A DNA stretch of 64,000 bases from Candidatus Asbonarchaeum danakilense (GTDB lineage Archaea; Nanohalarchaeota; Nanosalinia; Nanosalinales; Nanoanaerosalinaceae), in assembly GCA_034190465.1 (NCBI GenBank), contig JAXINV010000004.1:6802-70801 (forward strand). Reading direction: 5' to 3'. The notes under the pieces were generated by a model. It did no database searches and had not been told where the DNA came from. It was given only the letters and a program-made list of their open reading frames with translations. Each line of letters begins with the position of its first letter. Positions within the stretch are counted from its first letter, which is position 1. The position numbers and the translations under genes were made by a program. This document shows, in pieces, positions 1-64,000 of this stretch.

Positions 1-984
1 CCCGGCAACCGTGTCACTCCGATCATCATTCCTATCATCGCCGCCGCAGGCATCAACATCCCGAAGACCTCGTCGCGCGCAATCACGTCGCCGGCAGGCA
101 CGGCCGACACGATGGAGGTCTTCTGCGACGTCGAGTTCGACCTGGACGAGATCAAACAGATCGTCAACGAGACCAACGGCTGCCTGGTCTGGGGCGGCTC
201 CGTCAAGCTGTCGCCGGTCGACGACGACATCATCCGGGCGGAGCATCCGCTGTCGCTCGACCCCGAAGGCCAGGTCGTGGCCTCTGTCCTCTCGAAGAAG
301 AAGTCCGCCGGTTCGAACCACGTCGTCATCGACATCCCGTACGGTGAGGGCTCCAAGGTCGGCGACCTGTCGACCGCGCGGGAGCTGGCGGAGAAGTTCA
401 AACGTATCGGCGACTACCTGGACATGGCCGTCGAGTGCACCATCACACGCGGCGACCAGCCGATCGGCCGGGGGATGGGTCCGGCACTCGAGGCGAAGGA
501 CTGTCTCAAGGTCCTCAAAGGCGACGGGCCGAAGGACCTTGAGGTCAAGGCCGTGCGGCTGGCCAACATCCTGCTGGAGATGTGCGGCGAATCGGAGAAA
601 GCGCTGCACTTGATCCACTCCGGTGAGGCCCTGGAGAAGTTCCGGGAGATCATCGGTGCACAGAACGGCGACCAGGACATCGAGCCAGAGGACATCGAGG
701 TGGGCGAACACACGCTGAAGGTCCACGCGGAGAACAGCGGTATCGTCAGCCACATCGACAACGAGCAGATCTCCGACATCGCATCCCGGGCGGGCGCGCC
801 GAAGGACAACGGCGCAGGCGCCTACCTCCACAAGAAGAAGGGCGACCGCGTGAAGAAGGGTGAGGCCCTGATGACGGTCTACGCGGAGAAGCAGAACAAG
901 CTGGCGGAGGCCGAGAAACTCATCAACCGCGCAAATGGCTACCGCGTCCATACGAAGGAAGAGATGCTGATCGAGGAGCTGTAG
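1..984 (+). CDS. deoA: AMP phosphorylase / thymidine phosphorylase-family protein, C-terminal ~327 aa (5' end lies outside the window)
   Basis: Frame 1 is open from nt 1 (PGNRVTPIIIPIIAAAGINIPKTSSRAITSPAGTADTMEV...). The KTSSRAITSPAGTAD motif and the C-terminal GDRVKKGEALMTVYAE domain are typical of the family. The TAG stop is at 982-984. Confidence 0.8.
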   Translation, partial: PGNRVTPIIIPIIAAAGINIPKTSSRAITSPAGTADTMEVFCDVEFDLDEIKQIVNETNGCLVWGGSVKLSPVDDDIIRAEHPLSLDPEGQVVASVLSKKKSAGSNHVVIDIPYGEGSKVGDLSTARELAEKFKRIGDYLDMAVECTITRGDQPIGRGMGPALEAKDCLKVLKGDGPKDLEVKAVRLANILLEMCGESEKALHLIHSGEALEKFREIIGAQNGDQDIEPEDIEVGEHTLKVHAENSGIVSHIDNEQISDIASRAGAPKDNGAGAYLHKKKGDRVKKGEALMTVYAEKQNKLAEAEKLINRANGYRVHTKEEMLIEEL

Positions 985-985
985 G

Positions 986-2491
986 ATGTCCGACAGAGCA
1001 CTCCTCGTCGTGATGGACGGCTTCGGGCTGCGTGAGGAAGAATACGGTAACGCCATCGTGCAGGCCGACACCCCGACGCTCGACCGGTTGATGGACGAGT
1101 ACCCGACGGCACGACTTCCAGCACACGGCGAGCACGTCGGGCTGCTGGAAGGCGGCCTGGGCGGCTCCGAGGTCGGCCACATGCAGCTCGGTGCGGGACG
1201 GCTCGTCCCCCAGATGCCGAAGCTGATCCACGAATCCATCGAGGACGGCAGTTTCTTCGAGAAAAAGGCGCTGAACGACGCCATCGACCACGCAAAGGCT
1301 AACGACGGCACGCTCCACGTCATGGGGCTGTGCTCAGACAAGGCGATTCACGCCCACATCGCTCATCTCTTCGCGGTCCTGGAGCTGGCCGACAGGAAGG
1401 GCTTCGACTCGGTCTGCATCCATTGTTTCCTGGACGGCAGAGATACCGAACCGAAAGTGGCGAAAAAATACGTGCGCCAGCTGCAGGATAAACTCGACAA
1501 ACTGCCCGGGACGATCGCTACAGTCTCCGGACGGTACTATGCGATGGACCGTGACCGGCGGTGGGATCGGACCGAGCAGGTCTACGATGCGATCGTGCGC
1601 GGTGAGGGGCTGGAGGCAGACTCTGCCATCGCCGCGATCGAGGAAGCCTACCAGCGTGACGAGACCGATGAGTTCGTCCAGCCGACCGTGGTGCAGGACT
1701 GTCCGGTCAAGGACGGCGACGCGGTCTTCATCTTCAACTTCCGCGCCGACCGCTGCATCCAGATGACGAAGACGTTCCAGGACGAGGACTTCGACGAGTT
1801 CGACGTGGAAGCGTTCGACGACCTGTTCTTCGCCTCGATGACCCGGTACTCGAACGAGTTCGACAACCCTGTCGCGTTCCAGAAAGAGACTGTGTCCGAC
1901 ACACTGGGCGAGGTGCTGGGCGGAAACGACCTGCAGCAGTACCGGATCGCGGAGTCGGAGAAGAAGGCGCATGTCACCTACTTTTTCTCAGGCCGGCGCG
2001 AAGAACCGTTCCGGGGGGAGTCGCGGAAAATCTTCCCCTCGCCCAAAGTCGATGTCTACGACAAGACACCGGAGATGCGGGCAGAGGCGATCACGGAGAA
2101 GGCGGTCGACGTGATGGAGGACGGGAGCCACGAGTTCGTCCTCGTCAATCTGTCCAACTGCGACATGGTCGGACACACCGGCGACTTCGCTGCGACGGTC
2201 GAGGCCGTCGAGTTCGTGGATTCCTGCGTGGACGAGCTGGTCGATGCAGCGGAGGAGAACGACTATACTGCCGTCATCACGGCCGACCACGGCAACGCGG
2301 ATGAGATGAAGGACGAGGACGGCGACCCGCTGACAGCGCACAGCATGAACCCGGTGCCGCTGATCGTGGTGGACGAGGACGCCTCCTTCTCAGACAGTGC
2401 CGCGCTCTACAACGTGGCGCCGGCGGTCCTCGAAGAAATACTGGACGTGAAGCCGGCCGACGTGATGGACCAGCCGGCGTTCACGCTGTGA
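986..2491 (+). CDS. gpmI: 2,3-bisphosphoglycerate-independent phosphoglycerate mutase
   Basis: 501 aa. Carries the N-terminal LLVVMDGFG motif and the ITADHGNADEM metal-site motif of iPGM. The start lies 2 nt after the deoA stop. Confidence 0.9.
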   Translation: MSDRALLVVMDGFGLREEEYGNAIVQADTPTLDRLMDEYPTARLPAHGEHVGLLEGGLGGSEVGHMQLGAGRLVPQMPKLIHESIEDGSFFEKKALNDAIDHAKANDGTLHVMGLCSDKAIHAHIAHLFAVLELADRKGFDSVCIHCFLDGRDTEPKVAKKYVRQLQDKLDKLPGTIATVSGRYYAMDRDRRWDRTEQVYDAIVRGEGLEADSAIAAIEEAYQRDETDEFVQPTVVQDCPVKDGDAVFIFNFRADRCIQMTKTFQDEDFDEFDVEAFDDLFFASMTRYSNEFDNPVAFQKETVSDTLGEVLGGNDLQQYRIAESEKKAHVTYFFSGRREEPFRGESRKIFPSPKVDVYDKTPEMRAEAITEKAVDVMEDGSHEFVLVNLSNCDMVGHTGDFAATVEAVEFVDSCVDELVDAAEENDYTAVITADHGNADEMKDEDGDPLTAHSMNPVPLIVVDEDASFSDSAALYNVAPAVLEEILDVKPADVMDQPAFTL

Positions 2492-2929
2492 CTACTGGCT
2501 GGCGGTCTGGGCCGGGCAGAAACTTGTCTGGATGTAGCCCTGGTCGATGCAGTTGTACTCCGAACCGTCGACCGTGACGATGGCATCCTTATAGTTGGTC
2601 CACTTACATCCTGCCTCAGTGGCAGTGTCCTCATATGTGGTGTCGCCAGAAAGCTGGCGGCGGGGATTGGTACTCGTACAGTCGTAGCCATCGTCCGCGT
2701 TGGCGACGTACATCTGACAGTACTCCTGGTTGGCATCGTCGGCAAGGTTGTAACATGCTTCACGGACGGCGGCGGTCTGCTGGGTCTCCCCCTGTGCCTG
2801 ACCGGCCCAGTTGAAGAATGACTGGAGCGTCCCTCCGCTCAGCGTGATGATCGATACGGCGGTTATGAAGAGGATGACACCAACGACAACCATCGTCAAT
2901 GTGAAGCTGATACCTTTCCTGTCAGTCAT
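2492..2929 (-). CDS. Prepilin-like secreted Cys-rich protein (145 aa)
   Basis: The track ORF 2492..3043 overlaps Alba. The internal ATG at 2929 gives MTDRKG|ISFTLTMVVVGVILFITAV, a class III-type signal. AGGTG lies about 10 nt upstream. The mature part has 6 Cys. An alternative start is at 2950. Confidence 0.6.
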   Translation of the reverse strand: MTDRKGISFTLTMVVVGVILFITAVSIITLSGGTLQSFFNWAGQAQGETQQTAAVREACYNLADDANQEYCQMYVANADDGYDCTSTNPRRQLSGDTTYEDTATEAGCKWTNYKDAIVTVDGSEYNCIDQGYIQTSFCPAQTASQ

Positions 2930-2965
2930 CTGTACGACGCACCTGTCCATAACCTTTCCGCCAAC

Positions 2966-2980
2966 GCTATAAATAAGTTG
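2966..2980 (-). promoter_or_regulatory. Putative BRE/TATA promoter (CAACTTATTTATAGC on the gene strand)
   Basis: AT-rich box in a GC-rich background, located between the Alba stop (2994) and the next start. It matches the recurrent CAA[CG]TTAT(W)n motif seen upstream of other genes in the window. Confidence 0.45.
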
Positions 2981-2993
2981 TCGGGAACAAACC

Positions 2994-3299
2994 CTACTTC
3001 TGGATCTGGATATGGATGGACGAAACGTTGATGGTGTCGCCATCGTCGGTGTCGATCTCGTCCGTCCCGATCGCTATGTCGCCCAGCGCTGAGTCTTCAA
3101 CGAACCTGTTGCGGACGATTTCAGCGACATCGACGGCGCGGGAGATAGCTTTGCCCCGTGCCTTGATGTGGACGGTGTCGTTCCCGTTGTTGAGCTGTGT
3201 GACAACAGCCATCGCATAGCTCATAGCCGGTTTACTGCCGACGTACACTGTGTTGTCCTCTGATTCCTTCGGCTCATCCTGTTCAGTCTCTTCTGCCAT
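2994..3299 (-). CDS. albA: DNA/RNA-binding protein Alba
   Basis: 101 aa. [21 protein letters not shown]...[22 protein letters not shown] is the canonical Alba fold sequence. There is an acidic N-terminal extension. Confidence 0.9.
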
Positions 3300-3378
3300 A
3301 GTCGATCACCTGTCGTACCACTATACAACACTCCCCGGCGATAGATAAAAACGTTTGTGCCTGCGACCGGCCTCCGGA

Positions 3379-4692
3379 TCAGCCGGTGCCACACGCCCAT
3401 CCGTTCGCTGCACTGTCTGATTCGACGGCAGCAAGGTTCAACGCCGGGCAGAGCGACTGCATCGCCTGCTTACACATGGCGGGCTTGAATGAACTTGCTT
3501 CACCGCCATCAGCACCGGTCACGCAGCTCTTCCCGATGTAGTTCATACAACGCATCGTCACTGCCGAATTGACCGAGCCGTCCGTGGGGTAGAAGTTGGC
3601 GTTGTACTTACAGTACTGCATCCAGGCCGAACCATCGGCGAACGCTGAACCGCTCGGCAGCGTCCACGAAGGCTGCGAATCGGCCGTCGTCAGGTTCTTC
3701 CACACGAACGTCTTGAACCCGGCATCGTTCGACGGACAGGCGTCAACCTGCGGGGTGTCCGAGACCTCGTTACAACCGTTGATGAGGCCTGACACATCCG
3801 TCGTGAACCCTGTTCCCGATATGGCACACGCCGCGTAATACGATGGAGGGGCATCAGCCCATGACTGACAGAAGCTTCCCTCGACTTTCTGATCTGCGAA
3901 CGCGGCGGAGTCAGAGGCAGAATCACAGAAATCTCCACCCATCGCTTCACACGCATCCTGGGCCACGACACACCGGTTGCCACAGACGGTGCTTCCCTGC
4001 ATCCATTCCTGGGGGACGCCCGTCACCTTGGTGCGGTTGGTCGGAGTGGTCTCGACCTCGCCAGCGTACTCCCCGGACTTGATCTTCACCCAGCCCCGGG
4101 AGATGACGAATGCCGCCTTGCCGCTGTCCGTCGATTCGATCGTGAACGGCGTGTCGGCGTTCAGCACCAGATTGTCTCCTCCAGTTTGACCGCAGCTGTA
4201 CGGCTCCGAGCTCAGTGTATTACTGCCACAGAAATACGACGAAACCTCCACCCAGCTATCGCCGTCCTTTACGAGCGTCTTCCCGTCCATATCTCCGGAC
4301 GTTCCGGCCGGATCGGGACCGACATACTCCCCGATATACGGCGCTGCAGGCTTTGATTCGCCGAGGAACGTCCCTCCGGACACGAGGGAGAACGTTGATG
4401 GCGCACCGTAATGGCCGTCAACCTTGTTCCAGGTCGTATCTATCACATCCGATGTCGGACGTGACGTATCCCCACTCCCATCGCCATTTCCATTTCCATT
4501 TCCATCACCATTTCCATCACCAAGAGCATCGTTGGCCTCATCGGCGGCGTCGCCCAGGTTCTGGTTGCCCTGCTGGCCTGTCTGCTTGAGCTGGTCCTGG
4601 AGCCCTCCAAGTGAGGGGACGATGACCGCCGCCATGACGAGCATGATACCCATCACGACGACCGTCTGGACGCCGACGCCTTTCCGCTTCAT
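3379..4692 (-). CDS. Prepilin-like secreted protein with a GDGNG linker and a Cys-rich ectodomain (437 aa)
   Basis: N-terminus MKRKG|VGVQTVVVMGIMLVMAAVIV, followed by a GDGNGDGNGNGNGDGSGD linker. 16 Cys by manual count. The start overlaps the upstream stop as ATGA. Confidence 0.7.
   Translation of the reverse strand: MKRKGVGVQTVVVMGIMLVMAAVIVPSLGGLQDQLKQTGQQGNQNLGDAADEANDALGDGNGDGNGNGNGDGSGDTSRPTSDVIDTTWNKVDGHYGAPSTFSLVSGGTFLGESKPAAPYIGEYVGPDPAGTSGDMDGKTLVKDGDSWVEVSSYFCGSNTLSSEPYSCGQTGGDNLVLNADTPFTIESTDSGKAAFVISRGWVKIKSGEYAGEVETTPTNRTKVTGVPQEWMQGSTVCGNRCVVAQDACEAMGGDFCDSASDSAAFADQKVEGSFCQSWADAPPSYYAACAISGTGFTTDVSGLINGCNEVSDTPQVDACPSNDAGFKTFVWKNLTTADSQPSWTLPSGSAFADGSAWMQYCKYNANFYPTDGSVNSAVTMRCMNYIGKSCVTGADGGEASSFKPAMCKQAMQSLCPALNLAAVESDSAANGWACGTG
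4468..4521 (-). repeat. Coding low-complexity repeat (GGTGATGGAAAT-type units) encoding GDGNGDGNGNGNGDGSGD
   Basis: The forward strand reads ...ccatttccatttccatttccatcaccatttccatcacc... inside ORF 3379..4692. Confidence 0.7.
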
Positions 4693-4886
4693 CCGCCACC
4701 ACCTCCACCGATCAAGCCACGAAGGTCGCCGAGCGCCCCCATGATACCGGATCCCGCCTTCTCACCGAATCCAAGGAGAGACGGCCGCAACACGGAGACA
4801 AGGAGCGCGACCACGATGAACAGCAGAGCAACACCTATCAGCACTTTAGCCGGTGTCGACATCGCTCCTTTACGCAGCTCAGTCAT
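4689..4886 (-). CDS. Ultra-short prepilin-like protein (65 aa), Gly-rich C-terminus
   Basis: The ATG at 4886 overlaps the upstream stop (ATGA). The N-terminus is MTELRKG|AMSTPAKVLIGVALLFIVVALLVSVL. The C-terminus is GALGDLRGLIGGGGGG. The track start at 4904 is a non-ATG extension. Confidence 0.6.
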   Translation of the reverse strand: MTELRKGAMSTPAKVLIGVALLFIVVALLVSVLRPSLLGFGEKAGSGIMGALGDLRGLIGGGGGG

Positions 4887-5224
4887 TGATACTCTTCCCC
4901 GCAAGTGAACGGCTTCCCGTCCTGTGTCGGCAGGACCTGCTGCTGCACGATCCAGTAGCTACAATCGCGACCACCGTACGACGCGTGCTCCCACCACTTC
5001 TTGTCACCGCTTTCGTACTGGTCGTACTGACAGAGATCCTGTTTCTGCTGGATGCACCGGTTCGCAGCAAGTTCTTTCTGGCTGGAATTGATCTGGCTAC
5101 TGGTTATGCCCCTGAAGATATTCCATTGACCAGTGAATGCGAACACGACCGCGGTCGCGACGACAAGGAGAATAAGGGAGATGACCACGAGGTTCATCGA
5201 CAACGAGATTCCCTTGCGTCGCAT
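4883..5224 (-). CDS. Prepilin-like protein (113 aa), candidate structural pilin
   Basis: N-terminus MRRKG|ISLSMNLVVISLILLVVATAVVFAF. 4 Cys. It has its own TATA-like box and a GAGGA Shine-Dalgarno-like element upstream. Confidence 0.7.
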   Translation of the reverse strand: MRRKGISLSMNLVVISLILLVVATAVVFAFTGQWNIFRGITSSQINSSQKELAANRCIQQKQDLCQYDQYESGDKKWWEHASYGGRDCSYWIVQQQVLPTQDGKPFTCGEEYQ

Positions 5225-5247
5225 AGGTCATTTCCTCATTGCAGCCA

Positions 5248-5264
5248 GTAAAATAAATAACTTG
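5248..5264 (-). promoter_or_regulatory. Putative internal promoter (CAAGTTATTTATTTTAC on the gene strand)
   Basis: Lies immediately after the stop of the 870-aa gene (5266-5268) and 24-40 nt upstream of the ATG at 5224. It is the most AT-rich box in the locus. Confidence 0.5.
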
Positions 5265-5265
5265 G

Positions 5266-7878
5266 TCACTCCCGGCAGCGGTTGTCCCGGTCACCGTCCG
5301 CATCCGGCCGCCACTCCCAGCACGGGCTCGGCTCCTTCGGGAACGACAGCTCATCGATTGTCCCGTCCTCGTTGAACGTGACGGTCGATGTCTGCGTGTA
5401 GTTGAACACGAACTTCATATGTTTCTGCCCCTCCCTGGTCGGCACATAGTACCGTTCATCCGTCACCGTGACCTGGAACGTCACCTTGGACGTCAACTTT
5501 TTGATACGCCAGACCTTCCGCCCCGTCTGGTAGGCTTCGTTGTAGTTGACATTTTCATCGCAGCAATAGTCACCGTCGCACTTATCCCCCTCCCCGTTAG
5601 CAGAAGCGGCACGGGTCCGCTCCCTGACAGGGGTGACGTACGAAGAAAGCATCCCGGATCCTGACGTGAACTCGACCAGTGGATACGGGTCCGTCTCCTC
5701 CCGGTCATCAGGCAGAAGCTTATAGTCTCCATCCCCTTTATCCTCTGGGTGCTCGTAGCACGAACCGGAACAGTACAGCTCATCGCTACATTGGGTCGAC
5801 TCCTGCGGGATTTTCTGTGCCAGCCCTGCCTTCGGCGGTGTCAGCCCTATGATGTTGATAGAGTAATCGTCCGGCAGATGGCCGCTCCGCGTCGGGATGC
5901 TCTCCCCGAATCCGCTCGTCTCACATGAGGTCGAGCCGATATCATCCGCATCACATGATACGCTGCCGCAGCTCGTACTCTTCTCCTCACTGCTCGTCTC
6001 AGAGACCGCACACGAACTCACGGACCACGCCTTCCCTCCTTCATCGTCGGGGACCAGCTCTGCGCTGTCGATCTCGTACTCCACGCCCTGGACCTCGATA
6101 TCGACCGAGATATTGCCGTAATGCCGGTCGAACGGCGGGACAAGGACGGATGGGGTGAAGACGTTCTCCTCATACTGCGACAGCTTGCTCTGGATGAGCG
6201 GTGCCACCGCCTCCTCCTGCCGGTTCAGCGCCAGCTCCCAGCTTCCTGTCCCGGGGTAGCTACCGTCGAAGTCACTGCTCGCCCCATTCTTGTTGTATTC
6301 ACAGTTCGATGCATCGCTGGGGCACGTCCCAACATTCTGCTCTTTCTCCAGTGCTATGTAGTTCGACACGTTCGCCACCGAGTCCGCCGTGATGTTCCGC
6401 AGCCCCCAGGACTTGGCCAGCGTCTCGCTCACGTTGTACAGGTAGAAGAAACGGTTCCCCCTGAGGTACTGCGTCCGCTCCGTCGGGATGTATGTCGTCG
6501 TGGTCGCTGTCGATCTCGAGAACTGTATCTTTGTAGGCGAGGAGCTCCTGGCCGTATAGTTCAGGCCTTGGACCAGGTTCGAGACGATCTTGCCTGTCTG
6601 CTCATCGATGATACGGAACGCCTCAAGCTGGGCCGACATCGGATTGCCCGTCCCCGTTTCCGCCAGCATCGTGACCGAGATCACGCCCCCCTTGTTGAGC
6701 GAGATCCTGCGGGAGATATTGTCCCTGTACACCGACGGCCAGTTGTGGTACGTGCAGCCGTCATCATCGCCACAGTCTGTCGCTGGGTCTCGTGACTGTT
6801 CAGTATGCGTATAGATGGTTCCATCGTTTTCCTTCACCTTGAACCTCACATGACTCCCTCTATTAGCATCCTCCTCCGTGTGTGTCACCTCCAGACGGTA
6901 GTCGAAGTAGATCGTGTATTCCCCACTGTGCGATGCCTTGAACAACTTCACGTCCCGCATCTGGACCTTCCTCGCCCGCGCGGTTGCCGTCTGTCCGGCT
7001 GACGGCGCTGACCCTGAAAGATCGATAATATGTGTCTCGGGCTGAAGTGGCTCGATCTGGATCGAGTTCAGCTGGACCTGCTGCCTGCTCCACGTACTCT
7101 GTGCCTCCAAGACCATCTTCAGACGGTTTCCCTTCCTCAGCTCCATCGTAAACGTTTCCTCGTTGCTGCCACCACCAGAATCCGCGGAAGCCTGGTCCTG
7201 GAACACGATATCACCGTCAGAGGTGTAAAACATGATTGATGCGCTGCTCCCACCGTCACTGTATCCGTCTCCGTCCTGATACTGCAAGTCAAAGGTGTAA
7301 TCGACCGTCACACGGTAACGCGGTGGGGCGCCCATCCCGCGGAAGCCGGCGTGATATTCCCCCTCGTAGAGCACCCATTTCGTCCTGTTCGTCTCCGGGC
7401 CAGTCTCAACGGGCTTTTGAAGCCCCTTATACGGTCTTTGCACACCGTACCGGTCATGGAAGTTGTAGGAAAAATCAGGGACCGTGATATCGCCGTTCTC
7501 CTGGACGCTGCCGCTGCCCAGATAGATCTCCATGAACGACTCTGCCGCCTGTTCTTTCGCCGCCTGCGCCACAGCGTCCTCGGACGGGATTGACTCGCCG
7601 GCGACCCAGTTCTCATCCGACCATTTCCCTCCTTCCTTTGCCAGCTGGTACGTGACGCTGTGCATGTTGTAACGGATTGCCTGACCCGTGTAATCCTCGG
7701 AGATATAATCTGCAAAGGCTTTCGCTTTGGTCGCTGTCCGCGTCTCCTCGATACCGGACTGGACCGTCGCCTGCACGCCGCCAGGGAGACTCATCATATA
7801 CGCAATGCCGCCGATACCTGCCAGCATCGCCATGATGAACAACGGTGCTGCCGTGCTTGCTTTCCGCAGCTTCATCAT
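5266..7878 (-). CDS. Giant prepilin-like surface protein (about 870 aa) with an internal duplicated beta-rich module and a Cys-rich C-terminal half
   Basis: The ATG at 7878 overlaps the stop of the upstream gene (ATGA); the track start at 7884 is GTG. The N-terminus is MMKLRKA|STAAPLFIMAMLAGIGGIAYMM. Two similar modules are visible (YRVTVDYTFDLQYQ...VQLNSIQIEP and YTIYFDYRLEVTH...AQLEAFRIID). 16 Cys by manual count. Confidence 0.7.
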   Translation of the reverse strand: MMKLRKASTAAPLFIMAMLAGIGGIAYMMSLPGGVQATVQSGIEETRTATKAKAFADYISEDYTGQAIRYNMHSVTYQLAKEGGKWSDENWVAGESIPSEDAVAQAAKEQAAESFMEIYLGSGSVQENGDITVPDFSYNFHDRYGVQRPYKGLQKPVETGPETNRTKWVLYEGEYHAGFRGMGAPPRYRVTVDYTFDLQYQDGDGYSDGGSSASIMFYTSDGDIVFQDQASADSGGGSNEETFTMELRKGNRLKMVLEAQSTWSRQQVQLNSIQIEPLQPETHIIDLSGSAPSAGQTATARARKVQMRDVKLFKASHSGEYTIYFDYRLEVTHTEEDANRGSHVRFKVKENDGTIYTHTEQSRDPATDCGDDDGCTYHNWPSVYRDNISRRISLNKGGVISVTMLAETGTGNPMSAQLEAFRIIDEQTGKIVSNLVQGLNYTARSSSPTKIQFSRSTATTTTYIPTERTQYLRGNRFFYLYNVSETLAKSWGLRNITADSVANVSNYIALEKEQNVGTCPSDASNCEYNKNGASSDFDGSYPGTGSWELALNRQEEAVAPLIQSKLSQYEENVFTPSVLVPPFDRHYGNISVDIEVQGVEYEIDSAELVPDDEGGKAWSVSSCAVSETSSEEKSTSCGSVSCDADDIGSTSCETSGFGESIPTRSGHLPDDYSINIIGLTPPKAGLAQKIPQESTQCSDELYCSGSCYEHPEDKGDGDYKLLPDDREETDPYPLVEFTSGSGMLSSYVTPVRERTRAASANGEGDKCDGDYCCDENVNYNEAYQTGRKVWRIKKLTSKVTFQVTVTDERYYVPTREGQKHMKFVFNYTQTSTVTFNEDGTIDELSFPKEPSPCWEWRPDADGDRDNRCRE

Positions 7879-9182
7879 CGCCACCTCATCCGCAGATCGT
7901 TGCCCTCGACGATCATGTGCAGCTGGGCGGTTGTCCGCCCTGCCATCGGGATCTTTGTATAGTACTCAGCAGGACCTGTGTCATAGGTTTGGTCCCCGGA
8001 CTGAAGATAGATGACCTCCTCTCCCCGGTACGAGACATTGAGCTGGTACGATCGCGTCCCTATCAGGTTACGTACCGCACGTTTGAACCGGATCTGGACA
8101 CTATTGAAGCCACAGGTATCCGGCGGCGCGGTTATCGTGGCATCATGGTACGCGAACTCACTCAGATCGTATGTATGCAGGAAGAACTCGAACTCACCGC
8201 CTGACTGCAGGAAGAGACGGTGGGCGTCCTCCTCGCCCGCCTGTCCGATGATATGGCCTGAACTGTCGAACGTGTACTGGACACCGTAATCGGTCGTCAC
8301 GGTTTCCGTCTTCGGTTTGACCCACCCCATCATCGTGAGCCCGTTCCAGTCCGTATATCCGCCATCAGCAATCTTCACGACATCGTCGTTCCCATCGAAG
8401 TGGAGGCAGGAACCAGATTTACAGGCAGAACCTGAACGCCACTCAGGGTCGTGGGACTCGTCAGTGTTGTCGATACCACGGACAGCATGATCCGGTGAAT
8501 CGAACACCCCGTCACTACCGGACTCATCCGTCACCTGCTGCCCGCTTCCACTGTCCATCGACCAGTAGCCGACCGGGGCTGGATCGATACTCCGGTCATT
8601 GATGAGATCCGTTATCTGGCCGGGCTCGAGCTCCTTGTTGTACACTCTGAACTCGTCGAGGAACCCTTTAAACGAGGAGAAAACCGAGGGATCGTCGCCG
8701 GCATCGTCAGGCGGTTGTATCTCTCCGCCGATCGTCATCGTCGATCCGGTTGCTCCTGTCAGCCGGCCTGAGGTCTGGCCGATGGCGGCGAGCGTGCCGT
8801 CGACGTAGACTCGCATCCGTCCCGACTCCCTGCTGTACGTCACCGCCACATGGTACCACTTGTTCTCCTCCACAGTCTCATCAGCGGTTACTTCACAGTT
8901 GATGGCGTTCTGGAACCGTGCCTGGGTCAGTCCCTGGTTACGCATCACGTTGAGAATGTAATGCGGCAGGTTGGATGTGTCCCGGGCATCTGCCTCCTTC
9001 GCGATCTCAACCTGGAACCGGGCATTCTGCTGGCGTTGATTCGACCCGCCCAAGAAGTTCTGGATTCCCTGGGACGAGGCGTGGGCGAAAAGGATGAAGC
9101 TCGCGAAAGCCACGAAGAACACCACGGCCATCATCGCAACCCAGAGCGTCATCGATGCCTCAAGTCCTTTCCCCTCCGTCAT
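7875..9182 (-). CDS. Prepilin-like protein with two LamG/concanavalin A-like lectin modules (435 aa)
   Basis: N-terminus MTEGKG|LEASMTLWVAMMAVVFFVAFASFILF. NKWYHVAVTYSRESGRMRVYVDG...FKGFLDEFRVYNKELEPGQITDL is typical of Laminin_G_3. A second module starts at CLHFDGNDDVVKI...MMGWVKP. Confidence 0.7.
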   Translation of the reverse strand: MTEGKGLEASMTLWVAMMAVVFFVAFASFILFAHASSQGIQNFLGGSNQRQQNARFQVEIAKEADARDTSNLPHYILNVMRNQGLTQARFQNAINCEVTADETVEENKWYHVAVTYSRESGRMRVYVDGTLAAIGQTSGRLTGATGSTMTIGGEIQPPDDAGDDPSVFSSFKGFLDEFRVYNKELEPGQITDLINDRSIDPAPVGYWSMDSGSGQQVTDESGSDGVFDSPDHAVRGIDNTDESHDPEWRSGSACKSGSCLHFDGNDDVVKIADGGYTDWNGLTMMGWVKPKTETVTTDYGVQYTFDSSGHIIGQAGEEDAHRLFLQSGGEFEFFLHTYDLSEFAYHDATITAPPDTCGFNSVQIRFKRAVRNLIGTRSYQLNVSYRGEEVIYLQSGDQTYDTGPAEYYTKIPMAGRTTAQLHMIVEGNDLRMRWR

Positions 9183-9658
9183 GGCCTCACCCCGATACGG
9201 AGCCGTGCAGGCGTCAGCTCTCCCGTTGCACTGTTGTTTATCAGGACATGGTACTGCTGGCCGAACGTGGCGTCATACCCGGGAGCACCGGTCAGCACCG
9301 TGCCCCGGTCGCTGTCATAGTAGACCGCCCAGGTGTACTGCGGGCCGTCGTAATCGCTCCCCTGCTTGTACTGGAAGCTGAGGAACGTCACCCCTATCGG
9401 ATCCAGGCAGCTGAAGTCTCCCGAAATGACCGACGAATTGTAGAACACACCGCGCGTACTGGTCGCGCACGGCATATCAAGCACCTGCTCGCCGAGGATG
9501 TTCTTCATGAAATTGTCACCGATCGCCTGCTGCCCTTCACCCAGCACCAGATCGCCGTAGTTCGCGGCGATGATGAACAGCACGAAGACGCCGACAAAGA
9601 TGAACGGGACCAGGATGATGGCTGGGCTCACACCTTTACGCTCCTCTTCCTCACTCAA
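9179..9658 (-). CDS. Prepilin-like protein (159 aa)
   Basis: N-terminus MSEEEERKG|VSPAIILVPFIFVGVFVLFIIA. The start codon is TTG at 9658, and no ATG precedes the hydrophobic helix. 2 Cys. The stop overlaps the next start as ATGA. Confidence 0.55.
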   Translation of the reverse strand: MSEEEERKGVSPAIILVPFIFVGVFVLFIIAANYGDLVLGEGQQAIGDNFMKNILGEQVLDMPCATSTRGVFYNSSVISGDFSCLDPIGVTFLSFQYKQGSDYDGPQYTWAVYYDSDRGTVLTGAPGYDATFGQQYHVLINNSATGELTPARLRIGVRP

Positions 9659-10547
9659 AGAAGGACACCTCGCCGGCAGAGATCTGCAGGGTTTTCATAT
9701 CCTGTATAACAGGGTCCATATCAACCTCGTGCCCGCCGAACGCCACATAGCCCGATATATACTTTGTCGCCGGATCGAACCGGCCGGCGTAGGAGAACGC
9801 AGACCGTTCAAAGACACGGGTATGGTTCAGGCGGCCGGAGCACGGCATCTCCTGCGTGTACTGTCGGCCCTCCGACGAGTTCAACGTAAAGTACGCAAAC
9901 TTGTCCTGCGGGCAGCGATAGGTGACGGATATCATGCAGCCGAACTCCTGGCCCCTGAAATTGAACATCGGACAGGCCACCCGATTCACCTGGCCGAACG
10001 AATCCTCCGGTGACGAGCACTGGTTATAGTATCGAGGGTAGAACCCCTGTCGTGTGAACGCTCCGTTGTTACAGAAGTAGCCGAACTGGGGTGCTCCCCC
10101 GGCCATCCGCGAACTGCACGAATTGGAAAAACAAGATATCGGAGAACAAGAACCCTTCGAGATTGTAAATGACAGACCTTGCTTCTCTACACAAAGCGTC
10201 TTGCCGCTTACATCTGCCGCATCATAGTTGTAGCTAGGTGGCAGCTGCCGTGAACGTTTGTTCTCAAGGAATTCCGCGTCCAACACGAGTTCGGGGCTGT
10301 CCCCGCCGGTTATAAGTTCCACACGGTCATAGCTGTTCTTCAGTGTCACGCTCATCGTCGCCGTTCCCTGACCTTGCAGGGTGACGAATGGACTGAACAA
10401 CCGTATCGCGTCGAGCCGTGCATAGCCGCGTTTCACACCGATACCCAGTGCCTCGGACAGTGGGCCGCCCCCGGCCAACGTCGCCGCTACAAGGACCGTG
10501 ATCACGAACACCCTGATCAGGAACCGCGAGGTGAGCCCTTTCCGCAT
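9651..10547 (-). CDS. Prepilin-like Cys-rich protein (298 aa)
   Basis: N-terminus MRKG|LTSRFLIRVFVITVLVAATLAGG. 10 Cys by manual count, clustered in the middle of the protein. Confidence 0.65.
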   Translation of the reverse strand: MRKGLTSRFLIRVFVITVLVAATLAGGGPLSEALGIGVKRGYARLDAIRLFSPFVTLQGQGTATMSVTLKNSYDRVELITGGDSPELVLDAEFLENKRSRQLPPSYNYDAADVSGKTLCVEKQGLSFTISKGSCSPISCFSNSCSSRMAGGAPQFGYFCNNGAFTRQGFYPRYYNQCSSPEDSFGQVNRVACPMFNFRGQEFGCMISVTYRCPQDKFAYFTLNSSEGRQYTQEMPCSGRLNHTRVFERSAFSYAGRFDPATKYISGYVAFGGHEVDMDPVIQDMKTLQISAGEVSFFE

Positions 10548-10549
10548 GA

Positions 10550-11038
10550 CTATTCCTCCACCGGCATGACGGCCGCACCACCGTTCTTGATTTTGATCTT
10601 ATACTGCATCGTCCCTCCTGAGATCGTATGCCCTCCGGAACAACCATAGTTGACATCAGCATCCGGCGGCCCCGGCGAACAGAACTTCACCGCATCGCAC
10701 TGCGGAACCCCAATTTCCATCTCACGCCTGATATCGTCCTCGAACGTCCGGGAGACAGTCACCGTCGCCTTGATCTTGGGACCTTCCACGTGAATATTGC
10801 TCATCTGTTTCTCGAACGTGTGCTCCAACAGACCGGACTGATAGTTGCTGTGGACGTTGCAGTTATCGTTTATCGAATTGACAAACCGCTGGAGGTTGTT
10901 CCGAGCCTTCTCCATCGTATACGTAACAGACGGGCTCGCCATCAGCCCACCGAGCAACGCCCAGACCGTGAGGACCAGAAAAACGGCAGAGATGATGACG
11001 ATGACCATGTAGTCCGCCATTCCGTTCCGTGCCATCAC
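10550..11038 (-). CDS. Prepilin-like protein (162 aa)
   Basis: N-terminus MMARNG|MADYMVIVIISAVFLVLTVWALLGG. 4 Cys. The gene directly abuts its upstream neighbour. Confidence 0.6.
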   Translation of the reverse strand: MMARNGMADYMVIVIISAVFLVLTVWALLGGLMASPSVTYTMEKARNNLQRFVNSINDNCNVHSNYQSGLLEHTFEKQMSNIHVEGPKIKATVTVSRTFEDDIRREMEIGVPQCDAVKFCSPGPPDADVNYGCSGGHTISGGTMQYKIKIKNGGAAVMPVEE

Positions 11039-11233
11039 TCACCCTCCGGTCGCGCCCCGGATGGCGCCCGTCGCATTCTGTCCCGAGGCGTTCATGATAT
11101 CCTTGATAATACTACCCGCCCGTTCTGGAATATCTGTCCCGATACTGATGACGATGAGCGCGATGATGCCAAGTAAAAGGATAAAGACGATCAACTTCGG
11201 TCCCAGCGTGAACTGTCCACGTCGATCCGTCAT
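11039..11233 (-). CDS. Ultra-short prepilin-like protein (64 aa)
   Basis: N-terminus MTDRRG|QFTLGPKLIVFILLLGIIALIVISIG, with Gln at the putative +1 position as in EppA-type substrates. The C-terminus is Gly-rich. The start overlaps the upstream stop (ATGA). Confidence 0.6.
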   Translation of the reverse strand: MTDRRGQFTLGPKLIVFILLLGIIALIVISIGTDIPERAGSIIKDIMNASGQNATGAIRGATGG

Positions 11234-11397
11234 CCGAGCTCACCTATCGCTTTATCGACCAGTGTATTGAGGGGGTCAGCCGTCCCAAAAATCATCTCTT
11301 TGAGTACCGTCGTTGAGGCAAGGACAACAATCAATACCGCCAGTATCACAACAACGATCTTCACCGTTGAACTGAACCCTTTCCGGCGGCGGGACAT
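11230..11397 (-). CDS. Ultra-short prepilin-like protein (55 aa), not in the supplied ORF track
   Basis: Manual translation gives MSRRRKG|FSSTVKIVVVILAVLIVVLASTTVLKEMIFGTADPLNTLVDKAIGELG. The TGA stop overlaps the ATG of the next gene. A TATA-like GGTATTATACC lies about 30 nt upstream. Confidence 0.55.
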   Translation of the reverse strand: MSRRRKGFSSTVKIVVVILAVLIVVLASTTVLKEMIFGTADPLNTLVDKAIGELG

Positions 11398-11440
11398 CTT
11401 CAGAACAAGCTTTACCCGTGACGGTATAATACCTTTTTGG

Positions 11441-12127
11441 TCAGTTCAACAGGAGAAGCGTGCCTTCCCCGTCCTCCTTCATCTCCCGGAACACTTCACC
11501 GACGTAGACATGTGCCGCAGCGGAGACAGCCTGGGTGAAACGACGTGTATCGTTCTCGTAGATCGTGTCCATATAGACGCCTTCCGCGACCTCGTTGAAC
11601 TGGTAGGGGCGGATAGTGGCCGTCGAAAGCCGGGGCCCCCACATGATGGAAACGTTGTCGAGCTGCTCACGGAAGTCCTGATCCAAGTAGATGTCAACGC
11701 GGAGCCGCGGGTTCTCTTTAGGCCCCATCATCCGCGGCGCCAGGTATCCCTGCATCACACCGTCATCGGGATCAAGTCGGTTGGTGAAGGCCATCACCTT
11801 GCGGTTGTGACGGACGAACACATCATCATAGAAAGCCGTCCCGTTGTAGACCCCCCATCCCTGGATCGTGGTCATGTACCTACCGTAATTGATGTTGAAC
11901 TCGCCCTGGTAGTCCGACCAACCCTGGTTCCGGACGATGTATGTATTATTCACCGCGACCTCGCCGTTGGAGTAGACCCTGTATCCACGGTCACTCCGTT
12001 CCACGACCGTCGGCTCAGACGGAATCATGAGATAGATGGCAACGGCAAGGATGGCGATAACAGCAGCTATCCCAAGCGTCTTCCGATTGATCTCAATCGC
12101 CGCCCCGTCCTCCTGTTGTAAATCCAT
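11441..12127 (-). CDS. Membrane-anchored or prepilin-like protein (228 aa)
   Basis: N-terminus MDLQQEDGAAIEINRKT|LGIAAVIAILAVAIYLMI. The cleavage motif is weaker (Thr instead of Gly/Ala). The ectodomain is beta-rich and has no Cys. Confidence 0.55.
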   Translation of the reverse strand: MDLQQEDGAAIEINRKTLGIAAVIAILAVAIYLMIPSEPTVVERSDRGYRVYSNGEVAVNNTYIVRNQGWSDYQGEFNINYGRYMTTIQGWGVYNGTAFYDDVFVRHNRKVMAFTNRLDPDDGVMQGYLAPRMMGPKENPRLRVDIYLDQDFREQLDNVSIMWGPRLSTATIRPYQFNEVAEGVYMDTIYENDTRRFTQAVSAAAHVYVGEVFREMKEDGEGTLLLLN

Positions 12128-12143
12128 GGTTGGTCATCTCCAA

Positions 12144-15100
12144 TCAGTGGTTCGGCCAGGAACTCTGATGGCCGTACCACTGGATGGCCGCTTCGCCGAG
12201 CGCACCCGAGGCACCACCGGCAGCAGCCACGACCGTGACAGCAAGATACGTTCCTCCGGTCAGGACTGACGCGATGACCTCGGCAGCGATGCCGCCGAGC
12301 ATCAACCCTGCCGTGATGAACTCGTTCCGCTGGAGGTCCGCGTTCCAGCCGTAGACCGCCATACCATTCTTGGTCTGCCAGTCGTTATTGTTACCTACGC
12401 CGTCCACACCCACGACAAGGGAGCTGTAACTGATCCTCTTCCGCGTGTTGCCGAAGTCGTAGGCGTCCACAATACTGTCCCAAAGGCCTGCAAGGAGGGT
12501 ATGCTGCTCGAAGTACGTCGTTCCCGTCGCACCCGCCGTCACACGCGGACGGGAGATAGTAGTATCCCACTTCAGCCCTTTCCACGTCTCTGTCGCACAT
12601 GACCACGCTGCGTATGAGACATCGATATCGATGTTGAAGTCACCTCCCGTACCGATCGTAAAGTCCGTATGCGGTATTGTGAACTGGAACGGCGTGATAT
12701 CCCCACCTGCGTGCGCTTCCAAGTCCTTCGTTTTACACTTCCCGTTCCAGAACCAGATCTGATTGTACCACCCGTTGGGCGGTGTGACCCACTCCCAGTC
12801 CTCATCAGGGTCTTTCTGGATGGCGACCTCCCTGTTCGGCGCCGCCTGCGGACCCACCATGTACTGGACGTTGTTGAAACCTGGACCTCTACCTGCCGGC
12901 CATCCGGCATTGACCTGATACTCGCCGTGATCCACACCGTGCTGGCTGGGCACCGAACGCACGAACGGATACTGTGTGTAGTACAGTTCGCCGTCACACA
13001 TATTGGACTTGTAAAACGTCCCCGACCAGTTCTTCGGCACGCTCGGCTCGTTCGAGCCGGAATCACGGTCCAGTTTCACGTTCTGGATGGCATCGGTAGG
13101 AAGTACAGCACTAGTGATACCTGAAAGGATATCCGCTCCAACATCGTCCCCCGTCGGATCCAGCCAGTTGAAAACCCCGCGAAGCCCTTCTTTGATGGCG
13201 CCGATCGCATCACCAAATCCTTCTGGAAGGAAATCGCACGTACTCGGTGTGAGAAGATATGGCCCCCTGTATCTTTCCTGATCCTCGGCATTCGCCAGTT
13301 CGCCCGAATTGATTTTTCCACCGTCCGCCGCCATCACCGCGCTCGATACATAGGTCGTCATCTGCTTCATCCGCACCGTCAGGTGCGGTGTCCCGGATGC
13401 ACCGGCTATCCTGTCCGTGTACATTGGCGAGGCCATGTAGAACCTGCCGTCAGGATTGCTACCGCCACGATCCAGCCCAATGAAGAAGAAATTGGCAAGC
13501 GGGTGGAGCCGGAACTGGAGCGGCGGCATGAACGACCGGGCAAGATACAGCGAGTTGACATTACCTGGTTTGCTCATATACCCTGTCGACGTGATGAAGT
13601 CTGCCGCGTGACCGACAAGCGTCATAGCAGCACATGCAGCTGTCCCGCCGGAACTCGCGTACGATCCAGCCGTCCTGACGTGACTGACGCCCGCGGCGCT
13701 ACACAGGCTTTTGATAGCTCCATCGACAGCTCCGCTGTATGCTGCGCATCGGCCGAGACTTTCCCACAGATCGCTCTGCGCGGAATCCATGTTATTCATG
13801 ATCGCCTGAATCGCCTGCGAACGTACCATCTTGCTGTTGCAGGCAGCCGCGATAGCCCCCTTCTTCATGAAGTTCGCCGCGTTGTCAACCATGCCGCCAC
13901 CCCTCGATGCCAGGCCACGGATTGATTTCGTGGCCTTTTGAATTATCTTCTGAGCGGCCTCCCGCCGCGGAGCCCCTGAGAGCTCCATGAGCGTGCTGGC
14001 ATAGTCCGAAGCCCGGAACGACATCCGCAGCGAGTGCCGCAACGAGTTCGCTGGGTCCATAGCGCTTGCATAGCTGCTGGACTTCGGCAACCGCTCCATC
14101 AAGTCATCAACCGTCCTGGCGCCGTTCATCAGGCGGTTGGCCGTAATCGTCGACATGTCCTCGATCATCTGCTGGGCGGCCGCCTCGTCACCGCCGTGGG
14201 CCGCAACAATATTGGCGTAGACGCTGTCACCGGCATCATCCGTACTCTGCAATGCCTCTTCCCAGTTCTCCGCGACCATCGTCCGCATCTGCGTGTAATC
14301 GAGCGTCCGCACCGTTCCATCCGGCCGGACGATCCGGTAAGTGTATTCCCCACTCTCATCCAGCTGGTGCAGGGTTACATGCGCCAGATCTTCATCCATC
14401 TGCCTGAAGAAGTCATCAAGGACGTTCTGGGCTGCATCATCCGAAATCGAGTCAATACCGACATAGACAGAAAGCTTCGAAACGGCCTCACGCATGAAGG
14501 CCTCACCCATCGCCTTGGCGGACGCTGCGACCCCGTAGGCCGCCCGTCCCGGATACGTCGCTCCACGTGCGAACAGACGAGCCCACCGGGCAGGTCTCGA
14601 CGAACCAACGTAATCGATCATTGCACGGGCCGCCCATTCGGCCGCCTCCTTCGCCGCCGTAGCGCGACTGGTCGCACCAAGAAGCTCATCGACCGAACCC
14701 GCTCCATATCTTGCCACCCGGCCTATCATAGAGCCCGTCTTGAACATGTACTTGCTCACCCCACTGGCAAGCCGCGAACCGATTTTGCCAGCAGGAGCGG
14801 GGATGGCACCCATGACACCTGCAAACGCGATTGCCATCATGTTCCAGCCCGACGTCCGCGTCAGCCAGTTGCCCTCGACCGAGGGTTTCAGCTTCTGGTA
14901 GTACAGGACATATTTCGGCATACCGTGCCCCTTCAAGAAGTTGATGATCGTCTGCGGCACCGAGCCCCCGTCAAGTTCCCAGGGCCCCGTGAATGGCACC
15001 TGCTGTGGGAGCGCGAACCCGTAGACACGGCAGCTGCCGCCGCCGGGGTTGTTCTTCATCGCGTCGCACTTGACCTTGACGCCCTTCCCGAACTTGACAA

Positions 15101-15494
15101 CGCCTTTACCTCCCGGGGCCGCCTCCTTGCAGGAGTGATCGATGCGCGAACCGAACCCCTGCTCAGAGAACGGCGTGTTCCACTGTTCAAGATAGGCGCT
15201 CTGATCAACACTGTCCGCCGGCGCATTGATCATAGCAGAACAGGAGATAGCGAACGTCAGTGCCTTCGTCGACTCGACAGCGACCTGCTGGTACGTTGCT
15301 CCGAACTGGAACAGTTGGGCCAGCGTCCTGATGGTCGGTGTCAGGTTGCCGCCGGCCAGCGTGAAGATGAACCCGCCGACGATCAGCACACCGAGAAGAC
15401 GGACGGTCGTCTCTGTCACGACCGTGAACCCCTTCCGCGGGGCCTGTTGTGCCTCGTGAACGAAACGTGCTACCTTCCGTCTGAGGTCGACCAT
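12144..15494 (-). CDS. Giant prepilin-like / membrane-associated protein (about 1116 aa)
   Basis: The ATG at 15494 is preceded by AAGGTAGGAG; the track start at 15512 is GTG. The N-terminus is MVDLRRKVARFVHEAQQAPRKG|FTVVTETTVRLLGVLIVGGFIFTLAGG. There are extra hydrophobic segments (WNMMAIAFAGVMGAIPAPAG) and a C-terminal one (ITAGLMLGGIAAEVIASVLTGGTYLAVTVVAAAGG). 12 Cys by manual count. Confidence 0.7.
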   Translation of the reverse strand: MVDLRRKVARFVHEAQQAPRKGFTVVTETTVRLLGVLIVGGFIFTLAGGNLTPTIRTLAQLFQFGATYQQVAVESTKALTFAISCSAMINAPADSVDQSAYLEQWNTPFSEQGFGSRIDHSCKEAAPGGKGVVKFGKGVKVKCDAMKNNPGGGSCRVYGFALPQQVPFTGPWELDGGSVPQTIINFLKGHGMPKYVLYYQKLKPSVEGNWLTRTSGWNMMAIAFAGVMGAIPAPAGKIGSRLASGVSKYMFKTGSMIGRVARYGAGSVDELLGATSRATAAKEAAEWAARAMIDYVGSSRPARWARLFARGATYPGRAAYGVAASAKAMGEAFMREAVSKLSVYVGIDSISDDAAQNVLDDFFRQMDEDLAHVTLHQLDESGEYTYRIVRPDGTVRTLDYTQMRTMVAENWEEALQSTDDAGDSVYANIVAAHGGDEAAAQQMIEDMSTITANRLMNGARTVDDLMERLPKSSSYASAMDPANSLRHSLRMSFRASDYASTLMELSGAPRREAAQKIIQKATKSIRGLASRGGGMVDNAANFMKKGAIAAACNSKMVRSQAIQAIMNNMDSAQSDLWESLGRCAAYSGAVDGAIKSLCSAAGVSHVRTAGSYASSGGTAACAAMTLVGHAADFITSTGYMSKPGNVNSLYLARSFMPPLQFRLHPLANFFFIGLDRGGSNPDGRFYMASPMYTDRIAGASGTPHLTVRMKQMTTYVSSAVMAADGGKINSGELANAEDQERYRGPYLLTPSTCDFLPEGFGDAIGAIKEGLRGVFNWLDPTGDDVGADILSGITSAVLPTDAIQNVKLDRDSGSNEPSVPKNWSGTFYKSNMCDGELYYTQYPFVRSVPSQHGVDHGEYQVNAGWPAGRGPGFNNVQYMVGPQAAPNREVAIQKDPDEDWEWVTPPNGWYNQIWFWNGKCKTKDLEAHAGGDITPFQFTIPHTDFTIGTGGDFNIDIDVSYAAWSCATETWKGLKWDTTISRPRVTAGATGTTYFEQHTLLAGLWDSIVDAYDFGNTRKRISYSSLVVGVDGVGNNNDWQTKNGMAVYGWNADLQRNEFITAGLMLGGIAAEVIASVLTGGTYLAVTVVAAAGGASGALGEAAIQWYGHQSSWPNH

Positions 15495-15535
15495 TACTCC
15501 TACCTTTTCCACGATGGCTTAAAAATACTGGGGGG

Positions 15536-15724
15536 TCAGCCGAACGGACACCTGATCGTGTGGCCCATCCCGGACAGGATGCCGCGGATAGGGCCAAGGA
15601 CGCTCATGAACAGGTCACACGCCTCGGCGCTGTCGGCCGCGTTGAAGAACGCGACACCAATTATCGTACCGAATATAAGTGCTGCAGCAACCATAAGAAT
15701 CATCATGAACGTCCGTGAATTCAT
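15536..15724 (-). CDS. Ultra-short hydrophobic N-terminus protein (62 aa), possible prepilin-like
   Basis: N-terminus MNSRT|FMMILMVAAALIFGTIIGVAFF. 2 Cys. The start overlaps the upstream stop (ATGA). Confidence 0.5.
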   Translation of the reverse strand: MNSRTFMMILMVAAALIFGTIIGVAFFNAADSAEACDLFMSVLGPIRGILSGMGHTIRCPFG

Positions 15725-15864
15725 CCCTCAGTCATGACCTCCAGTATAACCTGGACCGCTTGATCCGTCCAGCCCAGTATGAGCGCAGCCATGAGGATGA
15801 AGAAGACGACAGCAAGGACGGCGATGACCACCCGGAGCCAGTGATGCTGTCCCTTCCTCCCCAT
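15721..15864 (-). CDS. Ultra-short prepilin-like protein (47 aa), not in the supplied ORF track
   Basis: Manual translation gives MGRKG|QHHWLRVVIAVLAVVFFILMAALILGWTDQAVQVILEVMTEG. The TGA stop overlaps the ATG of the next gene. A TTTAATATT box (15903-15911) lies upstream. Confidence 0.5.
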   Translation of the reverse strand: MGRKGQHHWLRVVIAVLAVVFFILMAALILGWTDQAVQVILEVMTEG

Positions 15865-15918
15865 AACGCCCACGCGGTTTACGACATACTGGGACGGTGC
15901 CGAATATTAAACTGTCCC

Positions 15919-18057
15919 CTACGACACACCGATGCCGGAGATAATCCCGCCGAAGATCGCCGTGATGATGAACACAGTCACCGTGTACACGATCGTCATC
16001 ACCAGCAGCATCTGCCCGATCGCGATGTTCCGCCGTGCCGGGTTGTTGCCGACCTCAAGCCGGACATACAGCGTGCCGATCAGCAGCGCCAGCTCGATGA
16101 GGTAGATGCCGACGATCGCCTGCAGGACGCCCGGCGGGATCGACGATTTGATGTTGAACAGCGTCAGGACGCCCGATGCACCGCCTGTCAGGCCACCCCC
16201 TACGCCACCGGCGGCTCCACCGCCTCCACCTGCACCGGCTGTCGCGTTCCCGATCGACTGGTTCTTGACGGTCTGCCCGATCGCGTAGAACGCCTGGGAG
16301 ATGACAGACCCCATGCCGACCGCGATGCCGGAGATGACCGGGGCAACGATGTAGCCGAGGAACTTGATGGACGAGACCGTCTCATCCAGCACCTCCTCCA
16401 GCTTCTCCTGCGTGTCACGGATGTTCTTCAGGTAGTTGGAGATGCTGAGGATCGACCGCGACGTGACCTCAGGGCCCTTCTTGATCGACTCAGAGATGAT
16501 CTCCATGATCGTGCTGATCAGCTGCGACGGGTACGTCTGGATCGCGCCCGACCGCTGATCGAACACCGCCTGCTTGAAGTCCATGCCCTGCTCCTTGATA
16601 TTGCGGGATATAAGACGGAACAAGTCAGCGATGTTCAGCGACTGCCGCTTCTGCGCCGCCGTGTCGATCGCACGCTCGATCGGCATGCCCTTGTCAAGCT
16701 GGTTTCCAAGCTCGAACAGGATCTCCGGGAACTCCTCCTCCATCTCCCGGATCGTGTTCTGTCGGGAGACTGTGCTCTTATAGCCGAGATACAGGTGCAA
16801 CCCCGCTGGCACGGAGATCCCGAGCACCAACATCATCTCACGGAGCAGCGTCACATTGCTCACCGATATCGGGATCGTGCCCCCACCGAAGAACGCGTGG
16901 AAATAGTGAGGCACCGGCCACGACATCATCAGGAGGAACAGGGGAACCGTGAACACATACAGCGGGACATAATAGGTCGTGCCGAACACACCGACCGGGA
17001 ACTTCCCGCCATGCCCGAAGTCGGCCTGGCCCGCTGCAGATGAGAACGACACCGGGCGGCCGACAAGCAGGTTGCGCATGATCGCGAACACGACCAGCGG
17101 GATGATGATGTCATACAGGAAGAACAGGTAGAACCCCATCCCTGAGCCGCCCATGAACGACGCAATCATCGGGAACAGGATGATGCCCAGCACAGGGAGC
17201 AGGATACCGACACCGTGCAGCACCATCACCGGCAGCCGCATCTGGCGGGCAAACTCGTTCATCTGGCTCTTCGTGTAGTCGAGCAGGTTGTTGACGGATT
17301 CGTTCAGGATCTCAAGGCGCTTATCGTTGCTTGGAGCCGTCTTCGCCGATTCCAGCAGGCTGAGCGCCTCGATGAATCCGCGGTTGTACGGTTTCCACCG
17401 GTCCATGTAGTCCCGCAGCCCCTCGTCGATCGTGTTGTACACACGCATATCCAGTTTCCACAAGATCTCGTTGAAGTCGCGGGACACCGGGCCCTGCAGT
17501 CGCTGCGCCGAAAAGGCAACAGCTCCTTCCAGGTTCGGTGTGGAGCGCATGTACACGACCATGTAGAGTATCGACAGAATCAGATCCTCCGATGACTTGA
17601 CCACCTTCTGCTGCGCCCGCAGGTTCGGATACTTCAGGATGTAGTAGAACCCGGCGAACGGGATGATAACGAAGAACAACTTCAACAGCATCGGGAACGA
17701 CGTCAGCATCATCACAAAGCTGACCGGGAACAGCATCAGCATCAGCATCGTCGCCGACGGCGCGACATCCTCCGCCTCGATGTCCCAGTCCAGCAGGCGG
17801 ATCGCCTGCCGGTGGTCCTCCTCCATGTCCTCAAACGTGTACGAAAAGAACGACGTCCTATTCACGAACCGTTCATACCATGACTTCTCTCCCGCTCTTA
17901 CCTCCTCAGACTTGTACTGTTGGTATTCGCGGGACTCAACGTTGAAATCCTCATCCTGCTGCCCTCCATCCATGTACCGCTCGATGTCGCCCTCTGATGG
18001 ACCACGTTCCAGCTCACTGATCCACTCCTTCAGGTTCTCGTCATCATCTCCTGGCAT
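15919..18057 (-). CDS. Type IV pilus / archaellum-type platform membrane protein (PilC/FlaJ/TadC-like, two T2SSF-type helical domains)
   Basis: 712 aa and polytopic. Two cytoplasmic helical domains (…SSEDLILSILYMVVYMRSTPNLEGAVAFSAQRL… and …FPEILFELGNQLDKGMPIERAIDTAA…) are each followed by TM clusters. It lies immediately downstream of the secretion ATPase. Confidence 0.8.
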   Translation of the reverse strand: MPGDDDENLKEWISELERGPSEGDIERYMDGGQQDEDFNVESREYQQYKSEEVRAGEKSWYERFVNRTSFFSYTFEDMEEDHRQAIRLLDWDIEAEDVAPSATMLMLMLFPVSFVMMLTSFPMLLKLFFVIIPFAGFYYILKYPNLRAQQKVVKSSEDLILSILYMVVYMRSTPNLEGAVAFSAQRLQGPVSRDFNEILWKLDMRVYNTIDEGLRDYMDRWKPYNRGFIEALSLLESAKTAPSNDKRLEILNESVNNLLDYTKSQMNEFARQMRLPVMVLHGVGILLPVLGIILFPMIASFMGGSGMGFYLFFLYDIIIPLVVFAIMRNLLVGRPVSFSSAAGQADFGHGGKFPVGVFGTTYYVPLYVFTVPLFLLMMSWPVPHYFHAFFGGGTIPISVSNVTLLREMMLVLGISVPAGLHLYLGYKSTVSRQNTIREMEEEFPEILFELGNQLDKGMPIERAIDTAAQKRQSLNIADLFRLISRNIKEQGMDFKQAVFDQRSGAIQTYPSQLISTIMEIISESIKKGPEVTSRSILSISNYLKNIRDTQEKLEEVLDETVSSIKFLGYIVAPVISGIAVGMGSVISQAFYAIGQTVKNQSIGNATAGAGGGGGAAGGVGGGLTGGASGVLTLFNIKSSIPPGVLQAIVGIYLIELALLIGTLYVRLEVGNNPARRNIAIGQMLLVMTIVYTVTVFIITAIFGGIISGIGVS

Positions 18058-18066
18058 CGTGACCGC

Positions 18067-20355
18067 CTACAGCTGGTTCCTCACCCAGTCATCCCACCGC
18101 TCGAAGACCTCATCCGTGTCGATCGTCCCGAACTCTTCAGACACGTTCTCCGACACCGTGTGGAACTTCTCGTTCGCCCGGGCGACAAAGTCCGCCTCCA
18201 TCAGCTCCTCCTTGCCCGACTCCTTCGCATACTCCACCAGCTTCTGCTTGTACTTGGCGCGGAGCTGGATGTTGTCCCAGACCGCCTCCCAGTCATTCTT
18301 CCAGTCCGCAACGTTTGACGCGATCGAGTTCAGAATCACCGACTCGCCGTTCCGCAGCGTGTCCGTCGGCTTCAGCTTGTCCTCCTTCGCATCGTACCGC
18401 ATCAACGGGACGAACGCGTCCTCCTTCAGCGGGTCCTCCGACCACTCCTTCCGTACCTCAGCGATCTGCGTCACGCGGCGGTACTTGTGCAGGCCATCCG
18501 GCGACGTCAGCCGGTTGCAGGTCACGATAATGTCCGTCGCCTTGAAGCTCGTCGGCGGCACGTTCAGGTCGTTCACCACGCGGTCGAACACAGAATACGG
18601 GTCCTCACCGTGGATCGTGCCCGCGACGTAGTTAGCAAGCGCACCGACACGCATCGCCTCGTACAGCGCCTGAGCCTCCTCCGAACGAACCTCACCGACG
18701 ATCAGCGACGAGTCTCCCAGCCGCAGCGACGTCCTGATAGCCTCGGCTGCGGAGATCTCGCTCTCCGTCGACGTGATGACCGACGCCGACTTCAGCCGCT
18801 CGATATTGTAGCCCAGCTCCCGCAGGTACGGCAGCGGCAGCTCCAGCGTGTCCTCCACGGAGACGATACGGTTCTTCTTCATCATCTCCACCAGCGAGGC
18901 TCCCAGCAGCGACGACTTGCCGGCGGAACGTGTCCCCGAGTACAGCACAGACCGGGCACCGTCGATCACGAAATGGAGCAGGCCCGCCGCAAGCGGTGTG
19001 AAGTAGTCCACGTCCAGGAACAGCGGGAACGTCCACGGCTCGTCCCTGTGGCGGCGGAACGCGTACGCCAGGCCGTCCGGCGACAGGTTCTTCGTCACGA
19101 CCGCGACCCGTGCACGGCCGCCCGGGACCTCGACCGAGGTGTCCAGCACCGGGTTGGCCTCGTCCAGCGGTCGACCGGACTTCAGCCGGAACCTGGTGGC
19201 CCAGGACTCCGCGTCGTCCATCGTCGGGATCAGGTTGGTCGCGCACTCGCCGTGGTTTGCGTGGATCACGTAGATCGGCGAGGTGCCGACAGGTGCGTTG
19301 ACGTAGATGTCCTGCAGCTGCTGATCCGCCAGCAGCACCTCCAGCACGCCCAGGCCCGCCGTGTACCGCACCAGGATCGAGGTCAGCTGCTCCACCTTGT
19401 CCGGCGACAGGCTCACGTTCCGCTGCTGGGCGATGTTGATGATCATGTCCCGGCCGACGTTGGAGAAGATCTCCCGTGTCCGGCCCGGCTCAGCGAACTC
19501 GGACTCCTCCGGCTGGTGCTCGGACATGTACCGCCGCGCGATGTCCAGTATCTCGTACTCCTCGTCGTTCAGGTCGAACTCCGGCGGCGTGATGTGGTAT
19601 TTCGGCCGTGCGTCGTCCTCGACCTTCAGCACCTGGACCTCCGCATCGGCTTCATCCAGCGAGTACCGGTCGATCTCCCGTGACTTGTCCGGAACGTTCT
19701 TCATGAACCGTGTGAGCATGAAGTTCGGCCGGATCGTCGGGTGGAAGATCTGTCGGTAGATGTCCCTGTTGCCGAGGTGGTAGCCGGCGAGCTCACCCTG
19801 CACCTGCTGGATCAGGTCCAGGTCCTCCAGCCGTTCTTTCAGCGGCTTCAGCTTCCGCTCCAGCCAGTGCCGGTAACAATCAGCGACACGGGGAGGGGAG
19901 CGCTGTGCCTTGACCTTGACCTCCTCGATCTTCCGCTTGACCTTGACGTAGGCACCAATCGGGTCCTGCCGCAGGTCCTGCGCCAACAGGTCCTGGATGA
20001 AGCTCTGCACCGTCGGGATCATCCGTTCGCAGTTGTCCCGCATGTAGTCGTCCGGCTGCGTGAACTGGGGGTCCCGTTTCAGCCGCACGATCAGCGAGGC
20101 GACCTCGTTGAGTAGCTTGACCTGGTCGTAGCCGTACTCGTAGTCACGCTCCTGCGCCAGCACCACGTCGCGGACATCATCCAGCTCGGACAAGATATCG
20201 ATGACACGGGCCATCACGACCTCGAAGTCGGCGATGGACGCTCCGTAGTTCGAGCCGCGGAGGTTGATGCGTACACGTCCTTCTTCCCGGTCGAACTGAT
20301 AGCTCCCTACTCCTCCCTGCTGGAACGGGTTGTCAGCTTGGTTTCCGTTGGCCAT
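18067..20355 (-). CDS. Type II/IV secretion-family ATPase (PilB/FlaI/VirB11 superfamily) with a long N-terminal extension
   Basis: 762 aa. Carries a Walker A motif (SGTRSAGKSSLLG), a Walker B/Asp-box region (LRLGDSSLIVGEVRSEEAQALYEAMRVG) and a His-box-like VAGTIHGED. Confidence 0.85.
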   Translation of the reverse strand: MANGNQADNPFQQGGVGSYQFDREEGRVRINLRGSNYGASIADFEVVMARVIDILSELDDVRDVVLAQERDYEYGYDQVKLLNEVASLIVRLKRDPQFTQPDDYMRDNCERMIPTVQSFIQDLLAQDLRQDPIGAYVKVKRKIEEVKVKAQRSPPRVADCYRHWLERKLKPLKERLEDLDLIQQVQGELAGYHLGNRDIYRQIFHPTIRPNFMLTRFMKNVPDKSREIDRYSLDEADAEVQVLKVEDDARPKYHITPPEFDLNDEEYEILDIARRYMSEHQPEESEFAEPGRTREIFSNVGRDMIINIAQQRNVSLSPDKVEQLTSILVRYTAGLGVLEVLLADQQLQDIYVNAPVGTSPIYVIHANHGECATNLIPTMDDAESWATRFRLKSGRPLDEANPVLDTSVEVPGGRARVAVVTKNLSPDGLAYAFRRHRDEPWTFPLFLDVDYFTPLAAGLLHFVIDGARSVLYSGTRSAGKSSLLGASLVEMMKKNRIVSVEDTLELPLPYLRELGYNIERLKSASVITSTESEISAAEAIRTSLRLGDSSLIVGEVRSEEAQALYEAMRVGALANYVAGTIHGEDPYSVFDRVVNDLNVPPTSFKATDIIVTCNRLTSPDGLHKYRRVTQIAEVRKEWSEDPLKEDAFVPLMRYDAKEDKLKPTDTLRNGESVILNSIASNVADWKNDWEAVWDNIQLRAKYKQKLVEYAKESGKEELMEADFVARANEKFHTVSENVSEEFGTIDTDEVFERWDDWVRNQL

Positions 20356-20500
20356 GGTTGCTCCCAGAATGTCGCCCTGTCCCTATGCTGTGCGGGCAGT
20401 ATGGTACAAATTCTGTGCTTGCTCTATATAATACTTGGCCGGGACAGGCGCTCGCAGCGGTTCCTGAACGAAAACGCCCGCAGCGGCGCTGCAAGCAGAC

Positions 20501-20512
20501 CAAGTTATATAA
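20501..20512 (+). promoter_or_regulatory. Putative TATA promoter (CAAGTTATATAA) for 20537 (+)
   Basis: Centre lies about 29 nt upstream of the ATG at 20537, consistent with a leaderless or short-leader archaeal transcript. Confidence 0.5.
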
Positions 20513-20536
20513 TGGGGAATAGCAAAATGGTAAGGT

Positions 20537-20920
20537 ATGGCTGCTCAGGGTGGACAGGACGATGTCATCAGCCGACTGAACAACAACGCCCGTCGGATAC
20601 GGCAGCTGGAAGAAACCACGCGGAATCTCCAGGAACAGGTCAAGAACATCGAAGACCGGCTGAACAACCAGAAGAAGCGCGTCAGCCAGAACAAGACCGA
20701 TATCAAGGAGAAGACCGAAGAACTCAACGAAAAGGTCGAGAACCTGAACGCAGAGATCAAAAAACTGCAGCGCAAAACCCGGAAGCTCGTCACGCGTCGC
20801 GAGTTCAGCGAGGTCGAGGAATACATCGACCTCATGAACCCTGTCGAGAGTGATTTCGTCACAGAGAGCGATGTCGAAGAGATGATCGAGCAGAAACTCC
20901 AGGAACGGAACACGACGTGA
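20537..20920 (+). CDS. Coiled-coil protein (127 aa), function unknown
   Basis: Heptad-rich sequence (RRIRQLEETTRNLQEQVKNIEDRLNNQKKRV...). It is divergent from the pilus ATPase gene. Confidence 0.65.
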   Translation: MAAQGGQDDVISRLNNNARRIRQLEETTRNLQEQVKNIEDRLNNQKKRVSQNKTDIKEKTEELNEKVENLNAEIKKLQRKTRKLVTRREFSEVEEYIDLMNPVESDFVTESDVEEMIEQKLQERNTT

Positions 20921-20926
20921 TACCTG

Positions 20927-21769
20927 ATGAAATTCGAATTCCTCGGCAAACTACGCGGTAACGACGACGAAGACGATTCTTCCGAGGAGCAACAAGAAGC
21001 GCCTGTCAACGAGGTCCAGAACCTCTCCAACCAGGGTTATTCTCAGCACGAGATCACGGAAGAGCTCCGGGACCGCGGCTACACATACTCCGCCATCAAC
21101 AAGGCGATGAACCGGGCTGTCCGTGAATCAACGACCAGTGGCTCTCCCGCAGGACGTTCCGAATCACAGGGACAGAGCGGAAGCGATTTCAGCCAGCCGG
21201 GACAACAACCGCAGTCTGGCGGTCAGCAGCAGAGACAGTCCCGGAGCAGTCAACAGGGACAAAGCGGCTTCCAGCAACAGCGACAATCACAGCAGCCGCA
21301 GCCAACGCCGCAGCAACAGCAAGGACAGGGCGGCTACGGCCAGGGTCAGCAGGGCGGACAACAGCGATCACAGCAGCCTTCATACGAGAGCTACGACGAA
21401 AGCAGCTACAGCGACGAAGACTGGGCGCCGGACGTCGGGATCAGCCAGGAAGAGGAGGAGCTGATTGAGACGATCATCGAGGAGAAGATAATCGATATCG
21501 AGGACGAGTTCGAGACCATCTACGGCCGTATCGAGTCCCTTGAAGATACGGTGGACCAGCTCCAGGAGGACGTCCATGACCTCAAAATACGCAAAGAAGA
21601 GGACGAACAAGAGTTCCTGCAGAAGATGGAGGAGATGGAAGACTACCTGGAGAACTCACAGTCACGGATCGGCGGACTGGAGAAAGCATTCCAGCAGACA
21701 CTCCCCTCACTCGTTGAGAACGTCCGCGATCTGACAGAACTGGTCGAGGACATGCGGGAAGAACAGTAA
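20927..21769 (+). CDS. Protein with an N-terminal helical domain, a Q/G/S-rich low-complexity core and a C-terminal acidic coiled coil (280 aa)
   Basis: The start lies 6 nt after the upstream stop. The central region is QGQSGSDFSQPGQQPQSGGQQQRQSRSSQQGQSGFQQQRQSQQPQPTPQQQQGQGGYGQGQQGGQQRSQQ. The C-terminus is a coiled coil. Confidence 0.65.
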   Translation: MKFEFLGKLRGNDDEDDSSEEQQEAPVNEVQNLSNQGYSQHEITEELRDRGYTYSAINKAMNRAVRESTTSGSPAGRSESQGQSGSDFSQPGQQPQSGGQQQRQSRSSQQGQSGFQQQRQSQQPQPTPQQQQGQGGYGQGQQGGQQRSQQPSYESYDESSYSDEDWAPDVGISQEEEELIETIIEEKIIDIEDEFETIYGRIESLEDTVDQLQEDVHDLKIRKEEDEQEFLQKMEEMEDYLENSQSRIGGLEKAFQQTLPSLVENVRDLTELVEDMREEQ

Positions 21770-21819
21770 GCCCTGTCAGAAGTTCTTTCCAGCGCGCTGG
21801 CCGCTGACATGCACCGTTC

Positions 21820-22314
21820 TCAGTCGCCGCTCGTCATGTACTTCATGATGTACACGATGCCTACTACCATGACGACTGTCATGGCAGCTTCCCCGGTCAA
21901 CCACTTGGCGACCTCGACACCGGTGTAGGAGAGCATGTAGATGATGATCAGTGCCAGGATACCAGCAGCGACAAGCGCCATATTGCGCTGCCGGTTCTCA
22001 CCGCCCTCCAGCATCTCCGTGATATCTACACCGAGGATACCGAGGATGAGGACGTAGCCCAGCAGCACGAACAGCCCCAACGTCACGAGGCTGAAGAACC
22101 AGCTGAACACTGCTGTACCGCCGAAGACCTGGATGATCCCGGCAACAGACATGAACGCTGTGACAAGTGCGATCGCAGCGTCAACGGTTTCATCGTCGAA
22201 CAGTTCAATCTTCTGCAGCAGACCGTAGACGATCGCCATGATGAAGACGAACATCAGGAACGAAGGAAACCCCACGCTCCAGAGGTTACTGATCAGTTGC
22301 TCAAATATTGCCAT
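21820..22314 (-). CDS. Small polytopic membrane protein, paralog 1 of 3 (164 aa)
   Basis: Has 4-5 hydrophobic helices. FPSFLMFVFIMAIVYGLLQKIELF aligns with the equivalent segments of its two neighbours. Confidence 0.65.
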   Translation of the reverse strand: MAIFEQLISNLWSVGFPSFLMFVFIMAIVYGLLQKIELFDDETVDAAIALVTAFMSVAGIIQVFGGTAVFSWFFSLVTLGLFVLLGYVLILGILGVDITEMLEGGENRQRNMALVAAGILALIIIYMLSYTGVEVAKWLTGEAAMTVVMVVGIVYIMKYMTSGD

Positions 22315-22325
22315 TCTTAATCACC

Positions 22326-22817
22326 TCAGCTCATGGCGGAGAACATCAGATAGATGATACCGCCGATGACTGCGATTGAAATCAGGTTATTGATGTTGGT
22401 CAGCCAGGTCGGATCACCAGGCAGGTTTGCGAAGACCTGACTCCCTTGCAGAAGACTGAGTCCAACCAGTGCGGCGGCAATACCGAAGATCCACTTCACC
22501 TTGCCGCTCTCCATTTCAAGGCCGGGAACCATGCCAAGGACCAGCATGAATCCCAGGAAACCGACAAGCACCATGGCAAGACTGGGAAGGAAGCTGCCCT
22601 CAAGCAGCAGCGACTGGATCTGGCCACCGCCAGCGAACGTGACGAACGCAGCAAGAACAGCTGATATTACCTTGTCAGCATCACCGCTGAAGATATCCAG
22701 TTCATCAAGCAGACCATAGATTATCGCGAAAACGAGTGCAAAGGGAAGAAGGTACTGGAAAACACCATTCTCTTTGAGGAGACCTACCACTTTGTCCATA
22801 CTCACGCCGCTTGCCAT
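22326..22817 (-). CDS. Small polytopic membrane protein, paralog 2 of 3 (163 aa)
   Basis: FQYLLPFALVFAIIYGLLDELDIF is similar to paralog 1. Length and topology are the same. Confidence 0.65.
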   Translation of the reverse strand: MASGVSMDKVVGLLKENGVFQYLLPFALVFAIIYGLLDELDIFSGDADKVISAVLAAFVTFAGGGQIQSLLLEGSFLPSLAMVLVGFLGFMLVLGMVPGLEMESGKVKWIFGIAAALVGLSLLQGSQVFANLPGDPTWLTNINNLISIAVIGGIIYLMFSAMS

Positions 22818-22854
22818 GATGTATTACCCCTGTGTACCCACAATTCGTCGGCCA

Positions 22855-22868
22855 ATTTATATAACTTG
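22855..22868 (-). promoter_or_regulatory. Putative promoter (CAAGTTATATAAAT on the gene strand)
   Basis: AT-rich box in the 22818-22888 intergenic region, upstream of the ATG at 22817. Confidence 0.45.
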
Positions 22869-22888
22869 TCCACCGCCCGTCAAGACAC

Positions 22889-23641
22889 TCAGATATGATG
22901 ACCGCGGTGCCTCCCGTGTGTCAGCATCCGGAAGAACAGATAGCCCAGTACCGAGATGATGACAATCATGAAGACGCTGCCGCCGGCAACACCGCGGGCC
23001 AGGTCCCGGGTCTGCTCACCGAGGAATCCGAGACCGCTGAGAGAGCTGAACAGGATGAACAGGCCGACGAACGCGATCATCAGGCCGCCGAACGATCCTG
23101 CAGTCAGCCCGATCTCGAAGATCGCAAACCCGATGGCCATGAGGAGGAGACTGCTACCCATGTTCCCGATAATCGTCAGCAGGTTCAGCGATATCTCCCC
23201 GTTTTCCAGGGTGGCGGCAGCGATGATCTTCCCGCCGATCGTCTGGTAGACGCCGCTGGGGATGAGGATAAGGCCGAGGATCAGGGCGATGACTGCTGCC
23301 GTGTTCCCGCTGGCAACATCGGCCCCCTCCACACCCAAGAAGATCATGATCGTCACAAGCGCAAACGGCAGGAGAACGAAGTAGAGGAAACGCGGGAAGG
23401 AATCCACCGAAAGCTCATCCTGCTTGTTCTCCGGGACGAAAAGCCGGTTGAACGTGTCCGTGATAGCCTCACTGCCGAACAGGGCTCCCCCATTGTTCGA
23501 ACCGGAGTCAGAACCACTGTCAGACCCCTCTGCTGCCGCAACTGTTCCTGCACTCATCGTCAGTAACAGGAGTACCAGGACAAGCGAGCCGAGCTTGGAA
23601 GGGTCGAACGATGACAGTGTCATACAACCACCTATGTCCAT
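22889..23641 (-). CDS. Membrane protein, paralog 3 of 3, with an N-terminal signal/extracellular Ser/Gly-rich extension (250 aa)
   Basis: A signal-like LGSLVLVLLLLTMSAGTVAAAEG is followed by FPRFLYFVLLPFALVTIMIFLG, which is related to the two downstream paralogs. Confidence 0.6.
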   Translation of the reverse strand: MDIGGCMTLSSFDPSKLGSLVLVLLLLTMSAGTVAAAEGSDSGSDSGSNNGGALFGSEAITDTFNRLFVPENKQDELSVDSFPRFLYFVLLPFALVTIMIFLGVEGADVASGNTAAVIALILGLILIPSGVYQTIGGKIIAAATLENGEISLNLLTIIGNMGSSLLLMAIGFAIFEIGLTAGSFGGLMIAFVGLFILFSSLSGLGFLGEQTRDLARGVAGGSVFMIVIISVLGYLFFRMLTHGRHRGHHI

Positions 23642-23669
23642 CGTGCGTATTTAAATTCTAAGGGCGGCT

Positions 23670-24827
23670 TCAGGACTCATCTCCGTCGCGCCAGAGCCGG
23701 TCCGCGGTCCAGTTGTAGAGACGTGATGCCCTATTCCTGTACCGCCCCATGACCTCCCGGGTCGCATCACGGACACCAGTGCTCTCACCGGGGAGGAACG
23801 CGTTCATCTCCTCGTACGTCTCCTCGATCGCTTCAAGTGCGTCAGCATCGTCGTAGGCCTCGACATCGTCGAATTCCTCGTACCATCCGCTCTCAGCAGC
23901 GACGTCGCCGTCCTCATCGACGAGCTGGACGTTGTACGCGAAATCATCTTGGCTGTTGTATTCAAGCGTCCCAAGCCCTTGGCCGCTGTACACGACCTCA
24001 TCGTCCGTCGCCTCCGCCTGGAGGAAGCTGAGGCCGTCCTCATCGTCGATCCCGAAGTAGGCGTCATCCCCGCCAACGTAGCTCGAGGCCGCGTCGAAGT
24101 CGAAGCTGGCGACCTCCATATTCTCCAGCGGCGTCAGGAAGCCGGTATCGAAGTTGTAATACCTTTCACCCTCGTCGGTCTCCGCCTTCTTGTCGTACCG
24201 TCCGCCCACGACACGGATCTCGGCGATATCATCAACGAGCTCCTCGAGATCGGCACCGGCGATGGAAACTCCGTAATCCAGTTCTGCAGTATCGTTGGCC
24301 GGCAGGCCTGCCAGGCGCCCGAGGAAGCTGAAATCTCCCTCGTAGACGCCGTCCCCCATGATCCGGAGATCAACATCGTAGTCGGACGAGGGCGCGGCAT
24401 CCCCCGGCTCATCGACCGCCCTGTCCGATGTATCCGTCGCTCCATCCTGTCCGATATCGTCGTCGACAGGTTCAGGGCCGTACGGTTCGTCGGTCCCCCC
24501 ATCATCGTATCCCTCCCTGCCGTCCTGGCCCGAAGAAGGCCCCAGGTCAGGGTGGGCTGGGCCGGTCTCATCGTACACCGGGTCCATGATGAGCGGGCCG
24601 ACGTACTGTTCCTGTACACGGTCCCAGAACCGTTCGAGAGAGTCCAGAGAATCGCTTGCATCAAGCATATCATCGTAGAGGTCGACAGCATCCTCTGAAT
24701 CCATGTAATCACGCCTGGCCGAGTTCTTCAGGATGGAGGATCCCATCCGCAGCGCCTGGTCTATCCGCCCTCGTTCCAGTACGTCATCAATCGCTGCCAT
24801 GGGATCGACGCGGAGGTTGTCAGCCAT
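23670..24827 (-). CDS. Highly acidic hypothetical protein (385 aa)
   Basis: Long ORF with halophile-type D/E-rich composition. No motif recognised. Confidence 0.6.
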   Translation of the reverse strand: MADNLRVDPMAAIDDVLERGRIDQALRMGSSILKNSARRDYMDSEDAVDLYDDMLDASDSLDSLERFWDRVQEQYVGPLIMDPVYDETGPAHPDLGPSSGQDGREGYDDGGTDEPYGPEPVDDDIGQDGATDTSDRAVDEPGDAAPSSDYDVDLRIMGDGVYEGDFSFLGRLAGLPANDTAELDYGVSIAGADLEELVDDIAEIRVVGGRYDKKAETDEGERYYNFDTGFLTPLENMEVASFDFDAASSYVGGDDAYFGIDDEDGLSFLQAEATDDEVVYSGQGLGTLEYNSQDDFAYNVQLVDEDGDVAAESGWYEEFDDVEAYDDADALEAIEETYEEMNAFLPGESTGVRDATREVMGRYRNRASRLYNWTADRLWRDGDES

Positions 24828-24928
24828 TGTAACTACTTTATAGTGATAAATTGATATATAAAGGTTCCGGTGGAGTCGGCGGGATAAACGCTTAAAAACA
24901 TAGCGTCCTTCACTACCTGTGAGTAAAA

Positions 24929-25663
24929 ATGTCAGACGGAGCAGATGAGGAGCCGGCAGAGGTTTCGATCGACACAGAGCAAAACGCGGTAGAAGACAGC
25001 GGCGACAGCAACCCTCTCAGCGGAGCAGCCGACCGACACCAGCAGGACGTGGAACAGCTCCGCGACATGCTCGACCACGACGGCTCCGACACGCAACTGG
25101 CCGAGAAGATATACGACAGAGAGAGCGAAAAACAGGAACGGCTCTACGACGGCATGAAGGGCGTCCTGCTCAAGGAGAACATCGACGCGTTCACGACCGA
25201 CGTACTCGACGACGTCGATATCTCCGACCCCGACGAGGTCCGGCGGGCGATGGCGCTGATCGAACAGTACAGGCGGAACGTCGAATCCACCTTCGACGAG
25301 GACGTCGGCAGTCTGTTCGACGACGCGGACATCGACGACGTTGACCGGTTCCTCGGCGACGACGCAGACGGCGACTACGACACACTCGTCGCAGCGGTCG
25401 AACACCAGTACGGCGATGACGTGGCCGATGTCGTCGACCAGTACGTCGAAAAGACGTTAGCAGCAAATCAGAAAGCCGGTAGGTCATACCTAGAGTCCGA
25501 GATGGAGCTTGCCGTCGCCGAAGGAGATCAGGACTACCTTGGGCGGCTTGAGAACGCTATCACAGAAGCCCGGCAGTACTTCAACGCAGGACAGACAGAA
25601 CCTGCACGTCTGAGCGAGGGACTCCGTCAGGTCAGCGCGTCCTACGACCTGGGAACGGAATGA
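24929..25663 (+). CDS. Highly acidic hypothetical protein (244 aa)
   Basis: Long D/E-rich ORF, divergent from 23670..24827. No motif recognised. Confidence 0.6.
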   Translation: MSDGADEEPAEVSIDTEQNAVEDSGDSNPLSGAADRHQQDVEQLRDMLDHDGSDTQLAEKIYDRESEKQERLYDGMKGVLLKENIDAFTTDVLDDVDISDPDEVRRAMALIEQYRRNVESTFDEDVGSLFDDADIDDVDRFLGDDADGDYDTLVAAVEHQYGDDVADVVDQYVEKTLAANQKAGRSYLESEMELAVAEGDQDYLGRLENAITEARQYFNAGQTEPARLSEGLRQVSASYDLGTE

Positions 25664-25777
25664 TCACAGGCCGAGCGTCGCCAGCACGGCATCGATAGGA
25701 AGGATACCGTTCGCCTGGACATAAGCCCCCACGACGACCCCGGCCAGGAAGATCAGAGCGATGACCTTCGAGTTCAT
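25664..25777 (-). CDS. Possible 37-aa hydrophobic micropeptide
   Basis: Manual translation gives MNSKVIALIFLAGVVVGAYVQANGILPIDAVLATLGL. It is absent from the ORF track and supported only by the ORF and its hydrophobicity. Confidence 0.3.
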   Translation of the reverse strand: MNSKVIALIFLAGVVVGAYVQANGILPIDAVLATLGL

Positions 25778-25817
25778 GAGTTCCTAGCCACACAGCAGGT
25801 CCAGTTTCTCATGCCCG

Positions 25818-26702
25818 TCACTGGCCCTTGACCGTGACAGTCACAGAGTTGTCCTGGGCGTAGGTGTAGTTTGCCTCGGCGATGAACGTGTACGTCTTCA
25901 GCGGAGCGCTGCCCAGACCGACCTCGTCGCTTGCCAGTGTGCAGCGGACACGGTTGCCTGAGGACAGATCGACGAGACCGCTGCAGTCCTCCAGCTTCGG
26001 GCCGTTCTCCACACGGACGTTCAGCGTCACTTCAGAGCTGTTGATACTGCCCTGTCCGACGTTCTCGATCTTCACCGGGATGATGATCTCCGATCCGCCG
26101 TTGTACGGGTAGGGCGTCTCCCCGAGGAACGTGATGTGCACCGGGGCGCCGTACTGCGTGTTGGACATCTGGCTGCGCGTCCGGCCCTCCTCCTCAAACG
26201 TCTGCTGGTCCATCACAGTGAACTTCGCACGGGTGGTGGCGTTGTACTCGTAGAACGTCTGGAGACCGATAGTGTAGGTGTCCTGCTGGCCTGCACCGAG
26301 CGCCGTATCGACCGTCCGGCTGAACGTGACGCTCTGCTTGCCCTGGATGAAGTTGTTACTCTTATCGAACGCGGCAAGACTGTCAACGTGCTTCCAGTCG
26401 CCACCGGCCGCCCAGCTTGCACCGTAGAGACGGAGCTGGATGTTCTCTGCCTCGAACTGGCCGGTGTTCTTCAGGTTGGCGACGAACGTCGCCGTCTCAC
26501 CGTTAAAGTATGTATCGACGCCGGCGGAGAAATCGATCGTCAGCCCGCCCTGCGGCGTGAACTTGGTCGCTGTGTCCCCCCCATTGTCTCCCTGATCGCC
26601 CGTTGTCGGGCCGTTAAATATAGGGGATCCTTGAGGTTGCGTGCATCCAGCAAGAGCGACTGCCAGGACCAGAACAGCAGGCAAGACAAGCTTGTTGTTC
26701 AT
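25818..26702 (-). CDS. Secreted lipoprotein, beta-rich (about 294 aa)
   Basis: The ATG at 26702 gives MNNKLVLPAVLVLAVALAGC, a lipobox-type signal (LAGC). The track start at 26714 is GTG. Confidence 0.65.
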   Translation of the reverse strand: MNNKLVLPAVLVLAVALAGCTQPQGSPIFNGPTTGDQGDNGGDTATKFTPQGGLTIDFSAGVDTYFNGETATFVANLKNTGQFEAENIQLRLYGASWAAGGDWKHVDSLAAFDKSNNFIQGKQSVTFSRTVDTALGAGQQDTYTIGLQTFYEYNATTRAKFTVMDQQTFEEEGRTRSQMSNTQYGAPVHITFLGETPYPYNGGSEIIIPVKIENVGQGSINSSEVTLNVRVENGPKLEDCSGLVDLSSGNRVRCTLASDEVGLGSAPLKTYTFIAEANYTYAQDNSVTVTVKGQ

Positions 26703-26740
26703 TTTTGATAGCACCTACCTGTACCAAGCTGATCGAAAGG

Positions 26741-26755
26741 ATTATTTATAAGTTG
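26741..26755 (-). promoter_or_regulatory. Putative promoter (CAACTTATAAATAAT on the gene strand)
   Basis: AT-rich box upstream of the lipoprotein gene. It matches the recurrent motif. Confidence 0.45.
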
Positions 26756-26769
26756 CGCCACGACCTCTC

Positions 26770-27570
26770 TCAACCGAACAGCAGGTCCTTGAGCCGGGTA
26801 ACCATCGTTGCCGGGGCCTCCTCCTGTGGTTCCTGCGGCTGTTCCTCTTCCTGTTCCGGGTAATCAAGGGAGTCGATCTGCTCGATCAGTTCATCCTCAG
26901 CACCTTCAAGACGATACCAGCGCTGTCTGTAAGCCTCATCCCCGATTTCTCCACGTTCATACTGGCCTTCAAGACGCTTCTTCCGTAGCTCGACCTGCCC
27001 GAGCTGCGCCTCCAGCTCGTGCCTGCTCTCCTCAACAGAGGACTGATCCGGCTCCTGCGACTCTGGCTCCCCTGTCCTGGAAGAAGTGGGGCCATGCGCA
27101 TCGAGCCGCTGGCCGATCTCACGTTTCAGCTTGGCGGGTTGCCCCACGCCATGGAGCGTCAGCTCGGTCGAATCAGTTCCCGCAGTCTCAACATGGATGT
27201 CGCCTATACCGAACATCCGCTGATCTGCATCCTGCTCGATCGCGACCTCGATGATGTGCGTGTACATGACCGAATAGATATCCTTATTCAGCACGCCGCG
27301 CTCCTCGATGATCTTCCTCGTGGTGAAATGGTACATCGTGAAGCGGCGGCGCAGTTCAAACCAGATCAGAAGGAATCCACCAACTCCTCCTGCACCAACC
27401 GTCACCCAGTTCATCACGAACCGTGTGGTCCACGCCGCACCGACGGCGACGATCGACAGGAGAAGGGCAACCCCGTACCCGGTGATATAGTGTCTGTCGA
27501 GGCGGGACGGGTTGAGCGTCTTCTCAAGCTCCTCCCCTTCCTCAAGCAGGCGCTGGACGCTGGAAAACAT
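26770..27570 (-). CDS. Membrane protein with a bacterial PH (YdbS/YdbT-like) domain and a C-terminal SHOCT-like segment
   Basis: Two TM helices are followed by YHFTTRKIIEERGVLNKDIYSV...IGDIHVETAG, a bPH_2-like pattern. The C-terminal LEGQYERGEIGDEAYRQRWYRLEG resembles a SHOCT motif. Confidence 0.6.
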   Translation of the reverse strand: MFSSVQRLLEEGEELEKTLNPSRLDRHYITGYGVALLLSIVAVGAAWTTRFVMNWVTVGAGGVGGFLLIWFELRRRFTMYHFTTRKIIEERGVLNKDIYSVMYTHIIEVAIEQDADQRMFGIGDIHVETAGTDSTELTLHGVGQPAKLKREIGQRLDAHGPTSSRTGEPESQEPDQSSVEESRHELEAQLGQVELRKKRLEGQYERGEIGDEAYRQRWYRLEGAEDELIEQIDSLDYPEQEEEQPQEPQEEAPATMVTRLKDLLFG

Positions 27571-27657
27571 GGAAGAACGTGGGAGTCGACCTCATAAATA
27601 ACTGTCGAAACCGCAGGAAAGAAAATGGGAAAGGCCGGCTCGTACGCCGGCGGTTTT

Positions 27658-27804
27658 TTAGCATCCGGACGTTGTCATGACCCCCTGGTCGACGTTCTGC
27701 AGCTTGGCACTGCAGTCCTGGCAGAGTTCGCGGACTTTCCCGACCACCTTCTGTTTCGTCGTCTCCTCTGCTTCGACCAAAGCGCCACAGGCTTCGCATC
27801 TCAT
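27658..27804 (-). CDS. Zinc-ribbon microprotein (48 aa from the ATG; 61 aa if the TTG at 27843 is used)
   Basis: MRCEACGALVEAEE...VRELCQDCSAKLQNV has two CxxC pairs. It is paralogous to 54569..54700. Confidence 0.55.
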   Translation of the reverse strand: MRCEACGALVEAEETTKQKVVGKVRELCQDCSAKLQNVDQGVMTTSGC

Positions 27805-27857
27805 GTTTCGTTCCCCCCACAGGGTCTTCCGACCCTGGGTCAAAATACGTTCATCTC

Positions 27858-27871
27858 GTATTTATAAGTTG
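27858..27871 (-). promoter_or_regulatory. Putative promoter (CAACTTATAAATAC on the gene strand)
   Basis: AT-rich box in the divergent intergenic region between the zinc-ribbon ORF and lrp. A second box, ATATATAAC (27890-27898), lies about 30 nt upstream of the lrp ATG. Confidence 0.45.
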
Positions 27872-27923
27872 TCTTGGACGGACGTGATGGATATATAACG
27901 TTTTCCTGCACATTTGTCCATAT

Positions 27924-28397
27924 ATGTCGCTCGATGACCTTGACTTCCAAATAATTGAACAGCTGACTGAGGATGGGCGCGCTTCCCTCCGAAACATCGC
28001 CGAACAGCTCGACATCTCGCCCTCGACAGTGAGCTCGCGGATGCGGAAGTTACGACATGAGGGCGTTATCAAGGGCTTCCAACCAGTCCTCGACTACTCC
28101 CAGATGGGATTCGACCTGACAGCGGTCGTCGAGGTCGCTGTCTCCACCGATATGCTGGCCGAGAACGAGCATGAGCTGCAGGAGTTGCCGAATGTCGTAT
28201 CACTCTATGAAGTGACAGGCGATCACGACGTCGTCATGCTGTGCAAGTTCAGGGACCGGGAGGAGATGAATAGGCTCGTCAAGAACGTCCTTTCGATGCA
28301 CGGTGTCGAGAGCACCCACACACGGGTTGCCCTCACCGCCCCTATCGAGAACGAGATACCAGCCCTTGAAAAAGGTCGGGAGGAAGGCAGCGAGTAG
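27924..28397 (+). CDS. lrp: Lrp/AsnC family transcriptional regulator
   Basis: DDLDFQIIEQLTEDGRASLRNIAEQLDISPSTVSSRMRKLRHEGVIKGF is an HTH_AsnC pattern, followed by a C-terminal RAM-like domain. Confidence 0.85.
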   Translation: MSLDDLDFQIIEQLTEDGRASLRNIAEQLDISPSTVSSRMRKLRHEGVIKGFQPVLDYSQMGFDLTAVVEVAVSTDMLAENEHELQELPNVVSLYEVTGDHDVVMLCKFRDREEMNRLVKNVLSMHGVESTHTRVALTAPIENEIPALEKGREEGSE

Positions 28398-28403
28398 GGC
28401 ACG

Positions 28404-29507
28404 ATGGCAGCAGACGGCACACAGGACGACTACCGCGAACGGGTCAAAGAGCTGTTCGAACAGCAGGGCTTCACCGTCACGGCAGAAGGCGCGGGACTCC
28501 GAGCCGACCATGACGGAACCACGATCCGCCTCCTCCCCCTGGTCGACGCCACGATCGACGAGATCGAGGAACGGATCGCCGACGACCGCGACACCCGCAC
28601 CATCGTCTTCACCGACCTCGACGTCGACGAGGACGAGAAGAAAGCGCTCGAGGAGCGATGCGGTGACAACGTGGAACTCTCCCTCTTCGACCCGTACCAG
28701 GAGCAGGAAGCGCCGGACGTGCCCGACAACATGCCGTCATCGTACGAGATCATCGGCGATGTCGCGGTGCTGAACCTGGACACGATGCCCGACAACCGGG
28801 ACGAGATCGCCGATGCCGTGATACGGCAGAACCCGAACGTCGAGACAGTCCTGGCGAAGACAGGGTCGCTTTCCGGCGAGTTCCGGGTCGGTGACTACGT
28901 CCCGCTCCGCGGCGACAGGACCGAGACCGTGCACAGGGAGCACGGCTGCCGGTACCGGGTCGACCCGACGAAGGTCTACTTCTCCGAGCGGCTCGGCCAT
29001 GAACGGAAGCGCGTCGCCGACCAGGTGCGGGACGGTGAACACGTGCAGGTCTGGTTCGCCGGTGCCGGGCCGTACGCCGTGCTTTTCGCCAGGAAACACG
29101 ACGTGACCGTGGACGCGATCGAGAAGAACCCGGTCGGCTGCGACTACCTGGAGCAGAACATCGAACTGAACAGCGTGGAGGACCAGGTGACAGCCCACTG
29201 CGGCGACGTGCGTGAGGTCGTGCCAGACCTGGACGCGCCGGACCGGATCGTGATGCCGCTGCCCGGCTCCGCCGACGAGTTCCTCGACCTCGCCTTCGAC
29301 GTGGCTCCGGAGGGATGCACCGTGCATTACTACCGGTTCAGCGAAGAAGAGGACCGGTGGGAGCAGCCGATCAGCGAAATCCGTGACACAGCCGAGCGGG
29401 CCGGTGCGACGGTCAGCATCGACCGGAAAGAGGTGTGCGGCCACTATGCGCCCTACGTGGACCGCGTCTGCGTCGATTTCACGGTCACCGGAGCAAAGTT
29501 TAAATAG
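28404..29507 (+). CDS. trm5: Trm5/TYW2-family (Met-10+ like) SAM-dependent tRNA methyltransferase with an N-terminal extra domain
   Basis: Carries FAGAGPYAVLFARK (SAM-binding loop), DAIEKNP and RIVMPLPGSADEFLD motifs typical of Trm5/Taw2. Confidence 0.7.
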   Translation: MAADGTQDDYRERVKELFEQQGFTVTAEGAGLRADHDGTTIRLLPLVDATIDEIEERIADDRDTRTIVFTDLDVDEDEKKALEERCGDNVELSLFDPYQEQEAPDVPDNMPSSYEIIGDVAVLNLDTMPDNRDEIADAVIRQNPNVETVLAKTGSLSGEFRVGDYVPLRGDRTETVHREHGCRYRVDPTKVYFSERLGHERKRVADQVRDGEHVQVWFAGAGPYAVLFARKHDVTVDAIEKNPVGCDYLEQNIELNSVEDQVTAHCGDVREVVPDLDAPDRIVMPLPGSADEFLDLAFDVAPEGCTVHYYRFSEEEDRWEQPISEIRDTAERAGATVSIDRKEVCGHYAPYVDRVCVDFTVTGAKFK

Positions 29508-29537
29508 CTCCAGGGGTTGTTACTTAATGGTTAAAAT

Positions 29538-31472
29538 ATGTCGCGCGGCACCGCATCCAAGCTGTTCGTCCTCACCGCCCTCCTCTTCCTTACAACAACA
29601 CTCGTAGCAGCGACAGGGAGCCTTGAGATCGTCGTCCGGAACGAATCATCAACCGCCATCGAAGATGCACAGATCACGATCAACGATGGTGCGTTTGAAA
29701 AGGTAGCAACGACAGGGGATGAAGGCTCAGCCCTCTTCGATGGCCTTGACGCCGCCACCTACCGAGTGACGATCGAGCACGAGCAGTACTTCACCCGTGA
29801 ACTCTCCATCAACGTCGAAGATAACACAAAGACATCCAAGACAGTCATACTGGAAGAAAAAGACCTCTACGGCGATGTCCTGATTCACGCCGAGACCAAG
29901 ACCGGGGACGACATCCCTGACGTCGAGGTACGGCTTGTTGGCGAGGACAACGACTACGAAAAGATATTGCGGACTAGCAGCGGCGGATACGTCCGGTTCG
30001 AGGACGTCCCGGTCGGCGACTACACAGCCTACCTGCAGCACCCGTCGTTCACCCCGTATCAGCTCAGCGTGAACGTATACGACGGCAAGACTTCCGACTA
30101 CGAGGTCACGATGCGGACCGATAAGCTGAAAGGACAGGGACTGCAGGTCAGCAACGTCGTCCTGCCCTCCCTGCTGCGGCGGGGCGCCACGTTCCAGGCG
30201 CGGGTGTCCGTCACGAACCACATGAACGAGACAGCGAACCAGGTCCAGGTCAGCGGCTCCGTTTTCGACCAGCAGGTGCAGACCGGGCGGTTCTCCATCC
30301 CTGAAGACGAGACCGTGACCCGGACGCTCGAGTTCACGGTGCCAAAGGATGCTTCAAGTCCTGCGACAGTCCGTGTCACGGCAAGCGACTACCAGAACAG
30401 CGACACCGTCAGCATCGATGTTCCTATCAGCCAGTACCGTGTCTCGATGCGGCTGGGATCTGACACGACCTCTGTCGGCAACGCGGTCTACGTCTCCGGC
30501 AGGGTGACTGACCGGAGCGGTGGTGCGGCGAACGTCGCAGCCAACCTGTACCTCAACGAACAACTCGTGACCGGTATCACGACCGACGCGACCGGGCGGT
30601 ACAGCGCCTACGTCCGTCCGGAGTCCACCGGCATCTACAAGGTATCGCTGCGGAGCAGCAGTTTCCATGTGACGAAGAACCTGCGTGTCGTGCCAGCGCT
30701 CCAGATCACGCGGCTCGACATGCCGGCGGAGGTCAACCAGACCGCGAACGCGACGGCCTGTGCCCAGGTCGAGGTGACTGGGACCCAGTTCGTCACCGGT
30801 AAGCTCGTGTTCAACGGACGGGTGACGGCACAGAAGACCGTCAACCTTTCTGCAGGCAGTATCTGTCTCCCCGTCCCGACCCAGGCACCGGGCCAGTTCG
30901 ACGTGACGTTCGTCACAAAGACGCGCGAGGAGCGCGACACCGAGTCAGCGTCGATCACCGTCCTGCCGAAAGAAGGCGTGAAGAACCCTGGTATCACCGT
31001 TCAGGCGAACGACTCCGTCTCGCTCGACCAGTACACGAACGTGACGCTCCCTGTCGAGGTGTACAACCCGACCAATACCTCCCATAACATCACAATCCGG
31101 CTGGGCGGGCTGGCGGAAGGGATGATGCCCGGCAACGGCACCCGACTCAGCATCGGGTCGAACAGCACAGCGACGGTCAACCTGACGGTAGCGGGGGGCG
31201 ACAGCGGATCGTTCATCGCATCGGTCGACGTCGTGTACCGGAACGAGACCGTGCTCTCCCACCCCCTCACCGTCAACGTCAAGGGAGCGGTCGAAGCCCG
31301 GTTCGAGGAGCTGCTTGCACAGGCACGGACAAAGGCAACACAGCTGTTCGACAAGATGATGGACAACAAGCGGTACGTGGTCGCCGCCCTGCTCATCCTC
31401 CTGCTCCTAGTAGCGTTCTACCGGCGGTCCGGCTCCGGGACTCCGTCCTCACTCGAGCCGAAGAACGAGTGA
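29538..31472 (+). CDS. Large surface protein with carboxypeptidase-regulatory-like and CARDB-like beta-sandwich repeats and a C-terminal TM anchor (644 aa)
   Basis: Has a signal peptide, repeated modules of the form GSLEIVVRNE...ATYRVTIEHEQY and GDVLIHAETK...GDYTAYLQHPSF, and a C-terminal YVVAALLILLLLVAFYRRSG. Confidence 0.65.
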   Translation: MSRGTASKLFVLTALLFLTTTLVAATGSLEIVVRNESSTAIEDAQITINDGAFEKVATTGDEGSALFDGLDAATYRVTIEHEQYFTRELSINVEDNTKTSKTVILEEKDLYGDVLIHAETKTGDDIPDVEVRLVGEDNDYEKILRTSSGGYVRFEDVPVGDYTAYLQHPSFTPYQLSVNVYDGKTSDYEVTMRTDKLKGQGLQVSNVVLPSLLRRGATFQARVSVTNHMNETANQVQVSGSVFDQQVQTGRFSIPEDETVTRTLEFTVPKDASSPATVRVTASDYQNSDTVSIDVPISQYRVSMRLGSDTTSVGNAVYVSGRVTDRSGGAANVAANLYLNEQLVTGITTDATGRYSAYVRPESTGIYKVSLRSSSFHVTKNLRVVPALQITRLDMPAEVNQTANATACAQVEVTGTQFVTGKLVFNGRVTAQKTVNLSAGSICLPVPTQAPGQFDVTFVTKTREERDTESASITVLPKEGVKNPGITVQANDSVSLDQYTNVTLPVEVYNPTNTSHNITIRLGGLAEGMMPGNGTRLSIGSNSTATVNLTVAGGDSGSFIASVDVVYRNETVLSHPLTVNVKGAVEARFEELLAQARTKATQLFDKMMDNKRYVVAALLILLLLVAFYRRSGSGTPSSLEPKNE

Positions 31473-31493
31473 TCGACGGTAAACGGTTAAAAG

Positions 31494-32768
31494 GTGCGGC
31501 CCCATGACCCCTGCATGCAGGTCGACGCCGATCTCCACCTCCACGGCTACTACTCCGGTGGCGTCTCCGACAGAATGAAGCTGCCGGTGATGGCGGAGCA
31601 GTCAGACATCAAAGGACTCGACCTCGTCGGCACCGGCGACATCCTCAACCCGGAATGGAGGGAGCACGTCCGCGACGAGACCCGGGCGACGGGTGACGGG
31701 ATATACCGCATGGACGACCGCCGTTTCCTGCTCTCCACCGAGGTCGAGGACAAAAATCGTGTCCACCACATCCTCCTCTTTCCGCACTTCGAGGCCGTCG
31801 AGTCGGTCTATCGCGCGTTCGCCGACCACTCCAGCGACATCGACCGGGAGGGCCGGCCGCGGCTGGACTGCGGCGGCGAGGAGATCGTCAAGGTTGCGAA
31901 GGACCACGGCTGCCTCGTCGGTCCCGCACACGCATTCACACCGTACACCGCACTCTACGGCCACCACGACTCGCTCCAGGACTGCTACGGAGAACAGACC
32001 AGGAATATCGACTTCCTGGAGCTGGGGCTGTCGGCCGACACGGCGTTCGCCGACCGTATCAGCGACCACAACGACATCACATTCCTCAGCAACTCGGACG
32101 CGCACTCACCGTGGCCGCACCGGATGGGTCGGGAGTTCAACCGGCTGCAGGTGGACGAGCTCGCCTTCGACGAGGTCAGGAAGGCACTGCACCGCCACAG
32201 TGGCCGGGGCGTCGAGCTCAACGCCGGGTTCGATCCGCAGGAGGGCAAGTACCACTGCACCGCGTGCCAGGACTGCCACCAGAAATACACTCAGGAACAG
32301 GCGGAACGATTCGACTGGACGTGCCAGGACTGCGGCAAGTCGATCAAGCAGGGCGTGAAGGACAGGATCGCGGAGCTGGACGACGGCGGCGCGTCCCCCG
32401 ACTGGCGGCCGGACTACCTGCACACCGTGCCGCTGGCGGAGATCATCCAGCACGTCGTCGGGCATTCGTCGCCGACGACGAAAAAGGTGCAGTCGCTGTA
32501 CGACCGATTCCTCGACGCTTTCGACTCCGAGATCGGCATCCTCGTTGACCAGGACATCGACGAGCTGCGGGACATCAACGGCCAGGTGGCAGACGCCGTC
32601 CGGCTGTTCCGGGAGGAGAAGACTATCATGGTCCCCGGCGGTGGCGGCTCCTACGGCGAACTGATCATCCCGCGCGACGAGGACGAGCGGGAACGCATAC
32701 TGGCAAACAGGGCGGCGGAACTTGACTGCCGGTACGACAACAGCCAGCGGTCGCTGGACGACTTCTGA
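31494..32768 (+). CDS. Endonuclease Q-like PHP-domain protein
   Basis: The N-terminal DADLHLHGYYSGGVSDRMKLPVMAEQSDIKGLDLVGTGDILNPEW closely parallels the EndoQ N-terminus. There is a C-terminal CxxC...CxxC zinc ribbon (CTACQDC...CQDCG). The true start may be the ATG at 31515. Confidence 0.7.
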   Translation: MRPHDPCMQVDADLHLHGYYSGGVSDRMKLPVMAEQSDIKGLDLVGTGDILNPEWREHVRDETRATGDGIYRMDDRRFLLSTEVEDKNRVHHILLFPHFEAVESVYRAFADHSSDIDREGRPRLDCGGEEIVKVAKDHGCLVGPAHAFTPYTALYGHHDSLQDCYGEQTRNIDFLELGLSADTAFADRISDHNDITFLSNSDAHSPWPHRMGREFNRLQVDELAFDEVRKALHRHSGRGVELNAGFDPQEGKYHCTACQDCHQKYTQEQAERFDWTCQDCGKSIKQGVKDRIAELDDGGASPDWRPDYLHTVPLAEIIQHVVGHSSPTTKKVQSLYDRFLDAFDSEIGILVDQDIDELRDINGQVADAVRLFREEKTIMVPGGGGSYGELIIPRDEDERERILANRAAELDCRYDNSQRSLDDF

Positions 32769-32769
32769 G

Positions 32770-33738
32770 ATGATACAGATGGATGACGACAGGAAACTGA
32801 TGCTCGGTGGCGCAGCAGTCATCGCCGTACTCGCACTCGCGGCGATGAGCGAAACGGTCACGATGTTCGTCTGGAAGAACCTGTGGGGGCCGATCGTCGC
32901 CGATGCGGCCGAACACCCGGTCACGTTCAACGGCGTGACAGCACAGAAAGGCTACAACATCTACAACACCGTACTGTACGCCGCCGGGCTTGGTCTCGCC
33001 GTCCTCGGCCTGGACCGGCTGCTGGACCGATGGGAGGTCGGGGAGAACACAGGCTTCGTCGTCGGGCTGTTCCCGCTCGTCGTGTTCGGTGGGCTGCTCC
33101 GCGTCGTGGAGGACACCGGGGTCGTGCCGTTCCCGTTCAACACCCTGATCATCACCCCGATCATCTACTTCGTTGTCTTCCTCGTCGGGCTCGGTCTCCT
33201 CAAGGCGGCGCTGCACCGTGCCAGGCGGACGGATCGGGACCACACGGACGTCCTGCTCAGGATGTCGACGGTCTCGCTCATCGTGCCGGTCGTCCTGCTC
33301 CTCCCAGCGTTCTACGACCGCCTCCTACAGGGCGTGGCACCGCCAGAGGGCATCCTGCCCGTCATCGGGATCAGTGCCGTCGCCGTCGCGGCAGGGGTCG
33401 GCCTCCAGACCTACGTGGCGCAGTTCGTCCCGGGCAGCTTCCTGGACTCGACCGTGGGACGGCTGGCGGTGGTGGCGCAGGTGACCGACGGGGCGGTGAC
33501 CGCGACATCGCTCAGCTTCCTCGGGTACGGGGAGAAACACGTGCTATCCGATGCAATCACCCAGGCAGCGGGGACGCCCTATGCCTTCCTGCTCGTCAAG
33601 GCAGCGTTCATCATCGGGCTGCTGGCTGTGATCGACTATGAGGAGGACAGGTTCAGCATGCTGGTGATGCTGGGCGTGATCGCTGTCGGTCTCGGGCCCG
33701 CGACCCGGAACCTGACACGCGCGGTCCTCGGGATCTAG
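32770..33738 (+). CDS. DUF63-family polytopic membrane protein
   Basis: The ATG lies 2 nt after the endoQ stop. FVWKNLWGPIVADA...GYNIYNTVLYAAGLGLAVLGL resembles the N-terminus of DUF63 proteins. Multiple TM helices are present. Confidence 0.6.
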   Translation: MIQMDDDRKLMLGGAAVIAVLALAAMSETVTMFVWKNLWGPIVADAAEHPVTFNGVTAQKGYNIYNTVLYAAGLGLAVLGLDRLLDRWEVGENTGFVVGLFPLVVFGGLLRVVEDTGVVPFPFNTLIITPIIYFVVFLVGLGLLKAALHRARRTDRDHTDVLLRMSTVSLIVPVVLLLPAFYDRLLQGVAPPEGILPVIGISAVAVAAGVGLQTYVAQFVPGSFLDSTVGRLAVVAQVTDGAVTATSLSFLGYGEKHVLSDAITQAAGTPYAFLLVKAAFIIGLLAVIDYEEDRFSMLVMLGVIAVGLGPATRNLTRAVLGI

Positions 33739-34886
33739 CCGCCGACCGAGATCGTGAAGTTCCCGATCTCGTAGTTGCCCGAGGTCGTGATCGTCACCGT
33801 GTTCTGGCCCTGGTTGACGGCCGACTTACTGAACGTCAGCGTCTTCGTGCCGCCGGTGTCAGGCGTCACGGTGAACGTCTTGTGCGGCAGCTTGATCGTG
33901 ATCGGGGCGCGGACACCGATACGCTCGATGTCGAACGCGATCTTCCCGTCCTGCTTCCCGAACAGCTGGTACTTGACCAGCGGGATGTTGAACGTCTTCT
34001 GCACGGTCTGCGTGTTGGTCGTGGCCAGGTACTGGACGTCCATCTGGACGTTGGACAGCGTGTACTGTGCACCCGGCTGCGAGTAGAACGAGATCGTGTT
34101 CTCGCCTGGATGGAGGCCTGTCGTCGCCGATGCGAAGCTGACTGTGTACGGCAGGTTGCGCTTGATCGGTGTCCCGGTCCAGATCGTCTCGCCGTTGATG
34201 TCGACCTTCAGCGGTGCCGTGGCCCGGACGTCCTCGTTGACGAAGAACCGGACCGTGCCGGTGTCGAAGCCCTCGACCTCATAGTTGTAGAGGCGGAACG
34301 TGTCCAGGTTCTTCCGGACGGCGTCGTCCTTCAGGGTGAACGTCACGTCACGCATCTCGTACCGCGTCGAGGTCCAGAACTGGTAGCCCGGTCCTTTCGC
34401 GGTGAGGAGGACGGTATTCGTCCCCTTCGAGATGTTCGTCAGCTTGATCGTGCGTCGCTCACCGGCATCCGGCTTCAGGGTCCGTACCGTCTCGCCGTTG
34501 AGCTTGACGACGAGGTCGCCGATCGGTCGTGCGCCGGCGACCGTGAACGTCAGGAAGAGCGCGTCCGGCTGCCGTGCCGTGAACTGGACAAGTGTCGAAT
34601 TGGCTGATGAGAACATGCCCTTGCTGACGACCAGTCTATCATAGCCCTGCACCGTCTTGTTCGGCGACTGGTATTCGATGTCCTTCGTCCCGAACGAGAT
34701 GGTGCGCGATGAAGAATTGATATTGCCGATCACGCCGAGATCCGTCTTGAGGAGCGCCCCGTCCGGGGTACTGTCATCACCTTCGACATTGATACCCGGC
34801 ATGTCCGATGTTCCTGCGATGATTCCGCCGACGACGAACAGTGCTGCTCCAGCCATCACGACGTAGGCAAAGTTACTCATGACCAA
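33735..34886 (-). CDS. Signal-anchored beta-rich extracellular protein (383 aa)
   Basis: An N-terminal hydrophobic anchor (FAYVVMAGAALFVVGGIIAG) is followed by a long T/V/N-rich beta-type sequence. Confidence 0.6.
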   Translation of the reverse strand: MVMSNFAYVVMAGAALFVVGGIIAGTSDMPGINVEGDDSTPDGALLKTDLGVIGNINSSSRTISFGTKDIEYQSPNKTVQGYDRLVVSKGMFSSANSTLVQFTARQPDALFLTFTVAGARPIGDLVVKLNGETVRTLKPDAGERRTIKLTNISKGTNTVLLTAKGPGYQFWTSTRYEMRDVTFTLKDDAVRKNLDTFRLYNYEVEGFDTGTVRFFVNEDVRATAPLKVDINGETIWTGTPIKRNLPYTVSFASATTGLHPGENTISFYSQPGAQYTLSNVQMDVQYLATTNTQTVQKTFNIPLVKYQLFGKQDGKIAFDIERIGVRAPITIKLPHKTFTVTPDTGGTKTLTFSKSAVNQGQNTVTITTSGNYEIGNFTISVGG

Positions 34887-34954
34887 TCACAAATCAAGAT
34901 TGACGGCCCGTTTAATAAATAACTAACCCTGGTCCGGGCCGGGACAGCCAGCCT

Positions 34955-35296
34955 TCACTGCTCGTCCTCGTACTGTGCGACGGATCGGCGGTGGACCTGC
35001 AGCGCCCAGCCCTCCTTGACGTTTCCTTCCTCCTCTTTGATGATCTCGTACAGGCCGAGGTCCCGCTGATCGATCTCTCCGTCGCGGTAGACGTCGTACA
35101 GCTCGTCGTACCGTTCATCGCCCTCCTCCGCTCCGAGCTGGTCCAGGAACTCATCGCTGTCGACCTGCTCCAGCCGCTCCTCGTACGTCGCCGGCTCGTC
35201 GTCGAATTCGTCCTCCAGGATCAGGTAGGAGACACCGAAGCTGTACGTCGCCGCGCCGAGCAGGCCTGCACCTTTCAGGAAGGTCCGTCGTCGCAT
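34955..35296 (-). CDS. Small acidic protein with a twin-arginine (Tat) signal
   Basis: MRRRTFLKGAGLLGAATYSFG matches the S/T-R-R-x-F-L-K Tat consensus. Confidence 0.6.
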   Translation of the reverse strand: MRRRTFLKGAGLLGAATYSFGVSYLILEDEFDDEPATYEERLEQVDSDEFLDQLGAEEGDERYDELYDVYRDGEIDQRDLGLYEIIKEEEGNVKEGWALQVHRRSVAQYEDEQ

Positions 35297-35402
35297 GTAC
35301 CGACAGGTACGGCCGAGCTTTAAGACTCTTTTGCTATGGGTGAGTGGCGACCGTGGCGAGTGATGGATTCATAACGGTGCGGGCCTCAGACAGGTCTGCG
35401 CG

Positions 35403-36419
35403 ATGAAGCTACTGCAACAGGACACCCGGGACGGCTACATGCGACTGAAGGTAGAGCGGGACGAGGACCTGTGGCACCTGAAGTACGTCGTCGAGGAGGG
35501 CGACCTGATCAAGACGATGAGCCCGCGGACCACCATCGAGGGCCGGGAGAAGCGGAAATGCCTGATCAAGCTCGAGGTGGAGAAGACCGAGTTCCAGGGC
35601 GACCGGCTCCGCACCACCGGCGAGATCGTCGAGGCGCCGGACGATGTCGAGCACGGCTACCACACCTTCAACCTGCAGGCAGGCAAGGAGTTCGAGATCT
35701 GGAAGGAGGAATGGAAGGACTACCAGGTCGAGCGCGTGAAGAAGGCGGCGCGGATCGACAACTACCAGCTGCTGGTCTGCATGGTGGAGAAGGGCGAGGC
35801 CAACTTCGCGGTGATAACGGAGACCGGGATCCGTGACCTGGCGGACGTCGACGTCAACGTGCCGGGCAAGATGTACAAGACCGAGGGCGAGGAGAAGGAG
35901 AGCTTCTACGGGCAGATCCTGTCCGTGCTGCAGCGGAACGCGGAGAAGGTCGATAAGATCATCATCGCCGGGCCCGGCTTCGAGAAGGAGAACGTGCACA
36001 ACCGGCTCGTGGAGGAGGCACCTGAGATCGAGGACATGCTGATGCTGCAGGACACGTCCGTCACCGGCTACACCGGCATCCAGGAGGTCATCAAGCGTGG
36101 CGCGGTCGACAAGGTCATCGAGGAGTCACGCGTCTCCGAGGAGGTCCAGCTCGTGGAGGAGTTCCTCAAGCACCTGAACAAGGACGACGGCAAGGCCGTC
36201 TACGAGCCGAAGAAGGTGGCGCAGGCCGCGGAGATGGGTGCCGTCGAGGACCTGCTGATCAACGACAACCTGATCACGGAGAACAGGTACGAGAAGGTGA
36301 TGGAGGAGGTCGAGAACCAGGCAGGCGAGATCCACATCATCCACACGGACCACGAGGCCGGCAGGAAGCTGAAATCGCTGTCAGGCATCGCTGCGATCCT
36401 GCGGTACAAGATAGAATGA
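35403..36419 (+). CDS. pelA: mRNA surveillance protein Pelota
   Basis: 338 aa. The N-terminal DGYMRLKVERDEDLWHLKYVVEEGDLI and the eRF1-like central and C-terminal domains (IIIAGPGFEKE...) are typical of archaeal Pelota. Confidence 0.85.
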   Translation: MKLLQQDTRDGYMRLKVERDEDLWHLKYVVEEGDLIKTMSPRTTIEGREKRKCLIKLEVEKTEFQGDRLRTTGEIVEAPDDVEHGYHTFNLQAGKEFEIWKEEWKDYQVERVKKAARIDNYQLLVCMVEKGEANFAVITETGIRDLADVDVNVPGKMYKTEGEEKESFYGQILSVLQRNAEKVDKIIIAGPGFEKENVHNRLVEEAPEIEDMLMLQDTSVTGYTGIQEVIKRGAVDKVIEESRVSEEVQLVEEFLKHLNKDDGKAVYEPKKVAQAAEMGAVEDLLINDNLITENRYEKVMEEVENQAGEIHIIHTDHEAGRKLKSLSGIAAILRYKIE

Positions 36420-36851
36420 TCAGATCAGCAGCTTGACGATCGCGAGCTTCAGCTTGTTGATGAATCCGTAGACCTGGTAGTCGATGTTGCCCTGCTCCAT
36501 CTGTCGCTTGATCTCCTTCCGCTGGTCCTGCGCCTGGAGCACGGAACGGAGCGCCTCCATGTTGGTCCAGACGTCCACCGTCTGGTTCTGGAACGGCTCG
36601 CGCTGGATCTGCGTCATGTTCGTCCCGTCCAGCTCCATCGCCAGGACCTCCTGCTGCGTCTGGCCACCCTGCGAGGCGTTGACATAGATGTTGATCTTCT
36701 GATGGCCGATCAGGAAGCCGACCACACCAGGGATCTCCGATGCACGCTGGTTGTAGTTCTGCTTCAGCTCCTGGAGGTTCCCGACAGCACCCGCTGCGAG
36801 CGGGACCATAGCCGTGACCAGGATGAACACCAGCACGACGGCACGCTTCAT
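36420..36851 (-). CDS. Secreted or membrane-anchored hypothetical protein (143 aa)
   Basis: The ATG at 36851 gives MKRAVVLVFILVTAMVPLAAGA, a signal-like sequence. The longer track ORF would overlap orc1. Confidence 0.5.
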   Translation of the reverse strand: MKRAVVLVFILVTAMVPLAAGAVGNLQELKQNYNQRASEIPGVVGFLIGHQKINIYVNASQGGQTQQEVLAMELDGTNMTQIQREPFQNQTVDVWTNMEALRSVLQAQDQRKEIKRQMEQGNIDYQVYGFINKLKLAIVKLLI

Positions 36852-36888
36852 AAAAGAATGTTTGTCCCTGCCAGAATAAAAATGGTGG

Positions 36889-37890
36889 TCACTTGGCCTT
36901 GTACCGACGCCACCTGCCCTCACCTTCCGCGTCGATCAGGTTGTAATGCACCATCTTGTTCAGGTACTTCCGCAGCATCCGGTCGGAACGCGGCTCATCC
37001 ACCTGGTCGCGGTACTTCTCGTACAGGTCGCCGGGCCTGATATCGCCCTCGTCCTGGATGATGTCGTACAGCTTCTTCTGGTGCTTGGTGAGCTTCTCCA
37101 CGTTCTTCTGGCGGACGTTGTCCTTCGCGTCGGGCACGGACTCCTGGATCATCTCCCGCGTGATCTCGTCGCTGTCCTGCTTCTCCGCCTTCCGGGCCGC
37201 CGACCGCAGGATGCCGATCGCGATGCGGGCGTCGCCCTCAGCGGACAGCGCGATCTTGCGCAGCCGGGGCCTGTCGATCGATCCGGGCCTGAGCCCCCAC
37301 TCCGCGCGGTCCTCCAGGATATCGGTCAGCTCGTCGGGACTGTACGACTCGAACTCCAGCCTGTCAGCGCCCATCAGCCGGGAGCGGACCCGCTCGTCCA
37401 TGTTGTGGAACGCGGTCTCCTTGTTCGCGATCATGATCAGCGTGACGTTCGGCAACGAGTACAGGTCGTACAGCACCTTCTCATCCTCCAGCTGGTCGAC
37501 CTCGTCCATGATCAAGACGTACGGCCGCTCGTCGTAGTTCTTCAGCCGGGTGAACAGCTCGTCAGTCGGTGTCGACTGGCGATGGACGTCCAGCGTCTTG
37601 CCGATACCTTCCAGCGCCTTGTAAAGCGCCTTGAACCTGTTGTAGTTCTCCCAGCAGTTGATATACTGCCATTTCAGCTCGATGTTCTCCTCGGACAGCC
37701 GTTCCAGCGTGTGCCGGGTGATGCAGGTCTTGCCCGTGCCGGGCGGGCCGTAGATGAACGAGTTCTGTGCCTTGTCCTCCTCACCGGCCAGCGGCTCCAG
37801 CGTGCTCGCCAGCTGCTGGATCTCCGGGTCCCTGTGCACCACCTCGCGCGGGATGAACTCGTCGCGCAGCACCCTGGCATCTGTGATCAT
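36889..37890 (-). CDS. cdc6: Orc1/Cdc6 replication initiator
   Basis: Carries Walker A (GPPGTGKT), Walker B (VLIMDEVD) and a C-terminal winged helix. A TATA-like CTTTAAATAG lies about 31 nt upstream. Confidence 0.9.
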   Translation of the reverse strand: MITDARVLRDEFIPREVVHRDPEIQQLASTLEPLAGEEDKAQNSFIYGPPGTGKTCITRHTLERLSEENIELKWQYINCWENYNRFKALYKALEGIGKTLDVHRQSTPTDELFTRLKNYDERPYVLIMDEVDQLEDEKVLYDLYSLPNVTLIMIANKETAFHNMDERVRSRLMGADRLEFESYSPDELTDILEDRAEWGLRPGSIDRPRLRKIALSAEGDARIAIGILRSAARKAEKQDSDEITREMIQESVPDAKDNVRQKNVEKLTKHQKKLYDIIQDEGDIRPGDLYEKYRDQVDEPRSDRMLRKYLNKMVHYNLIDAEGEGRWRRYKAK

Positions 37891-38085
37891 CGGTCCGACA
37901 TCTACTTGTCCGGCCAGCTATTTAAAGGAAATCACCGGTTTCCGGTAGACTGCCGTGACCGGGGTGTATGTGGCCGCGGCACAGCGGGCGAGAGACGGTC
38001 CCGGCGGGCCGGCCCGGTCGTTCCGGAACCGGCGCTATCACGCTCAAAAGGCGGCGCCGGCAACACAGGGACAGAGGTCAGACCC

Positions 38086-38358
38086 ATGACAGCCAACACG
38101 CTCAACGACCAGGTCAAGGACATCGCCGACTACCAGTCCAAACTCGACGCCGACCGCAGGAGCCTGCTGAACAGACTGCTGCAGGACGCGCAGAAGTACC
38201 AGGAGCCGATGGAGGAGCTTGAAAGTCCTGACGAGGCGCTGCTGCTCTCGCTGGTCGTCGAGCTCAAGCGCGACCTGGAGGACGTCCGGAACCAGCTCGA
38301 ACTGGAACGCATCCACGGCCAGGACGGGAGGCAGCTGAACCTGGCGGAGGCGCTGTGA
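38086..38358 (+). CDS. Small acidic coiled-coil protein (90 aa)
   Basis: This is the last 90 codons of the otherwise antisense/spurious track ORF 36946..38358. The ATG at 38086 gives MTANTLNDQVKDIADYQSKLDADRRSLLNRLLQDAQKY... with a halophile-type composition. Confidence 0.45.
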   Translation: MTANTLNDQVKDIADYQSKLDADRRSLLNRLLQDAQKYQEPMEELESPDEALLLSLVVELKRDLEDVRNQLELERIHGQDGRQLNLAEAL

Positions 38359-38402
38359 CCACGTTGAAAAGCGTGGCGCGTGCATGAACCCACGGTGATA
38401 CC

Positions 38403-38909
38403 ATGGATGCAGCAGTCGCAATCCTCGTAGAGGACGGCCACCAGGACAGGGAGTTCTGGTACCCGAACACACGGCTCAAAGAGGCAGGTGCCGAGGTCGA
38501 CGTCGTCAGCCGTGAGGACCGGCAGTACGAGTCCGAGCACGGCTACCCCGTCGAGCCGGACGCGACGATCGACGAGGTCGACACGGCGGACTACGACGCG
38601 GTCGTCATCCCCGGCGGGCGGGAGTGTCCGGACAGACTGCGGAGGGACGAGGAGGTCCTGGACTTCGTCCGCGCGATGGATGAGCAGGACAGTATCGTCG
38701 CCGCGATCTGCCACGCCGGCTGGGTTCCCGCCTCCGCAGGAATCCTGAACGGCAGACAGGCCACCTGCTACCACTCCATCAGCGACGACGTGGCGAACGC
38801 CGGTGCGGACTACGTCGACGAGGAGGTCGTTGTCGACGGCAACCTGATTACCTCGCGGCATCCCGGCGACCTCCCCGCCTTCCTCGGCGCCATCCTGGAC
38901 GGGCTCTGA
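38403..38909 (+). CDS. DJ-1/PfpI family protein (intracellular protease/deglycase type)
   Basis: VAAICHAGWV contains the nucleophile-elbow Cys-His. The length is typical of PfpI. Confidence 0.85.
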   Translation: MDAAVAILVEDGHQDREFWYPNTRLKEAGAEVDVVSREDRQYESEHGYPVEPDATIDEVDTADYDAVVIPGGRECPDRLRRDEEVLDFVRAMDEQDSIVAAICHAGWVPASAGILNGRQATCYHSISDDVANAGADYVDEEVVVDGNLITSRHPGDLPAFLGAILDGL

Positions 38910-38960
38910 CCGGGTCCGTCCACCGACAGGTTTTTCATCCCGCACCCCGCATTCCGCGGC

Positions 38961-39347
38961 ATGGACGTGAAAGCGTTCTTTAAACGGCGGGGCTACAGCG
39001 GCCGGGCCCACCACTTCGTCACAGCACTGGAGGACCAGGTCGACGAGCTCCCGGACGGCTACAGCGAGGAGCGGGATGCGTTCAACAGCGCTGTCGCCCG
39101 TTTCGTCCGTGCACGCACCATCCACACCTTCTTCACGCTGCTGTTCTACGCCTCGGTCATCACATCGATCACGGCATCGGTCGGCTTCAAGATCAACGTC
39201 TTCGAACGGATCTACGGCGTTCTCGGGTTCACGACAGTCTTCCTGCTCTACCTCGCGGCACGGTACCAGATGCGACTGGCCAGAGCCGACTTCGAGAACA
39301 CACGGAGCCGCGTCATCGCCTACCTGACCGCGGCAGAGCAGGCATAG
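38961..39347 (+). CDS. Membrane protein (128 aa)
   Basis: Two hydrophobic helices (FFTLLFYASVITSITASV and VLGFTTVFLLYLAA). Confidence 0.5.
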   Translation: MDVKAFFKRRGYSGRAHHFVTALEDQVDELPDGYSEERDAFNSAVARFVRARTIHTFFTLLFYASVITSITASVGFKINVFERIYGVLGFTTVFLLYLAARYQMRLARADFENTRSRVIAYLTAAEQA

Positions 39348-39407
39348 CTTCCAGGAGCGGCCGTCACTGGAACCAGCGTATGGCTTTTTACCCCGGCGGA
39401 TGCAACC

Positions 39408-39713
39408 TTGGCCCAGGTGGCACACATGCCCGACGACGATCTGAAGCAGAAGGTGGAGGACGCCAGCGAGATCGACGACTTCACACAGGCGCTGGAGGCC
39501 TTCCGTGACGAGTTCGAGAAACTGGAGAGCAGGGTCGACCAGCTGGAGGACAAGACCGAGACAAAAGTCCGTGTCGTCGACACCGACAACGGCAAGCGGA
39601 TCGTCCTGGAGAACCGGCAGCAGACCTGGTTCTCACCCAACTACTTCCGCAAGATCCTGGAACGGATCGACCAGGGTGAGGACCACGACGAGGAGAACCT
39701 GCTCGAGGACTAG
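39408..39713 (+). CDS. Small acidic hypothetical protein (101 aa)
   Basis: ORF with acidic composition. The start is uncertain (an internal ATG gives MPDDDLKQ). Confidence 0.45.
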   Translation: MAQVAHMPDDDLKQKVEDASEIDDFTQALEAFRDEFEKLESRVDQLEDKTETKVRVVDTDNGKRIVLENRQQTWFSPNYFRKILERIDQGEDHDEENLLED

Positions 39714-40267
39714 TCCCGCCACTTGATCGAGCAGCCCCGCGAGGGAAGAAACTCCAGGTCGACCTCCTCGCCGGCGAGCACCTGCTCGACCGCCTGCTCC
39801 ATGTGGAACGTGGTCGGCTCATCGTCCGGGTTCAACGAGTCGTCGAACCGGCCGTGGTACGCCAGCACGAACCCTTCTCCCTCCCGGCGGAACAGGAACG
39901 GGTCAGGTGTGCAGACAGCGCCGTACGCCTCAGCGACCTCCTGACTCTCGTCGCGGAGGTACGTGTACTGGATGCCGCGCTCCTCCACGAACTCCTGCAT
40001 CTTCTCGAAGCTGTCCTCCGGGTAGTCGTCCGCGTCGTTCGGGTTGATGCCGACGACAGCCAGATCCTCGTACTCTTGGTCCAGCCGCTTCATCTCGTCG
40101 ACCTTGGCCTCTGCGTACGGGCAGTGGTTGCAGGTGAAGACGACAAGCAGCGCGTCGAAGTCCATGAAGTCGTCGAGCGCGTAGGTCGTGCCGTCCGTGG
40201 CCGGCAGCTCGAAGTCGGGCGCCTCGTCGCCGCGCTCCAGCTCCTGTCGCGATTCCTCGACCGACAC
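39710..40267 (-). CDS. Thioredoxin-fold (redoxin/AhpC-TSA-like) protein
   Basis: The FTCNHCPYAEA CxxC motif sits in a thioredoxin-like context. DFELPATDG is an N-terminal motif typical of the family. Confidence 0.75.
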   Translation of the reverse strand: MSVEESRQELERGDEAPDFELPATDGTTYALDDFMDFDALLVVFTCNHCPYAEAKVDEMKRLDQEYEDLAVVGINPNDADDYPEDSFEKMQEFVEERGIQYTYLRDESQEVAEAYGAVCTPDPFLFRREGEGFVLAYHGRFDDSLNPDDEPTTFHMEQAVEQVLAGEEVDLEFLPSRGCSIKWRD

Positions 40268-40271
40268 GGTA

Positions 40272-40679
40272 TCACAGGTCGAAGACGTCCAGGCCCGTCG
40301 TCCTGTCGGGGCGGTGGCTGAGCGCTGTTTCCGTGGTCGCGACGATCAGCTCGAACGTGCCGGACACATGTGCCGCGGCGCAGTGGCCCGCGTAGGCCTG
40401 GTAGTCCTCGTCGCCGACCGTGATGTGGGCGTGGATCTTGTCCGGGCCGATGTTGCCGGTGAAGTTCGAGACCTCGAACTGACCGGTGAGCTCCTCCTCC
40501 GCGTACTCCTCCGTCTCGACGTTGTAATGCCCGAGCTTCACGCGGTCGACCGCGCCGATCCCCGTGAAGAACGCGCCGTCGATGTCATAGTCGTTCCGCA
40601 GCTGTTTGAGCGATGCGATGACGCCGTCACCCGGGTCGAGCCGGACGACCAGATAGGCTTCCTCCTCGCTGACATCCAT
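40272..40679 (-). CDS. PPC (DUF296) domain protein
   Basis: LVVRLDPGDGVIASLKQL...GAFFTGIGAVDRVKLGHYN...GNIGPDKIHAHITVGD matches the PPC/DUF296 pattern. Confidence 0.7.
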   Translation of the reverse strand: MDVSEEEAYLVVRLDPGDGVIASLKQLRNDYDIDGAFFTGIGAVDRVKLGHYNVETEEYAEEELTGQFEVSNFTGNIGPDKIHAHITVGDEDYQAYAGHCAAAHVSGTFELIVATTETALSHRPDRTTGLDVFDL

Positions 40680-40723
40680 GGTACCACACCAGGATGCGAG
40701 ATGGACAGGTTTATCGGTTGCGG

Positions 40724-41563
40724 TCAGGTCCCGGTGCTGCTGTAATGGGAGAGCCCGAACAGCCAGAACCGATAGGCCAGCAGGTACAGTACCGGGCCAG
40801 CGACCAGCGCCACCAGCTGCCAGATGCCCCAGCCGCCCTTCTGGAGGAAGAACGTCGCCGGGAAGAAGCTCGCGAACGCGATCGGGATCGCCGTCGTCAG
40901 GATGATCTGGATCGGGACCGCGTAGATGCCGAACGGGTACCTGCGGTAGTCTGACAGCTGGAAGATCAGCCAGATCGCCGACTGGCTCTTCCCCGTCCAG
41001 AACGCCGTGGTCGCGAAGACGAGGTAAATCGCCGCGAAGACCAGGACGCCGGAAACCAGTGCGAAGAAGCCGTAGACAAGCTTCACCGGTGTGAACAGCG
41101 GGACGGAAAGCTGGCCGGCGGCGTAGACGACGAGGATGATGTTGACGATGAACTTGGAGATGTTGTCATCCGAGACACGGTCCGCGTAGACGTGGAACAG
41201 CGGGTTGAGCGGGCGGACGAGGAACCTGTCGAACCTTCCCTTGACGATGTACCACTTGCCGAGGTTGAAGATGTTGAACAGGAAGATGTGGTGCAGGTTC
41301 ATGATGACGCCGCCCAGCCCGGCGAGGAACAGCATCTCGGGGAACGTCCAGCCGTGGATGGTCTGGACCTGGGTGAACAGCAGTGTCAGGAACGCCAGCG
41401 ACGACCCGAGACTGATCGCCTGGCCGAAGAACCCGAGCAGGAAGTCGGTCTTGTAGACCAGCCGGGTCTTCATGAACTGCCTGAAGAACAGCGTGTAGAT
41501 CCGGAGGTACCGCCGGAACTCGTCCATCGCCGAGTTGTCCGCGATCCCGCCCATGTCAGCCAC
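40724..41563 (-). CDS. ABC-2 family transporter permease
   Basis: Has 6 TM segments and forms an operon with an ABC ATPase and a second permease. Confidence 0.7.
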   Translation of the reverse strand: MADMGGIADNSAMDEFRRYLRIYTLFFRQFMKTRLVYKTDFLLGFFGQAISLGSSLAFLTLLFTQVQTIHGWTFPEMLFLAGLGGVIMNLHHIFLFNIFNLGKWYIVKGRFDRFLVRPLNPLFHVYADRVSDDNISKFIVNIILVVYAAGQLSVPLFTPVKLVYGFFALVSGVLVFAAIYLVFATTAFWTGKSQSAIWLIFQLSDYRRYPFGIYAVPIQIILTTAIPIAFASFFPATFFLQKGGWGIWQLVALVAGPVLYLLAYRFWLFGLSHYSSTGT

Positions 41564-42338
41564 CCTGCACCGTCAGATGTTTTCGCGCGTACCGCCACAC
41601 GGCCTCGCCGAGCAGCAGCAGGACCGCCATCCAGACGAGCTGGACGCCGAGGACCCTGAGCGCCTCGAACCCCGTCGCCTCCATCGTGAAGATGGAGATC
41701 GGGCCGTCGACCATGGCGTGGAACGGCAGCGCGTAGAATACGGTTTTCAGGTGTTCCGGCAGCAGGTACAGCGGGAACAGGACGCCTGAGAACAGGTTCT
41801 GGACGATGTTGCGCATCATGCGGATGCTCCAGTGGACCTCGGTCCAGAAGACCGCCATCGAGGTCATGAACGACAGCGCGAAGACCAGGTTGAACCCGAG
41901 GAACAGCGAGATCCCGAACAGCGCCACGTTGACCGGAGACGGCATCGGCAGGCCGATGGCGAGCCAGGCGATGACCCCGACCGGCAGCCCGCGGGAGAGG
42001 AACCGGAACAGTGCCTGTCCCAGCTGGTAGAAGTAGGCATGGGCGCGCAGCGTGATCGGGCGCTTCAGCTCGTTGACGATCGTGCCCTCGCGGACGCGCT
42101 CGCCGATCATCTCCTCGACGCTGACGAACACGGAGTTGGACACGATCTGCCCGACGACGATGTACGTCAGGACGGTTGAGATCCCACCGGCAAGCTGTCC
42201 TGCCGCGGCTATGGAGTTCCAGATGGCGTAGACCATGACCAGGTACAGCAGCGAGGTCACCAGAGACATCACGGCGTCGAACCGGTAGGCTGTGGCCTCA
42301 CGGAACCCGATCCGGGCCAGCGCGACGTATTCCCTCAT
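41556..42338 (-). CDS. ABC-2 family transporter permease
   Basis: Polytopic. It overlaps both neighbours by 4-8 nt. Confidence 0.7.
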   Translation of the reverse strand: MREYVALARIGFREATAYRFDAVMSLVTSLLYLVMVYAIWNSIAAAGQLAGGISTVLTYIVVGQIVSNSVFVSVEEMIGERVREGTIVNELKRPITLRAHAYFYQLGQALFRFLSRGLPVGVIAWLAIGLPMPSPVNVALFGISLFLGFNLVFALSFMTSMAVFWTEVHWSIRMMRNIVQNLFSGVLFPLYLLPEHLKTVFYALPFHAMVDGPISIFTMEATGFEALRVLGVQLVWMAVLLLLGEAVWRYARKHLTVQGG

Positions 42339-43321
42339 CCGTCCAGGCCCTCGTTGTAGATCTTCTTGATGACGGTCTCGATGTCCGGCTCCTTGAGGTG
42401 GAAGTCGTTGACCTCGTACCGCTCCAGCACCGCCTGCATCAACCGGGAGGCGGACAGGACCTCGCGGTCGAACGTGATTTCGATACCGTCGTCCGTGTCC
42501 TCGATCTCCTGGATGCCGTCGAGTTCGAGGTCGATCCCGCGCTCACCGCCGATCTCAAGCAGCAGCCGGCGGGAGGAGAACCTGTCCACCAGGTCATCGA
42601 GCTGGCCGTCGTAGATCTTGTTGCCCGCGTCCAGCACGACGATGCGGTCGCAGAGGTCCTCGATGTCGTCGATGTCGTGGGTGGTCAGCATGACCGCGGT
42701 GTCCTCCTCGCGGTTCATCTTCTTGATGAACTCCCTGATCCGCTCCTTGACCGCCACGTCCAGCCCGATCGTCGGCTCGTCCAGGTAGACGATCGGTGGG
42801 TGGTGGAGGAACGCTGCAGCGAGCTCGCACCGCATCCGCTGGCCGAGGGAGAGTTTCCGGACCGGCTTGTCCATGAACTCGTCGAGCTGGAGCACGTCGT
42901 CGAACTCCGCCATCCGCTCCTCGTAGTCGTCGTCATCGACCTGGTAGATCTCCTTCAGCAGCCGGAACGACTCCTTGACCGGCAGATCCCACCAGAGCTG
43001 GGTCTTCTGCCCGAACACGACCCCGATGTTCATCGCGTTCCGCTTCCGGTTCTCGTGCGGGTCTAGGCCGGCGACCTCGATGCGGCCGCTGGTCGGCTCC
43101 AGGATGCCGGTCAGCATCTTGACCGTGGTCGACTTGCCGGCGCCGTTCGGCCCGAGGTAGCCGATCATCTCGCCTTCCTCGATCTCCAGGTCCAGGTCCT
43201 TGACGGCGTGGACCTCCTCGTAGTCGCGGGAGATGAACGATTTCAGGTAGCCGCGGATGCCGTCGCCTTGCTGGTAGATCCTGAACGTCTTGTTGATATC
43301 GTGTGCCTCGATCAGTGCCAT
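42335..43321 (-). CDS. ABC transporter ATP-binding protein
   Basis: Carries Walker A (GPNGAGKST), the signature LSLGQRMR and Walker B (IVYLDEPTIGLD). Confidence 0.9.
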   Translation of the reverse strand: MALIEAHDINKTFRIYQQGDGIRGYLKSFISRDYEEVHAVKDLDLEIEEGEMIGYLGPNGAGKSTTVKMLTGILEPTSGRIEVAGLDPHENRKRNAMNIGVVFGQKTQLWWDLPVKESFRLLKEIYQVDDDDYEERMAEFDDVLQLDEFMDKPVRKLSLGQRMRCELAAAFLHHPPIVYLDEPTIGLDVAVKERIREFIKKMNREEDTAVMLTTHDIDDIEDLCDRIVVLDAGNKIYDGQLDDLVDRFSSRRLLLEIGGERGIDLELDGIQEIEDTDDGIEITFDREVLSASRLMQAVLERYEVNDFHLKEPDIETVIKKIYNEGLDG

Positions 43322-43372
43322 GGAGAGAACACCGGTCTACGGAGTGATTGCGCCGGCAGAATTTTAAAACCG

Positions 43373-44107
43373 TCAGCCCAGGTACTCCTGCCTGAACGTG
43401 TCGATGAACTCGCCGAGCGCGTACCACCGCTCCGCCTGCCACGCGTACGCCGGCTCGTCCTCCGCCTCGGCCCGGTCGGCCAGGTCGTGGCTCAGCTCGT
43501 CCAGGTCGTCGCAGACCTTCGCCAGCCCCCGGTCCAGCTCGTAGTTCCCGTCGTCGATGAAGAACCGTTCCTTGTCGCCTTTTTCGTAGTCCTCCGGCGG
43601 GGCGTCCGTCCTCGCGTCGCCGTCCTCGTCCAGGAACTTCTTCTTGGCGGTCTCGTTGCCTTGCCTGTGGTAGATGCCGGGGTCGGCGTGGACGAGGTAC
43701 CGCTCGTCGTCCTGCTCGTAGATGACCGTGTGGACGGTGTACGCCTCCAGGTCGTCGTCGATCCTTTCCAGCTCGGACGGTGTGCAGTACTCGTCGTCCT
43801 GGAGCGGGAGCTCGGTGAAGCTGAGGTTGTAGACCGTGCCGCCGCCGTCGAGCTCGAGGTCGTCGTGTTCGTCGTCGAGCAGGCCGTCGTCGAGCCATCC
43901 CTCGCTGAGCTTGGCGCCGTGCCTGATGCCGTCGGTCGCGTCCAGCTCCTCCGGCATGTCGACGTCGAGCTGGTCCAGGTCGTACAGCAGCTCGTCCCTG
44001 GCTGCGAAGATCTCGGTACCGGGCTGCCAGGGCTCCTGGTTGAGAACCTGTGAGCGCGTGGCGGGGGGTGAGGCAGTGCCGGTGTCTGTCGTCCCCCCGG
44101 TCATCAC
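43373..44107 (-). CDS. Highly acidic hypothetical protein (244 aa)
   Basis: Long ORF, D/E-rich. No motif recognised. Confidence 0.55.
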   Translation of the reverse strand: MMTGGTTDTGTASPPATRSQVLNQEPWQPGTEIFAARDELLYDLDQLDVDMPEELDATDGIRHGAKLSEGWLDDGLLDDEHDDLELDGGGTVYNLSFTELPLQDDEYCTPSELERIDDDLEAYTVHTVIYEQDDERYLVHADPGIYHRQGNETAKKKFLDEDGDARTDAPPEDYEKGDKERFFIDDGNYELDRGLAKVCDDLDELSHDLADRAEAEDEPAYAWQAERWYALGEFIDTFRQEYLG

Positions 44108-44160
44108 TACAGTATGCGGCGGCGCGACCTTTAAATCCTACTATCACGGAGTGACAGCGG

Positions 44161-45270
44161 TCAGCCTGTGCGCTTGAACCCGGGCAGCACGATGCGGCGG
44201 AAGTTGATGAAGACGACGACGATGATCGGCATCAGGAAGATGCCGACGAAGCCGAAGACCAGCGGGCCGACGAGATAGGCGATGAACAGTGCGCCTTGAC
44301 TTGTCGTGCGCCCGGAGATCAGTGGACGGAGGAAGAGATCTGGCAGCGTGTCCACGATCAGGAACGCGACGGCGAGGAACAGCAGGGAGAACCCGTAGCC
44401 GGCAGCCATTCCTGATGTGAACGACTTGAACAGGAGGATAAGCGTTATCGGAACGTAGACGATCTTCGAACCGACCATCGGGACGAAACTGGCGACACCG
44501 GTCAAAAGACCCAGCAAAATCGGGGCCGGGACCGCAAGCTCGGCGCCTGAGAAGGTGTTGAGGGCCGTGTACGCCACCGCACCGAGGATGGAGGTGACGA
44601 CGGCGAGGAGCATGTTGCCGTAGAACACTTCTGCCAGATCACCGTCCAACTCATCAAGGAACTGTTCCAGCAGGCCTGTCCTGTCGTCAAAGAGTGCAAC
44701 CGCCTCCTTGCGGGCCCCCCTACCCCAGCCATACATGAAGAACGCTGCGGTGAACGAGAGGAGGACGGTGAACAGGAAACCGACCATGGTGTTGGTTATG
44801 TTGGAGAGCGCACTCCAGGACCCGGTGAGGACGTCACGGAAGCTTTGCGAGGCGAGGAAATCCTGGACCGACGTGTACTGAGAGAGCTGAGCGGTCTGAA
44901 TGCCAAGTTCCTGGATAAGCGGGCGGAGCTGGCTCAGGCCTCCCTGGTTGGCCAGGATGATTGCCTGATTGACGGCCGTGACGACGATCAGCAGTGTGAT
45001 GACGAGGACCGGCAGTCCGATGGCCAGGAGGGCAGTAGTGGCAGCGGCCCGGTTCGGCACACCGTAGTGCCTGAGATGTCTGTGGATCGGCCGTGTGCCG
45101 TAATAGAGGAAGATCCCGAAGATGAGCGGAGCGAGAACCCGGAGCGCCGTGACGGCAAAGACCGTCAACAGGGCCACACCCAGCATGATCCAGCCCGCCG
45201 AGGAACGGAATCCATCACGAAGCGACCCGGGATCGGCCCCCACGTCGGCGCTGTCGGTGTCGTCTGCCAT
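44161..45270 (-). CDS. AI-2E family transporter (PerM-like)
   Basis: 369 aa with about 8 TM helices and family-typical spacing. A TATA-like CTTTATAG lies about 28 nt upstream. Confidence 0.7.
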   Translation of the reverse strand: MADDTDSADVGADPGSLRDGFRSSAGWIMLGVALLTVFAVTALRVLAPLIFGIFLYYGTRPIHRHLRHYGVPNRAAATTALLAIGLPVLVITLLIVVTAVNQAIILANQGGLSQLRPLIQELGIQTAQLSQYTSVQDFLASQSFRDVLTGSWSALSNITNTMVGFLFTVLLSFTAAFFMYGWGRGARKEAVALFDDRTGLLEQFLDELDGDLAEVFYGNMLLAVVTSILGAVAYTALNTFSGAELAVPAPILLGLLTGVASFVPMVGSKIVYVPITLILLFKSFTSGMAAGYGFSLLFLAVAFLIVDTLPDLFLRPLISGRTTSQGALFIAYLVGPLVFGFVGIFLMPIIVVVFINFRRIVLPGFKRTG

Positions 45271-45419
45271 GGTTCTTCCTTCCGGCCGCCTCAGCTATAA
45301 AGCTTGACGTGAAACCGCTGCCGATCCCTGCGGACAGAACCCCTGCACCTACCGATGGGACAGCTTCTGTGCAGGCAGGGCGGTATTTTTTATTCCACGG
45401 ACCCCTGTTAGTATACTGT

Positions 45420-45674
45420 ATGAATCTCGATAACGAACTCCACCACCTGATCAAGGTCGTCTCCCACCGACTGGGAGGTTTCATCGGCGTCATCTTGGGG
45501 ATTCTACTCGTCGTAGCAGCCGGTACAGATCTCTCCACAGGGGCGATGCTGAAAGGAGGTCTCGAAGGCCTGTTCGGCGTCTTCCTTCTGGGCGGTGGCT
45601 GGTGGGCGCTCCGGCGCGGCCAGGAGCACCGAGAAGCGCGTGACAAGGCGAAAAGCGAGGAAGACGAGAACTGA
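45420..45674 (+). CDS. Small membrane protein (84 aa)
   Basis: The ATG at 45420 lies about 31 nt after a TATTTTTTATT box. Two TM helices are followed by a basic/acidic tail. Confidence 0.5.
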   Translation: MNLDNELHHLIKVVSHRLGGFIGVILGILLVVAAGTDLSTGAMLKGGLEGLFGVFLLGGGWWALRRGQEHREARDKAKSEEDEN

Positions 45675-45679
45675 GCGGG

Positions 45680-46613
45680 TCAATCCACTGGACCGGTCCC
45701 AGGGAACCGTGTGATCGCTATCGTCTGTGAGGCGACCTCGACATCGTCGGCCGCTTCGAATTCTTCCAGGATACGCTCACTCACAGCGTTGTGCGTCTCC
45801 CGTCGCTTCCGAGCATCCGTAATGTACCGTGCATGCACGTTGACCCAGTTGTCGGTCAGCTCCGTGTAGAGACGGGACCTGGTCTCACGCCGCGACATGA
45901 AGTACTTCTTCCGGATTTCACCGATCTCCTCCGACGCGTGCTCCGCCATCCCGGCCGTCTCCTCCTCGATCACGGTCTGGACGATGTCCTGTGCCCGGTC
46001 GATGTCGCTCTCGTACGTCACGGGGATCGTGAGTTCGTCCCAGACGAAGCTGTTCTCCTTCGTGTAGTTTGTCACCTGTCGGCCGATCACAGCGCCGTTC
46101 GGGATGGAGACAATCCTGCCGGTCGCCTGGTCGCCGGACACCCAGCCACCGATCTCCATGACCTGGGTGTACATGATCCCGACATCGATGACGTCGCCCT
46201 GCGTGCCGTCAACCTCGATCCGGTCGCCGATCTGGTACGTCCCAGAGACCAGGAGCGTCAACCCGCCGACGAAGTTCTTGAAGAAGTCCTGCAGCGACAC
46301 CGGCGCCGACGATGCTGTAGGCGACGAGCAGGGTCTGCGGGTCGGCGATCCAGATGCGGCCGACACCGACCAGGAACGCGGCGATGTACAGCACGGAGTT
46401 CGCCTTCCGGAAGACGTACCGGGTCTTCGACTGCTCGATCCGCTGGACGAACACCTCCTCGACGACCAGCTTGAAGAAGCCGTACAGCACGGCGAGCGAG
46501 GCGAACGTCAGCACGAGCTGGCGGGCATACGGGATGTCGTAGCTCCAGCCGAGGACGTGGACGCCCGCGGCGACACCCGCCAGCACCGCCGTGTAGGTCA
46601 GCCGCCGCAGCAT
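45680..46613 (-). pseudogene. MscS-family mechanosensitive channel, disrupted by a frameshift near 46300
   Basis: ORF 46209..46613 encodes the N-terminal TM region and ends ...LLVAYSIVGAGV. ORF 45680..46366, in another frame, continues SLQDFFKNFVGGLTLLVSGTYQIGDRIEVDGTQGDVIDV..., which is the MscS TM3/beta-domain signature. Confidence 0.75.
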
Positions 46614-46655
46614 GGTCGGAGGTTGGGCGGGCCCGGCCTTAAATGTTCCCCGGCC

Positions 46656-47264
46656 TCACGCCGCCCGTGCCAGCACCCAGATGTGGTGTTCGCCGGCGTC
46701 GTCCCGCTTCTCCTCGTACCGGTCCTCGATCTCGAAGCCGGCGTCCCGGAGCAGGCGCTCCGTCTTGTCCTGGCTCCACGCGCTCCAGACCATGTCGCCG
46801 CCGAGGAACTCGGCACGGTGCTCGTCCAGCGGCTCGGGCGATATCGTGAGCAGGATGTGGCCACCGGGCCGAAGCCAGTCGTGCATCCGCCGGAACAGGT
46901 CGGCGTGCTCCTCGCGCGGGATGTGGAAGACGGCGTAGAAGCTCACGACGGCGTCGAAGTCGTCCTCGTAGTCGAGCCGGGAGAAGTCGGCGTTGATGAA
47001 CTCGGCGTCCGGCACGTTGTCCCTGGCGTGCTCCAGGTTCTCCTCCACGATGTCGACACCGGTCACGCTGCAGCCCTGCTCGTCCAGCCACCGGTCGAAC
47101 GGCAGTCCTGTGCCGCAGCCGATGTCCAGGACGTCGGGACTGTCTTCCAGCCGGTCCAGCAGCTTGCCCAGCATCTCGTCCTCGTACGGCCGGAGCTCGC
47201 GGTCGCCGCCCATCTCCCCCGGCCAGTCACCGTCCTCGTAGCCCTTCCTGACCTCGTCGCGCAT
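46656..47264 (-). CDS. Class I SAM-dependent methyltransferase
   Basis: VLDIGCGTG is motif I. Other typical segments are ...FDAVVSFYAVFHI... and LRPGGHILL. Confidence 0.8.
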   Translation of the reverse strand: MRDEVRKGYEDGDWPGEMGGDRELRPYEDEMLGKLLDRLEDSPDVLDIGCGTGLPFDRWLDEQGCSVTGVDIVEENLEHARDNVPDAEFINADFSRLDYEDDFDAVVSFYAVFHIPREEHADLFRRMHDWLRPGGHILLTISPEPLDEHRAEFLGGDMVWSAWSQDKTERLLRDAGFEIEDRYEEKRDDAGEHHIWVLARAA

Positions 47265-47323
47265 ACCGCAGGACTGGGCGCCGGCACGTTAAATATCCGG
47301 TGCAGCAGAAAAAACCAGTTGAA

Positions 47324-47346
47324 CGTCGGGGCCAGGATTTGAACTC
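47324..47346 (-). repeat. Partial copy of the tRNA-Ser 3' end (T-arm 3' half plus acceptor 3' strand)
   Basis: cgtcggggccAggatttgaacTcg compared with cgtcggggccGggatttgaacCcg at 47400-47423 gives 22 of 24 identical. There is no matching 5' half, and the T-stem would not pair. Confidence 0.7.
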
Positions 47347-47399
47347 GAAGCTCGCAGCATGGAGCTTCTTGGTTCATAATCCCGGGAGAATCAACAAAG

Positions 47400-47486
47400 C
47401 GTCGGGGCCGGGATTTGAACCCGGGTGGGCATGAACGCCCAGTGGCTTAGCAAGCCACCGCAATGGCCAAGCTATGCGACCCCGAC
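47400..47486 (-). tRNA. tRNA-Ser (anticodon GCU)
   Basis: Manual cloverleaf: 7-bp acceptor GTCGGGG/CCCCGAC, 3-bp D stem, anticodon stem GTGGC/GCCAC with loop TTGCTAA, long variable arm GGGCG-TTCA-TGCCC, T arm CCGGG-TTCAAAT-CCCGG, discriminator G. No CCA is encoded. Confidence 0.9.
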
Positions 47487-47586
47487 ACACGGCGAGACAG
47501 CCGCTGTGGTTCCTGTACATGGTTCAGGCTTTTAACTTGTTCGGTACATACCAAGCTTTTTTGCCGGGACCCGACCACTGTACGGC

Positions 47587-48561
47587 ATGCGCTACGCCGT
47601 TCTCGTCGTGCTGGTCACGGCCGTCTTCGCAGGCTGTCTCAGCCCGTTGACAGGCGAAACATCGTTCAGCAGCGTCGAGAAGAGCTATAGCGTTGAACAC
47701 ATCGTCGAGGTCGGCGGCGAGCTCGCTGTCCTGGGGCAGGCGAACGGCACGACGTTCATCAAGTACAGCGGGGAACGGTACGGGAGCGACGTCTACGTCG
47801 CAAACCCGGGCGTCTTCGAGGTCGGCGGCAGGCTTGCCTACGTCTTCTCCGAGCCCGGGACGGCGAACGATTCACTCTGGTACGACGGGACGGTCCACGG
47901 CGGTCGGTTCAACGAGGTCTGGAGCCCTGTCCTCGTCGACGGCAAGCTGGTGTTCCAGGCACAGGTCGGGACCGGACAGGAACAGGTGATCGTCCGGGGC
48001 GGCAAAATCATCGACGACAGGTACAGCGTCTCAACTTCTCCTGCAGCTGTCGATGGGCGGCTCGCCTACGAGGCATTCGAAGACGGTAACGAATACATCG
48101 TCCACGGTGACCGGGTCTACGGCCCCTACGACCGGGTCAACAGCCCCGAAGAAGTTGCCGGCGAACTCGGCTACTGGTACCGCAACGGGAGCGGGTACGT
48201 CTACAGGCTGGGCAACAGGCAGTTGAAGACCGAACAACGGCTCGTCCGTGTGCTCACGATCGACGGTAAAGTCACCGCCGTGACGGCCAACGGCACGGAT
48301 GTCAGCATCCGCGTCGGAGACAGGACGTACGGCCAGGACACCGGACTGATCTATCCCTCCTCAGTAATCGGTGTCGGCAGCGTCCCGGCCTACCTGGCTG
48401 AGGTCAACGGCACCGACAGGGTCGTCCTCGGCAACGCTGTCGTCGACGGCAACTACACAGTCACTCCCGACGCTGTCGGCGACCATATCGCTGCAATCGG
48501 CGGGAGACTGGTGTTCGCCGCACAGGAAGGTCGTGACTGGCACGTGTACAGGCAGCAATAA
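47587..48561 (+). CDS. Lipoprotein with repeated beta-propeller-like units (324 aa)
   Basis: Lipobox VFAGC. Contains recurring DG[KR]L[AV][FY]xA... units (GGRLAYVFSE, DGKLVFQAQ, DGRLAYEAF, GGRLVFAAQ). Confidence 0.65.
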   Translation: MRYAVLVVLVTAVFAGCLSPLTGETSFSSVEKSYSVEHIVEVGGELAVLGQANGTTFIKYSGERYGSDVYVANPGVFEVGGRLAYVFSEPGTANDSLWYDGTVHGGRFNEVWSPVLVDGKLVFQAQVGTGQEQVIVRGGKIIDDRYSVSTSPAAVDGRLAYEAFEDGNEYIVHGDRVYGPYDRVNSPEEVAGELGYWYRNGSGYVYRLGNRQLKTEQRLVRVLTIDGKVTAVTANGTDVSIRVGDRTYGQDTGLIYPSSVIGVGSVPAYLAEVNGTDRVVLGNAVVDGNYTVTPDAVGDHIAAIGGRLVFAAQEGRDWHVYRQQ

Positions 48562-48606
48562 CCCGCCACCCCAACGCTTATAAGTAACTACTAAAAAGTA
48601 ACAACT

Positions 48607-49287
48607 ATGTCTCTGGGCGATGCATCCTACGAGGACCTGCAGCAGACCACGATAAGCGACCTGTACGAGACGTACAGGGAGGCCGAAGCTGCCGGGAACG
48701 GTCTCGAGGCCGCCAGCGAGATCGAACGATACCTCCAGGACGGCTTCGAGACCGTCCGGGAGACGCTCCGCGACTACGGCATCGAGCTGGAGGACACACC
48801 CGACATCCGGTACAACCCCGACCACCAGGGCGCAACCTACAGTCCACAGCGCGACCATACCGGGCCGCTGGACGTCGGTCGGCCTGTCGAGGATCCTGTC
48901 AAGGAGCACACCCTGCTCAACGCGCTCGTCGAGGAGGCAGTCCACACGTACCACAACCAGGTCGCAGGCGATTACTTCGACGAGCTGGAGCTGGGCGAGA
49001 AGATCGGCCCGGTCTACAACGACAACTGCGTCGTCAGGGTCGGCTACGACGAGGCACTGGCAGCACCGATCGTCCACGACGTCGCCGAGACCGACGAACC
49101 GCTTGACGACCACATGGAGCGGCTCGCACAGCACTACCAGGAAGCCGGCCAGCAGGTCGGCGAGAACTTCGTCGAGACGGCCTCGTTCATCCTCCAGCGG
49201 CTCGACGAGGACCCTGATCCCGCGTCCATCGAGGACGGGCTCGGCTTCAGGGACGAGATGCTGCAGTCCGGAGACGCCCCGTTCTGA
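48607..49287 (+). CDS. Acidic hypothetical protein (226 aa)
   Basis: A CTTATAAGTAAC box is centred about 26 nt upstream of the ATG, consistent with a leaderless transcript. No motif recognised. Confidence 0.55.
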   Translation: MSLGDASYEDLQQTTISDLYETYREAEAAGNGLEAASEIERYLQDGFETVRETLRDYGIELEDTPDIRYNPDHQGATYSPQRDHTGPLDVGRPVEDPVKEHTLLNALVEEAVHTYHNQVAGDYFDELELGEKIGPVYNDNCVVRVGYDEALAAPIVHDVAETDEPLDDHMERLAQHYQEAGQQVGENFVETASFILQRLDEDPDPASIEDGLGFRDEMLQSGDAPF

Positions 49288-49371
49288 GCCGTCCGGAGAA
49301 GCCGGGCAGGCGCCGGCCGTCCCCGCCAATTTATTTAAACGTGGTAGGGTAAGTTTGCCCCGTGATACAGC

Positions 49372-49695
49372 ATGGCCTCATCAAACGTTCTTGACATGAA
49401 CGACATGGTCGGTAAGGACGTATTCACCTCAAAAGGAGCATACTGCGGCAAAGCACGGGACATCGAGATCAATCTTCCCAAGTTCAAGGTCCGTGCAGTC
49501 ATCGTCGACGCTGCCAAGGGATCCTACCTCGCTCAGAAGGTCGGCGGCAAGAAAGGTGTCATCGTCCCATACAGCATGGTCAACGCCGTCTCAGACGTCA
49601 TCATCATCAAGCACTTCTCAGGCGAAGTCGACGCCGGCACCGAAGAGGTAGAGGAGCAGTACGACAAGGAGTCCGTCGAAGAAGCGCAGCTCTGA
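49372..49695 (+). CDS. PRC-barrel domain protein
   Basis: MVGKDVFTSKGAYCGKARDIEINLPKFKVRAVIV...GVIVPYSMVNAVSDVIII is a PRC-barrel pattern. Confidence 0.7.
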   Translation: MASSNVLDMNDMVGKDVFTSKGAYCGKARDIEINLPKFKVRAVIVDAAKGSYLAQKVGGKKGVIVPYSMVNAVSDVIIIKHFSGEVDAGTEEVEEQYDKESVEEAQL

Positions 49696-49727
49696 CGTGA
49701 GGACTCCTTCCCTTATTCTTCCTTCAG

Positions 49728-50756
49728 CTAGCGCTCATAGATCCGTTTCTGCGTCGTCAACCGCTCAAAGCCGTCCTCCCGCACTACGACCTGGTCCTCA
49801 ATCCGGACACCGCCGACTTCAGGCACGTACAGCCCGGGCTCGACCGTGACGACCACCCCTTCCTCCAGCGTCGCATCGGATGACGGCACCAGCGCCGGCG
49901 GCTCGTGTACCGACAGCCCGACACCGTGGCCCAGACTGTGCAGGTAGTGCTTATCCACCGAGTAACCCTGCTCATCGACCAGATCCTCCGCGAACCCTGC
50001 CAGCGCCGAGACCTGCCGCCCCGCCTCCACGCGGTCCAGCAACCGCCGCTGAATATCGCCGAGCGCCTCCACGAGCTCCATTCGGTCGCCATCCAGCTCG
50101 TTCGGCACCATCCGCGTCATGTCGGAACAGTATCCCTTGAAGCGGCAGCCCATATCGACGAGCAGCGTTTCCCCCTCCTCAATGTCAGCATCGCGGGGCA
50201 GGCGGTGCGGTTCCAGGGTCGACGCATGGGCCAGCGTCTCGAACGCGTTGAAAAGCGACCGCCTGCGGAAGCCTGCATCGACCTGCTCCACGATATCCCA
50301 CTCCGTCACCTCCGGCTCGAACCAGTCAAGCAGCTCGTCGAACACCTGCGACGTCGTATCGGAGGCGCGGCGCATCCGCTCGACCTCAGCCGGCTGCTTC
50401 ACCTTCCTGCATTCCTGCACGATGCCCGACCGCTCCAGGTCCAGCTCGGAGAACCGGTCCGGATCGTCGGCATGGCAGCCGTCCTCCAGCGGGCCGTCCG
50501 CGACCAGATCCTGCAGCTCCTCCCTGTCGCGGTAGATCGAAACGTTGCTGATCGATTCCAGCGAGTACCGGAAGAACTTCGAGGCGTACAGCCGCCAGTC
50601 ATCCTGCGTCACGACGACGATACCCGAGAAGCCGTCAGTGCCCGGCGGGTGGATGTCGAACAGGTACTCGACGTTCATGTCCTCCGTCACCGCCAGGACC
50701 TCGACGTCCTCCTCCCGCATCCGGGCCCTGACCCGTTCCAGCATCGCGTCGCGCAT
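49728..50756 (-). CDS. M24 family Xaa-Pro peptidase
   Basis: Shows the pita-bread-fold metal ligand context in LVDMGCRFKGYCSDMTR...HSLGHGVGLSVHEPP...VVTVEPGLY...GVRIED. Confidence 0.85.
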   Translation of the reverse strand: MRDAMLERVRARMREEDVEVLAVTEDMNVEYLFDIHPPGTDGFSGIVVVTQDDWRLYASKFFRYSLESISNVSIYRDREELQDLVADGPLEDGCHADDPDRFSELDLERSGIVQECRKVKQPAEVERMRRASDTTSQVFDELLDWFEPEVTEWDIVEQVDAGFRRRSLFNAFETLAHASTLEPHRLPRDADIEEGETLLVDMGCRFKGYCSDMTRMVPNELDGDRMELVEALGDIQRRLLDRVEAGRQVSALAGFAEDLVDEQGYSVDKHYLHSLGHGVGLSVHEPPALVPSSDATLEEGVVVTVEPGLYVPEVGGVRIEDQVVVREDGFERLTTQKRIYER

Positions 50757-50834
50757 ACGGTAGACTTCCCGCGCGGCTATATCAAACTGGCGTCACCGCC
50801 AAGCTATTAATACGATCACTGGGAAGCATGGCAC

Positions 50835-51305
50835 ATGACACTGGTAGGGTTCGGCATGGCCGTGCTGCGGGAAACGTGGCAGGTCTCGCGGACAGCCGCA
50901 AAGTTCATGATCCTCGGCCTGCTGCTGTACGCCGCCTATCAGAAGCGGCCCGGTATCCGGGACCTGTTCCGCACGGCCGAATATGGGCTGGGCGACGTCC
51001 TCATGGCCCGGAAGGGGCACGTCGTCTACGGTCTGCTCGGCGGTGGGCTGGTCGCGTTCCTCGCCGGCAGCGCCGACGCGATGTTCCTCGGCCTGACGGT
51101 CGCGTTCGCCGTCTTCATCCACGGCTTCGCCGGCATCATCCGGGAGCCGCTGGAGCCGAACCCGCAGGCATCGCTCAAACAGCCGATCGCATGGCTGTAC
51201 TTGGCGACCGCCGTTACCGGGTTCGCCGCAGCAGTCCTCAACACCCAGCTGCTCAACGCACTGGCGGTCGTCTTCCTGCTCGCCATCATCTTCTGGAGGC
51301 TGTGA
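50835..51305 (+). CDS. Membrane protein (156 aa)
   Basis: Four hydrophobic helices. It lies directly upstream of thrC. Confidence 0.5.
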   Translation: MTLVGFGMAVLRETWQVSRTAAKFMILGLLLYAAYQKRPGIRDLFRTAEYGLGDVLMARKGHVVYGLLGGGLVAFLAGSADAMFLGLTVAFAVFIHGFAGIIREPLEPNPQASLKQPIAWLYLATAVTGFAAAVLNTQLLNALAVVFLLAIIFWRL

Positions 51306-51308
51306 ACC

Positions 51309-52433
51309 GTGTTCGCGACCGGTCTCAGATGCCACGACTGCGGCACCGTGTACGACCCCGACAAAATCGTCTACCGGTGCGACTGCGGCGGCAGCCTGAA
51401 GGTCGTCTACGACTACGACAAGATCAGCGACCGGCTGGACTGGCAGACGCTGAAAGGCCGGCATTATGACCATCATCGGTACAGCGAGTTCTTCCCCGTC
51501 CTCGACAATAACCATGTGGTCGCGATGGGTGAGGGCGGCACACCGCTGGTCGAGGCCACCTCGTTCGGCGACCGGCTCGGCCTGGACGACCTCTACTTCA
51601 AGGTCGAGGGCATGAACCCGACAGGCAGCTTCAAGGACCGCGGCACAACCGTCGAGATCGGGAAGGCGCTGGATCACGGCGCGGACCAGATCGTCGTCGC
51701 GTCCACAGGCAACATGGGCGCCTCGATCGCTGCCTACGCCGCCCGCGCCGGGCTCCCGGCCAACATCTTCATCCCGCGGAACGTGTCTGACATCAAACTG
51801 CAGCAGATGCAGGCGCACGGCGCCAAGATCCACCGTGTCGACGGGGACTACGCAGCCGCGGCAGAACAGGCCTACCAGGCGCACGAGGAGCACGGCTGGT
51901 ACCTCATGGGGGACTACGCCTACCGGGGCGAGGGCGAGAAAAGCGTCGGCTTCGAGATCATGGATCAGCTTCAGGCAGACCACGTCGTCCTCCCCGTCGG
52001 CAACGGCACGCTGATGCACGGGACCTACAAGGGCATCAGGGAGATGGAGCGTGTCGGACTGATCGACAAGGACGACATCCCCACCATGCACGGCATGCAG
52101 GCGGCCGGCTGCTCCACCGTCGCCCGCGCGTTCCAGGAAGGGCTGGACGAGGTGCCGGAAGAGGAGGACGTCGACACCCTTGCCGGAGCCATCGCCTGCG
52201 GCGATCCGCTCGACGGCGAGTTCGCGCTGGAGGCGGTCAGGGAATCCGGCGGGACGGCGGCCGCGTTCCCCGACGAGAAGCTTGTCGAGGCGCGTGACCT
52301 GCTCGCCGAGGAGGAAGGTATCTACGCCGAGGAATCCTGTGGCGCGGCGCTGGCCGGCATCCTCGACGACCCGGAAAAATTCCGCGGCGGGACCGTGGTC
52401 TGCGTCGTGACCGGGCACGGCCTGAAGACCTGA
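51309..52433 (+). CDS. thrC: Threonine synthase
   Basis: GTG start. Has an N-terminal CxxC...CxC zinc ribbon, the PLP-lysine motif FKVEGMNPTGSFKDRG, and STGNMGAS. Confidence 0.85.
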   Translation: MFATGLRCHDCGTVYDPDKIVYRCDCGGSLKVVYDYDKISDRLDWQTLKGRHYDHHRYSEFFPVLDNNHVVAMGEGGTPLVEATSFGDRLGLDDLYFKVEGMNPTGSFKDRGTTVEIGKALDHGADQIVVASTGNMGASIAAYAARAGLPANIFIPRNVSDIKLQQMQAHGAKIHRVDGDYAAAAEQAYQAHEEHGWYLMGDYAYRGEGEKSVGFEIMDQLQADHVVLPVGNGTLMHGTYKGIREMERVGLIDKDDIPTMHGMQAAGCSTVARAFQEGLDEVPEEEDVDTLAGAIACGDPLDGEFALEAVRESGGTAAAFPDEKLVEARDLLAEEEGIYAEESCGAALAGILDDPEKFRGGTVVCVVTGHGLKT

Positions 52434-52469
52434 GGTAGATTTTTAACCCTCTCCACAGAAAGCGTACGT

Positions 52470-53147
52470 ATGTCGCTCCGCGAGCGGTTCGGTGCTTCTC
52501 AGCTGACGGAACACGAGTCCAAGCAGCTGCTGCGCGAGTACGACATACCTGTCCTCGAGGAAGAACTGGCAGAAACTGCCGGCGAGGCGGAGGAAATAGC
52601 GGAGAGGATTGGCTTCCCCGTCATCCTCAAGGTCGAATCACGGGACGTGCAGCACAAGACCGAGGCCGGCGGCGTCCAGAAGGTCGAGTCGGCGGACCAG
52701 GTCGCGGACGCGTTCGAACAGATACGGGAGAACATCCACGACTACGACGAGGACGCCGATTTCGGCGGTATTTTGGTCGGCGAGGTGCTCGACGGCAACG
52801 AGTTCATCGTCGGTGTCAACCAGGACCCGCAGTTCGGAAGCGTCCTCATGTTCGGACTCGGCGGGATCTACGTCGAGGTCTTCCGGGACGTGGCGTTCCG
52901 CGTCATCCCGGTTGACGACTACGACGTCAAGACCATGTTCGAGGACCTGGACTCCGAGCCACTGCTCGACGGGGTCAGGGGCCAGCCACCGGCGGACCGT
53001 GACAAACTGACGGACGTCCTCCAGCGCGTCTCCCACATGGTCGAGGAAGAGCCTGAGATCAGGGAACTCGACATCAACCCGCTGTTCATCGACGGCGACG
53101 AGATCAAAGCGGCGGACGCGCTGATCACGCTGGGTGATAGACAGTGA
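52470..53147 (+). CDS. acdB: ADP-forming acetyl-CoA synthetase, beta (ATP-grasp) subunit
   Basis: LTEHESKQLLREYDIPV...FPVILKVES...GGV is an ATP-grasp pattern. It overlaps the downstream alpha subunit by 4 nt. Confidence 0.8.
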   Translation: MSLRERFGASQLTEHESKQLLREYDIPVLEEELAETAGEAEEIAERIGFPVILKVESRDVQHKTEAGGVQKVESADQVADAFEQIRENIHDYDEDADFGGILVGEVLDGNEFIVGVNQDPQFGSVLMFGLGGIYVEVFRDVAFRVIPVDDYDVKTMFEDLDSEPLLDGVRGQPPADRDKLTDVLQRVSHMVEEEPEIRELDINPLFIDGDEIKAADALITLGDRQ

Positions 53148-54541
53148 CCGACAGCAACCTGGACAGCTTCTTCACGCCGGACTCCCTCGCGATCGTCGGT
53201 GCTTCACGCCAGGCGGGCAAGATCGGGCACACGATCCTGCGGAACTTCAGCGAGGGAAACTACCAGGGTGATGTGTACGCCGTCAATCCGAACGCCGACG
53301 AGGTGCTCGGCTACGAATGCTACGACTCAGTCAAAGACATCGAAAGCGTGGAACTCGCCGTCATCGCCGTGCCACCGCAGGTCGCGAACAGTGTCATCGA
53401 GGAATGCATCGATGCCGGTGTCGCCGCGGTCACGGTCGTCACCGCCGGCTACGAAGAAATCGGCGGCGAAGGGCAAAAGCGGCAGGACGAACTGGAGGAG
53501 CTGCTGGAGGGCACGGCCACCCGGCTGCTCGGGCCGAACTGCCTCGGCGTCTGGGACGCGTATTCAGACGTTGACACCTTGTTCCTCCCTGACTACAAGC
53601 TCAATCGGCCGCCACAGGGCTCGATCGCGCTGATCTCCCAGTCAGGCGCAGTCGGTTCCTCCGTCCTGGACATGGCAGCCGAGATGGACATCGGGATCTC
53701 CCGGTTCATCAGTTACGGCAACCAGGCCGACGTTACGGAGACCGAACTGCTGGAGTGGCTGGCGGACGACGACAAGACAGATGCGATCGCCGTCTACATG
53801 GAGGGCGTGGAGGACGGCGACGCGTTCTACGAGCAGGCACAGCAGGTCAGCGAGGAGAAACCTGTCGTCGTGCTCAAGGCCGGCAAATCAGGCAAGGGAT
53901 CTGAGGCCGCGAGTTCCCACACCGGCTCGCTCGCCGGCAGTTACGAGGTCTACAGAGGTGCGTTCCGCCAGACCGGCATCGTCGAGGCGCAGGACGTGGA
54001 GGACCTGTTCGACCGGGCGCGGGCACTGGCCTACGAACGGCCGCCGGACGGGAAGAACGTCGCGGTCATCACAAACGGCGGAGGCTACGGCGTACTGTCC
54101 ACCGACAAGGTGGAACGTTCGCGGCTGGAGATGGCATCGTTCGCTGACGAGACGAAGGAGAAGCTTGCCAACGTACTGCCCGACTACGGCACACCGCACA
54201 ACCCGCTGGACGTGATCGGGGACGCCGACGTGGAGCGGTACGAGAAAGCGCTGGAAATCGTTTCGGACGACCCGAACGTCGACGCCATCCTCTGCATTGC
54301 GCTTCTGCAACCGGTACCGCTCGATTCAGATATCATCGAGACCTTGACAGAGTTCAACGACAGCATCCGGAAGCCGATGGTGGCGTGCATGGTAGGCGGC
54401 GAGTTCACCAACCTCCACCTGAAGAACCTGGAGCATAACCGGGTCCCAACGTTCAAGACGCCTGAAAGCGCCATTGAGGCGCTGGAAGGACTGCACATGT
54501 ACGGTGAATGGGTTGGAGGCGAGGGCGAGAAAGAGGTCTAG
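53144..54541 (+). CDS. acdA: ADP-forming acetyl-CoA synthetase, alpha (CoA-binding/ligase-CoA) subunit
   Basis: PDSLAIVGASRQAGKIGH is a CoA-binding motif. LISQSGAVGS, SYGNQAD and the phospho-His region SHTGSLAG are also present. Confidence 0.85.
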   Translation: MTDSNLDSFFTPDSLAIVGASRQAGKIGHTILRNFSEGNYQGDVYAVNPNADEVLGYECYDSVKDIESVELAVIAVPPQVANSVIEECIDAGVAAVTVVTAGYEEIGGEGQKRQDELEELLEGTATRLLGPNCLGVWDAYSDVDTLFLPDYKLNRPPQGSIALISQSGAVGSSVLDMAAEMDIGISRFISYGNQADVTETELLEWLADDDKTDAIAVYMEGVEDGDAFYEQAQQVSEEKPVVVLKAGKSGKGSEAASSHTGSLAGSYEVYRGAFRQTGIVEAQDVEDLFDRARALAYERPPDGKNVAVITNGGGYGVLSTDKVERSRLEMASFADETKEKLANVLPDYGTPHNPLDVIGDADVERYEKALEIVSDDPNVDAILCIALLQPVPLDSDIIETLTEFNDSIRKPMVACMVGGEFTNLHLKNLEHNRVPTFKTPESAIEALEGLHMYGEWVGGEGEKEV

Positions 54542-54568
54542 AAGAAACTACTGATCCTTAAAGCGGTT

Positions 54569-54700
54569 CTACCAGACGTCCTTGAGCTGCTGGTGGCACT
54601 CCTGACAGACCTGCCGTTGACGACCGATGATCTCAGCTTCCACCATCTCCTGGACGTGCTGCTGGCTCCCGCAGATGTCACAGCGTGTGTGTTCCCCCAT
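54569..54700 (-). CDS. Zinc-ribbon microprotein (43 aa), not in the supplied ORF track
   Basis: Manual translation gives MGEHTRCDICGSQQHVQEMVEAEIIGRQRQVCQECHQQLKDVW. It has two CxxC pairs and aligns with 27658..27804. Confidence 0.5.
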   Translation of the reverse strand: MGEHTRCDICGSQQHVQEMVEAEIIGRQRQVCQECHQQLKDVW

Positions 54701-54725
54701 CGTTATGACCTCGCACGGCCCCTGT

Positions 54726-54743
54726 GAAAGCTTTTAAGCTTTC
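54726..54743. promoter_or_regulatory. Inverted repeat GAAAGCTT-TT-AAGCTTTC containing a TATA-like core, in a divergent promoter region
   Basis: An 8-bp perfect inverted repeat with a 2-nt spacer. It lies 26-43 nt upstream of the minus-strand ATG (54700) and about 55-70 nt upstream of the hxlR-like ATG (54796). A separate CTATAAAAAAT box at 54767-54777 serves the plus-strand gene. Confidence 0.4.
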
Positions 54744-54795
54744 TATGATGAAGTAGTAGCCCGGCGCTATAAAAAATCGGTGGTCGGTGATAGCT

Positions 54796-55110
54796 ATGGA
54801 TGAACAGACATGTCCCTCCGTCCGGCTGCTGAAATTTTTCGGCAAGAAATGGACGCTGATGATCTTGCGAGTGTTACAGGAGCAGGAAACTGTTCGTTTC
54901 AACGGATTCATCGCTGAACTCGAAGGGATCAGTCCGAAGACGCTGTCCGAGCGGCTCGATAGGTTCCAGGAGTTCGGTATCGTTGAGAAAGAACGGTTCA
55001 ACGAGGTCCCGCCCCGCACCGAGTACCGGCTGACCGACAAGGGCGAAGAACTGCTTGAATGCCTGCGGTGCATGGATCGCTGGGCGGACCGTCACGGACT
55101 ACCGGACTAG
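54796..55110 (+). CDS. HxlR-family winged-helix transcriptional regulator
   Basis: CPSVRLLKFFGKKWTLMILRVL...FNGFIAELEGISPKTLSERLDRFQEFGIVEKE...PPRTEYRLTDKG is the canonical HxlR pattern. The ATG at 54796 lies about 25 nt after the TATA box. Confidence 0.85.
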   Translation: MDEQTCPSVRLLKFFGKKWTLMILRVLQEQETVRFNGFIAELEGISPKTLSERLDRFQEFGIVEKERFNEVPPRTEYRLTDKGEELLECLRCMDRWADRHGLPD

Positions 55111-55772
55111 GCCGCGCCACCGCCAGCCGATGTGTACCGGACCGTGATCTGGTCGCCGTCCTGGATGACGTAGGTCGAGGCGTTGACCTGCTGGCCGTTC
55201 ACGGTCACCGTCAGGTTGCCGCTGTCCTCGCAGTACCGCTGGCCGCTGTACGTCTCGATGCAGTTGGCGGTCAGGCCCATGTTCAGCGCATCCATCGCGA
55301 AGTCGATGGTGACATCGGTCGCGTGCTTGTGAATCGTCTGGCCATCACCGCCCTCGAAGTGGATGTACCGGTTCCGGGTCTGCCCGAACTGGTACCGGGG
55401 ACGGGAGAAGGGAATCTCGTTACCATTGATGACGACATCGAACTGCGCGTGCTCGTGTGCAGAACCGGGCGCGCCCGGCGAGATCGTCGCATCGCCCGAG
55501 CTTGTGGACGGGTTCGAGTCCAGGTTGACGATGCCGGACATCGCCAGTCCACCGACCACCGCGATGACCGCCACCACACCGAGGGCCGGCTTCAGGTAAC
55601 GTTTGAGATCAGAGGACGAACCTTCAGGTTGCTGGAGCTTGTTCCGCTTCCGCTTCAACGTATCTCGTTTATGGGACGTGATCTCATCGTCGTGTTCCTC
55701 CAGCACGTGTTCAATCTTCTCGCGTTCGTCCGCGAACTCCTCATCACAGTGGTCGCATCCTAGATCTGGCAT
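55107..55772 (-). CDS. Membrane-tethered protein: cytoplasmic C2H2 zinc finger, TM helix and His-rich extracytoplasmic domain (paralog A)
   Basis: The N-terminal CDHC-x12-H-x4-H motif is followed by the TM helix LGVVAVIAVVGGLAMSGIV and then HEHAQFDVVINGNEIPFS...IHFEGGDGQTIHKHA...VIQDGDQITVRY. Confidence 0.65.
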   Translation of the reverse strand: MPDLGCDHCDEEFADEREKIEHVLEEHDDEITSHKRDTLKRKRNKLQQPEGSSSDLKRYLKPALGVVAVIAVVGGLAMSGIVNLDSNPSTSSGDATISPGAPGSAHEHAQFDVVINGNEIPFSRPRYQFGQTRNRYIHFEGGDGQTIHKHATDVTIDFAMDALNMGLTANCIETYSGQRYCEDSGNLTVTVNGQQVNASTYVIQDGDQITVRYTSAGGGAA

Positions 55773-56296
55773 AGTTCACATACCTCACTATCAATCTGAC
55801 GTGCCGTGTAGTACGCCGATCCTGCAAGCAACAGGACCGCCAACACTTTTAGCTCCGTCCCCTTGAACGGCAGCACGGCGAACACGCTCGTCATCCCTGC
55901 AAAGGCAAAAATCGTTGTAGCGCAGGCAGGACAGGCAGGCGCCACCACCGCCACGACCATCCCTGCAACGGAACCAGCTCCTTCCTTGCCAAAGGACGAA
56001 AGCTCCAGGAGACGGAATGTTGCAAGCGAGACGTTCAGGCCGATCATCAGTGACGTCACCGCGAGCATGGCAAGGGAGAGTATCGTCGTGCTCATCACGA
56101 ACCCCGAGATCAGGCGCGGGACCATCGTCAGCGCAAGCCCGTACTGGCCGGCCTCGACTAGGGTTGAAAGAAGACTGAGGTTGAGCAGAAGTGCATAGAT
56201 GGCGAACGAAAGACCTGCAACGACGACCCCAAGCAATGCATAACGTGGCTGCTTGAGAACGCTCGCCGTCTTCCGGAGCTCGGTCTCAAACCTCAT
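55760..56296 (-). CDS. Polytopic membrane protein with an intramembrane CPAC motif and a C-terminal CELC
   Basis: 178 aa with 4-5 TM helices. Contains VAVVAPACPACATTIFAF and a C-terminal EVCELCQI. It lies immediately downstream of the DsbA-like gene. Confidence 0.6.
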   Translation of the reverse strand: MRFETELRKTASVLKQPRYALLGVVVAGLSFAIYALLLNLSLLSTLVEAGQYGLALTMVPRLISGFVMSTTILSLAMLAVTSLMIGLNVSLATFRLLELSSFGKEGAGSVAGMVVAVVAPACPACATTIFAFAGMTSVFAVLPFKGTELKVLAVLLLAGSAYYTARQIDSEVCELCQI

Positions 56297-56298
56297 AT

Positions 56299-57345
56299 CT
56301 ATGACGTTGCATTCTGGATGGCGGACTCAATCAACGGTTTGAGCGAGGAGTATGGCTGCGCACCTTCGATCTTCACAAACCCTTTCTCAACCGTTCCGAT
56401 GAAGATCGTCGGCGTTGCCAGTCGTCCATGGAGCTGCTGGATGGTCGACTTGTCCTCATCGACCTCGCTCCCAGTGCTGCTGTTGTAACAGGAGCCGAAT
56501 GCCTGCATGTCGGCACCGACCTGCTGCGCCAGGTCCCTGAACGTGGCATCAGGCGCATCCCCGTACCGCTGCTTCCACCGTTCCTGGTTGGCGAACAGCT
56601 TGTCGTGGTACTGCCAGAACATATCCTCGCTCTGCTGCAGGATGCAGTTCGCCGCGTTGTGTGCGGACGGCGCGTTCGGGTGGAGCTGCGGCACCGGGTA
56701 ATCCTTGAACACGAACCGGACCTTGCCCGTGTCGACGAAGTTCGACTTGATCTTGTCAAGCGTGTTTTGCTGATCGATCGGCCGCTGCGGGATCGCATCG
56801 TAGCCAGCCAACTCAGAGCACCACGGACAGCCGAAGTCGGAGTACTCAACGATCGTCACGGGAGCATCCTTGCTGCCCAGTGTCGGCTCATCTTGGAGCA
56901 TGCTCTGCTCCAACATGACACGGTTGCTGCCGTCGTTACCGTTATTGTTACCGTTCGTATCCTGCGTGTCAGACGGAGAATCCGAGCCCTGGTCGCCGAC
57001 AAGCGGACCGGTGGGGCTCGTGGCGGCGAACACGCCCGCCATGAAGAAGCCGCCGGCGAACAGGCCGACGATGAACGTCACCAGGAACGCGCGGCGTGCA
57101 GAGAACGTGAGCTGCATCGCCGGCTCCGGGACATCAAGCAGCCCGGCGTCATCAGGAGCTTCAGAAATGGTAGCTGCCTGCTCATCGATACGTTCCTCAA
57201 GCCATCGCTTCAGCGTCTTGCGGTCCTTGTTGTTCCGCTCTGCCTCGAGAAGACGTTCAAGGTCGATGTCCTCCTGTTCGACAGCTTCCTTGATCTCGTC
57301 GATCGTGTTGTCACTGAGTTCCTGATAGTCGATGTCGTCAGGCAT
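56299..57345 (-). CDS. Membrane-anchored DsbA-like thiol:disulfide oxidoreductase
   Basis: DAPVTIVEYSDFGCPWCSELAG is the CPWC active site in a DsbA/Thioredoxin_4 context. An acidic N-terminal region is followed by one TM helix. The ATG at 57345 is preferred over the TTG at 57366. Confidence 0.8.
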   Translation of the reverse strand: MPDDIDYQELSDNTIDEIKEAVEQEDIDLERLLEAERNNKDRKTLKRWLEERIDEQAATISEAPDDAGLLDVPEPAMQLTFSARRAFLVTFIVGLFAGGFFMAGVFAATSPTGPLVGDQGSDSPSDTQDTNGNNNGNDGSNRVMLEQSMLQDEPTLGSKDAPVTIVEYSDFGCPWCSELAGYDAIPQRPIDQQNTLDKIKSNFVDTGKVRFVFKDYPVPQLHPNAPSAHNAANCILQQSEDMFWQYHDKLFANQERWKQRYGDAPDATFRDLAQQVGADMQAFGSCYNSSTGSEVDEDKSTIQQLHGRLATPTIFIGTVEKGFVKIEGAQPYSSLKPLIESAIQNATS

Positions 57346-57401
57346 CACTACTACAGAACACTGCAAACCTTTTAAAATATGGTCCTCGACGCGAACCGCC
57401 G

Positions 57402-57677
57402 CTAATTGATGTCAAGATAGGTCGCGTAGAGGAAGGCGACGCCTTCGTCCCGTTCCTCAAGCAGGTCGCGGACATGCTGGCGGAGCTCCTTCGTGGTGAC
57501 GATATCGTCCTCATGGTCGTCCATCCACGTCGTCACCGCATCGACGACCTCGTCAGCGAGCTTCTCCGCTCCAGAATCCGTGTACTCCGCCTCCTTCGCC
57601 GGGTAGTAGATCGAGGCGTACAGCTTGCGTTCATCAAACTCCTCCTTGTCACCGTCCTTCGTGACGACCTTCCGCAC
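57402..57677 (-). CDS. Stand-alone ATP-cone domain protein (91 aa)
   Basis: MRKVVTKDGDKEEFDERKLYASIYYPAKEA...LADEVVDAV...VTTKELRQHVRDLL is an ATP-cone pattern with no other domain attached. Confidence 0.75.
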   Translation of the reverse strand: MRKVVTKDGDKEEFDERKLYASIYYPAKEAEYTDSGAEKLADEVVDAVTTWMDDHEDDIVTTKELRQHVRDLLEERDEGVAFLYATYLDIN

Positions 57678-57681
57678 CGTA

Positions 57682-58392
57682 TCACCCGAACCTGATGATA
57701 CCGATCGCGAGCACGAGCAGGATCCAGCCCAGCACGACCATCAGCAGGCCGGCCGCCATCCGCATCCGCGGTCGGTTCATGTGCTTCCACTGTTTCATCT
57801 TCTCGATCTCGTACGTACCCAGGTAGGCGGCAACGACGATGAAGACGAGCGGCATCACGAAGATCAGGTTGTAGACCGCCATCAGGGCGTACGCCGTGAT
57901 GTTGACCCTCTGCTGGGCGAGAACGGTCAGGATCGCCAGATACGGACCGCCTGTGCACGGCAGCTCGACCGCCGCGACGAACATGCCCAGAACTATGGCT
58001 CCCGGCACGGTCAGGTCCTCCATGTCGCGGGAGATCTTCTGCGCGTACTGCTCAGGTATCATCAGGGACGTGCCCTTGCCGTACCAGAAGAATTCCTTGA
58101 TCTCCAGGATACCTCCCAGCACGACGATCAGGGCGACCGTGACCGTCACGATGTTCGCAATCTTGACAGGGATATTGATGAACAGGAACAGGATACCAAG
58201 CCCTGCGACGAAGTACGTGATATACACCATCGTGACGTAGATCAGCCCGACCTTCAGGATGTCCGACTTCCGGTTCTGCTTGATCAGCGTCGCCACGAGC
58301 AGCAGCGCGACGCCGATAGCGCACGGATTGACCGAATCGACCGCAGCGGTCACCAGTACCGCGCCGACCGTGGGCAGTGTCGCCTCAACCAT
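57682..58392 (-). CDS. ccdA: CcdA/DsbD-family thiol-disulfide electron transporter (cytochrome c biogenesis TM-region family)
   Basis: Six TM helices. Conserved Cys residues sit in TM1 (DSVNPCAIGVALLL) and TM4 (ELPCTGGPYLAIL). Confidence 0.8.
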   Translation of the reverse strand: MVEATLPTVGAVLVTAAVDSVNPCAIGVALLLVATLIKQNRKSDILKVGLIYVTMVYITYFVAGLGILFLFINIPVKIANIVTVTVALIVVLGGILEIKEFFWYGKGTSLMIPEQYAQKISRDMEDLTVPGAIVLGMFVAAVELPCTGGPYLAILTVLAQQRVNITAYALMAVYNLIFVMPLVFIVVAAYLGTYEIEKMKQWKHMNRPRMRMAAGLLMVVLGWILLVLAIGIIRFG

Positions 58393-59028
58393 TCAGTAAC
58401 CACCTGAGCCGCCGTCCGTACCGGGCGTGACCTTGAATCCCTGGTACGTGTTATCCTGTTTAAGACTGTCCAGCACCTGCTGGGCAGACGCACCGTCATA
58501 GATGATCATGATGTTGTCCAGCGGCGGACCGCTCTGCCACGGCGAGATGACATACTCGCTGGGCGCGGTCGCAAGCTGGTTGTTGTACGGATCACGGCAC
58601 GTGTTCGCATCGCTGACACCCGGCCCGATGACGCACCAGTGCCGGGAGCCGCCGACACCCCGCTGCACCGCGATCTTCAGCGTCTTGTTGCCGGAACTCT
58701 CCAGCCGCGTGACACCGTCGGGCGTCGGGAGGACGAGCCGTTCATTGCTCAGCTGGCCGCCGAACGTGTCGAAGAACGCGGCGAGTGTCGCATCCTCGCG
58801 GTACCTGAACGTGCCCTCCAGATGGATACGCATGTCGTCGTGCTCGTGGAACGGCGTCGAGCCCGTCCGGTCGTTGATGATGCACATGTAGGACGACTCG
58901 ATCGCATCACTGCTCTTACAGAACTCGCCCGGATCAACGAGTTCCAGCAGCTCGTACTGGCCGGTATCGTTCTGCACGAGGACCTCGAAGTCCGCGTGGT
59001 AGTGGATCTCACCGTTGCTCCACGACAT
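58393..59028 (-). CDS. His-rich extracytoplasmic-domain protein (paralog B); its N-terminal TM anchor is separated by an in-frame TAG (59029-59031)
   Basis: MSWSNGEIHYHADFEVLVQN...FHEHDDMRIHLEG... is the ectodomain. In the same frame upstream, 59032-59100 encodes MSLFLLFTLVPTLFMVGAYIHRY, followed by TAG and then ATG. Confidence 0.55.
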   Translation of the reverse strand: MSWSNGEIHYHADFEVLVQNDTGQYELLELVDPGEFCKSSDAIESSYMCIINDRTGSTPFHEHDDMRIHLEGTFRYREDATLAAFFDTFGGQLSNERLVLPTPDGVTRLESSGNKTLKIAVQRGVGGSRHWCVIGPGVSDANTCRDPYNNQLATAPSEYVISPWQSGPPLDNIMIIYDGASAQQVLDSLKQDNTYQGFKVTPGTDGGSGGY

Positions 59029-59394
59029 CTAGTACCGGTGGATGTAGGCACCCACCATGAACAGCGTCGGGACGAGGGTAAACAGAAGGAACAGCGACAT
59101 CAGGACGTGTTTCCCGCGCTCATCCAGCTCATCCTCCTTCAGGAAGGAAACGCAGTCAGCACGGCAATAGCGACGACCGACACCTGCAGCACCGGGACGA
59201 CGTACTGGATGAAATCGGTCGTCGGGAACCAGATGATCGAGGCCGCCGTCAGCGGGATGGCGGCAGCGATCGCTCCGAGGATATACCGCAGAACGTTCAT
59301 ATAGTACCAGCACAACATGAGGCGGACCTCATTCATAAATCTATCAATCACTGCCGGCGAAAGCCGGTTAAAAACCGCCCTCCAACACCACACC

Positions 59395-60324
59395 ATGGAC
59401 CTGTTCGGCCGCAAGGAACTCAAACAGCGTATCGAGGAACTCGAAGAGGAGCTCGAGGAACGGGAAGCATCGTTCCAGGAAGAACGACAGCGGCTGCAGG
59501 AACGGCTCGAAAGCAAGTCCGAACAGGCCAGGGAGGCGGCAGCAGCGAAACAGGAGGCAGAGCAAAAGGTCAACCGGCTGCAGGACAGGGTAAGAAGCCT
59601 CAAAGACCGGCTTGAATCATCGACCGCTGACAGCGAAAAGCACCAGGACGAAAAAACACTCACACTTGCACAGGCACGCGAACTCACCGCCAACCTGGAG
59701 CGGCTGACATACAACTCCTCAAAAGCATTCACCGGGTACGCACGGCCGGAGGAAAGCCCGACATCATCGTCGAACGGAGACATAACCGTCATCGACCCAT
59801 ACCTCATCTCCCACGCCCTCCTCCCCCCTGTGCCGATCAAGGAGACGGCAGCGTACCAGGCCGACGGCTTCGCACTGGAACGACTGCAGGAGATCATGTC
59901 AGCTCGTTACGGCCTCATACACCTCTCCGCCGGTGGCTCGGGCGTCGCCATCGTCGAGGACGGCGAGGTCGAGGACAGCATCATCGTCGACGCCGACGTC
60001 AAGGCACAGCACAAGAAAGGCGGGTACAGCCAGTCACGGTTCGAGCGTCGGCGCGACGAACAGATCCAGGAACACCTCGACACGCTCATGGACGCGGCCG
60101 GCGAGCTGCTGGACAGCGGGTTCGCACAGCTGTTCGCCGCCGGGAACGCCACGATGATCGAGACGATGAGCGAAGAACACGACACCGACTTCGAACGACT
60201 CAGGTCAGGCGTGGGGAAGGTAACCGACACCGACGACCTGCAGCAGTCCTTCAACGAGGGCTTCCGCTTCCAGCTGGTCCGGCTCCACGAAGACGAGGAA
60301 GAGGCCGCGGAGGACCTGCTCTAG
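59395..60324 (+). CDS. eRF1-domain/Vms1-like (peptidyl-tRNA hydrolase-type) protein with an N-terminal coiled coil
   Basis: The ATG at 59395 gives MDLFGRKELKQRIEELEEELEE... The core GSGVAIVEDGE...VKAQHKKGGYSQSRFERRRDEQIQEH resembles the catalytic-loop region of the aRF1/Vms1 family. Confidence 0.55.
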   Translation: MDLFGRKELKQRIEELEEELEEREASFQEERQRLQERLESKSEQAREAAAAKQEAEQKVNRLQDRVRSLKDRLESSTADSEKHQDEKTLTLAQARELTANLERLTYNSSKAFTGYARPEESPTSSSNGDITVIDPYLISHALLPPVPIKETAAYQADGFALERLQEIMSARYGLIHLSAGGSGVAIVEDGEVEDSIIVDADVKAQHKKGGYSQSRFERRRDEQIQEHLDTLMDAAGELLDSGFAQLFAAGNATMIETMSEEHDTDFERLRSGVGKVTDTDDLQQSFNEGFRFQLVRLHEDEEEAAEDLL

Positions 60325-60854
60325 ACGTTCTCACCGTTGCTCCCAGGGCGGTACCGGGACGGGAGCTGCTTCTGGAAGAACGAACGCGGAGGTTTCGCCT
60401 CCTCCGGTCCGTACCATACCATGACGTTGTCCCCCTGCTGGATGACGTACCACAGCGGGCGTGCCACGATCCTTCCGTCGACGTAGACCCGGAGATCATG
60501 GGTCCTGTTGCTGCAGAACGTCTCCCTGAGCTCGATACACGACCGGTTCGCCTCGATACCCAGCGTCCTGAGCGTGTAACCGACGGATATACCTTTCGCA
60601 TGGACGTGAAGGATCTCGCCGTTCCTGTTCTCGAAATGCACGCGGTCGGCGCGGAGCTGGAACGCAGGACGGGAGAAATCGACAGACCGGTTGTTGATCT
60701 TCACGTCGAAATAGGCGTGGCGGTGGGCCGAGCCGTACGCCCCCGGCTCCGGGGCCTCCGTGACCGGGTGGAGCACACTCGCAAGCACCGCGATGTACAC
60801 CAGGACCGCAGCGATCAGCAGACGTGTCGTCTCCACCGTCGGCACCATACCCAT
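60321..60854 (-). CDS. Signal-anchored His-rich extracytoplasmic-domain protein (paralog C)
   Basis: TM helix LLIAAVLVYIAVLASVL followed by HRHAYFDVKINNRSVDFS...VHFENRNGEILHVHA...VIQQGDNVMVWY. This is collinear with paralog A. Confidence 0.65.
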   Translation of the reverse strand: MGMVPTVETTRLLIAAVLVYIAVLASVLHPVTEAPEPGAYGSAHRHAYFDVKINNRSVDFSRPAFQLRADRVHFENRNGEILHVHAKGISVGYTLRTLGIEANRSCIELRETFCSNRTHDLRVYVDGRIVARPLWYVIQQGDNVMVWYGPEEAKPPRSFFQKQLPSRYRPGSNGENV

Positions 60855-60885
60855 CTATAAAAGATTTGCTTTAAAAACCACCGGC

Positions 60886-61569
60886 ATGCCGGAGTACACG
60901 TGCCCCCACTGCAACAAGGACTTCGAGTCGCGGGACGCACGGAAGCAGCACATCAAGGACGCCCACGACAGTCATACGGCCTCACAGTCCTACAAACGAG
61001 TATTAAGCGCATTCACCGACAAGAAAAAACTTGCAACGCTCGTCTTCGGCATCACGATGATCGGCCTGCCACTGGGTGGCGCTATCTTCTACTCCACACT
61101 CGGCCCCTCGAGCACAACATCAACGACATCAGGGAACGGTCCAACCGGGTACACGCAGAGCCCGCCGGTAGGTTACGGCATCAGAAGTGTCCCGCAGCCC
61201 GAACAGATACCGCAGCGGAACATCCTGAACGCCCAGTTGACAAAGGATCAACAGGTCTACCTGTTGATGAAGGGCGGCCCCGTCGAGTTCAGAGGCGGCC
61301 TCAGACCCGCCGTACTCATCCAGTACTCCTGCACCCAGTGCCGGGGACTGATCGGTGACCTGGTCAATTTCACCCGCGACTTCAACCAGAACCAGGGGTG
61401 GATCTATCTGGCACCGAACACACGGATGAACGAGACGATCGCAGTGACCGCGTTCCAGAACAGCATCTCGCTCGAATCGTTCAACGCCACCAGGATACGG
61501 CAGTTCACCTGCACACGGACCGCCAACCAGCCGCTCTCCTGCCTCGGCGAGGACCCGTTCTCCGGCTAA
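60886..61569 (+). CDS. Membrane-tethered protein: cytoplasmic C2H2 zinc finger, TM helix and extracytoplasmic domain with CxxC
   Basis: The ATG at 60886 gives MPEYTCPHCNKDFESRDARKQHIKDAH (C-x2-C-x12-H-x4-H). This is followed by the TM helix LATLVFGITMIGLPLGGAIFY and then ...VLIQYSCTQCRGLIGDL... Confidence 0.6.
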   Translation: MPEYTCPHCNKDFESRDARKQHIKDAHDSHTASQSYKRVLSAFTDKKKLATLVFGITMIGLPLGGAIFYSTLGPSSTTSTTSGNGPTGYTQSPPVGYGIRSVPQPEQIPQRNILNAQLTKDQQVYLLMKGGPVEFRGGLRPAVLIQYSCTQCRGLIGDLVNFTRDFNQNQGWIYLAPNTRMNETIAVTAFQNSISLESFNATRIRQFTCTRTANQPLSCLGEDPFSG

Positions 61570-62474
61570 TTGATCAACAGATCCAGCACAGCCTTCTGCA
61601 CGTGCAGCCGGTTCTCCGCCTGGTCGAAGACGATGGAATGCCCCCCGTCCAGCACCGCGCTCGTGACCTCCTCCCCACGGTGCGCGGGCAGGCAGTGCAT
61701 CACCCGGACATTACCCGCCGCATGCTCCAGCAGCTCCTCGTTCACTTGGAACGGCTGCAGCGCCTCCCGACGTTCCTCTCTATTTTCGTCACCCATGGAG
61801 GTCCAGACATCAGTGTAGACCGCGTCAGCGCCATCGACCGCCTCCACAGGGTCGTCGACAACCCTGATACGTGCATCCTTCCGGTCGGCATCCGCACGCG
61901 CCCTGCCGACAATCTTCTCGTCCGGCTTGTATCCCTCCGGCGATCCGACAGTCATATCGACTCCCAGCTTGCCACAGACCTGTAGCAGCGACTGGCAGAC
62001 ATTGTTGCCGTCGCCTACATACGTCATCTCCAGCTCATCGAACGACAGGCCTTCCTTCTTCAGCGTATAGAGATCGCCAAGCGCCTGGCAGGGATGCAGC
62101 AGGTCGGTCAGGCCGTTGATGACCGGGATGTCCGCATGGTCGCGGAACTCCTTCATCTTCCTGTGTTCGTACAGCCGGGCCATGACCGCGTCGCAGTACC
62201 GCGACAGGACCTTCGCCGTGTCGCCGAGCGTCTCACCGCGGCTCATCTGGGAGCTCTCCATCTCGAAGTTGATCGCGTGGCCGCCGAGCTGGGTCATACC
62301 GGCCTCGAACGAGACACGGGTCCGGGTCGACGGCTTCTCGAACAACATCAGCAGCGTCCGGTTCGCCAGCCGGTCGGCATACTGTTTCCGGTTGTACCGG
62401 AGCTCGTCCGTCCGTTCAAACACGTCTTTCACGTCGTCCGTCGTCAGATCAGCTATATCGATCAGGTTATCCAT
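61566..62474 (-). CDS. argF: Ornithine carbamoyltransferase
   Basis: Carries STRTRVSFE, HPCQALGD (an HPxQ-type motif) and HCLPAHRGEE (an HCLP motif). It is adjacent to carbamate kinase, so a catabolic (arcB-type) role is possible. Confidence 0.85.
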   Translation of the reverse strand: MDNLIDIADLTTDDVKDVFERTDELRYNRKQYADRLANRTLLMLFEKPSTRTRVSFEAGMTQLGGHAINFEMESSQMSRGETLGDTAKVLSRYCDAVMARLYEHRKMKEFRDHADIPVINGLTDLLHPCQALGDLYTLKKEGLSFDELEMTYVGDGNNVCQSLLQVCGKLGVDMTVGSPEGYKPDEKIVGRARADADRKDARIRVVDDPVEAVDGADAVYTDVWTSMGDENREERREALQPFQVNEELLEHAAGNVRVMHCLPAHRGEEVTSAVLDGGHSIVFDQAENRLHVQKAVLDLLIN

Positions 62475-62477
62475 CGT

Positions 62478-63365
62478 TCATCGCCTCAAAGTCGTTCCTT
62501 CGCCGTCAAGAGCCGCATCAAGGTTCGCAAGTGACGTGATGACCGCCTTTCCCCCCGTCCTATCCGCGAACCGGGCCGCGGCACGGACCTTGGGCGCCAT
62601 GCTGCCCTCGCCGAACTCGCCGTCGTCCGCAATCTCACGCGCCTCCGCCGGTGTCAGCTCCTCCAGCGGTTCCTCGTCGTCCGTGCCGTAGTCACGGTAG
62701 GCGTAGTCGACGTCGGTCACGATCAGCAGCATGTCAGCGTCCAGCTCCTCCGCCAGGAGGGCAGCAGCACCGTCCTTGTCGATGACCGCCTCGACGCCTT
62801 TTCCTTCATCCGTCACCGGGATGCCGCCACCTCCAGACGCGATGACCGCTGCCTGCGCCTCGATCAGCCGTCGGATGGCATCAGCCTCAACGACCCCCTG
62901 TGGTTCGGGTGACGGCACCACACGCCGGTACCGCTTCTCACCGGTCCCAACCTCCTTAATCGTGCCACGTTTCCCTTCCACCTCGTCAGCGGTGTAGAAC
63001 GGGCCGACAGGTTTCGAAGGGTCGTCGAACGCCGGATCATCAGGATCGACCACGACCTGTGTCACGACGGTTGCCGGGTCGGTGTCGAGCCGTTCCCCAA
63101 GCTCCCGCTGCAGCATGTAGCCGATCTGGCCCTGGGTCTCCGCGACCACGACATCCAACGGCATCTCCGGCGGCGTCTCCTCCTGCTGGAGCAGGATGTT
63201 GCCTGCCTGCGGGCCGTTGCCGTGCGTCAGCACCAGTTCGTTGTCGTCCGCCAGGGATGCAAGCTGGTCCGTGGTCCGTTCCACGTTCCGCAGCTGGCTC
63301 TCATATTCAGGTTCTGCCTCAGGGTCAAGCAGCGCGTTCCCACCGAGTGCGACGACAATCCGCAT
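62478..63365 (-). CDS. arcC: Carbamate kinase
   Basis: The ATG at 63365 gives MRIVVALGGNALL. THGNGPQAG and the C-terminal GSMAPKV are typical. The longer track ORF adds a non-homologous R-rich extension. Confidence 0.85.
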   Translation of the reverse strand: MRIVVALGGNALLDPEAEPEYESQLRNVERTTDQLASLADDNELVLTHGNGPQAGNILLQQEETPPEMPLDVVVAETQGQIGYMLQRELGERLDTDPATVVTQVVVDPDDPAFDDPSKPVGPFYTADEVEGKRGTIKEVGTGEKRYRRVVPSPEPQGVVEADAIRRLIEAQAAVIASGGGGIPVTDEGKGVEAVIDKDGAAALLAEELDADMLLIVTDVDYAYRDYGTDDEEPLEELTPAEAREIADDGEFGEGSMAPKVRAAARFADRTGGKAVITSLANLDAALDGEGTTLRR

Positions 63366-63370
63366 CCGGC

Positions 63371-63742
63371 TCACCTGCTCTTGTCCCTCGCCTTGTCGAT
63401 GATAGTTTCGCAGGTGTCGCGGTGATCCTTGACGATATCGTCGTCCCATTCCTCGATGCTGATACGTTCGCCGAGACGTTCGACCGCCTCCGTGAGAGCC
63501 TGATGGTCGACCGTGTTCGTTTCACCGGCTGCATCGCTGAGAAGATCCGTGAACTCGTCCCGGAGCAGGTTCTCGACCGTTTTTCGACCGTAATCGCCGA
63601 ACGTTCCCGCCACAGCCCGTGGATTGCGTTCCACCTGCCGCTGTTCAGCCCGCAGGAACGAGGCAAGCAGTCCACGCTCGGCCTCGATGAAACTGATGGA
63701 CTCCTTCCCCTTTATCGTGTCCAGCACCCTATCCGGATCCAT
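63371..63742 (-). CDS. Acidic hypothetical protein (123 aa)
   Basis: ORF with a TATA-like TTTAAT box about 25 nt upstream. No motif recognised. Confidence 0.5.
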   Translation of the reverse strand: MDPDRVLDTIKGKESISFIEAERGLLASFLRAEQRQVERNPRAVAGTFGDYGRKTVENLLRDEFTDLLSDAAGETNTVDHQALTEAVERLGERISIEEWDDDIVKDHRDTCETIIDKARDKSR

Positions 63743-63785
63743 AGATAGTCCTTGGACGTCACGACATTAAATTCTAACGGGCAGG

Positions 63786-63829
63786 AAAAAAGAAAAAAGA
63801 AAACACTGAAGTGCGGCGTTCAGCCGCAC
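63786..63829 (-). terminator. Hairpin overlapping the stop codon plus an oligo-T tract (archaeal-type terminator)
   Basis: GTGCGGC-gttca-GCCGCAC (63811-63829) is followed on the minus strand by GTGTTTTCTTTTTTCTTTTTTCC. Confidence 0.5.
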
Positions 63830-64000
63830 TCGGAGTAGCCGCACTGGCCGCACTTGACACAGCCCTCGGAGTAGCTCAGCATCCCGCCACACTCCGGGCA
63901 TTCAGGGTTCTTCCCGGAGTCGACGAGCTTCTCGGCATCGGTCGTGTCCTCGTCAGCCGCCTCCACGTCGGAAAAGTTCGAGACGCTGGACTGGACCTGG
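63820..64000 (-). CDS. nrdJ: C-terminal fragment of a class II (B12-dependent) ribonucleotide reductase; the rest lies outside the window
   Basis: Manual translation ends ...DSGKNPECPECGGMLSYSEGCVKCGQCGYSECG*. This is the C-terminal zinc-ribbon/Cys tail characteristic of archaeal NrdJ-type RNRs. Confidence 0.6.
   Translation of the reverse strand, partial: QVQSSVSNFSDVEAADEDTTDAEKLVDSGKNPECPECGGMLSYSEGCVKCGQCGYSECG

Follow-up and report, generated by a model that had tools for sequence, protein, structure and literature searches.

The window, meaning the whole 64,000-nucleotide stretch of Candidatus Asbonarchaeum danakilense DNA analysed here, carries a type IV pilus-like operon on its reverse strand, in which an assembly ATPase gene and a platform gene are followed by a run of genes with class III-like N-termini and by several micro-genes. 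The features are given below, with a slash marking the position after each leader.

20537..21769, forward strand: two divergent coiled-coil proteins of 127 and 280 aa, with weak coiled-coil family matches only
18067..20355, reverse strand: type IV pilus/archaellum-type assembly ATPase, 762 aa (Pfam T2SSE, 7e-12)
15919..18057, reverse strand: single polytopic platform protein, 712 aa (TadC/FlaJ-like, T2SSF family), with 8 hydrophobic segments
15721..15864, reverse strand: 47-aa micro-gene (MGRKG/QHHW...GW), directly 3' of the platform gene, with orthologues in loci L003, L009 and L013
15536..15724, reverse strand: 62-aa micro-gene whose product has two conserved Cys and, C-terminally, a CPF motif, in ATGA overlap with the 47-aa gene
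12144..15512, reverse strand: 1122-aa protein with a class III-like PRKG/FTVV N-terminus; orthologues of 1080-1249 aa
11441..12127, reverse strand: 228-aa membrane-anchored protein whose gene immediately precedes the 55-aa gene, a conserved positional marker
11425..11432, reverse strand: TATA-like box GTATTATA in a 43-nt intergenic gap, 27 nt ahead of the 55-aa ATG
11230..11397, reverse strand: 55-aa micro-gene, a candidate helix-only pilin-like subunit (ORF MSRRRKGFSSTVK...), unannotated in this MAG; MSRRRKG/FSSTVK, then a hydrophobic helix, then a short amphipathic helix
11039..11233, reverse strand: 64-aa micro-gene (ORF MTDRRGQFTLGPK...); MTDRRG/QFTLGPK, then a hydrophobic helix, then a tail that is polar, rich in Gly and bears NAS/NAT sequons
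10550..11038, reverse strand: 162-aa protein, class III-like (MARNG/MADYMVIVII...), directly 3' of the 64-aa gene
9651..10547, reverse strand: 298-aa protein with a class III-like N-terminus (MRKG/LTSRF...)
9179..9658, reverse strand: 159-aa protein with a class III-like N-terminus (..EERKG/VSPAIILV..)
7875..9182, reverse strand: 435-aa protein with a GKG/LEAS leader and a Laminin_G_3 domain (Pfam 8e-22), putatively adhesin-type and pilin-like
5266..7884, reverse strand: 872-aa protein with the N-terminus LRKA/STAAPLFIM
4883..5224, reverse strand: 113-aa protein (MRRKG/ISLSMNLVV..), its N-terminus similar to that of the 55-aa protein, preceded by the TATA-like TTATTTATTTTA
4689..4886, reverse strand: 65-aa micro-gene (MTELRKG/AMSTPAK... 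with a GGGGGG tail), with ATGA overlaps on both sides
3379..4692, reverse strand: 437-aa protein with a class III-like N-terminus (MKRKG/VGVQTVVV..)
2492..2929, reverse strand: protein of ~145 aa (MTDRKG/ISFTLTMVVV..), the last class III-like gene of the operon

The ATPase matches the NCBIfam models for FlaI (4e-36) and the TadA family (1e-31), and among PDB entries afGspE (1e-25), FlaI (4e-20) and CpaF (5e-19). The 712-aa protein, encoded directly 3' of it, itself falls below the Pfam threshold, and its alignment found no meaningful match in the PDB; it is identified as a platform because its relatives carry PF00482. There are 71 of these relatives, nearly all from Nanohaloarchaea where the source is named, and many of them contain this T2SSF domain. 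Every related locus likewise has a single platform gene, and neither a second platform gene nor a TadZ/FlaH-like gene was recognised in the window or the related loci. All related loci have the coiled-coil pair beside the ATPase, arranged identically in L009-L013, and the related nanohaloarchaeal loci that were examined keep the order of ATPase, platform and micro-genes. Orthologues are also found for the 62-aa protein (L003, L009, L010 and L012), the 228-aa protein (222-228 aa in L009, L010 and L012), the 65-aa protein (64 aa in L009, 66 aa in L013) and the ~145-aa protein (MERRG/ISFTLT and MSRKG/ISFTLT in L012 and L014).

The original prediction described the 55-aa and 64-aa frames as tandem ORFs with overlapping stop and start, and both are present on the reverse strand: the TGA of the 55-aa gene overlaps the ATG of the 64-aa gene, positions 11230-11233 reading tcat on the forward strand and ATGA on the coding strand. 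The same overlap joins the 47-aa to the 62-aa gene and the 113-aa to the 65-aa gene. It had further been noted that the 55-aa ORF was missing from the ORF track; its sequence is indeed absent from the NCBI proteins of this MAG, where, by count, no locus tag is left over for it, and the 64-, 62-, 47- and 65-aa proteins are registered as SV186_01285, SV186_01300, SV186_01305 and SV186_01250, respectively. The additional members proposed also exist, with 47 or 50 aa (15721-15864 or 15873), 62 aa (15536-15724) and 65 or 71 aa (4689-4886 or 4904). Automatic annotation thus overlooks some micro-genes, namely the 55-aa gene here and two micro-ORFs left out of the gene calls of the cultured Ca. Nanohalobium constans.

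Coding signature and conservation of the tandem pair

Compared with the related MAG locus L004, the 55-aa gene differs at 34 nucleotides, with 28 of the changes in third codon positions, and has a dN/dS of 0.035; the 64-aa gene differs at 48, with 30 of the changes in third positions, and has a dN/dS of 0.15. Neighbouring genes range from 0.11 to 0.21 in the same comparison (0.11 for the 298-aa gene, 0.21 for the 162-aa gene), which leaves the 55-aa gene with the lowest value among the genes measured. Protein identity stands at 93% for the 55-aa and 78% for the 64-aa protein, at DNA identities of 79% and 75%. Purifying selection acts on both micro-genes, which are real and conserved. The original prediction had named coding signature and conservation in related genomes as its check, and third-position bias, low dN/dS and positional homologues all came out in its favour. 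Chance ORFs in GC-rich DNA are hardly a credible explanation. Their appeal lies in the very short lengths, in the omission of one ORF by NCBI and in the many antisense ORFs of this GC-rich region; the third-position substitution pattern and the positional orthologues in distant relatives refute it.

In four other nanohaloarchaeal loci (L004, L009, L010 and L012) a 55-like gene sits at the equivalent place in the operon, 3' of a gene of ~225 aa and 5' of one of ~160 aa. In three of these four (L004, L012 and L010) a second micro-gene follows directly: a 64-like homologue in L004 and in L012, where the copy has 97 aa, and in L010 an 80-aa gene in the 64-aa slot whose homology to the 64-aa gene is not evident. 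The 64-like partner is absent in L009. A homologous tandem pair is also present in a fifth locus, L008, outside the operon and near a giant LamG (SPEARE-like) gene.

Beyond these loci the families are narrow. Word-based homologue searches returned one relative per micro-protein and no more, and when the profile of the 64-aa pair was run exhaustively against 1.84 billion proteins, just one cluster beyond the query's own came up; homologues of the 64-aa protein include P0002 (78% identity) and P0004 (E 1.5e-8). A metagenome scan with the 55-aa alignment gave no match, and one with the platform alignment gave a single DPANN-like locus (L005), 27% identical and devoid of recognisable micro-genes. 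NAT/NGT sequons and acidic or Gly/Ser-rich tails occur among the micro-protein homologues and give a hint of their topology.

Three gaps of more than 40 nt interrupt the operon, all preceding micro-gene pairs. In five of six loci the 55-like gene is preceded, at -23 to -35, by an AT-rich TATA-like octamer, against a background of 5-7% per 21-nt span, and the box in front of the 55-aa gene is a putative internal promoter.

One further reading would make the micro-proteins precursors of small secreted or membrane-active peptides (signals, bacteriocins or holin-like peptides) unrelated to the pilus machinery. Small size, the one hydrophobic helix and the L008 pair outside the operon agree with it, whereas an operon position fixed across at least five loci, together with N-terminal homology that reaches the larger operon proteins, makes it highly improbable.

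Leaders, predicted structure and pilin families

Each micro-protein is composed of a short basic leader with an invariant [KR]-x-Gly, a hydrophobic helix of ~20 residues and a polar or amphipathic tail of 20-30 residues. The leaders MSRRRKG, MTDRRG, MGRKG and MTELRKG are each followed by 19-25 hydrophobic residues, in keeping with a broad definition of archaeal type IV pilin-like proteins as class III signal peptide substrates. The genetic association agrees with this definition as well, the micro-genes sharing an operon with a VirB11/FlaI-family ATPase and a T2SSF platform. The predicted plan of leader, helix and short tail is borne out: the leader is charged and closes with Gly, there is a single hydrophobic helix, and the tail is short and polar; the 62-aa protein departs from it in lacking a [KR]G leader. 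Similarly, RRG/Q is found in the 64-aa protein as proposed, whereas RKG/Q belongs to the 47-aa protein and the 55-aa protein reads RKG/F. If the cut follows the Gly, mature lengths of 42-58 aa are predicted (48 aa for the 55-aa and 58 aa for the 64-aa protein), which agrees with the earlier estimate of about 40-58 residues in the Flp range. A Sec signal peptide or secreted peptide was rejected as a candidate, the hydrophobic segment of 19-25 residues being too long and an AxA-type cleavage site missing.

The leader pattern is concentrated in the operon, where about 13 proteins combine a [KR]-x-G leader with a hydrophobic helix. Across the 64-kb window, 10 of 13 N-termini with [RK]xG and a hydrophobic stretch fall within the 13-kb operon stretch, the other three belonging to polytopic membrane proteins; in six related loci of 16-22 kb, 55 of 56 such N-termini lie downstream of the platform gene and on its strand. 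The 55-, 64- and 65-aa families show no variation in [KR]-x-G, nor does the 64/65 alignment in R-x-G. By hhalign, the 55-aa family matches the 64/65-aa families with 90% probability (E 1.7e-6) over 26 N-terminal residues, and BLASTP aligns the 55-aa protein with the 113-aa protein over the N-terminal 24 aa (E 9e-5). At the level of sequence, the N-termini of the micro-proteins are shown to be homologous to each other, and they resemble those of the larger operon proteins. BLASTP between the 64-aa and 65-aa proteins was not significant (E 19); their position, the R-x-G...P-x-K motif and the family alignment suggest that the two are paralogues.

A Lys is conserved at +6/+7 after the Gly (GFSSTVK, GQFTLGPK, GAMSTPAK). 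Such a residue is unusual for the N-terminus of a mature pilin and suits the positive-inside flank of an uncleaved anchor equally well.

AF2 predicts two helices for the 55-aa protein (8-37 and 42-54) and a single helix for the 64-aa protein (10-62), at a pLDDT of about 74. The predicted subunits would thus be Flp-like in size and form, with 40-60 residues when mature, alpha-1 only and no globular domain, and these models are consistent with the alpha-1-only Tad pilins of 40-60 residues. Foldseek of the 55-aa monomer model against the PDB gave no match; in PDB sequence searches the 55-aa profile hit a designed helical repeat protein only, and the 64-aa profile hit nothing.

Comparison with established pilin families went against several elements of the original prediction. 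The HMM comparison that it proposed, run with hmmscan at E<=10 on the five window micro-proteins and on 24 family members and operon N-termini, returned no match to Flp_Fap (PF04964), Class_III_signal (DUF361, PF04021) or Pilin_N (PF07790). Arch_flagellin (PF01917) gave a sub-threshold match in one of the 24 members (E 0.059), and with the same E<=10 cutoff the micro-proteins drew nothing but spurious transmembrane-type matches from Pfam and NCBIfam. The Flp motif G/XXXXEY, with Glu5 and Tyr6, is absent after the Gly (FSSTVK, QFTLGP, QHHWLR, AMSTPA) and in the orthologues. The Gln following the Gly had been taken as a mark of EppA-type substrates; the +1 residue is not conserved, being Q/E in the 64-aa, F/Q/V/M in the 55-aa and Q/A/E/G in the 47-aa family, and a +5 Glu is absent from every member. 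The premise of novelty for Flp-sized subunits in archaea also fails, given that Methanococcus maripaludis pilins of that size were explicitly compared with Flp in 2013 (PMC3875500).

Pfam shows no Peptidase_A24, EppA-type or other, among the polytopic membrane proteins of the 64-kb window, nor in the annotations precomputed for six related loci and the 10 kb around them. Ten polytopic or neighbouring window proteins were scanned and none is a Peptidase_A24, and three unannotated membrane proteins at 21820-23641 contain no GxGD motif.

These results bear on the reading in which the micro-proteins are uncleaved single-pass membrane proteins (N-in, C-out) that assist the platform rather than build the filament, perhaps by stabilising or gating the ATPase/platform complex. 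A prepilin peptidase not found nearby and the lack of a pilin HMM match are in line with it, as are the basic stretch and conserved Lys around a 19-residue hydrophobic core, which follow the positive-inside rule; moreover, several loci have the 47-aa gene adjoining or even overlapping that of the platform, a hint at a stoichiometric complex of the two products. However, the invariant Gly of [KR]-x-G is common to about ten larger, secreted-looking operon proteins, a hallmark of a shared peptidase site and not of a simple anchor, the TATA-like promoter of their own suggests high demand, and tails with glycosylation sequons and acidic low-complexity extensions are typical of exposed parts of halophilic proteins. 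An accessory anchor is considered somewhat unlikely.

Candidate pilin-like subunits and known systems

The micro-genes most likely encode candidate helix-only pilin-like subunits of the type IV pilus-like operon. This reading is well supported by context because the operon contains an ATPase and a platform, the leaders are shared, the models are helix-only and the TATA-like box is conserved. The putative internal promoter, through the box ~27 nt before the 55-aa ATG, would drive transcription of the micro-genes, and the ATGA overlap may couple translation of the 55-aa and 64-aa proteins. The micro-proteins would insert into the membrane N-in/C-out, and a prepilin peptidase encoded elsewhere in the genome would cut the leader after the Gly. 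Subsequently, the ATPase and platform could extract the subunits from the membrane into a thin all-helical Tad-like fibre or a short pseudopilus, with the hydrophobic halves forming its core and the polar tails, including the N-glycosylation sequons of the 64-aa protein, its surface. The larger class III-type proteins, among them the LamG-domain protein, may act as minor, tip or adhesin subunits that contact the haloarchaeal host.

The lifestyle of Nanohaloarchaeota and other DPANN archaea is one of attachment to host cells, and conserved type IV pilus-like loci are prime candidates for this contact. A bolder version of the pilin-like reading holds that the coupled 55/64 pair, which keeps together even outside the operon, is the missing filament of DPANN 'locus 2': a two-component, all-helical fibre free of globular domains, built by a single-platform machine outside the Epd/Tad clade from helix-only pilins that arose or were retained independently of Epd/Tad, and mediating host attachment. 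Taken as a whole, this version is rather unlikely.

The micro-proteins may instead serve solely as minor or priming pilins, with most of the fibre made of a different class III protein encoded in the operon (the 113-, 162- or 298-aa protein, for instance) or of a pilin from elsewhere (the PilA/FlaF of the other DPANN pilus locus). About 13 class III-like proteins in the operon allow for this, M. maripaludis has three small pilin-like proteins beside its small major pilin, with only one of the three essential (PMC3875500), and Hamm et al. place PilA/FlaF in a different locus (PMC11291902). Conversely, the 55-aa gene is the most constrained gene measured and has its own conserved promoter-like box, as expected of an abundant subunit, which renders a minor role quite unlikely. 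The minor-pilin alternative overlaps the favoured one because both treat the micro-proteins as pilin-like substrates.

Among archaeal systems, the M. maripaludis pilins offer the nearest parallel in size: the major pilin MMP1685/EpdE has a precursor of 74 aa and a mature form of 62 aa, and MMP0528, MMP0903 and MMP1283 have 67-76 aa (PMC3875500). Like the window proteins, these Epd pilins are archaeal and Flp-sized, with a class III-type leader ending in Gly and a helix followed by a short tail; they also occur as several small paralogues per genome, carry an N-glycosylation sequon in the tail and, in some cases, a +1 Gln (PMC3875500). They differ in belonging to DUF361/Class_III_signal, with +1 Gln, +5 Glu and cleavage by EppA, whereas the window proteins have no HMM match, no +5 Glu, a variable +1 residue and somewhat smaller mature sizes (42-58 aa predicted). 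In addition, the Epd/Tad clade has two split platform genes (PMC6668835), in contrast to the one 712-aa platform of the window.

The bacterial Flp/Tad (type IVc) pilins, exemplified by Caulobacter crescentus PilA with 45 aa when mature (PDB 8U1K), share with the micro-proteins an alpha-1-only subunit of 40-60 residues, a hydrophobic N-terminal half, a polar C-terminal patch and an ATPase of the CpaF/FlaI lineage (PMC10710030). Alpha-1-only Tad pilins of this length pack like archaeal type IV pili (PMC10710030). The operon does not encode a Tad-type machine, which is defined by TadB and TadC, each with a single T2SSF domain, plus a second ATPase of the TadZ type (PMC6668835). Unlike Flp pilins, the window proteins have no Flp motif, Glu5/Tyr6 or Flp_Fap match, and their leaders measure 5-7 residues where the Flp leader is long. 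They further differ in the Lys at +6/+7 and in a single platform in place of TadB and TadC, and no TadZ-like gene or secretin was recognised, although a secretin is not expected in an archaeon.

The pairing of a short alpha-1-only pilin with a following gene needed to complete the subunit recalls Geobacter sulfurreducens PilA-N (65 aa) and PilA-C (PMC10710030). PilA-C, however, forms a soluble globular domain, unlike the 64-aa partner, which is itself a leader-and-helix protein, and PilA-N has the T4a hallmarks Phe1, Pro22 and Glu5, which the window proteins lack. The helix-only, Flp-sized kind of pilin is already known from Methanococcus and from bacterial Tad pili, and the picture of pilin evolution is unchanged by this result alone, since archaeal pilins of Flp size and the descent of Tad pili from archaea had been established before.

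The closest counterpart in gene content is found in the DPANN archaea themselves. Cluster-2 DPANN type IV pilus-like loci contain coiled-coil proteins, and their 'locus 2' consists of CCP, CpaF and TadC (PMC11291902); similarly, two divergent coiled-coil genes lie beside the CpaF-like ATPase and TadC-like platform here, and the same order of ATPase, platform and coiled-coil genes is present in Ca. Nanohalobium constans and other Nanohaloarchaea. Judged from gene content, the window probably represents 'locus 2'. The published account assigns the filament proteins FlaF and PilA to locus 1 only, and does not appear to describe the downstream class III-like run and the micro-genes (PMC11291902). 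Pilins in Nanohaloarchaeota have been reported as unannotated, 'possibly due to small size' (PMC9563170), and the Hamm 2019 supplement lists FlaI, FlaJ and pilin-like proteins detected in the Ca. Nha. antarcticus proteome, with micro-proteins not resolved. The micro-genes supply filament-subunit candidates for a pilus-like locus that is conserved in DPANN archaea and had no assigned pilins, and their motif, comprising [KR]-x-G, Lys at +6/+7 and a hydrophobic helix, together with the fixed operon position, provides a handle for finding more of them.

Overlapping micro-genes in the operon

Two micro-genes, joined by an ATGA that serves as both the stop of one and the start of the other, lie within a minus-strand operon that extends from about 20355 down to about 2492:

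11230-11397, minus strand, 55-aa ORF, MSRRRKGFSSTVKIVVVILAVLIVVLASTTVLKEMIFGTADPLNTLVDKAIGELG
11039-11233, minus strand, 64-aa ORF, MTDRRGQFTLGPKLIVFILLLGIIALIVISIGTDIPERAGSIIKDIMNASGQNATGAIRGATGG

The operon begins with a 762-aa ATPase and a 712-aa polytopic platform protein, followed by micro-genes of 47 and 62 aa, proteins of 1122 and 228 aa, the 55-aa and 64-aa genes, proteins of 162, 298, 159, 435 (Laminin_G_3 domain), 872 and 113 aa, and finally a 65-aa micro-gene and proteins of 437 and about 145 aa. The ATGA overlap recurs in the 47+62 and 113+65 pairs.

In NCBI, the 64-aa protein has the accession MDY6770570.1 (SV186_01285) and comes from a MAG labelled 'Candidatus Nanohaloarchaea archaeon', in which the 62-, 47- and 65-aa proteins are likewise annotated. 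The 55-aa sequence has no entry in the protein collection and no free tag in the locus-tag series of the MAG, so the original prediction was right that one gene of the pair had been missed. Its orthologue is annotated in a related MAG (SVU32_00205). The contig L004 (JAXINU010000012.1) of the related MAG keeps the gene order, with a 228-aa-like fragment followed by 55, 67, 161 and 295 aa, and its orthologues were compared with the window genes by dN/dS and codon-position counts.

Window genes compared with their L004 orthologues (DNA identity; differences at codon positions 1/2/3; dN/dS)
55 aa: 79%; 3/3/28; 0.035
64 aa: 75%; 12/6/30; 0.15
162 aa (neighbour): 74%; 37/26/64; 0.21
298 aa (neighbour): 76%; 47/30/134; 0.11

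Synonymous-biased substitution, named beforehand as the coding signature to be sought in relatives, is present in both micro-genes. These differences rule out chance ORFs; the 55-aa and 64-aa ORFs are real genes.

Conservation and putative internal promoters

Word-based searches with the two micro-proteins returned one relative each, and a profile search run exhaustively over 1.84 billion proteins added one further cluster, P0004 (90 aa, E 1.5e-8). The platform protein has 71 relatives, and those named by source are nearly all from Nanohaloarchaea, including the cultured Ca. Nanohalobium constans. Six loci of platform relatives share the arrangement of the window with micro-gene positions fixed. 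The platform gene is followed by a 45-48-aa RKG protein ending in ...GW and then by a ~64-aa protein with two conserved Cys, a 53-65-aa 55-like protein (L009 MAAARSGRKGFSVSVKILLF..., L010 MSRLGQMSTPVKLII..., L012 MAEKKGVTGNQAVIVV...) stands behind the ~225-aa gene, and a ~108-aa and then a ~65-aa protein lie toward the operon end. Directly behind the 55-like gene, each with a 4-nt overlap, L012 carries a 64-like 97-aa protein and L010 an 80-aa protein whose homology to the 64-aa protein is not evident; L009 has no second micro-gene at this position.

In another nanohaloarchaeon (L006-L008), P0004 follows directly behind a 94-aa homologue of the 55-aa protein (BLASTP E 6e-4), apart from pilus genes and ~3 kb from a giant LamG-domain gene, so the 55-like/64-like pair also exists as a unit outside the operon. 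In L008 (9638-10273 and 13128-20273), this pair (94 aa + 90 aa) has long acidic Gly/Ser-rich tails, and 3 kb away are the LamG gene (>2443 aa, SPEARE-like) and a DUF87 (HerA-like) ATPase gene.

Two micro-ORFs absent from the called genes occupy a 377-nt 'empty' operon gap in Ca. Nanohalobium constans (L011 14582-14746 and 14795-14923; CP040089.1, ~776.6-776.9 kb). The first (54 aa, MQTKKGFNRIPFVVAGFIL..., TTG start) looks 55-like (KKG/F, the slash marking the predicted cleavage point), and the second (42 aa) overlaps the next, 71-aa gene by 4 nt. The 62-aa family (15536-15724, minus; orthologues in L003, L009, L010 and L012) retains two Cys separated by ~25 residues and, at the C-terminus, a C-P-[FW] motif (..CDLF...IRCPFG), hinting at a disulfide or metal site in an exposed tail. 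Some orthologues have a [KR]-x-G leader, which is missing from the window member.

Only three operon gaps exceed 40 nt, each ahead of a micro-gene pair, and the gap before the 55-aa gene contains the following element:

11425-11432, TATA-like box GTATTATA, 27 nt from the 55-aa ATG

In L004, AAAATGTATTATA is kept at this box while the remaining spacer diverged, and AT-rich boxes occur at -23 to -35 of the 55-like gene in L009 (ATTATAAATA), L010 (ATATATAAAT) and L012 (TATTAAA). In these sequences, with a GC content of 56-60%, AT-rich octamers take up <1% of positions, giving a chance of 5-7% per 21-nt span. An AT-rich TATA-like box also precedes the 113-like gene. These boxes suggest internal promoters with very short leaders, as would be expected for abundant subunits.

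Leader, shared N-terminus and predicted structure

A scan for short leaders ending in [RK]-x-G before a strongly hydrophobic 17-mer yielded 13 ORFs in the 64-kb window, 10 of them in the operon and the other three polytopic membrane proteins; in the six related loci, 55 of 56 matches lay downstream of the platform gene on the same strand. [KR]-x-G holds without exception across the alignments of the 55-, 64- and 65-aa families (R-x-G in the 64/65 alignment), and cleavage after this Gly by a prepilin peptidase is the predicted processing step. In profile-profile comparison, the 55-aa family aligns with the 64/65-aa families over 26 N-terminal residues (probability 90%, E 1.7e-6), and the N-termini of the 55-aa and 113-aa proteins are alike (E 9e-5). 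A common N-terminal helix combined with divergent C-termini is what pilins belonging to one system are expected to show.

AlphaFold2 models, built from two-sequence alignments only, show no globular domain. The 55-aa model (pLDDT 73.8) has helices at 8-37 and 42-54 around a GTAD turn, and the 64-aa model (pLDDT 74.5) is a single continuous helix, 10-62; helix onset is directly after the conserved Gly in the former and four residues after it in the latter. A Foldseek search of the PDB with the 55-aa model gave no match, which is unsurprising given how short the model is.

Lys frequently occupies +6/+7 (GFSSTVK, GQFTLGPK, GAMSTPAK, GELSTPVK). Since this conserved Lys, which immediately precedes the hydrophobic core, is as compatible with an uncleaved membrane anchor in N-in orientation as with a pilin, there is a substantial possibility that the micro-proteins are uncleaved accessory membrane subunits of the platform; that no prepilin peptidase gene lies anywhere in the 64-kb window or closer than 10 kb to the related loci also favours this alternative. 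As pilin-like subunits, the 55-/64-aa pair may make up most of a fibre, contribute to a mixed one, or serve only for priming.

The 435-aa protein (7875-9182, minus) combines a class III-like leader (MTEGKG/LEAS...) with its Laminin_G_3 domain (8e-22) and is a candidate adhesin-type pilin-like protein. The 1122-aa protein (12144-15512, minus) has a hydrophobic C-terminal segment and a class III-like motif only after ~27 residues (..APRKG/FTVV); because TATA-like TATTTTTAA lies just 13 nt ahead of its listed GTG, translation may in fact begin at a Met further downstream. Outside the operon, a 644-aa protein (29538-31472, plus) with CarboxypepD_reg repeats begins MSRG/TASKLFVLTALLFL and may be another class III-type or Sec substrate.

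Assembly machinery and relation to known pili

The ATPase matches Pfam T2SSE (7e-12), NCBIfam FlaI (4e-36) and TadA-family (1e-31) models and, in the PDB, Archaeoglobus GspE (1e-25), FlaI (4e-20) and CpaF (5e-19). In three related DPANN loci (L003 117-2534, L005 4405-8166, L014 332-4114), the ATPase gene bears an intein (Intein_splicing + LAGLIDADG), absent from the window ATPase, and encodes 1253-1260 aa where complete. The platform has eight hydrophobic segments and falls below Pfam thresholds; many relatives at 32-48% identity carry PF00482 (T2SSF). Divergent from the ATPase gene and adjoining it are two genes kept in all related loci:

20537-20920, plus strand, coiled-coil protein
20927-21769, plus strand, coiled-coil protein

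Upstream of them, 21820-23641 (minus) encodes three polytopic membrane proteins (164, 163 and 250 aa) with no Pfam match and no GxGD motif, not recognisable as prepilin peptidases; L009-L013 have similar-sized genes at this position.

Hamm et al. 2024 linked sigma-1-like 'CCP' proteins to host interaction (PMC11291902), and the two coiled-coil proteins are probably their counterparts in the window. That study describes 'CCP + CpaF + TadC' pilus-like loci conserved in cluster-2 DPANN, with filament proteins drawn for locus 1 only; the coiled-coil genes, ATPase and platform of the window match such loci, and we infer that it represents locus 2.

The 55- and 64-aa models have the architecture of Tad/Flp pilins, which are 40-60 residues long and comprise alpha-1 alone; in those pilins the fibre surface is built from the polar C-terminal portion, and packing resembles that of archaeal type IV pili (PMC10710030). 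None of 24 members matched Flp_Fap, Class_III_signal (DUF361) or Pilin_N at E<=10, and the Flp motif and Glu5/Tyr6 are absent from the micro-proteins. Denise et al. defined the Epd/Tad clade by short pilins and two split platform genes (PMC6668835), whereas the window platform is one fused gene; the micro-proteins thus resemble Flp/Epd pilins in size and probable architecture and are not members of either family. The original reading of Flp-like pilins holds for pilin-like character and Flp size, and fails for Flp or EppA membership and evolutionary novelty. The Gln after Gly, taken as an EppA-type sign, is not conserved at +1, and the micro-proteins lack the +5 Glu of EppA substrates. The view of Flp-sized archaeal pilins as unusual is outdated, as the major pilin of M. 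maripaludis, MMP1685, is 62 aa when mature, and a 2013 study set three further 67-76-aa pilin-like proteins of this species beside Flp pilins (PMC3875500). The 55- and 64-aa proteins are most likely new, lineage-restricted members of this known pilin-like kind.

Follow-up and report, generated by a model that had tools for sequence, protein, structure and literature searches.

The window, a 64,000-nucleotide stretch of a Candidatus Nanohaloarchaea MAG, contains five ORFs next to a pilus operon. Two of them, on the plus strand, encode soluble coiled-coil proteins: cc127 (20537–20920; 127 aa) and cc280 (20927–21769; 280 aa), the latter composed of three regions. Three minus-strand ORFs converge on this pair and encode membrane proteins, namely, the five-helix proteins mp164 (21820–22314; 164 aa) and mp163 (22326–22817; 163 aa), and mp250 (22889–23641; 250 aa), the family membership of which is weakly supported. 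The mp164 gene is second in a two-gene operon with mp163, and the promoter region of this operon (22818–22888, minus strand) carries the TATA-like box AAGTTATATAA at 22857–22867. On the other side, a divergent intergenic region of 181 nt (20356–20536), with TATA-like boxes at 20425–20431 and 20502–20512, separates cc127 from the gene for a T2SSE, FlaI/CpaF-like ATPase of 762 aa (18067–20355). A TadC/PilC/ArlJ-like polytopic protein of 712 aa (15919–18057) and a run of pilin-like genes (2492–15864) follow, all on the minus strand. A previous reading of the sequence alone had reported these five ORFs and a divergent spacing of approximately 180 nt; all five were found in place, with the spacing given above. 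Since homologs in the same arrangement are present in approximately 80 other genomes, cc127, cc280, mp163, and mp164 are real genes, not chance ORFs.

The 11-mer AAGTTATATAA occurs twice in the 64-kb window, in front of mp163 and at 20502–20512 upstream of cc127, against a chance expectation of 0.03 occurrences. Related boxes precede the homologous genes in two Nanohaloarchaeota loci (L003 and L004), in which the cc127-proximal box with its flanks and a GGTGAT ribosome-binding motif upstream of mp164 are also conserved. The promoter box of mp250 is of another type (TTTAAATA).

The ATPase matched PF00437 (T2SSE) with an E value of 7e-12 and 45.1 bits, above the cut-off of 24.9, and every close homolog carries a precomputed PF00437 annotation. 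It has an N-terminal extension of approximately 300 aa. Its identity is 55–89% across Nanohaloarchaeota and 43–45% to the ATPases of the loci in low-GC DPANN archaea. The closest NCBIfam model, that of the archaellum motor FlaI/ArlI (NF058587), gave 124.8 bits with an equivalog cut-off of 550; judged by these models, the protein is a relative and not an archaellum ATPase. The protein encoded at 15919–18057 showed weak matches to T2SSF (PF00482; E 0.019, 15.4 bits, under the cut-off of 25.2) and ArlJ (E 0.019). Precomputed T2SSF matches on its homologs are faint, and the protein is consistent with TadC/PilC/ArlJ in being polytopic, in its size, and in following the ATPase; TadC-like homologs come after the ATPase in nearly all loci. 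At least eight pilin-like genes lie downstream, the products of which begin with [KR]-G and then a hydrophobic helix, similar to class III signal peptides. This run includes a 1122-aa protein (12144–15512) and a lectin-domain protein (7875–9182; Laminin_G_3 match, E 8e-22). Given the co-occurrence of these pilin-like genes with genes for a T2SSE ATPase and a TadC-like protein, the locus is, by its predicted gene content, a real filament locus.

The cc127 family has the signature RxRxLEEK ... ARKE..LEKY...P..FVT, and homologs occupy the equivalent position in the four Nanohaloarchaeota loci L003–L006 (E 1e-25 to 1e-66). Only generic coiled-coil matches were obtained for cc127 in Pfam and the PDB, and a few family members weakly matched the CT398/HP0958-type coiled-coil hairpin. 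The cc280 protein begins with a small helical domain in which x-G-x-S-xxx-I is repeated twice. A low-complexity, Q-rich linker connects this N-terminal domain to a conserved helical/coiled-coil C-terminal domain of approximately 110 aa that ends in ...AMEKVFxKIxPxLxxNVxEL. Its 280 residues include 46 Q and 61 D+E, in agreement with the Q-rich and acidic character noted previously. The C-terminal domain aligned with the cc127 family at an hhalign probability of 70% (E 4e-5), a level reachable by coiled-coil composition. Two assignments of cc280 were rejected: FlaC_arch (PF05377; 21.8 bits with a gathering threshold of 27.8, and matches at E<0.01 in four of 48 members) and the haloarchaeal coiled-coil family DUF7310 (PF23991; 17.9 bits with a gathering threshold of 40, and weak matches in 7/48 members, the best at E 1.5e-4). 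UBA (PF00627) was matched by 2/48 members at E 0.004. The best natural PDB matches of the N-terminal domain profile, the CBL UBA (E 0.05) and RecX (E 0.055), were well below designed helical repeats. The FlaC_arch, UBA, sigma-1 (see below), and cc127/cc280 similarities are all of a strength that coiled coils attain through composition.

Hamm et al. (2024, Nat Commun 15:6449, PMC11291902) reported that type-IV-pilus loci encoding coiled-coil proteins (CCPs) are conserved in cluster 2 DPANN archaea, namely, in Nanohaloarchaeota and in Woese-, Pace-, Nano-, and Aenigmarchaeota. Their proteomics of Ca. Nanohaloarchaeum antarcticus (Ca. Nha. antarcticus) revealed the proteins, and the authors interpreted the CCPs as virus-like attachment proteins with similarity to reovirus sigma-1 (6GAO). 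The cc127 and cc280 proteins correspond to the CCPs in position, lineage, and the 6GAO match (E 2.8e-3 with the cc280 family profile), an assignment made from these features. They may be read as extracellular sigma-1-like attachment fibres that the pilus machine exports or displays, with the membrane proteins as an anchor or conduit. DPANN archaea require host-attachment structures, and the cc280 profile matched 6GAJ and 6GAO at E 2e-3 to 3e-3, as published (PMC11291902). However, the sigma-1 match is one among dozens of equally weak matches to unrelated coiled coils, including MCPs, keratin, designed proteins, and haemagglutinin. Moreover, the N-terminal helix-loop-helix and disordered Q/P-rich linker of cc280 are typical of cytoplasmic adaptors, and a signal peptide, class III signal, or TM segment was found in 0/98 members of the two families. 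Hydropathy likewise revealed no TM-like segment in cc127 or cc280, and no 19-residue window above 1.6 in the two families (0/48 and 0/50 members). We consider external fibres to be quite improbable. Since none of the 98 family members has a hydrophobic segment, cc127 and cc280 are probably cytoplasmic, which calls the published virus-like external-fibre reading of these proteins into question.

All three convergent genes encode polytopic proteins by hydropathy, and mp250 starts with a signal-like hydrophobic segment, after which comes an S/G/D-rich, predicted extracellular stretch, consistent with the signal peptide and S/G-rich extension ascribed to it by the sequence-only reading. That reading also regarded the three as paralogs, which holds for mp163 and mp164 (28% identity end to end; BLASTP E 2e-6) and is not confirmed for mp250, the pairwise E values of which with the other two are 0.006–0.09. 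The mp HMMs gave mp250 at most 8 bits, and its small family aligned with the mp family at an hhalign probability of 16% (E 1.6e-3, 43 columns). The sole supporting alignment covers 53 residues of the TM1-loop-TM2 region at 42% identity. Homologs of mp250 were found only in close relatives (L004, E 8e-20; L003, E 3e-6), and these did not match the mp family. Thus, mp250 is possibly a member through its weak TM1-TM2 resemblance, and membership is not established. In contrast, mp164 matched the mp-family HMM at E 3e-42 and has homologs in L003–L006 (E 7e-9 to 1e-39). Among the positional groups mp1, mp2, and mp3 described below, mp163 is closest to mp2 (67 bits with the mp2 HMM, 48 with mp1, and 22 with mp3). 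The mp164 slot adjoins cc280, the position of mp3 in other lineages, and the mp250 slot is the position of mp1.

The mp163 protein carries the mp-family signature G-x-F-xx-LPFxLVFAIIYGLL, followed by a conserved loop. An AF2 model of mp163 from a 92-sequence alignment (pLDDT 77.8, pTM 0.49; moderate global confidence) showed an N-terminal helix and five long helices, and no PDB fold matched it (best E 2.3). The leaders of the mp proteins are acidic or neutral, amphipathic, and 17–30 aa long. K/R residues are enriched at the C terminus and in the loop that follows helix 1, and this short basic loop, ...L-E-K-T-x-I-F-G..., is the most conserved polar feature. In related proteins, helix 1 is immediately preceded by a signal peptide; therefore, its N-terminal end is predicted to be outside. 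The mp proteins were rejected as type IV pilins or class III signal peptide proteins because they have five hydrophobic helices, with basic residues after rather than before helix 1.

Searches with mp163, mp164, and mp250 yielded no significant match in Pfam-A, where all matches were sub-threshold (E ≥ 0.19), or in NCBIfam, PHROGs, or PADLOC, in line with the previous statement that they belong to no nameable family. It is nevertheless conceivable that the mp proteins contribute to the pilus indirectly, as enzymes or transporters such as a divergent five-helix prepilin peptidase, a NuoJ-like ion-conducting subunit, a MotA/ExbB-type stator, or a lipid/glycan flippase. Five-TM prepilin peptidases of the PibD/FlaK type exist, and some nanoarchaea were reported to be without one (PMC4858521). 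The 92 mp family members show scattered weak Pfam matches to polytopic families, e.g., DUF2070, T4SS_pilin, and TrbL, and the mp profile weakly matched NuoJ sequences in the PDB (E 6e-5 to 1e-3). However, these Pfam matches are all sub-threshold, and a fold comparison by Foldseek gave a TM-score of only 0.20 (E 7 to 8qby_J), and NuoJ/ND6 was rejected. A24 prepilin peptidases (PibD/FlaK) were also rejected: the three orthogroups mp1, mp2, and mp3 have no conserved Asp pair or GxGD, no conserved acidic residue within a helix, and no Pfam match. We regard an enzyme or transporter as very improbable.

An exhaustive HMM search gave 249 cluster representatives of the mp family. The taxon labels seen were all DPANN, or else of another group and probably mis-binned. 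One peptide pattern, taken from one sub-group of the family, gave 324 matches among GTDB species genomes and was used to gather the mp-anchored loci; therefore, the locus sample is not unbiased. These 84 loci were retrieved through the membrane-protein family only, carry the labels Woese-, Pace-, Nano-, Aenigmat-, and Parvarchaeota and Haiyanarchaeum, and were counted where the flanking DNA sufficed. A cc280 homolog was present in 62/64, a cc127 homolog in 59/63, and a T2SSE-type ATPase in 49/54. Median distances from the last mp gene were approximately 10 bp to the cc280 stop codon and 1264 bp to the ATPase. The arrangement is fixed in both order and orientation: mp1, mp2, and mp3 converge on cc280 and cc127, which are followed by the ATPase, TadC, and pilin genes. 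Gene-neighbourhood conservation had been set beforehand as a check, and the homologs proved to be linked to the pilus-type ATPase rather than scattered; the family and fold searches assigned them no clearly unrelated function.

The four Nanohaloarchaeota loci (L003–L006) were fetched through the ATPase instead. All four have two mp genes (encoding approximately 185 and 166 aa) converging on cc280-like and cc127-like genes, with the ATPase and TadC genes beyond; they include those of the cultured Nanohalobium constans and Nanohalovita haloferacivicina, and their neighbours are homologous to proteins of the window. The block is also present in distant low-GC DPANN loci found via the membrane protein alone, and the number of small five-helix membrane genes in it is two to four. 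In the 59 three-gene loci, the best match in another genome occupied the same position in 59/59 cases for each of the three mp genes. These positional orthogroups point to an ancient triplication, with mp1, mp2, and mp3 putatively kept as three non-redundant subunits. Housekeeping neighbours vary by lineage, the mp/cc/ATPase block remains intact, and the mp/cc genes are about as conserved as the ATPase. The mp/cc genes are thus genetically associated with the pilus ATPase, and linkage and gene order hold for families without known homologs.

The mp genes lack cc127 or the ATPase within 7–9 kb in L007/L011, L042, L051, and L065. An alternative reading treats the mp and cc genes as an independent module of the envelope or membrane that only shares its location with the pilus operon and is perhaps regulated together with it; such a module might function in membrane remodelling, a cytoplasmic bridge to the host, or division. 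L007 and L011 have three mp genes and cc280 without a nearby ATPase; since L007 retains this set, the mp-cc280 pairing is the tightest, tighter than that of mp and the ATPase, and the mp/cc genes and the ATPase operon form separate transcription units. However, the ATPase lies within a median of approximately 1.3 kb in 49 of the 54 loci across phylum-level divergence, the block stays intact while its housekeeping neighbours change, and cc127 and the ATPase have a divergent promoter region in common. In L042 and L051, which have no cc or ATPase genes nearby, pilin-like genes still adjoin the mp genes. We consider an independent module unlikely.

Since the same gene block recurs across DPANN, we find it likely that cc127, cc280, mp163, mp164, and possibly mp250 are the nanohaloarchaeal form of a DPANN block encoding dedicated accessory subunits of a DPANN-specific type-IV-filament (pilus-like) machine. 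The counts and fixed order given above support the previous suggestion of accessory or anchoring components, and we infer from gene neighbourhood that these proteins are physically part of the machine. The mp proteins would lie in the cytoplasmic membrane as five-helix, N-out/C-in proteins, with the basic loop after helix 1 facing the cytoplasm, and distinct paralogs may assemble as a hetero-oligomer. The cc280 and cc127 proteins would form a cytoplasmic coiled-coil pair with a common helical domain of approximately 100 aa. The mp complex may anchor this pair beside the hexameric ATPase and TadC platform, where it would act as a scaffold, stator, or regulator of assembly, similar to ArlX or ArlC/D/E in the archaellum motor and PilM/N/O in bacterial type IV pili. 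We further speculate, as a bolder proposal that is unlikely at present, that the mp triad and cc pair constitute an unrecognised DPANN-specific sub-complex that turns a Tad/archaellum-type ATPase-platform into a cell-cell contact organelle. If so, this sub-complex would be at the base of a filament or conduit for host attachment, a cytoplasmic bridge, or uptake, and nothing comparable to the triad would exist in the type IV filament systems characterised so far.

To our knowledge, every cultivated DPANN archaeon depends on direct host contact, and we know of no proteins identified as building the contact site. The DPANN filament machine presumably acts on hosts. Few candidate contact systems are conserved across DPANN, the pilus-like locus among them. 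The present study adds to this locus a fixed block of two coiled-coil and two to four five-helix membrane proteins, with mp1, mp2, and mp3 as three apparently ancient, non-interchangeable orthogroups without known relatives. The mp family is a definable addition to Pfam or arCOG annotation, and the block offers concrete targets in the existing co-cultures of Nanohalobium constans, Nanohalovita haloferacivicina, and Ca. Nha. antarcticus.

The loci of Hamm et al. resemble the present locus in lineages, the core of a CpaF-type ATPase and TadC, and the adjacent coiled-coil proteins; however, that study reads the CCPs as external, whereas the sequences analysed here suggest a cytoplasmic location. 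Of the module proposed by the sequence-only reading, the coiled-coil half had been described before (PMC11291902), and two of the three membrane proteins are demonstrable paralogs. The main text of that study, in which the word "transmembrane" has 0 occurrences, its preprint, and the part of its supplements consulted do not mention small polytopic proteins of the mp type, and we found no earlier description of the family in the literature searched. Makarova, Koonin & Albers (2016, PMC4858521) tied the intracellular coiled-coil protein arCOG07564 specifically to the T4P ATPase of halobacterial clade 4F, a clade also present in "nanoarchaea", and, drawing an analogy to HP0958 of H. pylori, suggested that it is a regulatory subunit. 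By description, it resembles the cc proteins in its linkage to a T4P ATPase and in the weak CT398/HP0958-type matches of a few cc127 members; however, the Zn-ribbon is absent here, and no linked five-helix membrane proteins are described in that study.

PilM/PilN/PilO and the Tad accessory proteins offer a functional analogy only, as membrane-anchored coiled-coil partners that link the ATPase and platform to the machine; no sequence or fold similarity to them was found, PilN and PilO are bitopic rather than five-helix proteins, and the actin-like PilM is absent here. We know of no small five-helix membrane subunits of the mp kind in T4P, T2SS, or archaellum systems; therefore, the analogy is without direct precedent. 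The archaellum provides a further likeness: ArlX of Crenarchaeota and ArlC/D/E of Euryarchaeota are coiled-coil proteins that form a motor scaffold, and their genes adjoin those for a FlaI-type ATPase and an ArlJ-type platform. The cc280 protein has a sub-threshold FlaC_arch match (21.8 vs 27.8 bits). Genes of the ArlH/KaiC-like, ArlF/G, and archaellin types are absent from the locus. A TM anchor is part of ArlX itself, whereas the membrane part of the machine proposed here would come from separate five-helix proteins.

The five ORFs named in the sequence-only reading, two coiled-coil protein genes and three convergent membrane protein genes beside a pilus ATPase gene, were recovered by ORF calling exactly as described. 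The coiled-coil proteins cc127 (127 aa; 20537-20920, +) and cc280 (280 aa; 20927-21769, +) are followed by the convergent genes of the small membrane proteins mp164 (21820-22314, -), mp163 (22326-22817, -), and mp250 (22889-23641, -), which are named by their length in amino acids. The ATPase gene (18067-20355; 762 aa) is divergent from cc127, with 181 nt between them. Its product matched PF00437 (T2SSE) above the cut-off, and its nearest NCBIfam model was the archaellum ATPase FlaI, with a score far under the cut-off for that family. Downstream of the ATPase are a gene for a 712-aa polytopic TadC/ArlJ-like protein and then at least eight genes with N-termini of [KR]-G and a hydrophobic helix, which represent pilin-like class III signal peptides. 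The T2SSE ATPase, the TadC/ArlJ-like protein, and the run of pilin-like genes together indicate that the system adjoining the five ORFs is a real type-IV-filament locus. The window has a GC content of approximately 56-64%, and the encoded proteins are acidic and annotated in databases as hypothetical proteins of a Candidatus Nanohaloarchaea MAG. A TATA-like 11-mer, AAGTTATATAA, is located upstream of cc127 (20502-20512, +) and mp163 (22857-22867, -) and only at these two positions in the 64 kb; related boxes are present in two sister genomes. Since TATATAA boxes are also found at three other promoters nearby (20425, 24855, and 27892) and the extra identity amounts to four bases, the shared 11-mer is a minor supporting detail and suggestive only.

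A 435-aa protein encoded at 7875-9182 (-) has a pilin-like N-terminus (MTEGKG and a hydrophobic helix) and a Laminin_G_3/concanavalin-A-like lectin domain (E 8e-22). It may serve the filament as a sugar-binding tip or an adhesin subunit, in which case it would be relevant to host recognition. Immediately downstream of TadC, a 1122-aa protein (12144-15512, -) carries a class-III-like N-terminus (…PRKG/FTVVTE and a hydrophobic helix); a Pfam search gave no match, and in related loci the equivalent proteins have 537-1229 aa. The divergent pair adjoining the module at 23670-24827 (-) and 24929-25663 (+) encodes extremely acidic proteins (D+E, 102/385 and 66/244 residues, respectively). Neither protein matched a known family, and a marginal similarity in a single sister genome was all that was found; the two therefore appear to be lineage-specific insertions. 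Between the module and Lrp/Trm5 are genes for a CARDB-domain lipoprotein (25818-26714, -) and a bPH_2-domain membrane protein with a coiled coil in its C-terminal part (26770-27570, -); homologs of both are encoded in L004, a sister nanohaloarchaeal locus, and L003 has a homolog of the lipoprotein. In Nanohalobium constans, several toxin-antitoxin pairs (VapB/PIN and MNT/HEPN; L006:1141-4515) are located between Trm5 and the pilus-accessory block, with none at the corresponding place in the window.

Searches of Pfam, NCBIfam, PHROGs, and PADLOC with mp163, mp164, and mp250 gave no match, in agreement with the earlier view that these proteins belong to no nameable family. They had also been described as three tandem paralogs. 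The end-to-end identity of 28% between mp163 and mp164 (BLASTP E 2e-6) indicates that these two are true paralogs. However, mp250 as a bona fide paralog was without statistical support: pairwise E values against mp163 and mp164 were 0.006-0.09, the profile-profile comparison with the mp family gave a probability of 16%, and the mp-family HMMs gave at most 8 bits. It aligned with one family member over 53 residues only (TM1-loop-TM2; 42% identity) and may be a diverged relative of the mp family. In Nanohalovita (L005:4078-6318 and L005:3617-4033) and Nanohalobium (L006:5562-7025 and L006:5010-5525), the mp pair is preceded, at a distance of a few genes, by genes for proteins in which an mp-like 'P-F/L' helix comes after a signal peptide; in two cases, a long acidic coiled coil is fused to the protein (487 and 746 aa). 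These proteins may be functional counterparts of mp250.

A word-indexed protein search with mp163 returned only mp163 itself, and its relatives appeared only with an exhaustive HMM search, in which the profile of the two paralogs retrieved 249 cluster representatives at E ≤ 1e-3. Among the best 150 of these 249 matches, most were 150-215 residues long and many were aligned over most of their length. Named members are 'hypothetical protein' entries of Parvarchaeota, Aenigmarchaeota, Nanohaloarchaea, Micrarchaeota, or 'archaeon' MAGs. A pattern for locus retrieval was built from a 16-sequence subset of a 97-sequence mp alignment because the full set had no sufficiently conserved stretch. This single back-translated pattern, PFLL[IV]FA[IL][VI][YF], gave 324 confirmed matches in GTDB species representatives, from which 80 loci were kept. 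They are labelled Woese-, Pace-, Nano-, Aenigmat-, and Parvarchaeota or Haiyanarchaeum, and the few labels of 'uncultured Methanosarcinales' or 'Patescibacteria' are probably binning errors. The loci deposited as Thermoproteota, 'uncultured Methanosarcinales', Patescibacteria, or Paceibacterota MAGs (L015/L016, L022, L027, L036, L054, L064, L065, L070, L071, L074, and L080) all have mp genes, and most also have the rest of the block; L015/L016 and L036 are short contigs with mp genes only. Mis-binning or mislabelling of these contigs is likely.

The mp family shares an N-terminal amphipathic helix with a conserved Gly at its end, a helix 1 of the form L-P-F-L-L-x-F-A-I-x-[FY]-[AG]-x-L, a conserved basic loop (E-K-T-x-I-F-G), an Asn opening helix 2, and a Pro between helices 2 and 3. 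The positions of K/R in the family members point to the loop after helix 1 and the C-terminus as cytoplasmic; hence, we infer an N-out/C-in topology. The signal peptide directly before the equivalent helix in related nanohaloarchaeal proteins agrees with this topology. AlphaFold2 with an alignment of 92 sequences predicted an N-terminal helix and five long helices (pLDDT 77.8, pTM 0.49); a two-sequence alignment gave an unusable model (pLDDT 51). Foldseek of the former against the PDB revealed nothing significant (best E 2.3, TM-score ≤0.35). Pilins were ruled out by topology and helix number, and a prepilin peptidase by the lack of conserved aspartates. A phage or defence origin was also rejected: in PHROGs and PADLOC, the mp proteins had no match and the matches of cc127 were coiled-coil noise only, and a search of the IMG/VR viral contigs gave no relative. 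An enzymatic or transport role of the mp proteins, to which a NuoJ-like similarity in PDB sequence searches might point, is ranked lower than an accessory role in the pilus system because this similarity was rejected on fold and the family has no conserved catalytic or charged intramembrane residue.

The association with pilus genes extends across DPANN. Four loci were fetched via ATPase homologs of 55-89% identity, two of them from the complete genomes of Nanohalobium constans and Nanohalovita haloferacivicina. The arrangement of the window recurred in each (4/4), with neighbours homologous to the window proteins. When four loci were fetched via mp homologs, three were low-GC DPANN contigs with the same block beside a 762-aa ATPase that was 43-45% identical to that of the window. 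In the fourth (Parvarchaeota), three tandem mp genes converge on a cc280 homolog and no ATPase is present within 10 kb. HMMs of the five families were then run on the ORFs of all 90 loci, and linkage was counted in the 84 loci retrieved solely through the mp family. Among those with enough flank, cc280 was present in 62/64, cc127 in 59/63, and the ATPase in 49/54. The genes keep one order and orientation (mp genes → ← cc280 cc127 | ATPase → TadC →), and the stop codons of cc280 and the last mp gene are a median of 10 bp apart. In L042 and L051, two exceptions that were looked at closely, pilin-like genes adjoin the mp genes. Homologs scattered away from type IV pilus genes would have spoken against the accessory or anchoring role proposed in the sequence-only reading; the linkage found instead supports it. 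The same reading also offered an independent envelope module. The mp-cc280 pair can exist without an ATPase nearby; however, this was the case in just a few loci, and we rank this explanation lower.

Of the 65 loci with both sides complete, most (54) carry a tandem array of three mp genes; eight carry two, and three carry four. In the 59 clean three-gene loci, the best match in another genome (<90% identity) was the same-position gene for each of the three positions (59/59, 59/59, and 59/59), which argues that mp1, mp2, and mp3 are ancient, non-interchangeable orthogroups. This pattern would be expected of distinct subunits in one complex. In the window, mp163 was scored best by the mp2 model, and mp164 sits in the mp3 slot beside cc280 with a helix-1 pattern common to mp3. 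By its slot alone, mp250 is a positional candidate for a diverged mp1. The ATPase homologs P0013, P0064, P0069, P0089, P0115, and P0118 are approximately 1250 aa long and contain intein and homing-endonuclease domains (PF14528 and PF14890). The ATPase ORFs of L019, L021, L030, L040, L041, L052, and L057 are 1075-1494 aa, far longer than the usual ~760 aa; therefore, judged for these loci from ORF length, intein insertion may be recurrent across DPANN lineages.

The cc127 and cc280 families are both conserved from Nanohaloarchaeota to Woesearchaeota. cc280 comprises a small N-terminal helix-loop-helix domain, a Q-rich linker (Q 46/280), and an acidic C-terminal helical domain. The N-terminal domain is a small helical unit with UBA and RecX as its best natural matches (E ~0.05). 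In hhalign, 99 columns of the cc127 family were aligned with the cc280 C-terminal domain (probability 70%, E 4e-5). The alignment suggests that the two proteins are paralogs and could form a heterodimer, with the caveat that scores of this kind are inflated by coiled-coil composition. Database matches of both families were generic coiled coils with mixed PDB matches, and cc280 scored under the cut-off for FlaC_arch and DUF7310. Hydropathy revealed no hydrophobic segment in cc127, cc280, or the members of their families (0/48 and 0/50), and the coiled-coil proteins are thus most simply regarded as cytoplasmic. The PDB matches of cc280 include reovirus sigma-1 (6GAO, E 2.8e-3), which would fit extracellular sigma-1-like fibres; however, the proteins have no export signal, and we rank this alternative below a cytoplasmic location.

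Hamm et al. (2024; PMC11291902) described two conserved type-IV-pilus loci in cluster 2 DPANN and Undinarchaeota, with coiled-coil proteins ('CCPs') that were detected by proteomics and, according to the authors, are similar to sigma-1 (6GAO). Judging counterparts by locus position, lineage, and 6GAO similarity, the coiled-coil half of the present finding is already in print. Small polytopic membrane proteins are mentioned neither in the text and searchable supplements of that study nor in Makarova et al. (2016, PMC4858521; 2019) or the other DPANN literature found, and the literature on the Nanobdellota YN1 attachment organelle and the Nanohalococcus consortium contains nothing on the mp or cc genes. 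The locus and its coiled-coil proteins were thus already known, and the mp triad appears to be a family new to the literature, restricted to DPANN and tightly linked to the pilus machine.

Gene neighbourhood can hardly provide stronger evidence for a genetic association than that seen here between the mp and cc genes and the pilus genes. On this basis, we consider it likely that a DPANN filament machine has cc127, cc280, and the mp proteins as dedicated accessory components. In the most economical mechanism, the mp paralogs would form a hetero-oligomeric membrane complex that holds the cytoplasmic cc280/cc127 coiled-coil pair beside the ATPase-TadC core, where the pair may act as a scaffold, stator, or regulator. 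Makarova et al. (2016, PMC4858521) linked a cytoplasmic coiled-coil protein, arCOG07564, to an ATPase clade common to halobacteria and 'nanoarchaea' and suggested a regulatory role. The proposed mp/cc scaffold would be comparable in function to ArlX or ArlC/D/E of archaella and to PilM/N/O of bacteria. Since none of the comparisons with named families gave the mp and cc proteins a clear assignment, we offer this comparison as an analogy rather than a family assignment.
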